NCBI GenBank assembly: GCA_002269645.1
Contig: NIVC01001189.1
Location: forward strand, 248,001-312,000
Length of the DNA stretch: 64,000 bases
From: Macrostomum lignano
Taxonomy: Eukaryota
Direction of reading: 5' to 3'
Shown: one piece after another, positions 1 through 64,000 of the stretch
Layout of the letters: the number at the start of each line of letters is the position of its first letter
Numbering within the stretch: the stretch's first letter is position 1
Position numbers and translations under genes: made by a program
Notes under the pieces: generated by a model
The model's input: only the letters and a program-made list of their open reading frames with translations
What the model was told of the DNA's origin: nothing
Database searches by the model: none

Positions 1-594
1 TATGTGCAACGACGACTTTTACGGCTTCTTAAACTAGTTCTTAGATTATACTATGGGCCTTTTCATATTACCAATTCCAGAACCAGAATCGGTTCGAAAT
101 TCCAAGAAAAACAGCAGTATAACTATTTAACTCTGTTAATATTTGACTGCCTTAACAACCTCACTAAGTACAATTTTCACTTTCTTCTTGGCGATTGTCA
201 TTCAATAATAAAAACTTTATAGCACGTATCTCCCTCTAGTTATGGAGACAAAAAGTTATACTTCACAAATTGGTTCTGGTTCTGGAACCAGAACAAGCAA
301 TATGAAAAGGCCCTATGAAAGAGATCTGTCAAAATGGTTTATGCTCCATCACAAATTTAAGGACCCCTATCTTCGACAAGAGAAAGCCTCTCATAGTGAC
401 AAAACTAAGTCAAAAATGAATGAAAAAAGAATATTTATTTAGTGGGTTTTATAAAGATTATTGATATGAGAGACCACGGAGCTTTCTTATTTGTTTAAAC
501 ACATGCGTGACGGATGCATAGTTATTTAAATGTAATGTCATTTTTCTTCTAGTACGTACCCTGAGCTCTGCTCATCTGCTCTGCTCTGCCTTTC

Positions 595-1248
595 GGCGCA
601 TGTGACTAAGATGGCCACACACCAAGATGGCCACACTCTAAATGTCTAAATAGATAATAATAAGGCTAGGTATATATATTTCACTCATTTCCTCTTGGTA
701 GTAATTAGAGAGATAGATGTAATACTAATAGAATTGTATAATATTACAGGGCCTAGGCCCTAGGCCCTAATCATTCCGGATATTCCCTTTGGCCTTAGCT
801 TTTATTGTAGCCTGACCTAGGGACCTATAGATATTTATCCACTATATAAAGCAAGTAACCTAACACAAAATAAATACCTTATTGCATATTTATCCCAACT
901 TTTTGCATAGCTAGTATTATCACTAGCAATGGTTTCTTGATAAACTGATAGTGATAGATTTTATAGATGTAATTATAGAGAATAAGCCTAAATTGGCACA
1001 AACACTAAAAAAGATTTAAGTTTTTGTATCATAGGTAATTAGTTTCAAATCTATTATTGTATCAGTATTTTTATAAATATAATTGATTAAACATTAGGCC
1101 CTACGCCCTATGCCGGCTATAATTAATATAACAATAGCCTATATTGCTAATTAGGTAATGATAGAAAAAGAGTAGATATGAGTAGATAATATTGAGTAGA
1201 GATTCAATATTGTGGGCATCTTAGTGTGTGGCCATCTTGGTCTTAGTC
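595..1248. mobile_element. Short non-autonomous (MITE-like) deletion derivative of the TIR element at 30304-32835
   Basis: The left end ggcgcatgtgactaagatggccacacaccaagatggccacac (595-636) matches the left TIR at 30304, and the similarity continues for about 110 bp. An inverted copy gtgggcatcttagtgtgtggccatcttggtctta lies at about 1212-1245. No clean TSD, so the right end is approximate. Confidence 0.55.
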
Positions 1249-2783
1249 TTCATCTTGGTTCATCTTAGATTCATATTGGTCCATGACCCAGACTAGGCCT
1301 AGCCGCCTAGTTTATATGTTGACCCATTCATTGGCTATCTATTTACTCATCTTTAGTCAATTGGCATATTTGTAGTAGTCAAATATAAAATATATGTAGG
1401 CCTAGGGCAACTCAGCCTCAGCCCTCAGTATGATGCTGTTTTCTTTTAGGGAAATTTCCTGAACAAAAATGGGTTTCTGACTCAAAGTCAAATATTTGGC
1501 ACAGACTCAAAGTAAGAATGATAGCCTAATATATAAAAAGGCTTAAATTACAATGTAGGCTGTATTATCAATTATCATGCAATACTATTGAAAGATATGC
1601 CATTTCTTTGGTGCAGACAGACATAGGTCTAAGCCAGGGTCCAGATTATGTAATAGTATACCTCGGAACAAGAATCCTATCTCAGCTAAATGTATGCCAA
1701 TATACACCAAAAAAGTTCCCTAAAATATATGCCAAAAATTCCTCTTAAAAAGGTAATTTGGTTTTTAGGAGTAGAGTTTCCTGAAAAAAAGGCTTTCATA
1801 CAAAAAGTACATTTAAAATATTACAAGTACTTTCATTTTAAAAAAAACTTGAATTAAACCTATAGAAATAATAATGCAAAATGTATGTTTTAGCAATCAT
1901 TTATACTAGGCCTAATCTTATTTATTGCTAATTTTAAAGAAGCAAAAAGTTTGTCCCTGACTTTCTAGACTATACAAATTTTCTTTTATTTTATATAAAA
2001 ACATTAATTTACATTACAATTTTCATGCATGGCATGAATTGATTTACCAACTTAGTATGCCAAAAAGTTGGCATGTATTTGTGCACCAAAAATTTTTATG
2101 CCAAAAAATTGCATGAATTTGTATGCTAAAATTTATATGCCAACTTTGAAAAGGGTTCATTTGTATACCAGAATTTTCTGGCATACATATAACTATACAT
2201 GCACAACAGTTGGCAGAGTTGGCCAATGTGGCTAACCAATTTGGAAGCCAACCAAGGTAAGTTGCAAAAATGCCCACCTGAATAAATACCAAAGTAGTAC
2301 TAAGTAGATAATGAGGCATTTTGCTTTAATGAGACAGTCATAGTTACTCCTACCATTTACCCAAAGTTGTGTTAATTTTGCTTCAGGGTTTCTTTTACAT
2401 GTAAGTTGCATTTTTGGCCAAAAACAACATCACATTTTTTGTTAAAACTAAGTTGCACGGCCAACCAAATTTTGGAGGTTGTGCATGTATGCACATATAA
2501 CCTTCTAGAGTCTGGGGCCAAGGCCTAGGGACTCCAGTAATTTAATAAATTATTTTAATTCTATTTAAAAAGTATTATTTGCAAAAATTAAATGACTTCT
2601 AATTTTTAGTTTTAGGAGTTAGTCAAGCAATAAAAGTTATATTATGAAACTTACTTTTTTATTTTTTTATTAGTTTATTTTTTGTATATATTGCTTATTA
2701 TGCATTGTAATCGTTCTTGCCTAAAAAACTTGGTAATATATGTATTTAGTAATATTAATAATGTTTTTTATAAAACAATATAA

Positions 2784-3568
2784 GGCTCATTCCATATAAG
2801 CATGGTCGTAACATGACAGGTTATTTTTACTTATAAAATGAAATCTAATAATAGAATATACTAAACCAATATTTTAAATGAAAGATTATTTTGTCTAGAA
2901 TATATTTATAGAGTTTCATATAGATATCATCATTAGTATAGATGCTATTAAACCTTAAATGACACTTATGGTCGTAATGACAGGATTTTTGACATATAGA
3001 AACTAAAAGGTAAAAGTCTCATAACATTTTTCATTTTTGATATTTTGCAATACATTTTTAAAATTTGACTAAGAACATCTTTAGAAATCATACTCTTTTA
3101 TTAGAATATATAAACTCAAAAGGCAACAAAGATACCAAAGAAAAGGCAGCCTTATGGTCGTAACATTATGGTCGTAACATATTTTTTTCTGTCAATTCAG
3201 TAACTTTGAGGTACTAATACATTAAAAATATAATAGATTATTTGGTCACCAATGCTTTTATCTGATGATGCAAGTACTATACTTTTATCTATAGTTTGTT
3301 TCAACCTTCAAAAGCTTTCTATTTGTTTTTAAAAGGTACAAAATCTTAATGATGTCTTTTGCTTCGAAAAATGTCCAAATTTTTACAAAAATGACTTTTT
3401 GCCAATTGATAACATACTAATCCAACATTTTACCATTCCTTTATTCTTAGATTGTATATATTGCACAATATAAACATTTGGTAAAAAATAGGCTAATTAG
3501 GCAATGGCAAGCAAAAATATTGACTTTTTTCTATTTTCCAAATATGTCCATCTTATATGGAATGAGCC
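2784..3568. mobile_element. MITE-like element with ~20-bp terminal inverted repeats
   Basis: ggctcattccatataagcatgg at 2784 and ccatcttatatggaatgagcc ending at 3568 are inverted copies. An internal motif (t)atggtcgtaa recurs at about 2803, 2968, 3153 and 3167. Flanks are TAA / ATA, so TSD and superfamily are unresolved. Confidence 0.5.
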
Positions 3569-4799
3569 ATAATAAAGCCAAGATACTAGCCTATCTAGCT
3601 AAGCATTGGGTTGCCTATTTTTATGGGATTTAATGATGCCTTTAGAGTTTTGACTACTATAGAGTAGTTTGTTTTCATCAGTGGCATACTTAGGATTTTC
3701 TATTGGGAAATTAGTTTTAGGCCTACTACACCTTTTCACATTCAATTTTGATCAAAGTCCTATTCTAAAAAACTTGGAGAAATTCAATTTAAATAATTCA
3801 AACTAAAAACAATTTTGTCTATAGCTAAGCTAAACCTTGCTTTGGTGGTAGAATGTTTTGAACTAGGGGTTTGTTTTTATTGATTTTCTATAAGTGTTGC
3901 CATAGTCTAAATTGTCTGAATTAAATTTCTACTAGTTTATTTAAAATTAGACTTTAAACAAAATTGAACATGAAAAGGTATAGTACTAATATAATATAAT
4001 CAATGAGACCCATAGGCCTACTCTAGAAAATATAGTGCAGTATATTATAAAACTTTAGCATGTATAATGTGCATATAAAATTTTATAAGCCCTAAATCTA
4101 CATTTTTACTATGTAACAAAAATAGCAAAATTTACTAAAATATATGTTTTTAAAATTGACTTATCAATATTAATGACGTAGGGGTTACTTATGTCCTTAT
4201 AAATAATCTCACAATGCCACCAGCTGTTATAGAGGTTATTTCTTCTTAATAATCTACTGGTTATTAATTGCCTTTCTACTGGTAGCGCATGTACTTCTAT
4301 TGGTAGTGTATGTACTTCTATTGTACTTTCTGGCCTGGGTGGTCTTTAGGCACAGTCTATTTTATCCCTATATTCCTCTAAAGATTTTAGTCTCTCAGTC
4401 CTAGGTGTTCCTGGGATCAGAAGGTCACAGCTTACTTGCTGGGTATTCTGCCTTGAAGCGGTTTCTCAGACTCTGAGTTTGGACTTCTCTATCCTGTGGT
4501 AGGATTCCTGCCTTCTAAAGGTGATTTCTTAGATCCTAGATCTGGATGTCTCGTTCTCTAAGAATGGAAGTCCTGAACTCCCAATCTTGGGGCAACTCCT
4601 ATGTCACTATCTACTACTTGAAAAAAGTTGAATATCAAATGACAGACATATATGTGCTATAGAAAGTTGTTAGGAAAGGTAAAGCTATAGTGTGAAAGAT
4701 TAAAGTTTGTTAGAAAAATATTACAAAAAAATTGTTTACTAAATGCTACCTTGTAAAATGGAATTCAGTCTTAGAACTTGCATGGTATAGGCAGTTCAC

Positions 4800-6800
4800 A
4801 GAAAGTAGGCCAACCAAACTAGCTGAAAATCCATCGTAGCTCAATGTTGATGAACTTCTTGATCAGTGCTGGTGAGCTGGCGGTGCAGCCTCTTGGCTAT
4901 GGACTGCACCACAACCATTGCCTCGCCATTGCAAACATGCCATCTTAGAAGATGTAAGAATAGCCACAACTGAGCCCACTGTGGCAATGGCTGGTCACTC
5001 AAACATAAGCAATGCGCAGCAAGTACTGTTGGAGGCTGTATCTTGCCCACTTGATTGGCTCGCCTCGAGTGGCCAGCAAGTGATGCACCACCTCATTGTA
5101 GCCTGGTTGTTCGCTTGGAGGCGGCTGTTGCCTGGCCAGGTGCTTGCCTGGCGATGGCTGCTGCCTGGCCGGTCGCTCACTTGGCGGCAAATGCTGCCTA
5201 GCCAGTTGCTCACTTGGCAGTGGCTGCTGCATGGCCAGTCGCTGGCGCAGATCCATTGGTGGCTCAGCAAGTTAAATGGCCTATTGTTCACCCTAAGCAG
5301 CGCCTCCGGCGGCTGCCATATAGACTCAAACCAGGACAATGGCCTGAGCCTAGATAAGTGCAGCTCTCTTCTTGGGCACTTGGTCGCCATCTCAAACTTG
5401 GCGGTTCACGATTGGAGAAGGGTCTCACCTTCTTTTGCAACCTGGTGGCTTTGGGTATGTTGGCTGTCGTAGTGGCCCCTCGTTGGCCTGCTGTTGTTGC
5501 TGATGCTGTGGCTGCAAAATAAGCTGATGCTGTGGCTGCGTCGGCTGCGGTTGCTGCAGTGGCTGCGGTTGCTGCGGCAGCTGCAGTTGCTCAGCCAGTG
5601 ACTGCCAGTGGCTAGAGTTGCTCAGCCAGTGGCTGGAGTTGCTCAGCCTGTGGCTGGAGTTGCTCAGCCTATGGCTGGAGTTGCTGCCCAAGCTTAGGCA
5701 CAGGGCCTGCAGGCTGAATGTTGATCTGCTCCTCTGGCTGGTCCAAATCGGTGGCCTGGTCATTCATGACTAATCTAGATTTAATTATGGTTGATGTGTC
5801 AAGGAGAGCTGTGGTATATGCTTCTTGGGGAGCCTCAGGGGTCTTGGTTTTGTATCTAAAAAACTGGACCGCATCTTTGTGTTCTCTCTAGGGGAGGGGT
5901 CTAAGCTTCACTTTTGACACTTTGGTTCCGTGGGGATCTTTGATACGATTTTCATATGCATATAACTTTCTTAATATAATAGATACAATGATGAGCAATA
6001 TACCCATTTATAGATAACTATTTATAGATTATTATGATGTTTTTGTATTTTTTGTAGATTTTATAGTTTTTATTTTATTGAGCTTTTTGTAGAGTCTATT
6101 TACAAATGGAAACCTTTTTACGCTGATTCTAATGGGGTTTTGGTTCACTGATTATGTCATCTTTACTTTCGATAGTGCAAAAAGCACCTCCAGGGAACAA
6201 AGCCTGTGGTGACTAAGCTCTTTCTCTGGGGTCTTAGATTATAGTGATGCCTTTGTTCAGCCCTCTTGTTCTCACTTCTATCTTGATTTGGCTCTGATGT
6301 GTCACCTATTTTGGTTGGCTCAGTTCTCTCACTGTCTAATGATTCATGCTCTAACTCTTCTTCATTCTGCTCAATTCCTTCCTCATTTGGCTCGTTCTGT
6401 TCAATCTCTTGCACTCTCCATTGGATTCTTTCTTCTTCTGAGCTATTATCTAATTCTATTGGTTCCAAATGGTTATTCTTATCGATTGGCTGATGTTGTT
6501 GCCTTACCTTAATTTTTGGCTCTCTCTTTCTCTGTTGCTCTTTCTGCCTTCCCCTATTTGTAGGTTCCATCTCTTTATTTGGTTAGTAAATTAATGATTT
6601 TCAATCCTTTACCTTTGAAAATTACACTATTCTTAGGATCATGCTGAGATTGGCTGCCATTGGGCTACATGGCTTTCTCCATAAGAACAGGGCACTCTTT
6701 CAGTAGTTCCATCCATTGAAATTCGTCTCCATTTTACAAGATCCTTGAGAGAGGTCTTTAAAATGGTTGAACCATGCCTAAGTAGGATCATGAAATTTTC
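4800..6800 (-). pseudogene. Heavily decayed LTR-retrotransposon-like gag/pol remnants
   Basis: Broken minus-strand frames give Gag-like QFFRYKTKTPEAPQEAYTTALLD (~5830-5870), Gln/Ala-rich repeats, VVHHLLATRGEPIK (resembles the pre-RT H-x-I-x-T...PI segment) and HYNLRP. There are many stops, and the order of pieces is not clearly canonical. Confidence 0.3.
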
Positions 6801-7239
6801 CATTCTCAATTTCTCAAATTAGTTTGCTTTCATAAATGTCTTCTCTATTTTTGTTCTTCACAGACTATCGTATCCTTTTAGAAAGCTATGTATTTGTCTT
6901 ATCTAAAGAGGGATACTAAGATAGCTGATCAGAGTTTTTCTCACACAGTTTTCTCATATCTCACCGAGTTCTCAACTCTTGGCAGCTTCTTCAAATTCTC
7001 TTCTTTGAATTTGCTTCTTTATACTCGTAATTCTTTTCTCGAATTCACTTCTACAAACTTTGTGCCTATCAGCACTTTGAGGGTGCGACTAGACTTTAAA
7101 TCACCCAATGATGAGAAATACTTAACTTACCTCTGCTGCTAATGCACTTACTTCAACTTCTTTTGCCTCAACTCTTCTCATATTCTTTATTATTTATAAC
7201 CTAATATAGCTTGTATAATAGAAATTCAACAAAATAAAT

Positions 7240-7860
7240 TTTTAAACCAAATCAATTTGATTCAAATGCTTGATAAAACTGATTCAAATACTAAATAATA
7301 CTAAATATAAATATTTCAGTCAATAATATGCCTACTTTTGTACTCATTAGTCATCTGCCAATAGTGCTAATTGATTATTAAATTAATTAATTCTAGATAA
7401 TTTGGTATCAAAGCAATTAAAAATGTGGACTAACTTTCATTGTTTTATTTTCTTGAGAAAAATGACCACATAGGTATAAGCACTTTGGTAGAGTCAAGCA
7501 TTGCAATGATTAAACTTTTATAGAAATGTCTAGCTATACTCACTGTTAGAAGCATATGCTATTTAATATCCAGTCCTTAGTCCTATACCTCTCAACTTAT
7601 AGGCCTACATCTTCTTGTCTAATAAAATGTGCTTTAGACCAAATTCATCCCTATCCCTACTAAGTTTGTAGTAATCAGTGCCCCTAAATCCATGTTCTAT
7701 AAACTTGATTCTTAATGTTCCATTTCTAACACTGCTAATCCTCATCAAGCCTGAGTACTCAATCTGAGCACAATGTGCTTGCAACTGCTCAAGCACTCCT
7801 GCCTTTCCATACAATATGCTATATGTTTTCCTATCCTTAATTCATTTCCTCATTTATGAG
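7240..7860 (-). repeat. Dispersed repeat, probably the 3' end of an old CR1/L2-like LINE; second copy at ~26040-26430
   Basis: Shared blocks such as aggcctacatctt, ataaacttgattctt and tgcttgcaactgctcaagcac occur in both copies in the same order. The LINE assignment is a weak inference from the minus-strand ORF 7605-7814. Confidence 0.4.
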
Positions 7861-8736
7861 ACACAAGCCCACAACCCCTAATACTTTTGACTTCTTCAAA
7901 GGCAAATTTCTCAGTCCTTAATTTGCTAACTCCTATTTATCCCCAATTTCTTGTTTTCATTTATGAGGCACAAAGCCAATACTCAACTCTTGATCTGTTC
8001 CAAATCTTTGCCCTGCATTAAAGTGACTTTTTAGTATTTGGTTTGTCAATTTTCCAACTCCAAGTTGAACCAAATATTCTGAATATTTGTCCTATTTCTG
8101 ATATATAATACTGGTACCATATTATATATTATTAGTGGTATATTGTATATTATTGGAAGCGTACTATATATTAATCGTTGCATATTGTGTATTATGTTTC
8201 TCTTAGTCTAGGGAATCACTAGGAACTGAGGGTCACAGTTTATTCTAGTAGATATATTCTAAGATGGTATCTTAAATCTAGGTGTTTAATTTCTAAATAA
8301 TTTTTTATTCTTACTAATTCTTAAGCTTTTGATAATGATATTCCTATTTATTACTTAAACATAATTAAAACAGATCAATTATTAGCTAGCTTTGGCTGTT
8401 TCAATAGTTTTCTTTGTGGTTATTGTTTGCATACAAATGCTTAGGTAAAGCTGGCTTGAGGTTCTTGTTGGCAGTTTTTGTAAAATTTAGAAAGGTTTTA
8501 AAACAAATTTGCATAATATTTTTAGTATTGGGCCCAGTTTAACAATTTTTTAAAGAAACAAAAAATTCTTGGAAATTAAATTTTTCCCTTTGACATATAT
8601 CAATTGACTGATATTTGGAATAAATTATTTTAAAATTATAATATTTGCGCTAGGAATTAAGTCTCCTGATCAGCTGTAAAATGTAAACTCTATATAGTGC
8701 ATTGAAGCTTAGTGTTCGATCACAATTTCAGCTCAT

Positions 8737-9967
8737 ATGGGTGGCTGTTGCTGCAAGGAGGAGGCCGGCTCTGACAGTGGAGAAAGAGACCGCCTCCTGA
8801 CCAATCCTGTATCAGATGATGACGATGACAATGTGTAAGTCTGAGCATACTTTGTGTCTTGGAACTTTTAATTTAACCCAGTTGCTTTAGGAAAATTGAA
8901 TTATTATAGCACTAAATCTCAACCAATTGCTTTCTGAGGGTCTACGACTATTGAGTGCCAGTGACAATTGACAAGTGACATTTGGCAGCCAGGGACATTT
9001 TACTGTCAGTGACATTTGAATGTTAGTGACATTTGACTGCCAGTGACATTTGACTGCCAGTGACATTTGACTGACAGTGACAATTGACTGCCAGTGACAA
9101 TTGACTGTCGGTGACATTTGGCAGCCAGTGACATTTTACTGCCAGTGACTATTGACTGACAGACATTTAACTACCAACCCTAGCCCTAACCCTAAACCTA
9201 ATCCCTAGACCCTAACCTTAATAGTCTGCAGTAAAATGACATAAAACCGCTTCTTCTAGGGTATGAAAATTCACTGGCCTCAGAAACCTTGAGCAGCCCA
9301 TTTGCTGTGCTGCAGTTAAAGAAGCGCAATTTTAAAGTTAGGCTGCACTTGAAGCAGAAAAGACGAATTTTATGCAATATTTTATACATGTAGCTATTTG
9401 GAATTATAGCTCTTGAAACAATTTAAATTCGTACAATTGATCAGCCAGCGCTGCAAGTTAAGCAGATTCGGCCGAGGTTAGTTTGCAATCAAGCTACAAT
9501 TGCGACTTGTAATTGGTGCTTCAAATTTTTCTAGCCCGCAGCCCAACGGAGGCGGCGCTGGCGGTGGCCCGGGCAAGTCGGACCGGCCGGACGTGCAGGC
9601 GGCGCTGTCGCAGATTCTCGAGAACGTGGCCGTACAGGTGATTGACATCGGCCAGACCGGGCCGCAGGTTGTTGAACGCCAGGAGTACACGCAGCGGGCC
9701 AGGCAGCTGCTAAGGGCTGGCAGCGAGCGGCTGCGCGGACATCAGCAACCGAAACGGCGTCTTCCTGTTCTGGGCGTCGGTGGAAACAGCGGCGGCACCG
9801 GCGCTGCGCCGTCATTGGCCGACACTCTGGGCCGGGAGTCGCCGCCGTCAGCTACAGACTTGGCCTTGGCGGCGGAGCTGGCCAGGAGCATAGCGGAGGC
9901 GGCCCTGTCCGTGTCTGTCAGAGTGCCTGAGGATCTGCTGGTGATGTTCGGTGTGGCATCTGCTTAG
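8737..9967 (+). CDS. LAMTOR1: Ragulator complex protein LAMTOR1 (p18), 176 aa, 2 exons
   Basis: Exons 8737-8834 and 9535-9967 are joined by GT-AG into 531 nt in frame. N-terminal MGGCCC (myristoylation/palmitoylation) and ERDRLL dileucine motif; ALSQILENVAVQVIDI...ERQEYTQRARQ and C-terminal VPEDLLVMF match the LAMTOR1 pattern. Confidence 0.9.
8956..9170. repeat. 17-bp minisatellite (gtgacatttgactgcca)n in the LAMTOR1 intron, followed by degenerate ccctaa hexamers (~9175-9220)
   Basis: About 12 imperfect units read directly from the sequence. Confidence 0.85.
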
Positions 9968-10398
9968 CTTCGAACTGTTGCAATATATATATGTATATAT
10001 ATATTCTATTCTGCATTAAATAGTCTAGGGATGCTGAGAGCTTAGCGGTTCTATTATGGGTTTTATGATTTCCGTAAAAATCACGATTATGCCATTAGTG
10101 AGATGGATTCGAAACATGCCAACAATTCTTTCCATGTACTTGCATAGCACAAAATTCAATGCTGCGGATACTAGAATAACTAGACATGTCAAAATTAAAG
10201 TTGTGAAAAAGCATAGCGTCTACTCTTTACTCTTCTACTCTTTTTCAGTAGTTTTCTTGGGTAGTGTCACTTAAATGTAATGTGGCAGCTAGAATTTCTT
10301 TTCCTTCAGGGTTTGTAGCCTCGGAAGCATGAGGTTAAGAATGAACAACAAGCGGTTAATTCAATATACACAAGTGAACGCAAGACAGACGAAACTCA

Positions 10399-10637
10399 GT
10401 CTAGGGGAGCAGGCCTAATCTAGCTCAGCCAATGAGAGAGCAATAAGGAGAGAGGTCAGCCTAGGGGGGCAGGCCCAATCTAGCTCAGCCAATGAGAGCG
10501 CAGTAAGGAGAGAGGTCAGCTTAGGTGGGCAGGCCCAATCTAGCTCAGCCAATGAGAGCGCAGTAAGGAGAGAGGTCAGCTTAGGTGGGCAGGCCCAATC
10601 TAGCTCAGCCAATGAGAGCGCAGTAAGGAGAGAGAGG
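10399..10637. repeat. 60-bp tandem repeat, ~4 copies
   Basis: Lines 10501, 10561 and 10621 begin in identical register. Unit aggcccaatctagctcagccaatgagagcgcagtaaggagagaggtcagcttaggtgggc. Confidence 0.95.
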
Positions 10638-12151
10638 CCAAAGTCAGTCACTAGCGGGCAAAAGGAAAGCCAAACTGTTTACTCTTTCTCTCTTGCTCGC
10701 TATGCACACGCACTGGATTTGGGCTGTTTAAGTCTACCTCCAATTTTCGGTCATTAATTTCTTTTTAAATAATTTTGAATGAGGCAGTCTATCGTCGATA
10801 AAACCGAATGAAGATGCTTGCAGAAAGCCAGTTATAAATTCAAAAAAAGTTTTTTAAGTGTAAAGGAGCTTGCGAGTTTTTTTCAACCAATTTGCATCCT
10901 TGTTAACTGATGAAACTAATGGTGTGGGAATTCCTCTTAAACAGTTATTTTTTTAATTTAGTCATTAAAATCATTGATTACCCGTTTTAAGCTGTTTAAT
11001 TTTCAAATATTTTATATGTCCTTTTTTGCATCCTGCCAATACCAGATAATTTCTATCATTCATGCCTGCACGAATTTATAATTCTCTCTATTTACCAGCA
11101 ACAATACCTGTCATATAAAACCGCCTGTCCGCCACACCTGTTGTCCCGGTATATTATTCACTAAGCCAGGTGCATTTTTTCGTCCGCCTAAAGGAGTCTC
11201 AAATCCAATCGTGTACTTTTATCCTAGTTCTATTCGATGAACTGTTTGATTGGATGATTCACGTACTGGCCAGGCAAGTGCAACCCAGTTTGAGTTGCTG
11301 CTTTTTTTAAGTACGGCTTTTTAGTACTTTGTGCGGATCGGAACTGTCTGCTCAGTTATTTCCAATACCTATTGACTATAATCCCCTTTCCTGTTAGACC
11401 TCGTATCCCTAACTGTTGATAATACTCGTAGATCCCTATCCTGCTGGTTGCAATCCCCATCCCTGCTGTTGCAATCATTATCCCCGCTAGTTGCAATCCT
11501 TCATCCTTACTTTTTTAATCTGTTGGTCTCAAACGGTGACTACAGAGTACAGAGTGCTGTCCCATCTTTGCAGTTTTTAATACTGTGTCCACTGTATGGA
11601 TCCTATTCTGCCCAGTCACGATTTGCTATGGCTCTCGTCCATCCATCGCCTCAATGATCTCTGTTCGCGCTAGTATTTTCGCCTTTTTTTATTGAAGATA
11701 CAGTAATTTCATTTGCATGTGCAGTACATTATATAAAATTTCAATCGATTAAATTTCTTATGACTATTATACGCGCAAAGCACTAGATGATTGTACAGTG
11801 CAAAAATGAACAGTTGTATGCCGGCTGTGTACTGTAAAACTAAATTGTTTAAATAGATTTCAATTTCACGTTTTTCTTTTTACATTTAATCTCAATCAAC
11901 AGAGACAAAAACAAAACTCAATATTGCAATTGTTGGCGTGAAAGAAGCGACTCACTCGATTCAAACTACTTTAAGTAGTCAGGATCGCGTGTTAAGATTG
12001 TGTAATTAAATAATTTCCGACCAAGAGCAGCGGATACCAATGCACCTGTTATATGTACAAAAACTGCTGAAATATCGATAGTGAAGAAAAAATATTTCCG
12101 AAACATAGACAGTTAATGATAACTTGGTAGTTAAGTGTTCTCGAGTGATCT

Positions 12152-13007
12152 TTACTTAGAATTGTACGTAGCGTGTCGCTGATTCATGGGATTCTCGGGC
12201 GACTTGTCCCAGCTCTTGTGCACCAGCTGCTTCAGCTGGCTGAGCCGCATGCCCGGTAGCTCCCGCTTCAGCCTGGCCAGTTCGCGCTCCTCATAAGCCG
12301 CGTAGGCGGCCCGCATTCGCCTCTCCGGGTGCCGGTCCGATCCGGCCTCGCCGCCGAGGACTTGCAGCGCCTCCTCGACTGTGCGCGCCTGCTCGCCGTC
12401 GATGGCCAGCCGGTTGACGTTCTCCTCCAGCTCCGGCTGCTCCACTACGCGAGTCTTGGCGCTGCCTCCTGCCGATGATGCGGCGGCGGCGGCCTCCCGT
12501 CGGGCTTCTATCTCGGCGCGGGTCACCTTCTCCGGCACCTCCTGCTTGGGTGTCGCACTCTGCATCTCCTGGTCGTGCAGGGCGCGCAGTTCGGCTTTGC
12601 GCTCCATTTTTTCGTGCACCTGTGGACGGTGGGAATAGGGAAGGCTGTTTGAATTCCCTTAGCTACACGAGTGAGTGCTGACTCCTGAGCACCAAGTACC
12701 AATACTGGCACATAGGCACGCACTCGTACACACGCTCACACAGGGTGTACAGCTGCCCTGACTCAAATCGTCAGGCATGTACACTGTCTGTGCCGTGGGG
12801 GTTGGCCTTCATCGCTGTGAGCCGTCTTACCTTAGCTTCTTTCTCCGCTTTTCGCATCTGCTTCCGCGCCATTTGCTTGTCATCGTCGCGCCATTTCTCA
12901 TTCTCTTCGGCTTCGGCCTTCTTCTGCCGCTCCTCCGCCTTCTGAGATTCTTTACGGGCGCGAGCAGCAGCCGCTTTGGTGTTTTCGCCTTGAAATTTCT
13001 TTGGCAT
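12152..13007 (-). CDS. CCDC124: Coiled-coil domain-containing protein 124 (Lso2/Oxs1 family), 214 aa, 2 coding exons
   Basis: Exons 13007-12831 and 12619-12152 (GT-AG, 645 nt). MPKKFQGENTKAAAARARK N-terminus and DRHPERRMRAAY...MRLSQLKQL...SPENPMNQR C-terminus are diagnostic. Confidence 0.95.
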
Positions 13008-13049
13008 CAATCGAAGAATGCTAGAAAATGGGAGCATGAAGTCATTAAC

Positions 13050-13942
13050 AATCCATTCTATAACTGCATTTGTGGGATAGATTAGCAATCCATTCTATAC
13101 CTGCATTTGTGGGATAGATTAGCAATCCATTCTATAACTGCATTTGTGGGATAGATTAGCAATCCATTCTATACCTGCATTTGTGGGATAGATTAGCAAT
13201 CCATTCTATACCTGCATTTGTGGGATAGATTAGCAATCCATTCTATAACTGCATTTGTGGGATAGATTAGCAATCCATTCTATACCTGCATTTGTGGGAT
13301 AGATTAGCAATCCATTCTATAACTGCATTTGTGGGATAGATTAGCAATCCATTCTATACCTGCATTTGTGGGATAGATTAGCAATCCATTCTATACCTGC
13401 ATTTGTGGGATAGATTAGCAATCCATTCTACACCTGCATTTGTGGGATAGATTAGCAATCCATTCTATACCTGCATTTGTGGGATAGATTAGCAATCCAT
13501 TCTATACCTGCATTTGTGGGATAGATTAGCAATCCATTCTATACCTGCATTTGTGGGATAGATTAGCAATCCATTCTATAACTGCATTTGTGGGATAGAT
13601 TAGCAATCCATTCTATACCTGCATTTGTGGGATAGATTAGCAATCCATTCTATACCTGCATTTGTGGGATAGATTAGCAATCCATTCTACACCTGCATTT
13701 GTGGGATAGATTAGCAATCCATTCTATACCTGCATTTGTGGGATAGATTAGCAATCCATTCTATAACTGCATTTGTGGGATAGATTAGCAATCCATTCTA
13801 TACCTGCATTTGTGGGATAGATTAGCAATCCATTCTATACCTGCATTTGCGGGATAGATTAGCAATCCATTCTATACCTGCATTTGTGGGATAGATTAGC
13901 AATCCATTCTATACCTGCATTTGTGGGATAGATTAGCAATCC
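13050..13942. repeat. 37-bp minisatellite, ~24 near-identical copies, just upstream of the CCDC124 acceptor
   Basis: Unit aatccattctatacctgcatttgtgggatagattagc with period 37 (13050, 13087...). No spacers. Confidence 0.97.
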
Positions 13943-14571
13943 TTAATCATAGCAGATTCAAAGCCACTATTGCACAAACTAGTCCTTTTAAAAAAAGAAA
14001 GTCTAAAAGGCTTCTCTAAAAGTCTACACTTGACCTGTAATTTTAAAATAAGGCCCTGTAAATTATAAAAATACGTAACGTAGGTAATTTGAGTTGAAAA
14101 AATCATAGTGCGCGCATGCCAACAATGTACAGCAAATGACAGCTTTCAGAACACCAGGAATACGGAGTTGGATAACCGATTCAAATAGCAGAAATGGCTA
14201 AAAAGATACGTTTTAAATGGAAAATATACAGTAGTTGTAATATTAGTTAATTAATTTAATAAAAATTGCAAAGACCCTGGCTAACATGTACACACAGACT
14301 TTGTACAATATTACCGGTATTTAATTAAATATTACTACCTAGTAGTAAATGCGGTTTTAGCTGCCGCAGTTTACAATTAATTGACGCAAATTGTTAACAA
14401 ACGGAAAAATATATAGAACCACTGGGAAAAGTGCATAGATAAAAGTACACAAACAGAAAATAGCTACTCTTTGCATAACAAAGATTGCAGCTGTTAAATG
14501 TTTAATAAACACATTTAGGGTGGGAGGGGGGGTTAAAACACACCCGGCTGACAGACACTCCCGCACTCGGG

Positions 14572-16808
14572 TCACTCGGCGGCGGCGGCGGCCAGGCTGG
14601 GGTCAAGCGCCGCGCCGGGCCATTGAATCTGCGCCTGCATCAGCGCCTCCTGGATCTCCTTGACGCAGCGCACCCGATTTAGCCAGCGCTGCAGCTCGGC
14701 GGCTGGCAGGCCAACCAGCTGGCTGCCGGGGTCCTCAGAGCCGCCGCTGTACCACACGGCGTCTTCTGGGCCGGCGCGCCTGTCGGAGTGAAAAAAAGTA
14801 CACGATAAACTTTATAATAATGTGTGGAAATTAAGTAACACATTAGCATTATAATTTGGAGCACTTATATTATATATTATAGATTACTACATATATAGTA
14901 ATTTAGTATAGGTTTTGTAGGTTTTTTAAGATCAGGGGTTCGATTCTGGACCCACTCGGAACAATTTATTTTCTTGAGTAAGACAACTCTGCACTGCTTC
15001 AGTTCACCCAGCAGTAAAATGGGTGCCAGGATTAGCTGGAGTAATTGAGGGTGCGTGTGGCGACCCCCCAGTCCTTGGACTGAACAGCCTTGGACTCAGT
15101 TGCGGCTGAGCTGTCGGCTGCACCTCTGGCCCAATTAGGGCAGGTGTAAAAAATTTAATCATTAATTTAAGTAGTAGTAGTAGTAGTAGTCGTCGTAGTA
15201 GTAGTAGAAGAAGTAGTAAGTAGTAGTAGTAGAAGTAGTAAGTAGTAGCAGTAGTAGTAGTGGTAGTAGCAGTAGCAGCAGCACTCACCTGTCAGTAGGC
15301 AGGTAAAAGGGTTCGTCGCGCCCAGTAAGCAGGGGCCGCTTAGCCAAGTAGACCTGGAACAGACGAACCGGACACCTGGTGGGATCGGCCAGCTCGCCTA
15401 GCTCGTAGGTGATGCCAACAGCGTAGCCGGACCGGGGCGTGAAACGAAGAACGGCGCCGGCGCCGCCAGACGCCGGCGAGGCCAGAGCGAATTGGCCCAG
15501 GGTGAGCTCGGCGTGCTCCTGCACGGTGTGCAGGCCGACATAGCGGGTGAGAATGTAGAACAGAGAGAAGATCAGCGAGTCGGGGCTGTGACAGCCGAGC
15601 TGGCGGCACTCCCACAGGTGCTGCTCTTCGATACGGCAGACCAGAGTGCCGTCCTCGGTGACCCGAGCCGAGTACCGGTCCAGCACAGAGTCCAGCGCGG
15701 CGGCGAACTCAGCGAATGCCGGATCGCAGAAGATGTTCTCCTCCCTAGCCCGCTCGATAGCCAGGTGGCCCTGCAGGCCCAGGCACAGGTAATAGACTGA
15801 ATCGGCCGCGTATTCTTCACCGCTCGGCTTGCGAACTTCGCGCACAAACCTGGCCAGCGCGTCGGCTAAGGCGGAGGCCGGGGTCAAGTCGGCCGGGTCG
15901 GCGGGCGGCCCGGCGGTTCCCTCATCGCCAACCGAGCGGCTCCAGTTCTTCCAGGCCGTCAGGCCGTAGGAGAACTTTAGGCTGAGCTGCTGCTGCTGCT
16001 GACGGACCGGCCGTCTGGCCAGGGCCACCAAGCTGGCGGCGTCGTCGGCCAGACGGCGCTGAATCTCTACGAAGGAGGCGACGTCGTTGACCGCTGCGGC
16101 GGCCGAGGCCATCGAAGCGGTTTGGCTAGCAGCCGATGCTGGAGTCTGCAGCGCCAGATGAGGCGGCTGTTCGGGATCTGGCGACTCCAGTAGCAGGAAC
16201 ACGGGTATAGGCACCGGGATCGGGACGAACACCGGGACGGGCACCGGGTCCGGGGGCAGCGGCGCGGGCGCCGGGAAGTACAGCGGCAGCGGGCAGGGCA
16301 GCAGGCCCTTTGAGCCGTCACCGTACAGCGCCGCGTCCGGGTTGACGGCTGCCTGGACGCCGGCGTCCGAGAGTGTTGGTGCCGCCTGCAATCGGCGACT
16401 GACTGGCGAAGGCTGGCACTGCGTGATTTTGTTTCGCAATGGCAGCGGCGCTACAGGCTGAATAATGGCGTGCTGCTCAATGGCCAGCTGGCGGATCATC
16501 TCAATTGGCACCGTCGGGAACGTCGACGATCGGCTGCCGGTGCTCGAGCGCTGACTGGATCGCTGATTCGGCGCTGGAGCCGGCTGCTCCTGGCCGGCTG
16601 TCGAGGTCTCCGCCTCGCCGCCGCCACCTCCTACGCCGTTCACGCTGGCCAGCATGGACTCCTCGGTGACAACAGCAGCGTCGCCTCCAGCCGTTGCCGC
16701 CGCAGCCGCCTGCTCTTGCTGACGCTGGCGCTGAGGGGAGAACACAACTCGAACACTGTCCGATGACATGCCTTTGTCACGCTGTGCATCAATTGTGAGT
16801 GACGTCAT
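14572..16808 (-). CDS. ZMYM2/3/4-Woc/QRICH1-family protein with C-terminal DUF3504 domain, 575 aa, 2 coding exons
   Basis: Exons 16808-15289 and 14779-14572 (GT-AG, 1728 nt). Pro-rich PVPVPVFVPIPVPIP, LKFSYGLTAWKNW, FVREVRKPSGEEYAADSVYYLCLGLQ, ENIFCDP and terminal WY...LNRVRCVKEI are typical of ZMYM/DUF3504. No MYM zinc fingers are seen. Confidence 0.8.
15171..15283. repeat. Imperfect (AGT)n/(TAC)n microsatellite in the intron of the DUF3504 gene
   Basis: Run of agtagtagt... read directly. Confidence 0.9.
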
Positions 16809-17297
16809 AATGAGAGTTAACCTAGGCTAAACGGATGCCGCGGTGGAAGAAATCGAACCCGGGACCTAATTTGCCAACCTGAAAAAATAACTAGACAAGA
16901 AGAAACTAGGCAATTTCGAAACGCACTTTAAGTTTGTATATTTTCGAGCACAGACTCAAAGCAGCTGCTTAATGGACGCGGGAGGAAAACCTAAGATTTT
17001 TATATTATGAATAAAAGCCGCTGTTAACTAGCAGACTTGCTTTAATGTACACAGCATAAGATTATGGGTTTACAGTAGTCGAACTTCGAGCAACGCGTAA
17101 AAAATAATAATTAACGATAGTATAACTATGAATGACTAACTATAGCAACTAGTACAGCGAACAGATAAAATAATAAACAGTCATTAATTCACCGGCCGTC
17201 AGGATGTAATTAGACAGAATAAAAAAATAAACAGCTCGCTTGCAAAATATTAATGCATGATTTTATATTGTTTTAAGATGCGCGATTAACACTTGTT

Positions 17298-20097
<2,800 letters not shown>

Positions 20098-20179
20098 TCA
20101 AGTGTTGATATAATTTTAACAACAATTTGTTATTCTGGTTTGGTTTCCACTGTACACGATGATGCCCAAGACGTAAAAT

Positions 20180-21248
20180 AGGTAAAATAGGAGAGTAGCT
20201 TTCATTTTTCATTCTAAATGACTCTGGAGACTCCAGCGACTCTGGAGAGACTCTAGCGACTCTGGAGAGACTCTAGCGGCTCTGGAGAGACTCTAGCGAC
20301 TCTGGAGAGACTCTAGCGACTCTGAGGAGACTCTAGTGACTCTGGAGAGACTCTAGCGACTCTGGAGAGACTCTAGCGACTCTGAGGAGACTCTAGCGAC
20401 TCTGGAGAGACTCTAGCGACTCTGGAGAGACTCTAGCGACTCTGAGGAGACTCTAGCGACTCTGGAGAGACTCTAGCGACTCTGAGGAGACTCTAGCGAC
20501 TCTGGAGAGACTCTAGTGACTGTGAGGAGACTCTAGTGACTGTGGGGAGACTCTAGTGACAGTGGGGAAACTTTAGTGACTCTGGGGCGACTCTTAGTGA
20601 CTGTGGGGAGACTCTAGTGACTGTGGGGAGACTCTAGTGACTGTGGGGAGACTCTAGTGACTGTGGGGAGACTCTAGTGACTGTGGGGAGACTCTAGTGA
20701 CTGTGGGGAGACTCTAGTGACTGTGGGGAGACTCTAGTGACAGTGGGGAGACTCTAGTGACAGTGGGGAAACTTTAGTGACTCTGGGGCGACTCTTAGTG
20801 ACTGTGGGGAGACTCTAGTGACTGTGGGGAGACTCTAGTGACTGTGGGGAGACTCTAGTGACTGTGGGGAGACTCTAGTGACAGTGGGGAGACTCTAGTG
20901 ACTGTGGGGAAACTCTAGTGACTCTGGGGCGACTCTTAGTGACTGTGGGGAGACTCTAGTGACTGTGGGGAGACTCTAGTGACTCTGGGGCGACTTTAGT
21001 GACTGTGGGGAGACTCTAGTGACTGTGGGGAGACTTTAGTGACTGTAGGGAGACTTTAGTGACTGTGGGGAGACTCTAGTGACCCTGGGGAGACATCTAG
21101 TGACCCTGGGGCTTCTCTGGTGACTCTGGGGAGACACTAGTGACTTTGGGGAGACACGAGTGACTCTGGGGAGACATCTAGTGACCCTGGGGCTTCTCTA
21201 GTGACTCTGGGGAGACACTAGTGACTTTGGGGAGACACGAGTGACTCT
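20180..21248. repeat. 20-bp minisatellite between PSMC3 and RBBP4, with variant zones
   Basis: Units actctagcgactctggagag on the left grade into actctagtgactgtggggag and then gacactagtgactttgggga on the right. Confidence 0.92.
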
Positions 21249-22181
21249 ACAGCGCTTTTATAATGACTATGGGCCATAGAGTCGTATCTGAGGCGTACTA
21301 TAGTAGATGCAGAATTACCGAGTTGCGTCTAAAGCGCATCTGCGCCATTTTATGAATTCGAAACGCATTTCGTATTTATAACAACTATCATGATCAGTCT
21401 ACGTGACTCAACAGTCGCCTCTCCATCGGATTGCAGTCGGTTGAGTCGTTAAAAAGTCGCAAGAGTCGCTCCAGAGCCGCTAGGGTCACTAGTGGGTGGT
21501 TTGCAATGACTCTTTAGCAATTCTTGTCACGGTAACTTTTCAAAACTTATCATTGGTAGCTTGCCATTTCCGACTTTTAAACCCAAATAAATAAGGATTC
21601 CCTGTTTCTAATCTGTTTACTACATTATATTAAGAGAATTATTAAATAACAGCAAAGAGAAATGTAGGCAAATAATAATAGTTATAACGGACATACATTT
21701 CAGAATGTTTGCATGTCTTTTGTGTTTTGTTTGTTCACAAAAAATATTAAGCAGCCAGCAGCAAGCAACAGAAGAAAACTGTGGAAGGGCTCAGGGGATT
21801 TGGGTAGCGAGAGTTTTCATATCAGATTGAATAAAATAACAGGGGTCACTGGGCCCAGTGGCCTATTAGACAAATTGCTGGATAGTTAATGAATGCTGAT
21901 AAAGGAAAACACAGTACACTGTGAACTTTGAATAAACTATTTAGGTATAGTTTGCCAGCGACTTATTATAGTACTAAAAAAATCCTAAAGTTACACAGAC
22001 CTAATACTCTATACTCTATAAGAGAAAAACCTGTTGCTAACCCATTGCATTATAAACACATCCTGCTCAATTGAGTCGAAAAGTGCCCCACTGGCACTGG
22101 TTAAATTATTTTTTAGTTTAGTCATAAAAGATATCATTTAAAGAGCAAAAACGATAAATCAGGCAATCGGCAATCATCTCT

Positions 22182-25100
22182 TTAGGCATAATAGTTCAGG
22201 CTATTCTTCTTCTTAGCCTGAACCTCCAATATGGCGTCCATGTAGTCCTCGTGTGAGACCGTGGTAGCGCCGCGTCTCAGCGCCAGCATTCCGGCCTCAA
22301 CGCAGACCGCCTTGCACTGGGCCCCGTTGAAGTCGTCTGTACACCTGGCCAGCTCGTCGAAATTCACATCCGGCCGGACGTTCATCTTGCGCGAATGAAT
22401 CTGCATAATACGAGCTCGGGCCTCCTCGTTTGGGGCGGGGAATTCGATTTTGCGATCGAGCCGACCCGAACGGAGCAGGGCGGGATCGAGGATGTCGACG
22501 CGATTAGTGGCGGCAATCACTTTGATCTCCATATTCGGCTGGAAGCCGTCCAGCTGGTTGAGCAGCTCCAGCATGGTGCGTTGAACCTCGCGATCGCCGG
22601 ACTTCTCCGAGTCGAATCGTTTCGTACCGATGGCGTCCAGTTCGTCAATGAAGATGATGGCCGGCGCCTTCTCTTTGGCCAGGGAGAAGGCGTCACGGAC
22701 CAGCTTGGAACCGTCACCGATGAACATCTGCACCAGCTGGGGACCGGCCAGCTTTAGAAATGTGCTTTTGGTCTGCGCTGCGCAGGCTCGGGCTAGCAGA
22801 GTCTTGCCTGGGGGTGGCGGGGTTCGAATACTGGTGATCTGGGATCTACAGATACTGATGGGTGAGCTGGGATCTACAGATACTGATGGGTGATCTGGGA
22901 TCTATAGATACTGATGGGTGAGCTGGGATCTATAGATACTGATGGGTGAGCTGGGATCTACAGATACTGATGGGTGAGCTGGGATCTATAGATACTGATG
23001 GGTGAGCTGGGATCTATAGATACTGATGGGTGAGCTGGGATCTACAGATACTGATGGGTGAGCTGGGATCTATAGATACTGATGGGTGAGCTGGGATCTG
23101 TAGATACTGATGGGTGAGCTGGGATCTACAGATACTGATGGGTGAGCTGGGATCTATAGATAATGATCGGTGAGCTGGGATCTGTAGATACTGATGGGTG
23201 AGCTGGGATCTATAGATACTGATGGGTGAGCTGGGATCTGTAGATACTGATGGGTGAGCTGGGATCTATAGATACTGATGGGTGATCTGGGATCTACAGA
23301 TACTGATGGGTGATCTGGGATCTATAGATACTGATGGGTGAGCTGGGATCTATAGATACTGATGGGTGAGCTGGGATCTGTAGATACTGATGGGTGAGCT
23401 GGGATCTGTAGATACTGATGGGTGAGCTGGGATCTGTAGATACTGATGGGTGAGCTGGGATCTGTAGATACTGATGGGTGAGCTGGGATCTGTAGATACT
23501 GATCGGTGAGCTGGGATCTGTAGATACTGATGGGTGAGCTGGGATCTGTAGATACTGATCGGTGAGCTGGGATCTGTAGATACTGATGGGTGAGCTGGGA
23601 TCTACAGATACTGATGGGTGAGCTGGGATCTACAGATACTGATGGGTGAGCTGGGATCTGTAGATACTGATGGGTGAGCTGGGATCTGTAGATACTGATG
23701 GGTGATCTGGGATCTGTAGATACTGATCGGTGAGCTGGGATCTGTAGATACTGATGGGTGAGCTGGGATCTGTAGATACTGATGGGTGAGCTGGGATCTG
23801 TAGATACTGATCGGTGAGCTGGGATCTGTAGATACTGATGGGTGAGCTGGAATCTGTAGATACTGATGGGTGAGCTGGGATCTATAGATACTGATGGGTG
23901 AGCTGGGATCTACAGATACTGATGGGTGAGCTGGTATCTGTTGAGACTAGCTGTGATGATTTGGAATCTGTAGGGATTAATGGAGATTATCGAGAATCTC
24001 ATTCTAAATTAAAAAAACTATCTTAAAATGCAAAAAGCTACATTTACCAGTGCCAGGAGGTCCATAGAGCAAGACACCCTTCGGCGGCTGAATCCCAATT
24101 GACTTAAATCGCTCCTTGTGTGTCATTGGCAACACAACAGCCTCGATTAGTTCCTAAAAAATAGTACAATTCGTATTGATGACAGCTGAAGGAACTAACA
24201 GTTGAACTGCCGTGACTTCCCGTTCAGTCTCTACAGTTCGGTGCGCGCAATGGTTCAAGACTCAAGTCATTGTCTAGTTCTGAGCCTGGCTATCAAGCTT
24301 TGCAGCAGTTCCCATCCATAAAGCATTAATTAGTTATGCCTACCAGTTTGGTTGCCTGTCTTAGCATTTAGTGTCTGTGTCCGTCTGCGCATCTGCCTGA
24401 CTGTCTGTCTGTGTCTATATTTGCCTGTCTGTCTGTTTGCTTGTGTGCGTGTCTGTGTCTGTCTGTCTCTACCTGCTTGCCTGTCTGTCTGTGTGTGTGT
24501 GTGTGTGTCTGTATCTGCCTGTCTGTTTGTGTGCGTGTCTGTCTCTGTATCTGCCTGCCTGCCTGTCTGCCTGTTTGTCTGTTGAAATATACAGCTGATT
24601 AAACAACAATATACCTGAATTTGCTTATCCAGACCGCCGATATCGCTGTACTGCTCAGTTGGTCTCTCGTCCACCTCCATCGCCTTGACCCTAGAGTCGT
24701 ACTCAGCCGGCAGCTTCTCCAAGATGAGGAATGAATCCTTGTTAACGCCAACCAGATCGGCTGGTTTCAGTTCCTCCGGCGGCACTAGGCCGATAACGGG
24801 CAGGAAATAAGTCTGCCTAGTGCTAGTTTTAATCACGGCCGATTTGCCCTTGCGCTGCGAGTCCAAGTCAACATTGGCGCCGTCGGCCTCTTCGGCAGCG
24901 TCAATGTCCAGCAGTTCAATTACGTTGGACACTAAATAGGGCAGCTGTTTGTTTACTTTAATTTTTTCGGCATTCTCTTTGATCTTTTCCTTCTGAGCGC
25001 TGGTCTCGTGGCTAACCCTGGTCAACTCGGAGCGCATAATTCGTATTTCATTGTCTAGTAGCCGAGTTCGACGAACTATTTCGTCATTCGACATGCGCAG

Positions 25101-28100
25101 CACCTCGTCGCCAAGGTTGTCCTGTCCAGGGATTAAATATGGGCAGTCATTTTTGGTTTTATATTGTCAAAGGTTTTCAGCTGCCTTTTTTGTGTCAGAA
25201 TTGCAGTGCCTTTGGCATCCCAGGTCCAAACTCAGGACAGCGAATGGAAAACCAGAATGCCAGTTGGCATCAGTCAAAATAATCAAAATCAAATGAAATA
25301 TCTAACACCTACCCTATCATTTACACTCCTTTAGTTTGCAGACTTCTTGTTTACAGATTACTCAAATTTGATAATTGATAAAATTCTTAAAATCCTTATG
25401 ATTATACAATCATTGCTACATGTATTTATTCTTTGAAATTAAAATCATAATTTTTGGCAATAAAAAACCTAGATTTTAGCCCTATTGAAGTAAATTGAAA
25501 AAAGGCATAGATGTCTATTAAGCCTGCCAGTGAGCAGGCAAACTTTGATCTAAGGTATGCAGCTATATAGGATCACTGTATATAAGATTACTGGTTCAAT
25601 GGACAAATTACAAATAAATTATTTATCACCAACTGCTTGTGTGTTAACCAGCCCCAGCATGGTATACTACATATACTAAACTAAAATATACTAAAGCATA
25701 CTTTTTAAAAATAATTTTTAAACCTATTTTTTACAATATAGTATATGCAAGTTTTTATTTACCTTTTTTTGCAAAGATGTTGCAAGCCTTTAATATAGGT
25801 TGTCTTTTTTGTTTTTTTCATTTCTCTTTCTAATGATCAGTGACAGTCTTCTTGGCATATTTTTATGTGAAATATGTCTATTGGCATACATTGGCATATA
25901 GGACCTAGGGAAGCAAATTTCATTCTGGTGTATACTATAATACAATCCTATCACTAGTGTGTTAAAGTTAAACATTTGCTTGCAACCATGTGTTTCCTAT
26001 TCTTAAACAAATCATATAGACAGGAAAATGAAATTTTTGAACCAATTCAAATCAATTTTTATGTTTGATAAAATCTATTTGAATATTGACTAATATTGAA
26101 TATGGGTATATTAGTCAATAATATACCCACCTTACTACTTATCAATCTGACCAATAGGCCTACATCTTTCTTTTTATCCAATAAATGCCCTCAAGACCAA
26201 ATGGCCAACCCTACTCTTCCATGTTTTGAGAATTAGTTCCCCATACACCTATGCTCCATAAACTTGATTCTTTATGCTCCACTTTTCCTAAAGCCTTAAA
26301 GCCTCATAAAGCCTCAATTTAAGTATAATATGCTTGCAACTGCTCAAGCACCCAGCTGTTTCTCTTTAAGATATGCCACCTATTATCCCATCCTAAATTT
26401 TCTTTCTCATTTATAAACCATAATCCTTAAACTTGACTTGTCAACTCAAGAACTTTTTTCAAATATTTCTAAATATAAATGATCATTTAAAATTTTCTTT
26501 TCTTAGAATACATTAACAATAGCACAAAGATAAAGGGTTGCAATCAAAAAAGTCATTTGGCATGCTTAGCATGCACGAAAACAGTTGACTAAAAATGTTG
26601 GCATACTTGGTGTAAATTCATAGTAGCTTTGCTCATCTTTGATTCAGATATGCCTTTGCCACTTTCCTAAGCATAGGCTATTTGCCATGCATTTAGAGGA
26701 ATTTCTTTAGTGCTAGCTTCATCTTATCAATGCTTTTGGCCACATTATATACTAGATTGCCTATTATTACCTTTGCTAGGTTTTGACATAAATAGAGATA
26801 TTCCAAACTTTTGATTTTAATTTTCCAAATTTTGTAATATTTAGGAGCAAATTTTGATTTCAAAAAATTTCAGAAGTCCAAATTTTAAAAGTGTCTAGTT
26901 GTGAAATTTTTTATCTAATTTTAATATTCTTAGAAGTTTGTTACTGTGTTGAATCAGTGATATTTTTATACTTTTTAAAAAGTATTTAGATTTATTAAAA
27001 CTGTTTTATAAATATAGCATATTTGCAGAAATGTAGTAAGTTTTTGTAAATTTTGCAGAACTTAACTGTAAAGGCATTTGCTATTATATTGTGTATTTTG
27101 TGCATATTATGTCAGTACAGATACATATACAGTTTATACAATTATGTGTTATTGCTATTCAGTAATATAATGTACATGTATATTAACCTACTAGCTTACA
27201 TTGAGTGATATTACATGTATATATAAAAGATACAAGAGAGACAGACAAAGGCACTATGCATAAAGATAAGTATATACAATGATAGTATACAGTGCCAAGT
27301 CCCAAGGGGTAACTATAGATTTTATAGTTTTTGCAGTGAAAAAGTATTTGAATTCAAAAGAACAATCAGAACTCTATATATCTAGTGACTAATTTATCCC
27401 ATATGCATATAGGCCTATATTTTGTTTTGCATTAGCAGTAAATAAAAAATAAAAAAATGAATGTTGCTCATGCTAAATTTGTTTTTTTGAATTTTGATTT
27501 AGGAAAATTTCAATTTTATTTTCAATTTTGATTTTAGAAAGTAGTGAATTTTGATTTCAATTTCAATTTTGAAAAAAAAAACTTTTAGAATACCTCTAGA
27601 TGCAAATCTTGACACTCATTGTATCATTGTTTCTAATTACTTGTTTCATTGTTTACCAGGTTTGTGTACTAATCTGAAATTAAAAACTTTGAAATTTCAA
27701 ATTGTTAAGAACTGTTATGAATTTCTGGATAGAAAAAAATTATTTTATTGTTTCAATAGATTGGGGTACGTCCAAAAATGCTAAAATCAGCTTCTTAAGT
27801 GAAGAAAATGTAAAAAACATTGAAAAAATACTTTCACAAACAATTTAGGAAGAATACCAAAAGGCAAAACTTTAAGCCTAGTTATGCCTAGTTATATTAA
27901 TAGGCCTAATACAATTGAATTAATTCCATCCAAGCCTTGACATCTTAGAAATCCCCCCAAGCCTTGAAATTACAGCAATTCTCTCAGTAAGCCTTCACAT
28001 TGCAGGATTTCCCCCAGAAAGATGCCAATTAGTTGAGTGTAGTGTACTCTAGTCTAGGCTAGCCAAGCATGATGATGCATCAAACAAACATAATTATTCC

Positions 28101-28162
28101 AGAAATTTTACCTCAGCATTTTGTTCATTCCAAATAGCAGTGCTAGGTTTTGTAGCCGTCAT
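22182..28162 (-). CDS. PSMC3: 26S proteasome AAA-ATPase subunit Rpt5 (regulatory subunit 6A), 429 aa, 4 coding exons
   Basis: Exons 28162-28112, 25121-24615, 24153-24048 and 22807-22182 are all GT-AG and total 1290 nt in frame. Walker A GPPGTGKT is split across exons 3/4; Walker B IIFIDELD; C-terminal LNYYA (HbYX). Confidence 0.95.
22833..23940. repeat. 28-bp minisatellite in PSMC3 intron 3 (~39 copies)
   Basis: Unit gagctgggatctgtagatactgatgggt. Confidence 0.97.
24355..24585. repeat. (GTCT/GT)n low-complexity tract in PSMC3 intron 2
   Basis: Direct reading. Confidence 0.85.
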
Positions 28163-28833
28163 TTTGTTTGATGAAGATGTGTTTAGAATATAGTTTATTA
28201 TTCTTAGAACTAGAAGCTAGTTACTAGTTTCAGATCTATAGACTATAGTATTAAAAGTCTTAGTAGTATACTATATCTATATCGCCTAACTAATCAATCA
28301 AGAAATTTGAAAAAAAAGAAAGACAGCAAAAATACACTCGGTTATCAAAACAGGATAAATTAACAGACTTTATTCAGTTCAGTGTAATTCAGCGCAAAAA
28401 TTTGTGGAAAATGTGTGCATGTGAATTATAATTACGGACCAACGAACATTTAAACAGCGATTAAGCTAGATTAACAAATATTTCAGCTTTTCGCAAAACG
28501 TCGCAAATCACGCTAAAACATTGATCAACATTCGAAAAAAATATTCAACTTTATTAATAAATAAATCCTAATGCCTGTCTTGAAGATAAAAATTACATAT
28601 TTTTAAATTGAGTGAAAATTCAATAATCTCCGCGTAACTCGGGCGGCCGGCGCACGCGATATGCTGCAGTCAAGGTCAGGATAATCAGGCTCTCCACGTT
28701 TAAAAGTGTGTTAGAATGATTCTACTTTAGTTTAAATACGTATAGTGACGTTAGACAAAAAATTTTCTTGTGTTTAGAAAAAATATATATTAGTAGACTT
28801 AAGCGCAGCAGCTAACATTAGTAACAAAGAGCC
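28163..28833. promoter_or_regulatory. Putative bidirectional promoter region between PSMC3 (-) and AP3M1 (+)
   Basis: The two start codons face away from each other 671 bp apart. A short GC/CpG-rich patch (ccgcgtaactcgggcggccggcgcacgcg, ~28630-28660) sits in AT-rich DNA. Confidence 0.55.
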
Positions 28834-31800
28834 ATGATACATAGTATTTTCTTTATAAACAATTCGGGGTAAGTAAGCAGTGAAGACAGTTACTTAGCTC
28901 TGTTTCTAAAATATATTGAATGAAAACATTCTCAATCTCTCTGTATTAATTTAAGTCTAATAATTATTTACTTATTTATCTCATCTAATTTATTTAGCCT
29001 TATAGCATTGTTGCTATTTTTATTCATTTGTAACAAAACTCTGTTGATAATAAAAATATATCATTAGTTTAGCATAAGCTGTACTTCGTTCTATCTATTA
29101 ATGTTTTTTTATGAGTGAATGATCTGCCTTATCAAATTAAGCTAAAAAATACTATATTTTTTAAGGTTTATAGATCTATTAAAGTCAGGACATCAAGAAG
29201 ATCAGAGTAGATTCTAGTATTAGACAAGATCAGATCAGAGTGGTTAATAAATATATTGATTTATCAACAATATTGATCTACAATAAACCAATATGCTTTA
29301 TTTTCTTAATCTAATAAAATAATAATATTCAGGTGAAACTTAATATAATCCAAAAGATGCTACATGAGAGAATAGCAATTTGTTTTTTTGATAAATAAAT
29401 TGTGCATTCTGTTAGCCTATTATGAATATGCTATGCATGCAAGTACAATTCACTTATTGTATATTATACAATATACATTTTTATGTTTTTTTATGAGTTA
29501 ATGATCTGCCTTATCTAATTAAGCTAAAAAATACTATATTTTTAAGGTTTATAGATCTATTAAAGTCAGGACATCAAGAAGATCAGAGTAGATTCTAGTA
29601 TTAGACAAGATCAGATCAGAGTAGATAAATCTATTGATTTATCAACAATATTGATCTACAATAAACCAATATGCTTTATTTTCTTAATCTAATAATATTC
29701 AGGTCAAACTTTATATAATCCAAAAGATGCTACATGAGAGAATAGCAATTTGTTTTTTTGATAAATAAATTGTGCATTCTGTTAGCCTATTATGAATATG
29801 CTATGCATGCAAGTACAATTCACTTATTGTATATTATACAATATACATTCTACAGGCCCTACAAGTAGATATAAATATATATATAGGAATATAACTATAT
29901 TATAAATGTAATTTTTTAATCAAATGATAGCCTAAGCTCACTCAAGTTCAAAATCACCTAACCACTACCTATCCCCTCCTCTACTCTATATTATTATTTA
30001 TTTATTTATTTATTCTACTAAAATCTCTTTAACTCACATTTACTTTTTACTTCTAATACTAACTTCTATTGAATTTGCTGCTTAAAAACACAAAACTTAT
30101 ACTATGTCAAGAAAAGTTGTTTTGCCAAAATGACTATTTTTTATAAAAAGCTACTTAATAAAAAAGTTGCCAAAGACAAGACAAGGTTATATACAAGACA
30201 GTATGTAATGAACTAGAGTTATATCTGTTCTTTCTAAGAATTCTATTCACTTATCTACCCCTATCACATAGTCATGTGTCAAAAGTTTCTACCCTTATGA
30301 ATAGGCGCATGACCAAGATGGCCACACACCAAGATGGCCACAGCTCTGAATGGCTGCTTGGATAGGAGTAGGTCTATATATTTCCTCATTTCCTATTGGC
30401 TATGATTGGGGTGGGGTATGACGTAGCTTCAAGTCTCGGAGAAAACAGATTTCGTTAGTGAAATTAGACTAAGTAAAACAAAAAACACTTCCCTTTACAG
30501 CAGGTATTACTACCTACTAAAGCTAGTAGCACTACTAGCACAAGACATTTGATTTTTGTATCATGGATAATAGTTTCAAACCTATCTCTATATACTAAAA
30601 CTGACGTGTTGTTTGTATATGTTAAAAGTTAAAGGTTAGAGGGTAAAGGTATTAGTTATGATAGAAGTAAGCAAAAATTGGAGTGCCCTCTTATCTCTGA
30701 TCTTTTCTCTCATCTCTGCACTCTCGTCTCTTATCTTTTCTCTGTCATCTCCGCCCTCTCGTCTCTAATCTTTTCTCTCTCTCTCTCTCATCTCTGCCCT
30801 CTCCTCTCATCTCTTGCCCTCTCTCTCTCTCATCTATTCTCTCTCTCATGTCTGCCCTCTTCTCTCATCTTTTCTCTCTCATGTCTGCCCTCTCCTCTCA
30901 TCTTTTCTCTCTCTCATCTCTGCCCTCTCCTCTCTCCTCTCCTCACCTCTCTCCTCTCCTCTCTGCTCACCTCTTTGCTCTCATCTTCCTTTTCCTCTTC
31001 ATTCTCTTCTCCCTTTCCTCCTTTCTCCTCTCCATTAATCTCCCTTCTCCTCTCTCTCCGCTCGTATTTAATCTCTCCTCTCATCAACTCTCTTCTCCTT
31101 TATTCCTTCGCCTCTCCTTTATCCTATGCTTGTATTTCTCTTCTCTATTCCTTACCCTCTCTCCTCACCTCTGGCCCGCTCTGTCATCAGGAACTCAATA
31201 GAAGTGGAAATCAAAAATAAAAACACTGCATCAGTTGCCACCCATTCACGATATTTCATATTATTTCTTGATACCAACGGATTGACAACAGTTTGTAGCA
31301 ATGAATAAATTGTTTTTCTATGAAATCTTTCATCAGGCCTAGCTGTTCTGCGAACGTGGGTGCGAAAGGTATCTCATATCTGCATTTTAATAGCTCGTAT
31401 ACGTAGCTCATATAATATCATGCATAATGATGGGGATGATGGGATGATGATGAATTACGGAGGCAGAAGTGCACTGAGTCACACATACATGCAGTGACTA
31501 GCCCAAATAAAGGCTGCTTGCTCTGTAAGTGCGACGCAATGAACCCCCCATCCCAAATTTGAGCGTAAAACAAAGTGTAATATCTGGCAAGAAATGTGCA
31601 CGGTGATTCTTAAATATGCTCCAGGGCTATATTGGGTGCAGCAACTAAGTAAGTGCGGATTTTTTGGCTTTTTTAACTCGTTATGATCTGAAATGGCAAT
31701 AAGGTACGGGTGGCATGGATAGATGACAACATGCCCTTTGCTCCCTCCTTTACCTCCTTTGCTGCCTTTCTCTTCTGAGCTGGCCGATCAACTGGATCGC

Positions 31801-34800
31801 ACGTGTGCGGAGCAAGGTTCCATCTTCTATGGTTCCATCAGCACGGCGGACTGCGGAGCCATGACAGTGCAGTGATAAACGCTTAGTGCAGCGATAGTAC
31901 GTGTTGCCATTTCGCCGCGGTTTTTCATCCATCAGATGGCCAAGATCTCGTTGGGCATACTGCACTAGAAGGTCTTTTCCGTGACTGCATCCTGCACCTG
32001 TAAGAATCTCAAAGGGCTGGGGAGTTGGGCTGCGGGGCGGTGCAAGCTCTGCTGGAGGAATTTGAATGGATTCTTCCAGAGCTGGATCAGGGTCATTGAA
32101 ATCTGGATACTGGTAAAGAAAATTTTCTGCTTGTGCCGGAATCAAATGCACTGGTTCTGGATTTTCAGCAGGCAGAGGAACAGCCGCTGGTCCAGAATTC
32201 GGGGCTTGTACATGTACCACTGCAGCATCTGCAGCTTGAGACACTGCTAAGTTACCTGCAGGAGCCTGTCTATTGCATTGATTGCAAAGCCAGAAAAGCT
32301 CACCGACATTTCTAATTGCAGAATACTGATCGATTGTGACGCGACTATCACATGCATGGTGCTGCCAATTCAAGCATTGAGAACACTCAATTGCTTCTTG
32401 TCCATCGTAAACTGGCTGCAGACAGACTACACATGGATATGCGCCTGCCATTTTGTATCTAAGTGCTTAGACTGCTGTCAGTGAATGAGACAGATGAATT
32501 TTGAACAGGGCATGAAATTTACCCAGTTTTTATCCCTTTAAACAAGTAAATTAGTCTCGACCAATAAGAAAAAATGGAAAACAGCTACACCAGATTTTAT
32601 ATGAAGAAGAGATTTGTTTAATGCGAAATACATTTATACCTCTTAGGGCCCTACTATAAGTAGGAAATTAAGACTCGTAACCATTTTTGTCTTTAGCCCT
32701 GCAATATGCTAATAAAATTTTGACTGCCTGTCTAAACCCCACACAAAGCTATCCAATAGTAAACCAGCTATCATTTTCCGTGACCCCCATCCCAGCTGTG
32801 GCCATCTTGGTGTGTGGCCATCTTGGTCTTACACCTATGAATAAGATCATAACCTAAAAGATTATACCTAAAAGCATTTTGTCACATTAGTTAGACTATG
32901 TTAAAATTAAGTGCATTATGCAACTTTTACTGTAAAGTAATTTTATTTTTATATATTTCAAAATTGTATCCTCAAATTAGACCTTGAATATGATTTTGCA
33001 TTTTGCCACTAGTTAAAAACCTAGATGATAAAACAAAATGGTTAGTTAGTTAAAGAAATAAATACATGACAAATTAATTCTTAATCAGAATAGTGGACAA
33101 AAGCAGAGTTATATCTATTAGCCCATCATATTGTTTCTATAATTATTGTTTATGATATAATACTCAGTAGTTCTATCTCGCTTAAATTATTGTATTTTAT
33201 ACTTTAGGGCAAATATCCCTTTTTTAATTTAGATTTCTATAAAAAGGAACTTTTTTAGACAATTCCTTTCTATAATTTTTTCCTTATTTTTCTTTTAGTA
33301 GCAAAATGCCATAGCCCACAGGGTATCCCCTGAAAAACTTTGCTTTACCAAAATAAATAAATTCAAGCAAAAATCAATAAGTATATATGAAATATGAAAT
33401 ATTCTTTTTTATGTACCTTTTAAACAAAATCAAGTTGCCAGACTCTAGGTTCTAGATATTGATCTAGATTTTATCCATTACTATTTTATTCTTATACATA
33501 ATAACTTCTGCCCATTTTCTGAGCAGAAAATGGCCTCCTTAAGTTCAACTAGCTAGTGTTTTAAAGCCAGTATGCCTTATTAATTTTAGAGATATATTTC
33601 TGGAGAAGCACTACAAACGTGTAATTCCAAAGTCAATCTGTGATTACTTCTTTGAAGAAGTTACAAAGGTGAGTTTGTTTCTATATATTGACTTATCTGT
33701 CTTATGAAGTTGTATTCTTATGAAGTTGAAGTCTTATGAAGGCCTGGTTCTCATGACAATTCAATTAAATTTTCAGAATTCCTCTCCAGAGAATGTGCCG
33801 CCAATCATTCAGACGCCGAATCACATACTGATCAGCATCTATCGGGCCCAGATGCATTTTGTCGCAGTTTGCAAAAGCGAAGTTCCGCCGCTGTTTGTCA
33901 TCGAATTTCTGCATCGCCTAGCCGACATAATCAAGGATTATTTTGATGAAGTGTCAGAGACCAGCATTAAAGACAATGTTGTCATCGTGTATGAGGTATA
34001 GCAAACTTTAAATGGAGGTTTCTACTGGCATTCTGTTTTTTAGGATAGCAATTGTTGGGTATCCTATGACAGTTAGAGCTTCAGCTACTGTTAAGGGTCA
34101 AAATCCTTACTACTCAACGATGGGAACGCCAACCAATGTCACCCGCTCGTTTAATAACATTCAGAACTGTCGACAGTCCTTAACCCGAAACTGCGTTTTT
34201 CGTTTGCCAAAAAACGTCAAGCACTTAATGGATTTTTCAATTTTTCATTCATAAGTCTTAAGGACTTTCTTTAGTAGAAGCCAGAGTAGTTAGCCACTCT
34301 TCAGGCGACAGTAAAGCCGCAACCAGCAGCGAGGAGACGAGCCGTTACGTCCATTTCGCTGAACCACACTCACACCAGGATGTACAGCAGCCCTCACTTT
34401 CTCATATCAGGCAGGTACACAAAGTTGACTAACATCGAAACCCAAACTGATGTGACAGCGCACGGTATCAAACTCACGGTAGTTTTGGCTCGAGAGACGG
34501 GCACGTAACAGCAACAAAAACAGACACAGTCCAGTAAGGTCAAGCGGTCAGGGTGCATCAGTTGGCGCCCCGGTGTCGGGCGCCTGGCGTCGCACAGCAG
34601 GCAGTCCGTGTATCGACGAGTTCGATTTCGGGCCTGGCCCCGACTAAAGGGTGAACAGCAGGATGTCCTATAGACGCTGGGGACAGTAGCTCTCAGCCCA
34701 GATTACGTGGCCCGCCTATATAGCTTTATGGACCCTCTCGTCAGCTTGACAGTCTGCGCGGAACAGCCCCGAGTTCGCCGAGTCCAGCTGCCGCTCTAGC

Positions 34801-37800
34801 GTGGCCGTCAGCGTCCATGTCTCGGCGTTATACAGCAGGGCGGTCTCAGCCACCACCTGCCACAGCCGAGCCTTCTGACGATCGGGCAGCGCCTCGGACT
34901 GAAGGACGGCCCGGATGGATCGATAGGCCGCCCAGGCGAGTCCTTTGCGCCACCAGATGTCCTTCTAATATAGGGCGTCAGACCGCCGAGGTAGATGAAC
35001 CGCTGACAGCGTGCGAGCGTGGCATTGAGAAGGTGATGGCCGCCATCTTTTTCCGTTGCTGCGACATCTTGCGGCCAGTGTTGCTCGAGCACGGCGTCAC
35101 AGTGTCTGTTGGATCGATACAGAGACTGTGACTGCTTGGCGGAGGTGCTCCAGTCACTTGATCAAGAGCGGCCAAAGTCGGTCCAGACAATGCAGCTTCA
35201 GCAACTGCCTTTTTCGGCTTATCCGCCCAGCCTTGCGACTTCTTCCTCTTTCCCAAAATGAATAACTTTTAGGAGAGGCGGTTTGACTCTGCCTTGCAAG
35301 CTGAGCTGGACTTGTTCCAAAAAAGATTATTTACATGGATCTGGATAGAAAATTATATTGAGAATTGTGATTAGGTTCCTAAGTAACCATGGGTATTAAA
35401 ATTCAGCTGAATCCAACAATGAGAAATGCATTTTTCCGAGAACTCAACCAGCACCTCTATCACTATCCCCAGCTACTAGACGAAGTCCTTGACAACGGCT
35501 TCCCCCTAGCAACGGAGTCCAATATCCTCAAAGAGCTAATCCGGCCGCCTAACCTGCTGCGCAGCTTGGCGGACACCATGACCGGCCGGAACTCCACCGT
35601 ATCGGCCACGCTGCCAACCGGCCAGCTGTCCAACATTCCGTGGCGGCGTAGCGGTGTGAAATACGCCAACAACGAAGCCTATTTTGATATTGTTGAAGAG
35701 CTGGACGCAATCGTTGATAAATTTGGCGGCGCTGTCTGCGCTGAGGTGCACGGCAGCATCGACTGCCTCATCAAATTGTCCGGCGTCCCGGATCTCACGC
35801 TCAGCTTCGTGAACTCGCGCCTGATTGAAGACGCCAGCTTGCATCCGTGCGTCCGGCACAGGCGATTCGAAGTTGAACGCCTGCTTAGCTTTGTACCGCC
35901 GGACGGCGGCTTCAGACTGATGGCCTATAGGGCCAGTTGCCATGGCAACCTGCCCGTACCGCTCGACCTGCGTCATACGATTAGCTTCAAACAGGCTAGT
36001 AAGTTCATATGAAACAGCTATGGGGCCCATTGTATACTCATGTTTCCTGTAATTTACACCAATTACTATTTCCATTAGATCCAATATACAAAAAAATGAT
36101 TATGTTGAACCATATATCTAGGTTAGCTATGTTATTGAATTTGAAGTCTCACGAAAGTAGAAAAGCCTTTAACAGTCACTAGTACTGCTCCCAGATCTGC
36201 AGAATCGCCTTTAACAGTCACTAGTAATGCTCCCAGATTTGCAGAATCGCCTTTAACAGTCACTAGTACTGCTCCCAGATCTGCAGAATCGCCTTTAACA
36301 GTCACTAGTACTGCTCCCAGATCTGCAGAATCGCCTTTAACAGTCACTAGTACTGCTCCCAGATCTGCAGAATCGCCTTTAACAGTCACTAGTACTGCTC
36401 CCAGATCCCCATTGGAGCGAATAGGGGTTTTTGCGGACAACGTCCGGCGCGCTTGTGAAAAATTGCCTGCGCGGCTGCGCAGAAAGAAATTTCTGTCCGC
36501 GCACAAGGTGCATGGCGCGCGCGCAGCGCGCACCATGCACCTTGTGCGCGTAATGTTACTAGCATATATGTAGATCTGCACGCAGCGCGCACCATGCACC
36601 TTGTGCGCGTAATGTTACTAGCATATATGTAGATCTGCACGCAGCGCGCACCATGCACCTTGTGCGCGTAATGTTACTAGCATATATGTAGATCTGCACG
36701 CAGCGCGCACCATGCACCTTGTGCGCGTAATGTTACTAGCATATATGTAGATCTGCACGCAGCGCGCACCATGCACCTTGTGCGCGTAATGTTACTAGCA
36801 TATATGTAGATCTGCACGCAGCGCGCACCATGCACCTTGTGCGCGTAATGTTACTAGCATATATGTAGATCTGCACGCAGCGCGCACCATGCACCTTGTG
36901 CGCGTAATGTTACTAGCATATATGTAGATCTGCACGCAGCGCGCACCATGCACCTTGTGCGCGTAATGTTACTAGCATATATGTAGATCTGCACGCAGCG
37001 CGCACCATGCACCTTGTGCGCGTAATGTTACTAGCATATATGTAGATCTGCACGCAGCGCGCACCATGCACCTTGTGCGCGTAATGTTACTAGCATATAT
37101 GTAGATCTGCACGCAGCGCGCACCATGCACCTTGTGCGCGTAATGTTACTAGCATATATGTAGATCTGCACGCAGCGCGCACCATGCACCTTGTGCGCGT
37201 AATGTTACTAGCATATATGTAGATCTGCACGCAGCGCGCACCATGCACCTTGTGCGCGTAATGTTACTAGCATATATGTAGATCTGCACGCAGCGCGCAC
37301 CATGCACCTTGTGCGCGTAATGTTACTAGCATATATGTAGATCTGCACGCAGCGCGCACCATGCACCTTGTGCGCGTAATGTTACTAGCATATATGTAGA
37401 TCTGCACGCAGCGCGCACCATGCACCTTGTGCGCGTAATGTTACTAGCATATATGTAGATCTGCACGCAGCGCGCACCATGCACCTTGTGCGCGTAATGT
37501 TACTAGCATATATGTAGATCTGCACGCAGCGCGCACCATGCACCTTGTGCGCGTAATGTTACTAGCATATATGTAGATCTGCACGCAGCGCGCACCATGC
37601 ACCTTGTGCGCGTAATGTTACTAGCATATATGTAGATCTGCACGCAGCGCGCACCATGCACCTTGTGCGCGTAATGTTACTAGCATATATGTAGATCTGC
37701 ACGCAGCGCGCACCATGCACCTTGTGCGCGTAATGTTACTAGCATATATGTAGATCTGCACGCAGCGCGCACCATGCACCTTGTGCGCGTAATGTTACTA

Positions 37801-40800
37801 GCATATATGTAGATCTGCACGCAGCGCGCACCATGCACCTTGTGCGCGTAATGTTACTAGCATATATGTAGATCTGCACGCAGCGCGCACCATGCACCTT
37901 GTGCGCGTAATGTTACTAGCATATATGTAGATCTGCACGCAGCGCGCACCATGCACCTTGTGCGCGTAATGTTACTAGCATATATGTAGATCTGCACGCA
38001 GCGCGCACCATGCACCTTGTGCGCGTAATGTTACTAGCATATATGTAGATCTGCACGCAGCGCGCACCATGCACCTTGTGCGCGTAATGTTACTAGCATA
38101 TATGTAGATCTGCACGCAGCGCGCACCATGCACCTTGTGCGCGTAATGTTACTAGCATATATGTAGATCTGCACGCAGCGCGCACCATGCACCTTGTGCG
38201 CGTAATGTTACTAGCATATATGTAGATCTGCACGCAGCGCGCACCATGCACCTTGTGCGCGTAATGTTACTAGCATATATGTAGATCTGCACGCAGCGCG
38301 CACCATGCACCTTGTGCGCGTAATGTTACTAGCATATATGTAGATCTGCACGCAGCGCGCACCATGCACCTTGTGCGCGTAATGTTACTAGCATATATGT
38401 AGATCTGCACGCAGCGCGCACCATGCACCTTGTGCGCGTAATGTTACTAGCATATATGTAGATCTGCACGCAGCGCGCACCATGCACCTTGTGCGCGTAA
38501 TGTTACTAGCATATATGTAGATCTGCACGCAGCGCGCACCATGCACCTTGTGCGCGTAATGTTACTAGCATATATGTAGATCTGCACGCAGCGCGCACCA
38601 TGCACCTTGTGCGCGTAATGTTACTAGCATATATGTAGATCTGCACGCAGCGCGCACCATGCACCTTGTGCGCGTAATGTTACTAGCATATATGTAGATC
38701 TGCACGCAGCGCGCACCATGCACCTTGTGCGCGTAATGTTACTAGCATATATGTAGATCTGCACGCAGCGCGCACCATGCACCTTGCGCACGTAACGTTA
38801 GCAACGTAAGTATGTTATATATGTAGATCCGCGCTGCGCGCGCGCCATGCACCTTGTGCGCGTAATGTTACTAGCATATATGTAGATCTGCACGCAGCGC
38901 GCACCATGCACCTTGCGCACGTAACGTTAGCAACGTAAGTATGTTATATATGTAGATCCGCGCTGCGCGCGCGCCATGCACCTTGTGTGCGTAATGTTAC
39001 TAGCATATATGTAGATCTGCACGCAGCGCGCACCATGCACCTTGCGCACATAACGTAGCGTATGTAGATTTGGTATAACAAACAGCTGTGCACCCTTGTG
39101 CCTTTCAGGCTTTCACTAGTGTCTTGTATGCTTTATAAATTTACATATGTACATGTACATGCAGGCGCAATGCTACATGAGTGAATGCCAGTGCCTGATC
39201 TGCACCCACACCTTGTTCACCTATATACATTTACGTCATGTACTATATAATACATTTATACGTACATGTAGGTGCGATGCTACATGTAAAGCAGTTAGGC
39301 ATGTACCCGTGCCTTGCACCCGCACCTTGTGCGCTTATATGTTCAGTATACATTTATGTATTAAAGTACAATGCTACTAGCAGTGCTCACCCATGCCTGC
39401 TTAATTGCACCTGCGCCTTGTGCGCTTACTCAAGTACATTTAACATGTATGAGCCAGCAGCCAATTCTACCCTTAATGGACTTTGCAGATTTGGTATTGT
39501 ATATTTAGATGATTTAGTATATTAAGATAAGATTTAGTATATTGTGAAAGATAGTTGGATTGGTAGCTACTTAATTTTTTGTGTCTAGCAATTTAATGCA
39601 ATGATATAATAGCTAATTGGGACGAGAAGCGGAGCAAAGACATAGAAGCAAAGAGAGAGTGGCTACTGACTGCAAGTGTATATATAGAGATTACAACACC
39701 CCTAATCCAAAACCTAGACAAACCCCCACGTAATGTGCAATGTACAAATAATCGATAAAATATATCATGCAAGAATATCATACGTCAGTATATGTACAAA
39801 TATGGAACTGCTTTACAAGAAATAATATAACGATATGAATGAAATACAAATAATACAGATAGTCATGTTTGAATAGTTTATTTCACAACAATATGCAATT
39901 CTAGCGGTGCATGCCTATGTTCGATGCACAATGTAACGTAAACATGTAACGTAATTTACTCGTGTTAGATTTTCTTAGAAAAATTCAAATTTTGTAGGCT
40001 TAATTTAGTCGTCACTGACATCCGTAAATCTAGCGCTCCTATCCAACGAATGATAGCATCCCTGAACTGGCTGCACCGCAAAATTCAACGCGGAAAAATT
40101 CTTGTGAAGGCATACCAAGTTGCCGAACGAATCCACGACAGGCGCGCTAGAAAGACAAAATCTTTCAGCAAAACACGTTTTGTCTCGTCCAGCTTCACCA
40201 TGGTGCAGGCTACTGTAACGGAGCTCCGAATTTGGCTGACGACACTAAACGAGACGCCTCTGTCTCGCAAAAACCGCGAAGTTTTAGCGTACCTGCAGTC
40301 CACGGCTTTTGTTACTGAGTTGCTGATCTTCAGCGAAGTGATGAAACCGTTCTGCGCAACTATGCTACGCTGCCAGGATCTACAGCTGCCTGTCTGGAGC
40401 ATGGTCGAGGATATCTCGAGGCTGTCTGTGGAGCTGGAGCAAAAAAAACTGCTTTATCCCAATTACACGAGCTCGCGAACATGGATAGAGAGCTCGATTC
40501 ATTTGCGTCAGCTACTGCAGCAAATCATGATCTCCGGCAGCATCTGCCACTGCTGTTTACCAACTTAACTGACCTACAGCAGGGTGTCTACCACGACGTT
40601 GATTTGGCCACTACCACCACTGTTCCTCGGTGTATTTTAGATCGTAGGTGCCGGCACGTCAGTGACAGTGAGGACTCGAGCAGCGACTCAGAGTCAGATT
40701 CTGAATTGGAGGTTAGGCACGCTGGTCGCAACGTCAGATCAACTTTTAAATCGGCCTTGTCAGCAGGCGTTGAGTTGGTGACAGCCTTAGGTGACCGTCT

Positions 40801-43800
40801 CAGTGTACGAACGTCCCACTCCATCCCGAGTTTTATTAACCTTCTGTCGTCGGCGTTTGGCCTTGCTGGTTATGTTGGAGCCATGTGCGGTCGTCTTCGT
40901 CGTGGTTCTTCCGGCGCCACAGTGTTTTTGCGGCATGAAGCGCACTTCGTGGTCTATGGTCGAAATGCTTTCAGCATGGCCGCTGAAGCCGCTCGTTCAC
41001 GACGCAGTCTGCGCGACCTATTCGATTCAGCCGACTTGCAACCAGTTGATCTGCACACCCTCTGGCGCGACACGCTGAAACAGATTGTCTGGAGTGAAGA
41101 TAGCACCTCGGCCCACTGTCGGCGAGTGCTTTTCGGTGACACTGTGCCAGACGACCGAGTGCTGACGCTGGCGTTAACCGAAGTGTCAGATGAATTTGCG
41201 ATTGATTTCGGACAAGGACCTGTTAAACTGAAAGTACAGGAACAGGCGTTTATTAAAGCTATGTACAACGACGACCAACTGTACACACGATTTGGCAAGC
41301 CACTTTGTGCGCTCTTAGATTGGGCCCTTGCCAAGGGCTGCCCTGAGGCCATCGTGGAGAGCTTGTACACTTCGATGGAGCGGCAGTGCATGCAAGGCGC
41401 ACTTCAACTGTCTAGTACGCTAGAGTTGCGCACCCGCTTGGCGTGGCATTTACCGCGTACTCTTGCTGCCATACCCACGAATGTACTTGAACGGATTAGT
41501 CGCGAGTGGCTGACGTCGCACCCGGTTACGTTTTTGTCTGCTGGATCAAATAAGCGGAAGCAGGAGGTGCTAGAGCGACTGAAATCTGAAGAAGGTCGTG
41601 TTCGGCTGAAGTAGATTTTATTATACATGATGTATAACATGTTACTGTCACATCATTTAGCTAGCAACGATTTTTTATCTGCGCTCGTTTTCTGTTGTTG
41701 TCCGCTCATCACTGCATGAGAGATGAGACTATTTCTCTAGGCTGCAGATAGTTCGACTTGAACGAGTAAGGCCACTTAGGAGCCTGTGGCAGCACGCCAC
41801 TGCTAGTTGAGCTGTATTGTATCCAGTTAAGGCCACTTAGGAGCCTATGGCAGCACGCCACTGCTAGTTGAGCTGTATTGTATCCAGTTAAGGCCACTTA
41901 GGAGCCTGTGGCAGCACGCCACTGCTAGTTGAGCTGTATTGTATCCAGTTAAGGCCACTTAGGAGCCTGTGGCAGCACGCCACTGCTAGTTGAGCTGTAT
42001 TGTATCCAGTTAAGGCCACTTAGGAGCCTGTGGCTGCACGCCACTGCTAGTTGAGCTGAGAATTGAGCTGTACAGTATTCAGTGAAAACGGATAATCTAG
42101 ACATTGATACTGCATAGATTGAATGCAGCTGAGCTTTACTTTAATTTTTTTTATTTCTGCTTCCAATTTTTAATCACACTAAGAAACTGAAAACGCCTTT
42201 ATCTCGTCTACAGTGAACTTGTTACTTGAATCTTAGCATTTTTTTTACTTTGCCAGTTAAGATCTTTTACATGCATTACAGGTGCAAAATTCGGTGCCTA
42301 AATTCTTTTCATTTCTAAGTATATCTATTCAATTTTAGTATAGTTGTTATCACATTTATCATGTTGTGTGAAGGCAATCTATTGACACGTTGTTATTAAA
42401 AGAAAGAGAATTCAATCATATCAGTTTATATTTCAAGTTAGTTGTTCATACTTTTTACGAATGTAGTTTTGTTTTCAAGTTGGTTTGTTTGTTGTTAACT
42501 TTGCTTTTAAGAACTCAAAAAATACTTGTTTGCAATTTTCCACTCCTGATTAGAGTGATTGCGCGTTTGCGCTCTTTTTCTCAAAACCAATTGCGCACCT
42601 GCGCACCTAGCAGGAGTGTCCGCAGCTTTTTTAAATTCGCTCCAATAGGGTCCCAGATCTACAGAATCGCCTTTAACAGTCACTAGTACTGCTCCCAGAT
42701 CTGCAGAATCGCCTTTAACAGTCACTAGTACTGCTCCCAGATCTGCAGAAAAGCCTTTAACAGTCACTAGTACTGCTCCCAGATCTGCAGAAAAGCCTTT
42801 AACAGTCAGTAGCACTGCTCCCAGATCTCTTATTACAGAAGCATTTTCATATTTGCCGTGAAAACCTATCTAATTGCTCCCACCACGGGCCAAACTGTTT
42901 CCCAGGCGGCAACAGCGGCCACCTCGAACTGACGGTGATTCCCCGACCGCCGTCCGGCCGCCAGCTTGAGGACCTCGTGCTGACGGTGCCGATGCCGCGG
43001 GCAGTGTCGGGCGCCAGCCTGGTGGCGAGCGCGGGCAAATACTCGTACGACACCGCCAGCCGCACTCTGGTTTGGACAGTCGGCCGGCTGGACTCTCAGA
43101 AGGGCGCCGGGTCGCCCACTCTGTGCGGAACGGTGTGTATTGGGGCTTGTCAAGTTTAGAGCCGGGCCAAACCCATTGAAATCGATAAAAATAAATCATA
43201 TTTCTGAGGCATTTTTTCTCGAAAATTAGACAAATTTAAACATTGAATTCTCCCTTGTCACTCATATTTTGACTCAACAGACACGGTTATGGCATGAGGG
43301 GCTTCAAACACTTAAACTCACAATCCCTAAACCTCACAAACCCTAAACCTCACAATCCCTAAACCTCACAATCCCTAAACCTCACAATCCCTAAACCTCA
43401 CAAACCCTAAACCTCACAAACCCTAAACCTCACATTCCTTAAACCTCAAATCCCTAAACCTCACAATCCCTAAACCTCACAATCCCTTAACCTTACAATC
43501 CCTTAACCTCACAAACCCTAAACCTCACAATCCCTAAACCTCACAATCCCTAAACCTCACAATCCCTAAACCTCACAATCCCTAAACCTCACAAACCCTA
43601 AACCTCACAATCCCTTAACCTCACAATCCCTAAACCTCACAATCCCTAAACCTCACAATCCCTAAACCTCACAAACCCTAAACCTCACAATCCCTAAACC
43701 TCACAATCCCTAAACCTCACAATCCCTAAACCTCACAATCCCTTAACCTCACAATCCCTAAACCTCACAATCCCTAAACCTCACAATCCCTAAACCTCAC

Positions 43801-45471
43801 AAACCCTAAACCTCACAAACCCTAAACCTCACAATCCCTAAACCTCACAATCCCTTAACCTCACAATCCCTAAACCTCACAATCCCTAAACCTCACAATC
43901 CCTAAACCTCACAAACCCTAAACCTCACAATCCCTAAACCTCACGATCCCAAATCCTCAACAAATCCTTCCATACCTTCATCTGACAAAAGTCCAATTAG
44001 CATTACCATTTACCACAACCTCCATTAATAATATTGCTTGCTAATAGACTAGGCCTAATGATATGAAAAGTAAGGTCTTTTGTGAAAGAGAATGCTCTTA
44101 GGGCATGTAAAATTTTGGTCTTGCTAAGATTTGTGTCTATTAGCCTAACTTGTGCTAAGCACTCGTACAATGCCTTTGACGCTTGCACCCACTAACACAA
44201 ACTAATGCAGCTGGTGATGCAGACTGGCGCACCTGTGCCGGACTGCCGGCCCAGCATCCTTGTTAGCTTCAGCATCACTGGTTGGACCATATCTGGCCTG
44301 AAAGTGAACCGGCTGGACCTGCATGGCGAGGTTAGTACGGCTGTTATTATTGCTGAGTAATTTATAATAATAGTCTAAATAGCCTGCTAATCAAATTCAA
44401 TTCTCAGAGCAAGCCGGTTCTGCATCAGAAAACTTCGGTAGGAGCTCTAAAATTCCAATTGTCCGGCACACTTTTTGTGCCAATATTTTATTACAGGCAA
44501 TCTCGTTCTTAAGTTTTATTCGTGGCTTTTGATATTACTATGCCGTAGTGGTTTGATTGCTTTTTTACATTTTGTGGCGTTTCCTGTTTATTTACAATCT
44601 TGGGCACTTTATAGGTTTATCTTACTACTATTTATACTAATAATTGATATGCATTCAAAATTTATGGGATACATTGCCTGGCAATGTATGCAGCGTGCCA
44701 GCTTATTAATAGTAAATTGTAACATTTTTCTCCTTTTGTAGTTATCGTAATTATTGATTATGGCTAAGAATATTCCTTGTGACTTCAAACAAAACTTGGA
44801 TAGAGGACAAAGTTTTATGGATAGGGGACATTATTGAGTATAGAAGGAAAGAACCGAGAGGAGAGAGGGCAAGGATTGAGGGGAGCGGACAGGATTGGGG
44901 AGAGCGGACAGGATTGGGGAGAGCGGACAGGATTGGGGAGAGGAGACAGGATTGAAGAGAGAGGGGACAGGATTGAGGAGAGAGGGGACAGGATTGAGGG
45001 TAGAGAGGACAGTATTGAAAGGAGAAGGAACAGGATTGAGGGGAGAGGGGACAGGATTGAGGGGAGAGGGGACAGGATTGAGGGGAGAGGGGACAGGATT
45101 GAGGGGAGAGGGGACAGGATTGAGGGGAGAGGGGACATGATTGAAGGGAGGGACGACAGAAGGTAGATGGACAGCGGCAGGGACACTTTAATTGCACTGG
45201 ATTGGATGCTGTTTTACAACAGTAGGCATTTATATAGAATTTACAATTTGCATTTAATTGAGATCCACTGCTATACAGAAACTCGCATAATACTCCACTT
45301 GTGTATGAACTAATACGAGCGTAACTCTGGGGTTGTTGCTTCAAATGCTACTGGTACAGTGTTTTTACTATAAGTAAGACATAAATTCCAACAAATTAAT
45401 TGCAGAAATACAAGCCGTTTAAAGGTGTCAAATACGTGACGAAGGCGGGCAAACTCGAGTTCCGCACCTAA
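28834..45471 (+). CDS. AP3M1: AP-3 adaptor complex subunit mu, 423 aa, 7 coding exons
   Basis: Exons 28834-28868, 33590-33668, 33777-33995, 35473-35998, 42906-43132, 44211-44330 and 45406-45471 are all GT-AG and total 1272 nt in frame. MIHSIFFINNSGDIFLEKH, VPPLFVIEFLHR, LDNGFPLATESNILKELI, IPWRRSGVKYANNEAYFD and KYKPFKGVKYVTKAG match the mu3 family. Confidence 0.95.
29101..29848. repeat. Tandem duplication of a ~375-380-bp AT-rich segment in AP3M1 intron 1
   Basis: Copy 1 spans 29101-~29478 and copy 2 ~29483-29848. They are nearly identical apart from two small indels and a few substitutions. Confidence 0.9.
30304..32835 (-). mobile_element. Mutator-like (MULE) DNA transposon, internally deleted/non-autonomous, in AP3M1 intron 1
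   Basis: TIRs ggcgcatgaccaagatggccacacaccaagatggccacagct (30304-) and agctgtggccatcttggtgtgtggccatcttggtcttacacc (-32835). 8-bp TSD tatgaata at 30296-30303 and 32836-32843. The internal ORF has PHD and FLYWCH-like motifs. Superfamily assignment is inferred. Confidence 0.75.
31750..32451 (-). CDS. PHD-finger + FLYWCH-like ORF (233 aa), probably the 5' part of a truncated transposase gene
   Basis: C4HC3 pattern CVVC...CSQCLNWQHHAC...WLCNQC. YYRCTKRLSLHC resembles FLYWCH, and its His-containing continuation (PHTCDP) lies in a shifted frame near 31810. No DDE core inside the TIRs. Confidence 0.6.
   Translation of the reverse strand: MAGAYPCVVCLQPVYDGQEAIECSQCLNWQHHACDSRVTIDQYSAIRNVGELFWLCNQCNRQAPAGNLAVSQAADAAVVHVQAPNSGPAAVPLPAENPEPVHLIPAQAENFLYQYPDFNDPDPALEESIQIPPAELAPPRSPTPQPFEILTGAGCSHGKDLLVQYAQRDLGHLMDEKPRRNGNTYYRCTKRLSLHCHGSAVRRADGTIEDGTLLRTRAIQLIGQLRRERQQRR
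34520..35060 (-). pseudogene. Decayed, 5'-truncated RTE-type non-LTR retrotransposon fragment in AP3M1 intron 3
   Basis: Across frameshifts the minus strand reads RFIYLGG...KGLAWAAYRSIRAVLQSEALPDRQKARLWQVVAETALLYNAETWTLTATLERQLDS...AGHVI, the post-RT segment typical of RTE-like LINEs. In-frame stops are present. Confidence 0.6.
36165..36406. repeat. 42-bp minisatellite, left part (interrupted by the hAT-like element)
   Basis: Unit gcctttaacagtcactagtactgctcccagatctgcagaatc. The array resumes at 42651. Confidence 0.95.
36522..39050. repeat. 59-bp satellite inside the hAT-like element: ~38 apparently identical copies, then two ~128-bp variant dimers
   Basis: Unit gcagcgcgcaccatgcaccttgtgcgcgtaatgttactagcatatatgtagatctgcac. 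Register shifts by 1 per 60-nt line. Variants start at about 38786 and degenerate units continue to about 39450. Confidence 0.97.
39999..41614 (+). pseudogene. C-terminal part of a hAT-like transposase, frameshifted and lacking its 5' exon(s)
   Basis: Open frame after the acceptor tttgtag (39998): FSKTRFVSSS (TRW-like motif), FVTELLIFSEVMKPF...CQD, then a -1 shift near the A8 run at 40441-40448 into ...KGCPEAIVESLYTSMERQ...TLELRT, which resembles the hAT C-terminal dimerisation region. Confidence 0.6.
41763..42058. repeat. 61-bp tandem repeat (~5 copies) near the right end of the hAT-like element
   Basis: Unit agttaaggccacttaggagcctgtggcagcacgccactgctagttgagctgtattgtatcc. Confidence 0.95.
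42651..42828. repeat. 42-bp minisatellite, right part
   Basis: Same unit as 36165-36406, and in register across the TSD. Confidence 0.95.
43314..43950. repeat. 16-bp minisatellite (cacaatccctaaacct)n, ~40 copies, AP3M1 intron 5
   Basis: Direct reading. Confidence 0.95.
44860..45150. repeat. Purine-rich 19/21-bp minisatellite (gaggggagaggggacaggatt), AP3M1 intron 6
   Basis: Direct reading. Confidence 0.9.
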
Positions 45472-45802
45472 GTGGCTTTGCCACCTCGATTTGAGCAAGG
45501 AGTCAATTTTTGACTGCTAAATACTGGCTTGATAGTTTTTGTGTGTCTTTGTCTTTATTTTCTATTGTTTTGTAATGCGTCCCGTTATATAACGCATGCA
45601 GCGGTGTAAAATTCTAGTCTTGCGACTGTCGTTTTTAAAGACGAATTTATCATCTGCTCTGGCAGTGCAACTGACAGCTGGCGAAGTTCTTTAATTGTAC
45701 GAGTATCTTTTAGAAGCAGAAATTTCAGTTGTTTTCAAATTGGGGTCAAAGTTTTAATTAAATTGTGGGTATTTTGATTCACAGCCTGCTTCACAGTCTG
45801 TA

Positions 45803-46180
45803 AGATTCACAACCTCCCAGATTCACAACCTCCCCAGATTCACAATCTCCCAGATTCACAACCTCCCAGATTCACAACCTCCCAGATTCACAACCCTCCT
45901 AGATTCACAACCCTCCCCGCTTCCCAACCTCCTACCGGTAGATTCACAACGTCGCAGATTCACAACCTCCCAGATTCACAACCTCCCAGATTCACAGCCT
46001 CCCAGATTCACAACTTCCCAGATTCACAACCTCCTACCGGAAGATTCACAACCTCCCAGCTTCACAACCTCCTACCGGAAGATTCACAACCTCCCAGATT
46101 CACAACCTCCTACCGGAAGATTCACAACCTCCCAGATTCACAATCGCTCACAATCAATTCACAATCGATTCACAAATTCG
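45803..46180. repeat. 16-bp minisatellite (agattcacaacctccc)n with longer variants
   Basis: Direct reading, downstream of the AP3M1 stop. Confidence 0.9.
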
Positions 46181-46639
46181 CAACCAATTTGTGAGAATGT
46201 TTAGTGCCTGTGTGTCAGCGATAGCTTTCTATAGTGCAAATTATTTCCTAATAAATGTATTCCGTACTATAAATGTTTTCAGTAATAATAGTTGACGTTG
46301 TTGGTGCTAATTTGTTTTACTGGTTATAATTTTGTGTCTGTCTCTAGTCCACTATTTATAATACTTGCTGCTATTACTATTGTTACTATTGTTTATATTA
46401 TTACAAGCTGTTGAAACCCGCGGATTTTGAACCCGGGGAATTCCAATACCCGGAACTACTTTCGCATGTATTCTGAAATCTAAGGCCATACACAAACAAA
46501 AACTTGTTAATAGTTAGTAGGATAGAGGTAGACATAAAATGGAGCACATTCGTGTAAAATTAGGGTTTGAGACATTGTTGGCTGGGGTACTGTGCAGAAT
46601 GTCAGGCAATGTCTGTCTGACTCTAAAACATATTGCTAA

Positions 46640-47830
46640 ACTCTGGTCTCTCCCTGACTCTCCCTATGTCCCTTGGATCCTTTAAAATTTCTATCGTCTC
46701 TTTGTTTCCTCTCATCTCTCTCGTCCCTCGTCTCTCCTCTCTCCTCTCTCCCCTCTTTTCTCGTATGTTCCCTCATCTCTCTTCTCTTTCATCTCTCTTA
46801 TCTCATCTCTTGTCTCTTCTTTTCTCTCTCCTCTCCTCTCTCCTCTCCTCTCTCCTCTCTCCCCCTCTCCTCTCTCATCTCATCTCTTGTCTCTTCTTTT
46901 CTCTCTCCTCTCCTCTCTCCTCTCCTCTCTCCTCTCTCCTCTCACCCCCTCTTCTCTCTTATCTTCATTCTCCTTTCTATTCTTTTCTCTCTTCTCTTAA
47001 CTCTCTCCTCTACTCTCTCATCTTTCCCCTCTTCTCTCGTCTCTTCCCTCACCTCTTTTCTCTCTCGTCTTTGCTCTCTCATCTTTCCTTTCTCTTCTTT
47101 TATCTCTTCTCTCTCCTCTGTTATCTCTCCTCCTCTCTGTATTCTCTCCCCTCTCCATTCTCCTCTTTCCTCTCCTCTCTCCTCACTCACTTCTCTACCT
47201 TTGTCTCTCCTCTCTCCTCTCGTCTCTGTAACCTCTCCTCTATTCTCTCTACTCTCCCATCTTTTATCTGTTCACTCTCGTCTCTGCTCTCTCATCCGCC
47301 TCTTTAATCTGGCATCTCTGTCTTATTTGTTCTTCACCTCTCTCCGCTGTACTCTTTTCTTTCCCCTCTTTTGACTCCTCACTTTCCTTTCTCCTTTCTT
47401 CTTTTCTCTTTTCTACCCTTTTCTATACTCTGTCTCCCTCTCTTCTCTCACTCCACTCTCCTCTCTCCGTTATCTCTCATCTCTCATTTCTCATCTCTCC
47501 TTCCACCTCTCTCATCTCTAAAACCTTAGAGATGTAGAGATGTATCTTTATCTCTTCTCTCTTCCCTTTACTCTCTTATCTCTTCTTTCACCTGTTTCCT
47601 CTCTGCTCTCCTCTCTGCTGTCTCCTCTCTCCTCTCATCTGCAGCTCTCTGCTCTCTCATCTCTCATCTCTCCTCTCGCTTTTCCTCTCTCCCCTCTTCT
47701 CCCCTCTCTCTCATCGTCCTCACCCCCTTATCTCTGCTATTATCTTTTATCTTTTCTTTTATCCGCTCTGTCGCCTCTCCTCTCTTCGAATCGTCTATTC
47801 CTTCTTCTTTCCACTTTCATCTGCCCCTCA
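46640..47830. repeat. CT-rich low-complexity tract (similar tract at ~30690-31170)
   Basis: Polypyrimidine ctctc/ctcctct runs that generate spurious Leu/Ser ORFs. Confidence 0.9.
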
Positions 47831-49786
47831 GCTATGAGCTGGATTCTTTATCTGGCCTTTGAGGTAAAAGTCTGCCCATCCCTGCTTGGAAAGCCAGTTT
47901 GTGGGATGTAGTACTCTCATGGTTGTTCTCATGCTTTGATCACGTCATCTTTCTTGCCAATTTGCAGCCCTGAAAGGAATTTGCGTATCTTCAGCTCCAC
48001 TGCAGTCTGCATCAGTCTAACAACCAAGGAAATAAGCATTTCTTAGGAGGCCATTTAAATTTTAAAGTACCTTTAAGAGAAAACTTAAATTTCCATGGTG
48101 TGTCTAATTTAGTAGTGTTATATTGCATTGCATTGCTTTTTCATAAATCTTTCGCTTTTACAAACCATGCTGAATTACCTTGATTTGCCATTGCCATCCA
48201 CTGTTAAACTGCTGTAGAGTTTGCCTATACAGAGGGCAGTGGTTAGAATTTCTCACTAAACTGTTATGGCTAAACGTAGCCTCTCCACTCTCGGGGTGCA
48301 GAGAAGGCTATAAATAAAGTTATTCCAAAACACTGTACATTTGCTATGTACATTCAGTCCTATCGCCGGACCCTTCGTCTTCATGGGGAATGAGTGTGAG
48401 TGAGTGGCACAAACAACAGAAAAAGCAGACAAACTTCACATGCTTACAGTTTCTGTTCTGATTGAGTTAGAGAGTTGAAACTTTACATTTAGACAGAAAA
48501 TGGATCAATGAAGGATTGTGTCAAGTTTGAAGTCAATCGCTTTACGCGGAGCAAACTTATGGCAGCTGAAATTTAGTCAATTTGAAACCCTTTTACACAT
48601 CTGGGACCAGATCGGGAAAGAGAGGCAGGCGGGCGGAGGTTGGGGTGGTTGCTACGCTGAAAAAAACAGCCTAACTTTAAAAGTGCACAGCACCGCTCAG
48701 GATTAACTTTGAGACTCGAAATTTTACACGATTGTGTCAAAATAGTTGAAGATTGTCTGTGTCAAATTTGAAGAGGATCGGTAGAAGTGGAGCGGCGCTA
48801 AGGAGGCTTTAGTAAAAAAATCGCGCATTTTGAGCAGTTTTTTGCACTTTTAGGTAGGAAGACTCAAATTTAGGAAATTTAAAGGTAGCCTAAGACATTC
48901 TCCGTAGTGAGTTTAGGGTGGGTGTAAAATTTGGTGTCATTTGGTTGAGCGGTTTGGGAGTCCATAGCGATCAAAATTGTCCACACACAGACAGACAGAG
49001 TTTTGATTTTTATAGGTAGAGATTATTCCAAATACAAAAACTGCGTTTCCTCTGAGAGCCCTTTTATTGATTTATTTTTTTGGTGATTGGCTTACTTCGT
49101 GTTGTGAAAGAATATTTACTGCTTGTTTATTGTTGCCTGTCACTTTCTGCAAGCATACTTTTATAACAATCAGTCCTATTGTCCGCCTTTTCCTATTTCC
49201 TGTAATACATTATTTTGTCTCCGTGTCTTCAGTTGTCGCCGCAATATTTTTCTTGAATATTTTTTTCATTATTAGAAGAATTTATTTTGATTTATTTGTT
49301 TTCTGGCTGTACTAATTATTATATTGTTGTGCGTCCTGTTGCCATCCGAGTTAATTTGTTTGTTTGCAATTAAAATTATTAAACTGATTAACTATAACAG
49401 TCTGGTTTTTCCTTGTCTCTCTGATAAATTAATTCTATAATATTAGAATTCTGTTTGTTTGTGTTTCTTATTATTATTAAGAAATGTGCCATTTTTATTA
49501 TTTCAGGCACAGGAAATGTCCGTAGGATATTAAATTAACACAGAATCCTAACTTTCAAAGCAGAAAAGCTCTACGAATATCAACGGACCTATAAGAAAAG
49601 CAATTCATATCAAAAGATAAACATCGGGTCTGCCTGCTATCAAAAGCAATTAATCGATTTTGTGCTGTAAAATGAAAAACTATATTTTCAAATGAAACTG
49701 AACTAAATAAAAAACCTGCCGAAAAATTTCCAAGAAACGTAAGTTTCCCGTCCTACTACTACGCTAATAAGCTAGTTAGCTAAGCT

Positions 49787-50165
49787 AGTAGTATGCTAGT
49801 AGTACATGATATTGTGCATGTAAATTGTTTGCATATACCGGCACTAGTAGTACAATATGATTGTGTACATGTACACAGCTTGCATATACTAGTAGTACAA
49901 TATGATTGTGTACATGTACACAGCTTGCATATACTAGTAGTACAATATGATTGTGTACATGTACACAGCTTGCATATACTAGTAGTACAATATGATTGTG
50001 TACATGTACACAGCTCGCAAATACTAATAGTACATTATGATGGCGTACATGTACACAGTTAGAATATACTATACTAGTAGTGCAATATAACGGTGTAAAT
50101 ATGTACACACGGTTTGAATCTACATTGTACTAGTAGTACTATATGATTGTGTACTTTGTGTACTT
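49787..50165. repeat. 45-bp minisatellite with a 16-bp palindrome (tgtgtacatgtacaca); continues at 63917-63980 beyond the LTR element
   Basis: Unit tactagtagtacaatatgattgtgtacatgtacacagcttgcata. Related units resume after the right LTR. Confidence 0.9.
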
Positions 50166-51200
50166 TATACGCGTCTTTCTCTGGGGCCTTTGAGTTCGAG
50201 TTCTCACTTTCTTAAGATAGATGTCTAGCGGTCTAAGGTTCTTACAGCTCTTAGTCTCTCCTATCAGGCCGTCAGAGAAGACCGTATAAACTGACGGGAT
50301 CTCCTAGTATCTAAGCTGAGTTGGAGTCTCCCTAAGATTTGCTCTATGTCACAGTTAAGGCAAATGATCGATTTGAGACTCGGGTTTCTGCCAACTGGAT
50401 AATCCAGAAACTAATTCAAATGGAGCAATTCAAGATCGAATAACTGCGCAGGAAAAACGAAGCGCCGCTCCAGTTTGAGATGAGCGTCTATTTGTACCAA
50501 TTAGCATGTTTGGCCTCCCCGCCGCCGGTGGGGTGTCTTCGCGTTGTTAGCAACGGCGGGGGGTTTTGAGCAATAACAAACTGGGACTCAGTCCCCTAAT
50601 TGTACATGAATTTAGTTAGTTCTAGTAGGTTGCTAAGTGTGAAGGTTAGAGATTATTCGGGCTTTCGCAAATCTATGTGTTGAGTTGGATAAAATTTGGG
50701 ATAGAAAGATTATAGAAAAAGTGCTTAGTTTTCCGTCTCTACACTCTGTCCATGAATGATTAAACAGTCCTCTGTTTCTCTCGGTTGTCAGGCAGCTTGG
50801 GGTTGATCTCGCCTTCTTGGGCAGCTTCGGGTTGGGTAGGAGTCTCTAGGTGGGCCTCACGTTTTCTCCCTCAGGGTGCGCCAGAAGATGCCGCGTGCCG
50901 CGTTGTTCTCTAAGTCAGGCTGCTGCTCAGTTTGCTTTTCCCGGCCGGTTTAGTCGCCATTGTGCCTGCGGCGGGGTGACGCTACTAACTGGAATGGAAG
51001 GAGGCTTTGTTAGATTCGGCTATTCAAATTGACTTGACAGTTGATTAATTATCTTAAAGCTGCTTCTGTTTGCTCTTCTAATAGCTATCTAGGGGTTCCA
51101 TTGTACTCTTCTGCCTCGCCCTTCACTGCGCCTGGGCTTTTCATAAATTTCTACCTATCTTCTAACTTGGGGTCAAAACTTCAGATTTCTAACTCTTATA
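50166..51200 (-). repeat. 3' LTR (1035 bp)
   Basis: Direct repeat of 62881-63916. The offset changes from 12715 to 12716 at a C4/C5 run. Confidence 0.97.
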
Positions 51201-51203
51201 TGA

Positions 51204-51217
51204 TTCCCCCTTTTTTC
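51204..51217 (-). other. Polypurine tract GAAAAAAGGGGGAA
   Basis: Purine run on the minus strand ending 3 nt before the 3' LTR. Confidence 0.9.
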
Positions 51218-51420
51218 GAAATCCTTGTGCTAACAAGGATTTGATCAATCGACATCAGGGCTAAACGACATTGCAGGTACTGAAATTATCAAATATAAGA
51301 CGTTAGAAATCTGTATACGAGTCAAGCGTCTGGAGACGTAGATAGTTAAAGGTGTAAAGAGGCGAAACCTGGGAAATTAATTGAGGGGAAACAGTTCACA
51401 GTCGTATCTATGGGCCGTAT

Positions 51421-51738
51421 TTAGTCATCTTCAAGTTGAACATTGCCGCTTCTGGCCCATAGGTACTGACGATATCCCTGCAGTGTGGGCCAGGGTCGAA
51501 TGGTACTGGAGGCCGTGTAGTCGCCTCCCCTCCACGGTATCTCCGTGGGGGTCATCTCGCGTCCCCACTCGGCGTCGTTGTCAACTTGGGTGGCCACTGA
51601 ATGGCCCCCATCTATGTCGCTCTCGGCGACTTGCGTCTGCGCATCCTTTTTGATGCACTTGTGGACGTGGAGATTTACGTCCACAAAGGCTTCGCCGGGT
51701 CGCCGAGCATAAGCGTCTTCGGGTGAGTAAGTGGCCAT
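51421..51738 (-). CDS. Accessory ORF B (105 aa), unknown function
   Basis: True ATG (cccATGG) 10 nt after an acceptor-like ttaatttcag (51757-51748). No recognisable domain. Confidence 0.45.
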   Translation of the reverse strand: MATYSPEDAYARRPGEAFVDVNLHVHKCIKKDAQTQVAESDIDGGHSVATQVDNDAEWGREMTPTEIPWRGGDYTASSTIRPWPTLQGYRQYLWARSGNVQLEDD

Positions 51739-52054
51739 GGGAATGCTCTGAAATTAAGCAAGAGTGTGCTATTGATTTTCCGTGTGGCGGTTTTAGTGTG
51801 TATCGTCCTTGGCCTAAAGCTTCGCTTAGCGGTTCGACTGTACATTAGATCTATCCCCTGCGTACATGGGGTGGTGGGTGTGGCGGGACGCATGGGGGAG
51901 GGGTTTTGAATCTGGACTTGGAGCCGCAGGGGGGGTCCTTTCTTTTCTAATCGCCGGCTCCTTCCGTTTTTAAACGCGGCGCATGTGAGAGTAGCCCCTA
52001 AAGTTATCTATTCAGCTTGTTTTCCGATTGCCCTTAACGCTAACTGATCTCATT

Positions 52055-52315
52055 ATGTCTGAGTTTGCTATGCAACGTTTGATTCGCATTATTGGCGAGT
52101 TGAAGGAGCGTCTACACGCCGTGGAAGACCGGTCTGTCGGTCTCGAGCGGCGACTGCTTTACTTGGAATCACGATCGGTTTCGCAAGATTATGGGCTACG
52201 TACACTACAAGGTTGGCTGGGCGGAGTGGGGGGCGGCGGCCTCCTCCTGTGTCTACTCCTAGTTCTATTATTCTGCTGCCTCTACCGGCGTCGTTACCAG
52301 GCCCTACCTGCCTAG
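52055..52315 (+). CDS. Antisense accessory ORF (86 aa): coiled coil + C-terminal TM helix + basic tail
   Basis: ATG at 52055, heptad-like Leu spacing, GGGGLLLCLLLVLLFCCL followed by YRRRY, and AATAAA at 52448-52453 on the same strand. Confidence 0.55.
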   Translation: MSEFAMQRLIRIIGELKERLHAVEDRSVGLERRLLYLESRSVSQDYGLRTLQGWLGGVGGGGLLLCLLLVLLFCCLYRRRYQALPA

Positions 52316-52794
52316 TAAGCAAAATGATTGCATTGATTAGATTATTTAATAACAATATATATTCGGGAAGTCTATTTTGTATGTCATAAACATGGTTATC
52401 AATCGGGTGTATAAGTGTCAGTGGGCGTCGAATATCACGACGTTGAGAATAAAGAGTAACATAGAGAATATATCGAGAGATACAATTCGGGTGCAAAAAT
52501 TATCAGGATGAGCAATATTTGTGGATACAATTTGTTTCAAGGTTAATGTGGTTAGTGTTAGATTATATAGCGTTGTAGCTCGCTTCAAAATTCACTTTCG
52601 TTTGGTCTAGTCTTATCCCAAGAGTAGACCGCCCTGCTGTGAGGCTGCATTGAACAAAGGAGCGTACCTGTGGGTGAAGGTGCCTCAGGGATGAGGCGGA
52701 TTGGTATCCCACCAATTCGCTACAACCCTAGGGCAGTATTTCATCCCTTGTATTATCCTTTTGTTCTCTTGCAACCGGGCCTTCCTATAGCACC

Positions 52795-53577
52795 TCAAGG
52801 GTCCAGGTTGGGGCCTTCTGCTGCTTTCAACGCTGTGAAAAGGTGGTGCCATTGTAGGTTGGCCGGTGAATACGCAATCGTGGCTATCGATTGCCGTTCC
52901 TTGGGTTTGATTTCGATGCCGTGATAATTTAAGGTGTTGAGTAGATAAGTGATAAGCATGTCGGCTTGGAGTGATAGTGTGCTGGTCGGTCCACGAGGAT
53001 GGATTAGGGTTGTCGTCACCCTGCTGTTCCATACTATGATACGGAGACAAGAGAACGCAGCTGTGTCGTCGTAGAGGAAAAAGAGCGTCGTGTTGAAGTT
53101 CAAGATAGAATAGTCAGAGAGTAACCAGCGTGGGTCTTTAGGATCTGACAGGATGCGTCGCGTAGTAAGGTGTGTGACGATGTTAGCGGGTATTAGTGGC
53201 ATGTCAAGCATCTGCTGGTGAATGTCAAACAGTTTCGTTTCATCATACCGCGCCGGCTTGCTTTGAACTACCGTCTGTGCCGCCAGAGCTGTTTGGAATC
53301 GCTCTGCGAGTGTTTTAGCCTGGTGGAAATCGTTGCTCGCCGATGTTGCCGTGCTTGCTTGTCGTGGGAGCGTAGGTCGGCGTCGTTGCCATTCCTGTCG
53401 TAGCTTGTCCAGCTGTTGTTCTGTCCATGTTGACATATCTTGCTCGGGCCACTTAGGGTCATCAGTTTCGGTGTGAGATGTTGGCTTGAAGAGAGGTCGA
53501 ACTATAGGACACGGTGTCTGGGTATCTTCGTCTCCCAGGGTACAGTCATCTAGCGTATCGAGCTGTCGGTCATACAT
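52795..53577 (-). CDS. Accessory ORF A (260 aa), unknown function
   Basis: ATG immediately preceded by ...aattactcattataccag (acceptor-like). Long open frame with natural-looking composition and no recognisable domain. Confidence 0.65.
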   Translation of the reverse strand: MYDRQLDTLDDCTLGDEDTQTPCPIVRPLFKPTSHTETDDPKWPEQDMSTWTEQQLDKLRQEWQRRRPTLPRQASTATSASNDFHQAKTLAERFQTALAAQTVVQSKPARYDETKLFDIHQQMLDMPLIPANIVTHLTTRRILSDPKDPRWLLSDYSILNFNTTLFFLYDDTAAFSCLRIIVWNSRVTTTLIHPRGPTSTLSLQADMLITYLLNTLNYHGIEIKPKERQSIATIAYSPANLQWHHLFTALKAAEGPNLDP

Positions 53578-53737
53578 CTGGTATAATGAGTAATTTTAGA
53601 AGGGTAAAATTAAGTATTGATATTTGAGTGAATAGTTAGTGTGGATATCTATATCTAGTGTGCACAGCACGCCAACGAATGAATACGTAAATCAAATAGT
53701 CTTTATAGTCTCTGTACTCTCCCCCCATCTCCTGACA

Positions 53738-56700
53738 TCATTTGTCTAGGAGTATGGGTTTGCTCCTTAGATTGTACTTCTTTCGAACTGTGTCCGCGAG
53801 CGTCTCGTCATCAGCTTGTACGCCCACTTCCTTGCTGAACAGTTGCCGGTGCTGGCGTTGCAGTCTTCGCGGATCACTCGGGCGCAGATCGGGGAGCAGT
53901 ACCTTAGGTGTTGGCGATGCTATTGGCTTTAGCCTGTCCGTGTGCACCTGAAAGGGTTCTTGAGTCGGATCGTCAATTTTCCTTATCATGACGGACGTGA
54001 CACTATTTCTTTTCACAATTTCGTATGGACCCGTGAACTTGGCTTGATGCTTTCCCTGTCTCATTGGGATCTGTAGCATAACTCTGGTGCCTATGGCTAA
54101 TGTAGGGGCCATTCGGTTTTTGTTAGCTCTGCCTGTGTTCTTTTCCTGGGCCACTTTGAGATGGTGTCTGGCTATGTCTCTAGCCAGGGTGATAGCTTCT
54201 TGCATTCGGGCTGCATAGGACGGCTCATCCATGTATCTTACTAGGTTCAGCTGAGTTGTGAGCTCTGTGGGCATCAGGGGTTTCCTTGCGAAAACCAATT
54301 CGAAGGGAGAATAAGTTGAAGAGGATTGCTTGGCTGTATTGTAGGCGTAGATTGTGGCTGATAGATATTTATGCCATTCGTTTGGATTCTCCGCAGTGTA
54401 ATGTCTAAGCATGTTATGTAGGGTAGAGTGTAGTCTCTCTACGTGGTTTGCTTGCGGATGGTAGGTAGACGAGAAGATGTGCTTGACTCCCAGAATTTCT
54501 AGAGCTTCCGCTAATAGCGATGCCGTGAAATTTTTTCCATTATCGGTGGAAATTTCCATCGGGATTCCAAACATACAGAAGACTTGGAACAAAGTTTCGG
54601 CTGTGGTTTCTGCTGATAGATCTGGAATCGGGAATGCAAAGGCGAATTTTGAAAAACAACACAGGATAGTCAGGATGTGGGTGACGGTCTCGTTCCGGAT
54701 TTTCGTGGGGACCATGGGTCCTACTAGGTCTACTGATAGCTTGTCCATTGGTTTCATCGGAATTTCAGGCATTTGGATGAGTCCCTTATGCAGTTGGCCA
54801 GATTTGTTCTTAGCGCAATCCATGCAGTCTTGACAGAAGGTTCGAATATCGGAAACCATTGAGATCCAAAAATAGTGTCGCCTAATTCTTTCTAGGGTTT
54901 TGTCAAAGCCTAAGTGCGCTGCTAGTGGTAGTGCGTGTAACGAGTGGCAGATTGTTTCACGGTACTTGAATGGGAGCACTATTTGTTGGGTGTGATCTGC
55001 TGTCCTGTGAATGATTCCGTGAATATCCGCATAGTCCGATAGATGTCGCTGGATGTGTCTTTTGTATCTCATAGCTAAGCTGTCATCCATGGGCTTTTGT
55101 TCCCATAGTGCTCGAATGCCTTGGCAGAATGGGTCTTCTGCTTGAGCCTCTTTTAAGGCTTGCAGGTGTGGTATCGGGTGCTTGATCGTGACAAAGTTAA
55201 TGGGTGTCTCTTGGTCCTCATATAGTCTTGAGAGTGCGTCTGGGACTGCGTGTTTGGTGGATGCGCCTGGGACGTACTCAATTTGCATTTGAAACTGTTG
55301 TAAATAGAGAAGCCATCTGAGTACCTGATTGTTCCGCAGGGTTTTCCCTGTGAGTAGACCTCTGAGTGGTGCATGATCTATTCTTAGCAATGTGGGTATT
55401 TGTGCTGCGTACAGAAATTGTTCGAATGTCTTGAATGCGTAAAAGACGGCTAAGAGTTCTAAATGGGTGACCGCATATCTTGTCTCTGCCTCTCTCAGTT
55501 GTCGACTCGTGAATGCTATTGGTTTTTCTTTTCCTGTCTCATCTTTCTGTGAGAGCATTGCGCCTATGCCTTTTGTAGAAGCGTCGCTGGAGACAATGAA
55601 CTGTTTATTAAAGTCAGGGTGAGTGAGTCTGAGATCTTCTGCTATCCATTTTTTCATGTCTTCAAAGGTCTGGGTCGCTTCTTCTGTCCACTTTAGTGGG
55701 GTTTTGGATGCTTGAGCCTTAGTGTTCGGTGTGCCCTTAAGCAGGTCTGTGAGTGGCTTGGCTTTCTTGGCGTAGTTAGGTACGTGTTTGCGAAAGAAAT
55801 TGCAGAGTCCTAGGAAACATCTGAGCTGTGTGACATTTTGTGGCTTTGGTACCTTCTGCACTTTGTCGACTAAAGCTCTATCAATCTGTATTCCATTTTT
55901 GTCTATCTTATGTCCTAGGAATGTGATTGTGGGCTTAGCGAATTTGCACTTTTGTAATTTCAACTTCATGCCGTACTTTCCTAGAGCTTCTAGTGTAGCT
56001 TTCAATGTCTCGAGATGGTCTTCAAATGTCTCATTGAAGACAAGTAGGTCGTCTACGTATGTTGAGACTCTGTTAATCCCTTGAAGGATTAAGCTAGCTG
56101 CTCTAGAGAGGGCTGCTGGTGAGGTTTGTAGACCCATTGGGGCTCTGGTGAAGACGTAAGTTTGTCCGTCGGGCGTGGAGATGCCACAATACTTCTGACT
56201 TTCTTCTTCTAGCGCCACTTGAAAAAATGCTTGCGCCATGTCGAGAGTAGTGAAATATTCTGATCCCTTTAATTTGGCTAAGAGGTCTGGGATTCGGGGC
56301 ATGCATTGCCTTTCTGGGACCAGGATTTGGTTGAGGTCCCGAAAATCAACACAGAGACGGTACACTGGTTTGGCTTGAGGCGATTCCGGTTTCTTCTTGA
56401 CCAATAGAATTGGTGAGATGTACGGGGTGGCTGCTTTTCTAAGAATTCCTTGCATTTCCATTCTATCGATGATTTTCTGGAGTTCTCCCGTGAGTTGGTA
56501 TGGGATTGGGTACCGTTTGTTGAGCTTAATCTCCACGTTAGGCTTAATGTGAAGCTCGTGTTTCGCTACATCTGTGTATCCTATTTCCTCCTCGGATAGG
56601 CAAAAGGCTTTCTTGTTGTCCCAGAGAACCTTAATGAGCTGTTCTTTCTGGGATTCTGTCAGGTTGGATCCTTTGAGATCAATGGCGTTCTTGAACTCTT

Positions 56701-59700
56701 GTTCCGTCATTGTTGGGGTTTCTGACTGGATTTCGGCAATTTCAAAGGCTTGGATTTCTGTATCGAAAGATCCTATGTTGGTGTCTGGATATAGTGTCAT
56801 TGGGGTTGCCGATTCGTTTGAAATGATGACTTGAACCTCTCCTGACTCGTCAGGGTATACCAATTCGGGTGTAAGGCAAATGGGTTTCTTCTCTAGGATA
56901 CGTTCGTTGGGTTCGAAAAGCATAGCTGGAGGTAGTTTCTCTCTGGCGATGGCTCTTGCGGAAATTCGAGTTGTTTCCCATGGATTGAGATTGACTGTAG
57001 AGACTAATCTGATGCAGTTAACGGGTTCTTTTGTAGTGATAGCGAGGATGTCATAGCATTTCCCGTTGAGATGGATATTCTGTTGCTGATAGTTTACGAG
57101 CACGCCCTGATTTAGTTGAGATAAGTAATCGATGCCTAATAAGACTTGATAAGTTCCTGAACTCAAATTGGGAATAACGTGGAACTCAACGTCAGCCGTG
57201 GTGTCGCCAGCTTCCACAGGGAGGTTGATCATGCCGGATTGCTGTAGTCGTGAGCCTTGTACTCCTTGCAGTTCAACTGTGGCCGGCTTGAAGGTCCTGC
57301 CGTATCGCTTTGCTGTGGCTTCGTCGATTAAGGATCGTTCGGCTCCACTGTCGATCAGGGCTCGGCAGGATCGCGTTCCCACTTGAAGTCGGGTGATTGT
57401 GTACTTCTGCTTCTGGCCGTTGTTGACCGTCGCCACCATCGGAGGTGGCCAACTGGACTCTATCTTCGGGTAGAGTCCTGTTGATGCTGGTGCTGGTGGC
57501 GTCCACGGTGGCGGGCGCTGTGGTGCCTGTCTGGTTGTCGTGGTCTCCTGCCGCGTGTTCTGGCTTGTCGAGTTCGCTACTAGCGGTGCTCGTAACTCCT
57601 GTAGCTCCTGCTGTTCTTGCTTTGCAGCAGCTTTGCGCTGGATCGTGCGGATGCCAGGACGTTGGTACTTCTGTTTGTTGAGTCTGTGGCAGATAAGGAT
57701 CATTTGGTATAAAAGATATATGTAGAACCCAATGGCAGCTACTCCTACAGCGATATCGAAAAGATTCACTCGCATGCCTAGCCATGGTAGCCAACTTGCT
57801 GGATCAAAGGTGCCTTCCGCTATGGTGGCATCTAACGGTGGAAGATGTATAGAGTGAGAGGTTTCTGACTTGGGCAGTTTGAAAACAGTTCTTAAGAACT
57901 CTCTCTGGTCATTTAGCTGGTTGTACAAGTCGTGTACTGTGACCGGGCTTTTGAGATCGGCTATCCTGATGTCTCCATCAGGAGTGAATATGACATGCTG
58001 AATCTCTGGGGGTTTTATGAGGGTTACCCCCCACGCTTCTCTTTCTAGCTTAGTGACCGTTTGCACAGTAAATTTCGTAAAGTTGAGGTCTGTTTTGTAG
58101 ATTTCGTCTCCTTTTGGTAGGAAATACGACGTTTGGTTAGAGCAATCGTGAAATGGCGGGTGTTCCTTTTGGATTTCCAGGGTTCTAACATCTAGAAAGC
58201 CTGTGTGGTTCATGTTGAATATCGTGAAGGCAATTGGTGGTTTGGTAAAGCAGATATTCTCATCCCATCTTGGTTGGTGAAAACGAAAGTTTCTGATGGG
58301 TAGGCACTTAGAAATGACTACATGCTGTGCTAGCGTGGTGGCTTTTAATTGGCTGTCTTTGAACAAAGTGCGCGCTGCTAGGGTGGGCTGCATAAGAAAA
58401 AGATCTTTTATGTACCGAAACAGTGTTTGCTGATGCTTGCATTGTTGTAGTATCATGTTTCGAGTAAGGTCGCCTATTCTGTCTTCCATTGTGAGTTCTA
58501 GCCCTTGTAATTTTGCTGCTAGCGTTGTGTCCGATGTGAGGTCTCGTTTTGGTCTCTTAGCGGTGCTTGAATTGTTGAATGAACCTTCAATTATGCTGCG
58601 AAACTCTTGGTCTGAGCCGTGCACCTGGACTAGTTTACCTTGTTCCGACTTGTATAGCTTTACTGTCGTGTCTCCACATTGTAAGTCCTTAGTCTGAGGT
58701 GGATGTTTGAATGTGAGGGCAAACGTAGCGTCGTTAGACATGAACCATCCAGTGTGAATTTTGCCTTGAATGAATCTGTCTGTTTGATAGGGGCAGTCTA
58801 TCTCTGCGCTGGGTGTCCATACTAGGCGGTATTGTCTATCTCCTCTCACTGTGTAGCTGAGATCATAGTATTCCATTACGGCCCAGAGTCTGTCTGGTGC
58901 CTGTCGGTTCAGTGGCGAGTCCTTCTCTGCCGTGAGGCTAGTAGTCGTGGTACAGGTTCCTGTCTTGTAGTCGCATTGACCTATAGGGAGGGCTAACGAA
59001 GACATCTTTTTCTCTTCCACAAAGAATGAGACCTGGGTGATTAGGACTGACACTGTTTGAGTGAAGGTTTGAGCTGTACTGGCTGTAGGTTCCAATTCCT
59101 GGGTTGTCCACTTATGGGTAATGAATCTTTTAGCTTGTCCCATAGCCTTAGTTCCTGCTTCTAAAGTCCCATCTTGGGTTCGGGTGTTTTCTTCCCATGT
59201 TTTACAATCGTCCTTCGAAACTGAATGTTGTTGCACAGTAACAGTCATGGCTGGACTTACCACTTGTGATGTTACAACAATCTGTGGCTTACTCGTGAAC
59301 GTGTAGGTCTCTCGGTAACATATCTTCAGTGTAGACCGGTGTGATACCTGGTTCTCCTTGTAGACTGTGATGTTGATCGGTTGCCGATGCTGTTGAATGC
59401 TACTCGGGACTGTGCATTCGATGTCCGGAGGCAATTTGAAGGCTTGAAGGCTGTTCGCTTCTGGGCAGTAGAGTGGTGTGTCCACGTAGCTGCTGTGCTG
59501 TGCCGTTGTTGCGTTGCCAGCCGCGGTGCAGAACAGTGCGAGCAGTACTATTCGCAGCAGCCATCCTGTGGTTGAGGCTGTTCGTCGGCTTTGGCTCCAT
59601 GTCGGTGTAGTTCTCGGCTGTCGAATCGCTATCTGTGGCTTGGGCTCGTCAGTGTCAGGACATTTCTCGATCTTCTGTGGTCGCTCTTGCTTCTCCGTCC

Positions 59701-60919
59701 GGTCGCTCTCGGAGCGCGGTGTTAGTGTCGCCGTCGTGATGTGGCCGATCTTGACCTTGACTGCCTTGCGAAGTTGTCGCTTGGCTTGAATGATGTCGTC
59801 GCGGGTTACCACTGGTTCCGTAACTGTCTCTTCTTGCTTGGTTGACTCTGCTGGAGTGTCCGTCGGTGGCTGTTGCTGAGGCTGCTCCTTGGTTACTTCT
59901 GCGGTTTGCCGTGGTTGCGGTGTTGGTGTCACCGCTGTATTGTAGCCAATCTTGACCTTGGCTGCCTTGCGAAGCTGTCGTCGAGCTTGAATGATGTCGT
60001 CGCGAGTTACCACTGGTTCCGTAACAGTCTCTTCTTCCTGGGTGGACACAGCTAGAATGTCTGCCGGTGGCTGTTGCTGAGGTTGTTCCTCGGTTACTTC
60101 CGCGATTTGTCGTGGTTGCCGTTGCTGATTTGGTCGGCCGTTGTTGTATTGAGGACCTTGGTAGCCGTTATTCCTGTTGCTCGGGTATCCTTGACGCTGA
60201 GCCGGTTGGCCCTGTCTCTGGGGGCTCGGGCGATCGCATTCAACTGTCCAGTGAGACTTCTGCTTACAATGGTGACAATAACGTCGGCACTGAGCGGCCA
60301 AATGGCCAGGCTTACCGCAATTGTTGCAGTTTCTGCTGGTGCCTCTGGCTCCTTGTGGCTGTTGACGGCTGCTTCCTGGGCTGGCGCCTTGCTGTCGGTT
60401 GCGCTGATAGCACCTGTCTGCCGTATGTCCCTGCTTCTGACATAACTGGCAGCTTGTCGCGGCGTTTCCGCTTCGCGGGCGTGGATTGTTCCATGGCTGT
60501 TGCGGTCTGTTGTTCACTGTCTTGATCGTCGCCTCCATCTGGGCGACCAATGCCGATAGCTTGCGGGTGTCCTCGGTTTCTCGCTCAATGTCGTGAAGTG
60601 CTTGCCATTGCAGTGCCTCTCGAGTCATTTCCGTCACTGTTTGATAGCGTCCTCTGGCTAGGTGAAGTCGTAGTGCCGGAACTGCGTTCTGCTGGACGTG
60701 TAGCATGATGTGATCTTGAATGATCCGTTGGTTCCTCTGTCGCCGTAGTGCCGCATCTGCTGCATTTTCTTCTTCCGGGGCTGGTTCTTGATAGACGGAG
60801 TTCTCGACCAGGTTGGTGATATCTGCGATGAATTTGTTGACGTCTTCTCCCGGTTGCATCTTGCGGGATGCCAGTTGTAGAATCGCCGTTGATCGGTCCA
60901 TCCTTCGGGTGTCGAACAT
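53738..60919 (-). CDS. Gag(C-terminal)-Env-PR-RT-RNaseH-IN polyprotein, 2393 codons from the first Met of this frame (frame is open further upstream to ~61115)
   Basis: Three CCHC knuckles 60451-60236; signal peptide 59566-59516; furin RPKR 58555-58544; TM 57754-57689; protease DSG 57352; RT YVDD 56059-56048; RNase H SDAS ~55585; IN HHCC plus DLVGP/TDNG/VERLH (54730/54544/~54440); GPY 54031-54023. Confidence 0.95.
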   Translation of the reverse strand: MFDTRRMDRSTAILQLASRKMQPGEDVNKFIADITNLVENSVYQEPAPEEENAADAALRRQRNQRIIQDHIMLHVQQNAVPALRLHLARGRYQTVTEMTREALQWQALHDIERETEDTRKLSALVAQMEATIKTVNNRPQQPWNNPRPRSGNAATSCQLCQKQGHTADRCYQRNRQQGASPGSSRQQPQGARGTSRNCNNCGKPGHLAAQCRRYCHHCKQKSHWTVECDRPSPQRQGQPAQRQGYPSNRNNGYQGPQYNNGRPNQQRQPRQIAEVTEEQPQQQPPADILAVSTQEEETVTEPVVTRDDIIQARRQLRKAAKVKIGYNTAVTPTPQPRQTAEVTKEQPQQQPPTDTPAESTKQEETVTEPVVTRDDIIQAKRQLRKAVKVKIGHITTATLTPRSESDRTEKQERPQKIEKCPDTDEPKPQIAIRQPRTTPTWSQSRRTASTTGWLLRIVLLALFCTAAGNATTAQHSSYVDTPLYCPEANSLQAFKLPPDIECTVPSSIQQHRQPINITVYKENQVSHRSTLKICYRETYTFTSKPQIVVTSQVVSPAMTVTVQQHSVSKDDCKTWEENTRTQDGTLEAGTKAMGQAKRFITHKWTTQELEPTASTAQTFTQTVSVLITQVSFFVEEKKMSSLALPIGQCDYKTGTCTTTTSLTAEKDSPLNRQAPDRLWAVMEYYDLSYTVRGDRQYRLVWTPSAEIDCPYQTDRFIQGKIHTGWFMSNDATFALTFKHPPQTKDLQCGDTTVKLYKSEQGKLVQVHGSDQEFRSIIEGSFNNSSTAKRPKRDLTSDTTLAAKLQGLELTMEDRIGDLTRNMILQQCKHQQTLFRYIKDLFLMQPTLAARTLFKDSQLKATTLAQHVVISKCLPIRNFRFHQPRWDENICFTKPPIAFTIFNMNHTGFLDVRTLEIQKEHPPFHDCSNQTSYFLPKGDEIYKTDLNFTKFTVQTVTKLEREAWGVTLIKPPEIQHVIFTPDGDIRIADLKSPVTVHDLYNQLNDQREFLRTVFKLPKSETSHSIHLPPLDATIAEGTFDPASWLPWLGMRVNLFDIAVGVAAIGFYIYLLYQMILICHRLNKQKYQRPGIRTIQRKAAAKQEQQELQELRAPLVANSTSQNTRQETTTTRQAPQRPPPWTPPAPASTGLYPKIESSWPPPMVATVNNGQKQKYTITRLQVGTRSCRALIDSGAERSLIDEATAKRYGRTFKPATVELQGVQGSRLQQSGMINLPVEAGDTTADVEFHVIPNLSSGTYQVLLGIDYLSQLNQGVLVNYQQQNIHLNGKCYDILAITTKEPVNCIRLVSTVNLNPWETTRISARAIAREKLPPAMLFEPNERILEKKPICLTPELVYPDESGEVQVIISNESATPMTLYPDTNIGSFDTEIQAFEIAEIQSETPTMTEQEFKNAIDLKGSNLTESQKEQLIKVLWDNKKAFCLSEEEIGYTDVAKHELHIKPNVEIKLNKRYPIPYQLTGELQKIIDRMEMQGILRKAATPYISPILLVKKKPESPQAKPVYRLCVDFRDLNQILVPERQCMPRIPDLLAKLKGSEYFTTLDMAQAFFQVALEEESQKYCGISTPDGQTYVFTRAPMGLQTSPAALSRAASLILQGINRVSTYVDDLLVFNETFEDHLETLKATLEALGKYGMKLKLQKCKFAKPTITFLGHKIDKNGIQIDRALVDKVQKVPKPQNVTQLRCFLGLCNFFRKHVPNYAKKAKPLTDLLKGTPNTKAQASKTPLKWTEEATQTFEDMKKWIAEDLRLTHPDFNKQFIVSSDASTKGIGAMLSQKDETGKEKPIAFTSRQLREAETRYAVTHLELLAVFYAFKTFEQFLYAAQIPTLLRIDHAPLRGLLTGKTLRNNQVLRWLLYLQQFQMQIEYVPGASTKHAVPDALSRLYEDQETPINFVTIKHPIPHLQALKEAQAEDPFCQGIRALWEQKPMDDSLAMRYKRHIQRHLSDYADIHGIIHRTADHTQQIVLPFKYRETICHSLHALPLAAHLGFDKTLERIRRHYFWISMVSDIRTFCQDCMDCAKNKSGQLHKGLIQMPEIPMKPMDKLSVDLVGPMVPTKIRNETVTHILTILCCFSKFAFAFPIPDLSAETTAETLFQVFCMFGIPMEISTDNGKNFTASLLAEALEILGVKHIFSSTYHPQANHVERLHSTLHNMLRHYTAENPNEWHKYLSATIYAYNTAKQSSSTYSPFELVFARKPLMPTELTTQLNLVRYMDEPSYAARMQEAITLARDIARHHLKVAQEKNTGRANKNRMAPTLAIGTRVMLQIPMRQGKHQAKFTGPYEIVKRNSVTSVMIRKIDDPTQEPFQVHTDRLKPIASPTPKVLLPDLRPSDPRRLQRQHRQLFSKEVGVQADDETLADTVRKKYNLRSKPILLDK
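57689..59566 (-). other. Envelope glycoprotein domain (class III fusogen, gB/chuvirus-G-like) inside the polyprotein, ~aa 452-1078
   Basis: Hydrophobic leader WLLRIVLLALFCTAAG, Cys-rich ectodomain with N-glycan sequons NAT, NIT, NNS/NSS, NHT, NQT and NFT, furin site RPKR, gB-like QPTLAARTLF...VISKCLPI, and a C-terminal TM helix. Confidence 0.8.
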
Positions 60920-61029
60920 TGCCCGTAGTGCTGGTATCAGTTCCTCGTAGTTCAGGCGAGTTGCCTCGTCCAGAGTTGAGTATTGATTGCGAGCATTCGG
61001 TCGTAGCAGTAGTGGTAGTAGTCGACATC

Positions 61030-61322
61030 TCTCGCATTTCCCAGTCCATAGTTTGCGCTTGAAGTTCGAACTCTCGTAACCAACGGACGAATGAGCGTCC
61101 CATTTCGTAGTCTCCTACTGATAGCTTGATGGCTTGGACAACTGTCGGTAGATCTCGGGTCTGCTGCAGTGCCAATTGTCTTGTCAGGTCGTTGATACGC
61201 TCCTGTAGTTGCGCTAAATCTTCGGCCATGTTGTCTTGTAGTGCTTCTTCTGGTTGTTGCTGGTCTTGTTGAGGATCGTCTTGATGCAAGTCTTCTTGGT
61301 GCTGTTCTTCTTGTTGAAGCAT
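61030..61322 (-). CDS. Gag N-terminal portion, separated from the polyprotein frame by a +1 frameshift near 61045-61025
   Basis: ATG at 61322 gives MLQQEEQ...GRSFVRWLREFELQAQTMDW. The capsid-like continuation ERCRLLPLLLRPNARNQYSTLDEATRLNYEELIPALRAMF is in the polyprotein frame. Confidence 0.75.
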
Positions 61323-62865
61323 GCGCCTTCTGGCTTGGGCAGTACGTCGATTGTTAGGTAGACCTGTAGGGTCTGGAGCTTGGTAATCTTCCAAAAAGTG
61401 AGGATGCGCTTGTAAACGTTGCGGTGTGGGCCGCAAAAAATTGGTACGATTCAGGTTGCAAGTAGTATAATAAAAGACAAACAAAATATCGTTGGCAGTG
61501 CTGGTCTGCTAGTGAGCAATTAAACGGTTTTAAATAGACAAATTGAGAAGGGGCAGAGGTTAGGATACGCTTCAGGCTCAGGCGGTGCAGTCGAGGTGGG
61601 TTTTGTTGTACCAAACAATTCGCATTTGTTGTAAAATAATTATAGTGTTGCTATATGCATTTTGTCATAGTGACTGTCATTTCAAGCAATAAAACAAAAT
61701 TCCGCATTTAACGTTTATGCAATATAACGCAAGATGTGTACTTATTGAGAATTAAATTGACTGTGCCCGCAGGCTTTGGAGTGTGCCGGTGCAGCTATGA
61801 ATTCGAAGGCAACTGGACAATTTCATTTGAATTGATTCTGCTTGGCTTTGTTATGTGCGCCTAATAAATGGTTAACAATATAATTCAATCAAAAGTAGCG
61901 CTTCTCCTGGAATGGCTAAGGTTGCGCAGCTGGAAATAGCGGAATGCTGTAGTTATTTTTAGTATCACTCATTTCTGCGGGCTTTCCCGCTGTTAGCAGT
62001 ATTATGTTGGCTTGAGATGCCTTGAAAAGTGAGCTCAGTATTAACGAGGGTTTATGTAGCTATGCCTGGTGGGGCAGACGTGTTAGTTTAACAACCCTAA
62101 GACACTACACTGGCAGGGTGCAGTGACACGGGCGGGCGTCTGTGCAGAATGGAAGTGCTAGGCAGGGAGATGCCCGATCCGGATAAGGACATCTCAGTGA
62201 CTCGCACCTCTATTCTTTACGTCAACCCTGCTGCCGAGAGTAGAACTCTCCCCGCAAGGACCTGCCTTCCCGCGGGCCAAACTCGCGCGCGCAATTAGTA
62301 AAGTGAGCTCCTTAGTGATCAGTCGATTAAAGTGATCAAAAGTAATTCCCGTGCACGGTACTTGCCATAGCTTGTGGCTGGATTATTGCCATACCTTGTG
62401 GCTGGATTATAAATTACGGATCCGTTTCAACAGAAAATGATTATTCAATTGTTAGACAAAATCAATTATGGTATCCAGGTAGCTACCCTCTTAGACAGTG
62501 TTAAGTGATTAAAATTGATTAAATTCTCTTCTACGCGAACAGATAAAGTATGGTTAGTCTATGTGTCCACTGGCAGTGAAACGCTGTTCATCACCAGGGA
62601 AGGTAATACAGTTAATTGTTTTTGTTAGTTTTCGAATTTTATCAATTTTTTTTGTTCGTTTTAGCATTTTATCAATTTTTTCTTTTTGAATAAGGACGCG
62701 TTTGTGTCCTTCTACGACACAGAGTAATTACGTAGAAAGAGAATTAAAAGGTGACTGCACTCATCCTGGCCTTCCACGCTCCGTCCTCCGCCGATGAAGT
62801 TACTCAGCCATACCGGGCGATCTCGTCAGGTGAAAATCGAAGAGCTGTTGATCAGATGACTCCGA

Positions 62866-62878
62866 GGTCAGGGAACCA
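62866..62878 (-). other. Primer-binding site TGGTTCCCTGACC, complementary to a tRNA-Glu-type 3' end
   Basis: Starts 2 nt after the 5' LTR. The plus strand reads ggtcagggaacca, which matches the metazoan tRNA-Glu(CTC) 3' end ...GGTCAGGGAACCA as recalled from memory. Confidence 0.8.
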
Positions 62879-62880
62879 CT

Positions 62881-63916
62881 TATACGCGTCTTTCTCTGGG
62901 GCCTTTGAGTTCGAGTTCTCACTTTCTTAAGATAGATGTCTAGCGGTCTAAGGTTCTTACAGCTCTTAGTCTCTCCTATCAGGCCGTCAGAGAAGACCGT
63001 ATAAACTGACGGGATCTCCTAGTATCTAAGCTGAGTTGGAGTCTCCCTAAGATTTGCTCTATGTCACAGTTAAGGCAAATGATCGATTTGAGACTCGGGT
63101 TTCTGCCAACTGGATAATCCAGAAACTAATTCAAATGGAGCAATTCAAGATCGAATAACTGCGCAGGAAAAACGAAGCGCCGCTCCAGTTTGAGATGAGC
63201 GTCTATTTGTACCAATTAGCATGTTTGGCCTCCCCCGCCGCCGGTGGGGTGTCTTCGCGTTGTTAGCAACGGCGGGGGGTTTTGAGCAATAACAAACTGG
63301 GACTCAGTCCCCTAATTGTACATGAATTTAGTTAGTTCTAGTAGGTTGCTAAGTGTGAAGGTTAGAGATTATTCGGGCTTTCGCAAATCTATGTGTTGAG
63401 TTGGATAAAATTTGGGATAGAAAGATTATAGAAAAAGTGCTTAGTTTTCCGTCTCTACACTCTGTCCATGAATGATTAAACAGTCCTCTGTTTCTCTCGG
63501 TTGTCAGGCAGCTTGGGGTTGATCTCGCCTTCTTGGGCAGCTTCGGGTTGGGTAGGAGTCTCTAGGTGGGCCTCACGTTTTCTCCCTCAGGGTGCGCCAG
63601 AAGATGCCGCGTGCCGCGTTGTTCTCTAAGTCAGGCTGCTGCTCAGTTTGCTTTTCCCGGCCGGTTTAGTCGCCATTGTGCCTGCGGCGGGGTGACGCTA
63701 CTAACTGGAATGGAAGGAGGCTTTGTTAGATTCGGCTATTCAAATTGACTTGACAGTTGATTAATTATCTTAAAGCTGCTTCTGTTTGCTCTTCTAATAG
63801 CTATCTAGGGGTTCCATTGTACTCTTCTGCCTCGCCCTTCACTGCGCCTGGGCTTTTCATAAATTTCTACCTATCTTCTAACTTGGGGTCAAAACTTCAG
63901 ATTTCTAACTCTTATA
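62881..63916 (-). repeat. 5' LTR (1036 bp)
   Basis: Direct repeat of 50166-51200, flanked by the PBS on one side and the TSD on the other. Confidence 0.97.
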
Positions 63917-64000
63917 TACTTTGCTTGCATATATTAGTAGTACAAAATGATGGTGTACATGTACTTTCTTAGCTACTAGTTAAAAAAAACAAAAAAGGAC

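Follow-up and report, generated by a model that had tools for sequence, protein, structure and literature searches.

A recently mobile Ty3/Gypsy family in the flatworm Macrostomum lignano with a predicted gB-type env in frame between gag and pol and conserved accessory genes behind pol

Ty3/Gypsy elements of the GAG-ENV-POL order, with a gB-type env, have been reported in Nematoda, Bryozoa and Platyhelminthes, where they are not monophyletic, and one Macrostomum lignano element, Platyhelminthes_Rhabditophora_Mlig_errantivirus_2, has been catalogued (Chary and Hayashi, eLife 2026, PMC13524379). The same paper credits the nematode GAG-ENV-POL layout to Sacco et al. 2022 (J Gen Virol 103:1739) and gives the entry mechanism of gB-type elements as unknown; the available portion of its text makes no mention of a single polyprotein, splicing, accessory genes or frameshifts. 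A first-pass annotation of the M. lignano locus described here had rightly pointed to gB-type env-bearing Gypsy elements in other invertebrates, published for nematodes, bryozoans and flatworms (PMC13524379, available text). Its further suggestion, that a single-ORF gag-env-pol layout might be new, does not hold, since the order is published for these three phyla, one M. lignano element included (PMC13524379), and single-ORF versions occur among nematode-named database proteins. A literature search on Macrostomum gypsy/LTR envelope elements found nothing. The locus represents a real, young family of a known element type, and the layout itself is not new.

The window, by which I mean the whole stretch of 64,000 nt that was analysed and in which all positions are counted, contains a Ty3/Gypsy element of 13.75 kb (Table 1). 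Its two LTRs are 99.9% identical, with one gap, and their ends (63916, 62881, 51200, 50166) read TA...TA where TG...CA is usual. Thirteen nucleotides of the primer site pair with the 3' terminus, CCA included, of host tRNA genes that a pattern search identified; the three loci scanned contain four such genes, all of them tRNA-Glu. The LTRs, target duplication, primer-binding site and polypurine tract are those of a Ty3/Gypsy element (Metaviridae), as are the PR-RT-RH-IN order with its GPY/F module and a reverse transcriptase that is closer to Ty3 than to retroviruses (against solved structures, Ty3 RT is best at E 4e-52, followed by foamy virus at 7e-37, MLV-type at 1e-24 and HIV at 1e-14). 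Both flanks consist of the same 45-bp satellite array (49789-50163; 63888-63967). Elsewhere in the window, stretches resembling host exons span 9482-36012, among them exons that I take to be CCDC124-like (12152-12658, minus strand), QRICH1/ZMYM-type domain-like (15285-16826, minus), RBBP4-like (18967-20097, minus), 26S proteasome ATPase-like (22182-25166, minus) and AP-3 mu-like (35383-36012, plus).

Table 1. Features of the element, by position in the window
Feature	Position	Strand	Remark
5-bp target-site duplication, upstream copy	63917..63921	-	downstream copy 50161-50165
5' LTR, ~1036 nt	62881..63916	-	ends set by target duplication
Primer-binding site, tRNA-Glu	62858..62878	-	
Probable splice donor	62804..62825	-	exon end 62814, then GT
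Gag N-terminus	61030..61322	-	acidic Q/E-rich start and capsid N-terminal part, in another frame here
Main frame Gag-Env-PR-RT-RH-IN, 2458 codons	53738..61114	-	
Three CCHC zinc knuckles (nucleocapsid)	60236..60451	-	
Putative internal signal after basic stretch, Gag/Env boundary	59510..59566	-	from hydropathy; cleavage predicted
Env, predicted class III fusogen	57680..59566	-	RPKR furin motif 58544-58555; five ectodomain N-glycan sequons; TM ~57683-57763
Env cytoplasmic tail / pre-protease spacer, proline-rich	57395..57682	-	YPKI at 57461-57472, late-domain-like
Aspartyl protease (DSG)	57110..57397	-	Pfam
Reverse transcriptase (YVDD) and RNase H	55292..56395	-	Pfam; nearest solved structure Ty3 RT
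Integrase (H2C2, core, GPY module)	53924..54973	-	
Accessory ORF2, 260 aa	52795..53577	-	CAG acceptor directly before ATG
Antisense accessory ORF, 86 aa	52055..52315	+	coiled coil, Gly linker, TM, Cys-Cys, RRR
Accessory ORF3, 105 aa, acidic	51421..51738	-	genomic matches
Polypurine tract	51204..51217	-	
3' LTR	50166..51200	-	

The family has been mobile recently, as both the LTR identity and the copies indicate. Four further long copies in this genome are 98-99% identical to the studied one (L002 99.4% over 10 kb, L005/L007 98.9-99.7%, L004 99.3% and L003 98.0%), whether as separate insertions or as duplicated host segments. In one sequencing run (X17), two joints lie inside pol, at 54166-56501 and 55411-56288, the second of which matches a rearrangement in L005/L007. 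Six genomic contigs (C208, C2003, C2433, C3497, C99 and C3129) match the accessory ORFs or gag and have no match in the genome Env search; these are possibly internally deleted, non-autonomous derivatives.

The main frame is 2458 codons long from stop to stop and 2393 from the Met at 60919, a length expected by chance at ~1e-50 given the local composition. Pfam places zf-CCHC, Monjiviricetes_fusion, aspartyl protease, RVT_1, RNase H and integrase along it in that order, and the full succession is the C-terminal part of capsid, three CCHC knuckles, a linker, a signal, the glycoprotein with RPKR, a TM segment, PR, RT, RNase H and IN with GPY. The first-pass annotation had seen this frame, its order and its anatomy correctly as one 2393-codon reading from Gag to integrase; it erred in the start, and the LTRs and the three accessory ORFs downstream of pol are missing from its list. 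The start Met that it used, at 60919, lies within capsid, and Gag begins at a Met at 61322, in a frame covering 60585..61508, such that the true polyprotein is about 135 residues longer at its Gag end, with about 2,500 residues in total. What separates the two frames in the assembled copy are small indels near 61.0-61.1 kb. This break is absent from L002 and L005, the two sister copies that cover the region, both of which read through it, and the contigs of all four runs used for such checks (from four studies, none on record as RNA) differ from the assembled sequence at the same place. Thus, the break is an assembly error or a lesion private to the studied copy, and a programmed frameshift is ruled out. 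The Gag linker also contains a 201-nt in-frame tandem duplication, 85% alike, at 59716-60117.

Between the nucleocapsid linker and the protease lies Env, at residues 452-1080 of the polyprotein, with its signal at aa 452-470 and a TM helix at ~aa 1053-1079 that is followed by basic residues. Pfam recognizes Monjiviricetes_fusion at aa 729-931 with 29 bits against a cut-off of 27. A search of the PDB with the single Env sequence gave nothing significant; a profile built from 11 distant-family Envs matches EBV gB at 8e-15, and nine of these 11 match Monjiviricetes_fusion. An AF2 monomer model (69 rows, pLDDT 80.7, pTM 0.58) finds HSV-1 gB as its best Foldseek match (E 2.7e-22, with TM-scores to gB of only ~0.37-0.40), and the first match among viral structure predictions is the glycoprotein of a nyavirus, at 8.5e-28. 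Sequence profile and structural model agree in identifying Env as a predicted class III, herpes-gB/nyamivirus-like fusogen, and the earlier assignment of aa 452-1078 to a glycoprotein is borne out as a gB-type fusogen in frame between gag and pol. The locus likewise has three features of the operational definition of gB-type errantiviruses in the available text of PMC13524379: a gB-type ectodomain between a signal and a TM segment, the order gag-env-pol, and several copies with more than 98% identity.

Env has matches at 71 places in this genome, ranging from 21 to 100% identity. The signal, furin motif and TM segment are kept in families with only 21-31% Env identity, the cysteines of Env are conserved across families, and, among 20 distant loci picked partly for long frames, 11 have knuckles, Env, RT, RNase H and IN in one stop-free frame of 2370-2866 codons. 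The hydropathy peak of the signal is positioned alike in 12 of 14 sequences, whether by score or by eye; it falls below threshold in L026, L027 and P0002, and is visible by eye for L026. Against a sister family, pN is 0.24 and pS 0.84, the latter saturated, and a closer pair (L018/L019) gives a dN/dS of 0.065. These substitution patterns indicate that Env is under purifying selection. Upstream of the furin site, the Env of family L026 (L026:2544-5096, plus strand) has ~200 inserted residues that are rich in Thr, Ser and Pro and mucin-like.

ESCRT late-domain motifs take the forms PTAP/PSAP, PPxY and YPxL, and in HIV the p6 late-domain segment sits just upstream of the protease. About 100 residues separate the TM segment from the protease in the studied element. 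At the same place, a sister family has PSAP and YPTI, and the studied tail has PPAP where the sister has PSAP. Of the motifs, the studied tail has only YPKI, and YPxL was loosened to YPx[LI] after YPKI had been seen; scored in this way, the tails of six families of this genome contain P[TS]AP in four cases and YPx[LI] in five. For relatives outside the genome, 45 were given and 12 dropped, either for want of a TM-protease pair or because the tail found was too short. Eleven of the remaining 33 have PTAP/PSAP, PPxY or YPxL in the tail, against 1.8 expected and with none of 500 shuffles reaching this number, in a count that includes some wrong boundaries (P0099) and relatives that share descent and so are not independent. 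The other 22 tails lack all three motifs in their strict form, and strict YPxL by itself is not enriched (2/33 against 0.7 expected). Reversed motifs served as one control (3/33 against 2.0 expected) and Gag linkers as another (2/48 against 1.4 expected). By this count, ESCRT late-domain motifs cluster in the Env tail across relatives. Since the tail occupies the position of HIV p6, just before the protease, the analogy suggests that the insertion of env separated nucleocapsid from a late-domain spacer. I found no report in print of late-domain motifs in such Env tails in a limited literature search, and Sacco et al. 2022 may cover them.

Finding relatives in the databases required a profile search, as word-indexed searches with Env alone were nearly empty, with one distant match among long proteins (P0002) and none among Env-sized proteins. 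The profile search returned 526 database representatives. Among the best 150, 26 are Gag-Env-Pol, 29 Gag-Env, 20 Env-Pol, 73 Env only and two have a protease match upstream, where Gag-Env-Pol means a Gag marker before Env and a Pol marker after it in one protein, and two of the 26 are probably from M. lignano. The organism names among the 20 looked up are Macrostomum lignano, Meloidogyne, Globodera, Caenorhabditis, Panagrolaimus and one bacterial bin. In the M. lignano protein the RT is identical to that of family L026, and for the Caenorhabditis protein Pfam confirmed Gag-Env-RT-RH-IN. The Gag-Env protein filed under the bacterial bin (P0012, Kangiellaceae) is probably from an animal contig. 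Two Gag-Env-Pol proteins from outside this genome, P0002 and P0021, apparently contain two tandem protease domains. In an RT-RH tree of the studied element and 24 of 30 matches (six were dropped for coverage below 0.8), the three families from this genome group as a single clade with long branches (99/98), and every row with a nematode name falls in another clade. The tree contains no env-less outgroup and thus has no say on a single versus a repeated origin of the layout; it splits flatworm from nematode families, and the idea that the arrangement evolved independently here finds no support.

Behind pol lie three accessory genes, and comparison among families indicates that all three are conserved and under selection. 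ORF2 has 29 genomic matches, down to 34-46% identity, and a dN/dS of 0.26 against L013. For ORF3 there are 37 matches, down to 36% identity, 31 of them without an internal stop. The antisense ORF has 31 matches, down to 41% identity, and 30 of these are free of internal stops; in the control, the frame opposite, 12 of 13 matches are at >=64% identity. ORF2, ORF3 and the antisense protein have no sequence likeness to known families in Pfam, Atlas and database searches: ORF2 found no homologue among database proteins of length 132-455 and no Atlas match, and ORF3 no Pfam match. I rejected a reading of ORF2 as APP_E2, for which the Pfam match is below cut-off only, and set aside one Atlas lead at 0.80 for the antisense ORF. 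The AF2 model of ORF2 (pLDDT 39.7) is unusable.

The ORF2 RNA is probably spliced from the leader. The donor GT is in register in sister family L016, the CAG-ATG junction is kept in L010 and L016, and in the sister family that keeps both, synonymous sites are saturated. The corresponding joint, 62814/53577 with GT..AG ends, is present in one contig, from run X2 (which is not listed as RNA), and on the shorter side of the joint this contig has 29 letters. In a distant family (loci L017, L018 and L023) a different gene, cysteine-rich and RING-finger-like by eye, is found 110-140 bases after the polyprotein stop, and in L017 and L018 the gene behind pol begins with a myristoylation-like Met-Gly.

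Genes other than env downstream of pol, ORFs on the antisense strand and small TM proteins each have precedents among LTR elements, at least in the available text of the papers concerned: bdelloid elements have ORF3s behind pol (PMC5408684), plant elements have antisense ORFs (PMC7264820), and extra or antisense ORFs are described elsewhere too (PMC11963269). The sORF2/FAST-like proteins of MDG1 are sense-oriented, were picked by their myristoyl motif, belong to env-less elements and have a ~30-aa ectodomain (PMC11952523). By sequence, the antisense protein shares with them a single TM segment followed by a polybasic stretch, and has a weak TM-juxtamembrane Pfam match below cut-off; it has no Gly2, has ~55 aa before the TM segment and is encoded antisense.

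At this point, I consider it likely that this recently mobile flatworm GAG-ENV-POL gB-type Ty3/Gypsy family works through a membrane-threaded polyprotein, in a scheme where every cleavage, the topology, budding, particles, infectivity and any functions of the accessory genes are predictions. Genomic RNA would be translated into one chain of ~2,500 residues, of which the internal signal after the nucleocapsid linker would thread Env into the ER, while Gag would remain cytosolic, with its C-terminus as the membrane anchor. Env would then be freed by host signal peptidase, and the Env TM helix would stop transfer and leave PR-RT-RH-IN hanging in the cytosol from the Env tail; the two hydrophobic segments would thus confine Env to the lumen and keep both Gag and Pol cytosolic. 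Furin would cut the Env ectodomain at RPKR, and the element protease would release capsid/nucleocapsid and the enzymes. The signal peptidase, furin and protease cuts are modelled on the handling of flavivirus and alphavirus polyproteins, a logic that the first-pass annotation had already proposed and that agrees with the conservation of signal, TM segment and furin site, although the processing itself is argued by analogy. PTAP/PPxY/YPxL-type motifs in the Env tail would recruit ESCRT, so that an enveloped particle buds, which would enter another cell by class III fusion and presumably reach the germ line. The leader-to-3' splice, which in errantiviruses yields Env, would here yield accessory ORF2. 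Against this scheme counts that a single chain would produce Gag, Env and Pol in equal amounts, and a search for conserved slippery heptamers, 2A motifs and synonymous-conservation islands that could raise Gag found none.

In an alternative, Env would be functional but no free virion would form, with a surface fusogen that fuses neighbouring cells, or with tail motifs that sort Env to endosomes or exosomes, and with capsids that pass from cell to cell. I consider this unlikely, while giving it some weight: the geometry of retroviral Gag is matrix-first, the opposite of a membrane anchor at the Gag C-terminus, PPxY and PTAP are also ubiquitin-dependent sorting signals, and the antisense TM protein is loosely like small cell-cell fusogens. 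However, that protein lacks the myristoyl motif and the sense orientation of sORF2/FAST proteins, and a signal, a furin site, a TM segment and ESCRT-type motifs together make up the usual kit of a budding virus. Less probable by a good margin is purely intracellular mobility, in which Env would be a passenger that persists because most indels and stops within it also cut off pol, or in which Gag-Pol would come from a spliced RNA that skips env. The fused layout does in itself select against env stops and frameshifts; yet the amino-acid constraint, the cysteines and the fold are conserved beyond what the frame alone requires, and no env-skipping joint was seen in the four runs, though contigs drop rare forms.

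Finally, the reading as an isolated insertion that happened to be in frame, or as a chimera of the assembly, for which only the indel breaks in the assembly of all five long copies of the family could speak, is refuted to the point of being negligible by bridged junctions, by the layout of the copies and by single-chain relatives in the databases and in other phyla. Single contigs bridge the Env-PR junction in all four runs, from four studies, and on the Gag side they continue for 129 to 765 bases beyond the Env signal, at 0-2 mismatched letters; the fusion is therefore not a chimera. Env lies between gag and pol in all four near-identical long copies, each with assembly breaks of its own, and the comparison of copies that the first-pass annotation had called for extends this layout to several distant families. 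That annotation had named a lack of fusogen homology, copies without the segment and chimeric junctions as grounds for abandoning its reading, and none of the three occurred.

Returning to the membrane-threaded polyprotein, a broader claim can be made, tentatively and with the balance somewhat against it, that such elements are complex enveloped reverse-transcribing viruses which would build their virion from one membrane-threaded chain, with env between nucleocapsid and a p6-like spacer, ESCRT budding driven from the Env tail and not from Gag, and Pol tethered there. The family described here would be an active one in a laboratory flatworm, with two additions: the slot that env once held would contain a spliced accessory gene, and the antisense membrane protein would be a further conserved component. 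The value of the locus lies in this model of processing and budding and in three orphan accessory genes under selection, the animal is tractable and its genome holds several families that are both young and diverged, and the late-domain motifs of the Env tail give a specific lead.

Compared with the GAG-ENV-POL 'ancient errantiviruses', as the available text of PMC13524379 describes them, the element is alike in its Ty3/Gypsy pol, its gB-type Env between gag and pol, its LTRs, its near-identical copies and its host group. The primer motif of Mlig_errantivirus_2 matches 13 of 38 loci, 12 of them upstream in a distant sister family and one elsewhere in its locus. The RT of the studied family is 36-40% identical to that of the sister family bearing this motif, and its LTRs measure ~1036 nt versus ~864 nt in Mlig_errantivirus_2. 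Because the tRNA-Glu primer 12-mer of the studied family is absent from the catalogue table of PMC13524379, as far as that table was available, the family seems to be uncatalogued there.

The element is no member of BEL/Pao (Belpaoviridae), as no Pao-type family is among its 11 Pfam matches and its env is not 3'. The NERV elements of Sacco and colleagues reportedly have a continuous gag-env-pro-pol ORF, a nyamivirus-like Env and extra small ORFs, and the first two of these features are found here as well. In contrast to NERV, with its nematode host and nematode RT clade, the host is a flatworm and the RT falls outside the nematode clade, with an RT-RH identity of 29-36%. With the Drosophila errantiviruses (gypsy, ZAM) and retroviruses, the element shares LTRs, an env, splicing from the leader to a 3' gene that follows pol (here probably ORF2) and late-domain motifs before the protease. 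Unlike them, it has a predicted class III Env, not an F-type or class I one, and no separate F-type env 3' of pol; its Env precedes pol and shares its frame, and an unrelated accessory gene occupies the spliced position.

Follow-up and report, generated by a model that had tools for sequence, protein, structure and literature searches.

The nematode endogenous retroviruses (NERV), metaviruses that are the subject of a 2022 paper by Sacco et al. in J Gen Virol (pmid 35550022), reportedly carry one continuous gag-env-pro-pol open reading frame (ORF). The flipped order of env and pol was first reported for nematodes by Sacco et al. (2022), as cited by Chary and Hayashi (eLife 2026, PMC13524379), who themselves describe Ty3/gypsy errantiviruses of the order GAG-ENV-POL, with an Env of the gB type, in Nematoda, Bryozoa and Platyhelminthes. 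The main text of that paper, figures aside, makes no mention of polyprotein processing, splicing, frameshifting, a single ORF, late domains, ESCRT or budding, and discusses neither the topology of a fused chain nor motifs of the tail.

The element considered here lies in a 64,000-nucleotide stretch of Macrostomum lignano DNA (contig NIVC01001189.1, positions 248,001 to 312,000; hereafter the window) and joins this known type, the gene order GAG-ENV-POL being already published (PMC13524379). As described in that paper, the published elements share with it the gene order, a gB-type Env flanked by a signal peptide or TM helix and by a TM helix, and the presence of several near-identical copies, and the likeness rests on order, Env fold, flanks and copies. 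From the sequence we consider it likely that the element makes one Gag-Env-Pol polyprotein that is threaded through the membrane, with the cleavages and the tail-borne late motifs proposed below.

The element, its reading frame and its relatives

The element occupies 50,166-63,916 on the minus strand of the window and is a young LTR element of the Ty3/gypsy type, an assignment that rests on the LTRs, the primer binding site (PBS), the polypurine tract (PPT), the target duplication and the Pol order PR-RT-RH-IN (Pfam families and domain order). Its 5' LTR (62,881-63,916, minus strand), with TATA...TATA ends, and its 3' LTR share 99.9% identity across 1038 nt, and a 5-bp target duplication, AAGTA, is recognized in the flanks outside both LTRs. 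A putative PBS-like sequence with TGG lies 2 nt past the LTR (62,861-62,878, minus strand), and no tRNA genes were found within the 64-kb window. At the other end stand the PPT and the 3' LTR (50,166-51,217, minus strand; PPT 51,217-51,204, LTR 51,200-50,166). Both LTR termini (window 50,166 and 63,916) read TATA, not TG...CA, and the insertion site is a 45-bp tandem repeat (49,789-50,163, resuming near 63,930). Elsewhere in the window, frames with introns at 15,285-25,166 presumably belong to host genes for a WD40 histone-binding protein (RBBP4-like) and a proteasome ATPase (PSMC3-like).

A single stop-to-stop frame of 2458 aa runs from 61,114 to 53,738 on the minus strand and holds, in order, Gag, a hydrophobic leader, a gB-like class III Env, its TM helix and tail, and PR-RT-RH-IN. 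Residues are numbered here from the start of this frame, and the original prediction counted from Met66; since the 5' part of gag in the window copy sits in another frame, with a break near 61,030-61,050, the first residue of that count is an internal methionine and not the real start of Gag, and gag ATGs are present in this copy at 61,322 and 61,229. The break is missing from the sister copies L028 and L029 and from contigs of all four of the four sequencing runs, and must therefore be specific to this copy or an assembly error rather than programmed recoding. A programmed frameshift in the window family was rejected on the grounds that this break is unshared and that the frame breaks of the other copies in the genome are scattered; two slippery heptamers are in register, both within integrase.

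Gag (60,239-61,322, minus strand; PF00098) has three CCHC knuckles, at aa 222-293, besides its capsid region. Pol (53,738-57,424, minus strand; Pfam) comprises PR, a 90-aa spacer domain, RT, RNase H and integrase, with the DSG of the protease at 57,352, the spacer at 57,022-56,750 and the YVDD of RT at 56,059. The spacer is present in many relatives too, and its matches in the Atlas database, at 0.95-0.97, are unnamed eukaryotic clusters; it may have a dUTPase-like fold, which is a guess. The polyprotein ends in YNLRSK (53,759-53,776, minus strand), and 9 of the 18 integrase-bearing relatives have a [YF]xLR motif among their final 40 residues; we take this type of C-terminal motif to resemble the chromatin-binding motif of foamy viruses. 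Downstream of pol lies an additional ORF of 266 aa (52,795-53,595, minus strand), which is probably a real accessory gene because five copies of the same family keep it intact and a sister family has a version of about 43% identity; it has no convincing Pfam family, and its Atlas matches are at chance level only. The remaining 3' region (51,218-52,790, about 1.6 kb) contains a plus-strand ORF of 106 aa (51,995-52,315) with a hydrophobic stretch and a basic end, and the 1.5-kb 5' leader (61,323-62,860) contains several upstream ATGs.

Ninety-two env matches were scored in the element's own genome, 17 of them inside open frames of at least 2300 aa; the continuous ORF said to mark NERV is thus seen in 17 of 92, and the window copy is broken in 5' gag. 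Twenty loci were taken for comparison. Five copies are near-identical (97-100% amino acid identity in env, 98-99% DNA identity), and seven families, whose identity to the window protein is 23-61%, have a common layout and form an env clade separate from the database relatives in a quick tree. L027 is a deletion derivative without 1.27 kb around the gag start, and L010 (L010/L034) is another in which the first half of env is joined to an integrase-type C-terminal end. In the families L024 and L026 the ectodomain contains, beside the furin site or sites, an insertion of 220-280 aa that is rich in Thr and Pro and mucin-like. A profile search returned 502 relatives at E <= 0.001, of which the best 150 were used together with the protein P0001. 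Among these 151 proteins, Gag or its knuckles, Env and Pol stand in one chain in 33, Env and Pol in 27, and Gag and Env in 23, and the other 68, many of them short, have neither Gag-Env nor Env-Pol; in none of the 151, among the matches listed, does RT, RH or IN stand ahead of Env. Named examples of the Gag-Env-Pol chain come from Caenorhabditis tropicalis and Globodera rostochiensis, some records being gene models that may join exons, and a word-indexed search for full-length relatives gave one match among 4424 candidates. P0001 has one additional protease-like copy after the Env tail, and P0011 has several, before and after Env. The near-copies P0002 and P0003 of families in the own genome were left out of the leader, tail and tree counts.

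Env, its leader and the two sides of the membrane

The ectodomain (57,755-59,515, minus strand), which contains 12 cysteines and 6 sequons, matches PF24664, a fusion glycoprotein family of the Monjiviricetes type, at E 6e-8, above the curated cut-off. An AlphaFold model of modest quality (pLDDT 63, pTM 0.41) retrieves herpesvirus gB (E 9e-22) and nyavirus G (E 5e-27) in Foldseek, at TM-scores of only 0.2-0.3, and a sequence search of the PDB with Env gave three chance matches only. On the profile match and the model, Env is identified as a class III fusogen fold like that of gB and mononegavirus G. The putative furin-type site RPKR (58,544-58,555, minus strand) has an R-x-K/R-R counterpart in 12 of 12 own-genome ORFs examined. 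The ectodomain is followed by a predicted stop-transfer TM helix (57,689-57,754, minus strand; aa 1121-1142, by hydropathy) and, in the window family, by basic residues. Across 115 ectodomains 563 sequons were counted against 400+-18 expected, and the Gag and Pol domains show no enrichment (102 vs 94+-9). The original prediction placed Env in the lumen, with the TM helix stopping transfer and the tail and Pol remaining in the cytosol, and the sequons, the charge and the TM helix all argue for this arrangement.

Ahead of the ectodomain lies a predicted internal signal sequence (59,516-59,563, minus strand), with a basic n-region, the h-region WLLRIVLLALFC, which starts at aa 518 (59,563), and the c-region TAAG, and cleavage would fall near aa 532-533. 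The earlier observations that no in-frame methionine lies between about aa 130 of the original count and the leader and that no pyrimidine-rich acceptor precedes it are both borne out: the stretch from residue 194 to residue 622 has no methionine inside it, and the best of 30 YAG sites (60,250-59,560) has pyrimidines at only 8 of 13 positions. A hydrophobic 11-residue core stands just ahead of the ectodomain in 56 of 57 Gag-fused relatives, as against 5 of 36 upstream control windows. In 46 of the 57 the Gag side of the leader has the higher net charge, in 9 the two sides are equal, and in 2 the Gag side is lower. Together with a small-x-small site after the core, these traits are consistent with the prediction that an internal signal translocates Env, and the profile of the leader is that of a cleavable signal used internally. 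An Arg inside the h-region of the window copy speaks against this reading. It had also been proposed that signal peptidase frees Env from Gag. Signal peptidase cuts on the lumenal side; the cut would therefore free Env, as proposed, and leave Gag tied to the membrane through the leader stub until the viral protease cuts at IAEV or ILAV.

It is unlikely that the leader is instead an uncleaved signal-anchor and that a two-TM Env keeps the cytosolic leader after removal of Gag, in the manner of the foamy leader peptide. Ectodomains of the gB type are described as flanked either by a signal peptide and a TM or by two TMs (PMC13524379), the leader peptide of foamy viruses forms a stable type II subunit (PMC7828637), and the median hydropathy over 19 residues differs little between the leaders (1.87) and the TMs (2.11), but 51 of 57 relatives have the small-x-small site behind the h-core (39% of control windows), the h-region of the window copy is only about 12 residues long and contains an internal Arg, and the cytosolic linker before the leader is unconserved, varying from 56 to 538 aa. 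Very improbable is the reading in which the signal, with more than 500 residues made before it emerges, frequently goes unrecognized, so that much of the chain stays in the cytosol and supplies Gag and Pol for ordinary intracellular retrotransposition, and only a fraction makes Env. Such inefficiency would solve the problem of stoichiometry without recoding, but very divergent relatives retain the leader, the cysteines, the sequons, the furin site and the TM, which argues that translocation is at least selected for.

Separate RNAs could also supply the products, with env spliced out to give Gag-Pol, or with Env-Pol translated from an ATG of its own or from an upstream exon, as in foamy viruses, which have spliced pol and env RNAs (PMC7828637). 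The missing methionine does not rule this out, because an upstream exon can supply an ATG, and five families (L021, L022, L024, L026 and L040) do have a methionine 12-27 aa ahead of the leader; yet over all relatives there is no excess of such residues (18 of 57 with one at most 30 aa before the leader, against a background of 39%). In the window copy, likewise, donor-like sites lie close to NC and an acceptor-like one at the end of the TM, but these are mutually out of frame and not common to other families, and an in-frame pair of donor and acceptor that would skip env occurs in none of the seven families. Spliced subgenomic RNA was the observation named in advance as contradicting the polyprotein, and no splice joint within the ORF was found in the contigs of runs X1, X2 and X8, which come from three studies, are guessed to be RNA and cover all 30 bins, and in which rare forms are dropped; one X8 contig spans 54,562-62,909. 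A lone joint in gag, in run X15, was rejected as a splice: its ends are not GT-AG and it matches the genomic deletion in copy L027. Any RNA that retains the TM would, moreover, still fuse Pol to Env, and we regard separate RNAs as an improbable source of the products. The read depth over the LTR is flat in X1 and about tenfold in X15, a weak hint at most.

Predicted cleavages, tail motifs and the supply of Pol

The catalytic Asp of the protease (aa 1255; 57,352) lies 113 aa after the TM. Between them, the Env cytoplasmic tail or Pol leader (57,437-57,688, minus strand) has about 85-88 aa, of which an 88-aa count gives 13 K/R, 11 Q and 13 P, in agreement with the basic, Gln- and Pro-rich linker of about 110 aa described previously. 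The four recurring border motifs of the original prediction were all found, RQIAEVT at aa 335, DILAVST at aa 352, DILAITT at aa 1355 and FEIAEIQ at aa 1457; the pattern I[AL][AE][VI], chosen post hoc, occurs four times against a shuffled mean of 0.33, a count reached in 1 of 2000 shuffles. The exact pattern is peculiar to this family, being present in 1 of 50 tails and in 3 of 57 linkers, and similar protease-type motifs occur in 45 of 57 knuckle-to-leader linkers versus 18.7 after shuffling. The sites at which retrotransposon proteins are cleaved are described as having hydrophobic residues at positions -2, +1 and +2 (PMC11299033).

These motifs were predicted to release Pol. The notion of protease processing at hydrophobic four-residue sites is retained, and the assignment of Pol release to IAEV and ILAV is not: none of the four motifs lies between the TM and the protease, and by their positions they would serve to release Gag or to cleave within Pol. 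The putative sites IAEV and ILAV (60,047-60,106, minus strand) stand between Gag/NC and the leader, in a linker that carries a 201-nt tandem duplication (59,716-60,117, minus strand) whose downstream copy, with RQTAEVT and DTPAEST, has lost both motifs, and ILAI, IAEI and INFV stand at domain borders of Pol. The likely site of separation of Env and Pol is VATV (57,425-57,436, minus strand; aa 1227-1230), which begins at 57,436 on the border between tail and protease and had been overlooked. In 23 of 50 relatives the catalytic Asp is preceded, at a distance of 16-34 aa, by a [VIL]-small-small-[VILM] tetrapeptide, a pattern chosen after viewing the alignment of relatives; of other tail windows 6% contain it.

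The late domains of retroviruses, PTAP, YPXL and PPXY, are described as binding TSG101, ALIX and NEDD4-type ligases (PMC8952333). Motifs of these types (PT/SAP, YPx[LIV], PPxY) occur in 21 of 50 tails between TM and PR, against 3.8+-1.8 in shuffled tails, and outside the own genome in 15 of 43, against 2.9 by chance; reversed controls gave 0, 0 and 2. For these counts, 55 of 153 Env proteins that have no TM by our own rule were dropped, and 48 with a TM and no PR motif were counted apart. In the tail of L021 a stretch of 20 residues combines all three types, and 29 of the 50 tails have none. The window copy has only a near-match, the YPxL-like LYPKI (57,475-57,461; Ile, not Leu), plus PPAP (57,499), where the sister family L031 has PSAP. 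In the quick env tree the motifs are scattered, with 20 label changes, at least 13 of them forced. Tails without a protease behind them also carry the motifs (11 of 46 versus 3.2), which may therefore be a trait of the Env class rather than of the fusion. Late-like motifs are slightly raised in Gag N-termini as well (11 vs 6.5; 28 of 500 shuffles), PPxY occurs in 4 of 57 knuckle-to-leader linkers (36 of 1000 shuffles), and dileucine and Yxx-hydrophobic sorting motifs, with 13 tails, show no clear enrichment. The tail motifs are upstream of the predicted VATV cut and would therefore stay on Env, and the pattern suggests a budding that is driven by Env through its tail. A search of the openly accessible literature did not find late domains described in Env tails of this kind.

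The single frame, the order of domains, the fusogen fold and the conserved patterns of leader, TM, charge, sequons and motifs are seen directly, and on them a pathway can be built in which every cleavage, the translocation and the binding of ESCRT are predicted steps. A full-length RNA would be translated into one Gag-Env-Pol polyprotein, Gag being made in the cytosol until the internal signal after the NC region directs the ribosome to the ER, with the N-terminal side held in the cytosol and the fusogen passing into the lumen. The TM would halt transfer and leave the tail and Pol cytosolic, signal peptidase would separate Env from the leader, and a furin-type protease would cut RPKR. The element's own aspartic protease would cut at hydrophobic [VIL]-x-x-[VILM] sites, after NC, which takes Gag off the leader stub, at VATV, which frees Pol, and at borders inside Pol. 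The tail of about 85 aa with its ESCRT late-domain motifs would remain on Env, and Env would probably recruit the budding machinery.

In this pathway Gag, Env and Pol would be synthesized 1:1:1. An open frame implies equimolar synthesis and not equimolar particles: Tf1, with a single ORF, is described as reaching a Gag:IN ratio of 26:1 through degradation of Pol (PMC7175516), and the particle ratio would here, too, probably be adjusted by turnover. Some lineages appear to uncouple Pol from Gag-Env, by recoding or by absence of Pol, given that the chains of several relatives stop directly behind the tail of Env. In each of two env clades all five proteins are of this kind, and three records of a Caenorhabditis angaria family (P0052, P0152 and P0154) stop at RVRIN, a point at which the sequence of a relative runs on as RVRINMI in the direction of the protease; this stop at the junction of tail and protease is a candidate read-through or frameshift site. 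A metagenome scan found no DNA context for the relatives that end after the tail. Whether Pol travels with Env is a separate matter. The original prediction had Pol ride on Env until budding, which is possible and somewhat doubtful; there is a slightly better case for trimers of Env bringing three proteases together at the ER and so releasing Pol early.

A broader and more speculative extension of the polyprotein pathway is that the usual division of labour is inverted. Gag might have no membrane-binding head and be brought to the membrane by the signal stub at its C-terminus, the tail of Env might carry Pol and recruit ESCRT, and particles might bud under the control of Env with RT and IN brought in on the glycoprotein, some lineages tuning Pol by a stop or frameshift at the junction of tail and protease; we hold this only tentatively. 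C-terminal tethering of Gag is the reverse of the usual retroviral geometry and is unexplained in the proposed mechanism.

Comparison with known systems

The layout fixes the place of each product of this polyprotein, which bears on how env-carrying retrotransposons outside insects may assemble and leave cells, and the cuts are predicted to the residue, near aa 533 for the signal, at aa 857 for furin and at aa 337, 353 and 1227 for the protease. If the tail motifs work, a budding signal of a retroelement has moved from Gag to Env, and there is a way of packaging Pol that needs no Gag-Pol fusion.

The plan of the polyprotein has a parallel in flaviviruses, where the capsid protein ends in the signal of the next glycoprotein and host peptidases act on the lumenal side while the viral protease acts in the cytosol; these are RNA viruses with a class II fusogen and no reverse transcriptase, unlike the window element. 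Among retroelements, Tf1 of fission yeast (PMC7175516) is likewise of the Ty3/gypsy type with one ORF and equimolar synthesis, but has no Env. Foamy viruses, as described in PMC7828637, also place a membrane-spanning leader with a cytosolic N-terminal side before the fusogen and do not package Pol as Gag-Pol, whereas their Env and Pol come from spliced RNAs and here all three lie in one frame. Atlas virus (Belpaoviridae; PMC9094657) is likewise described as encoding Gag, Pol and Env in one stop-free polyprotein for which internal entry into the ER is needed, but its order is Gag-Pol-Env, its C-terminal Env is of the class II, phlebovirus-like kind, and nothing is tethered behind the TM. What the present analysis adds to the published GAG-ENV-POL type, on sequence evidence, is the late-domain motifs of the Env tail and the lineage-specific stop at the junction of tail and protease. 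The motifs are the same as the late domains of retroviruses described in PMC8952333, which retroviruses carry in Gag and which stand here in the tail of Env.
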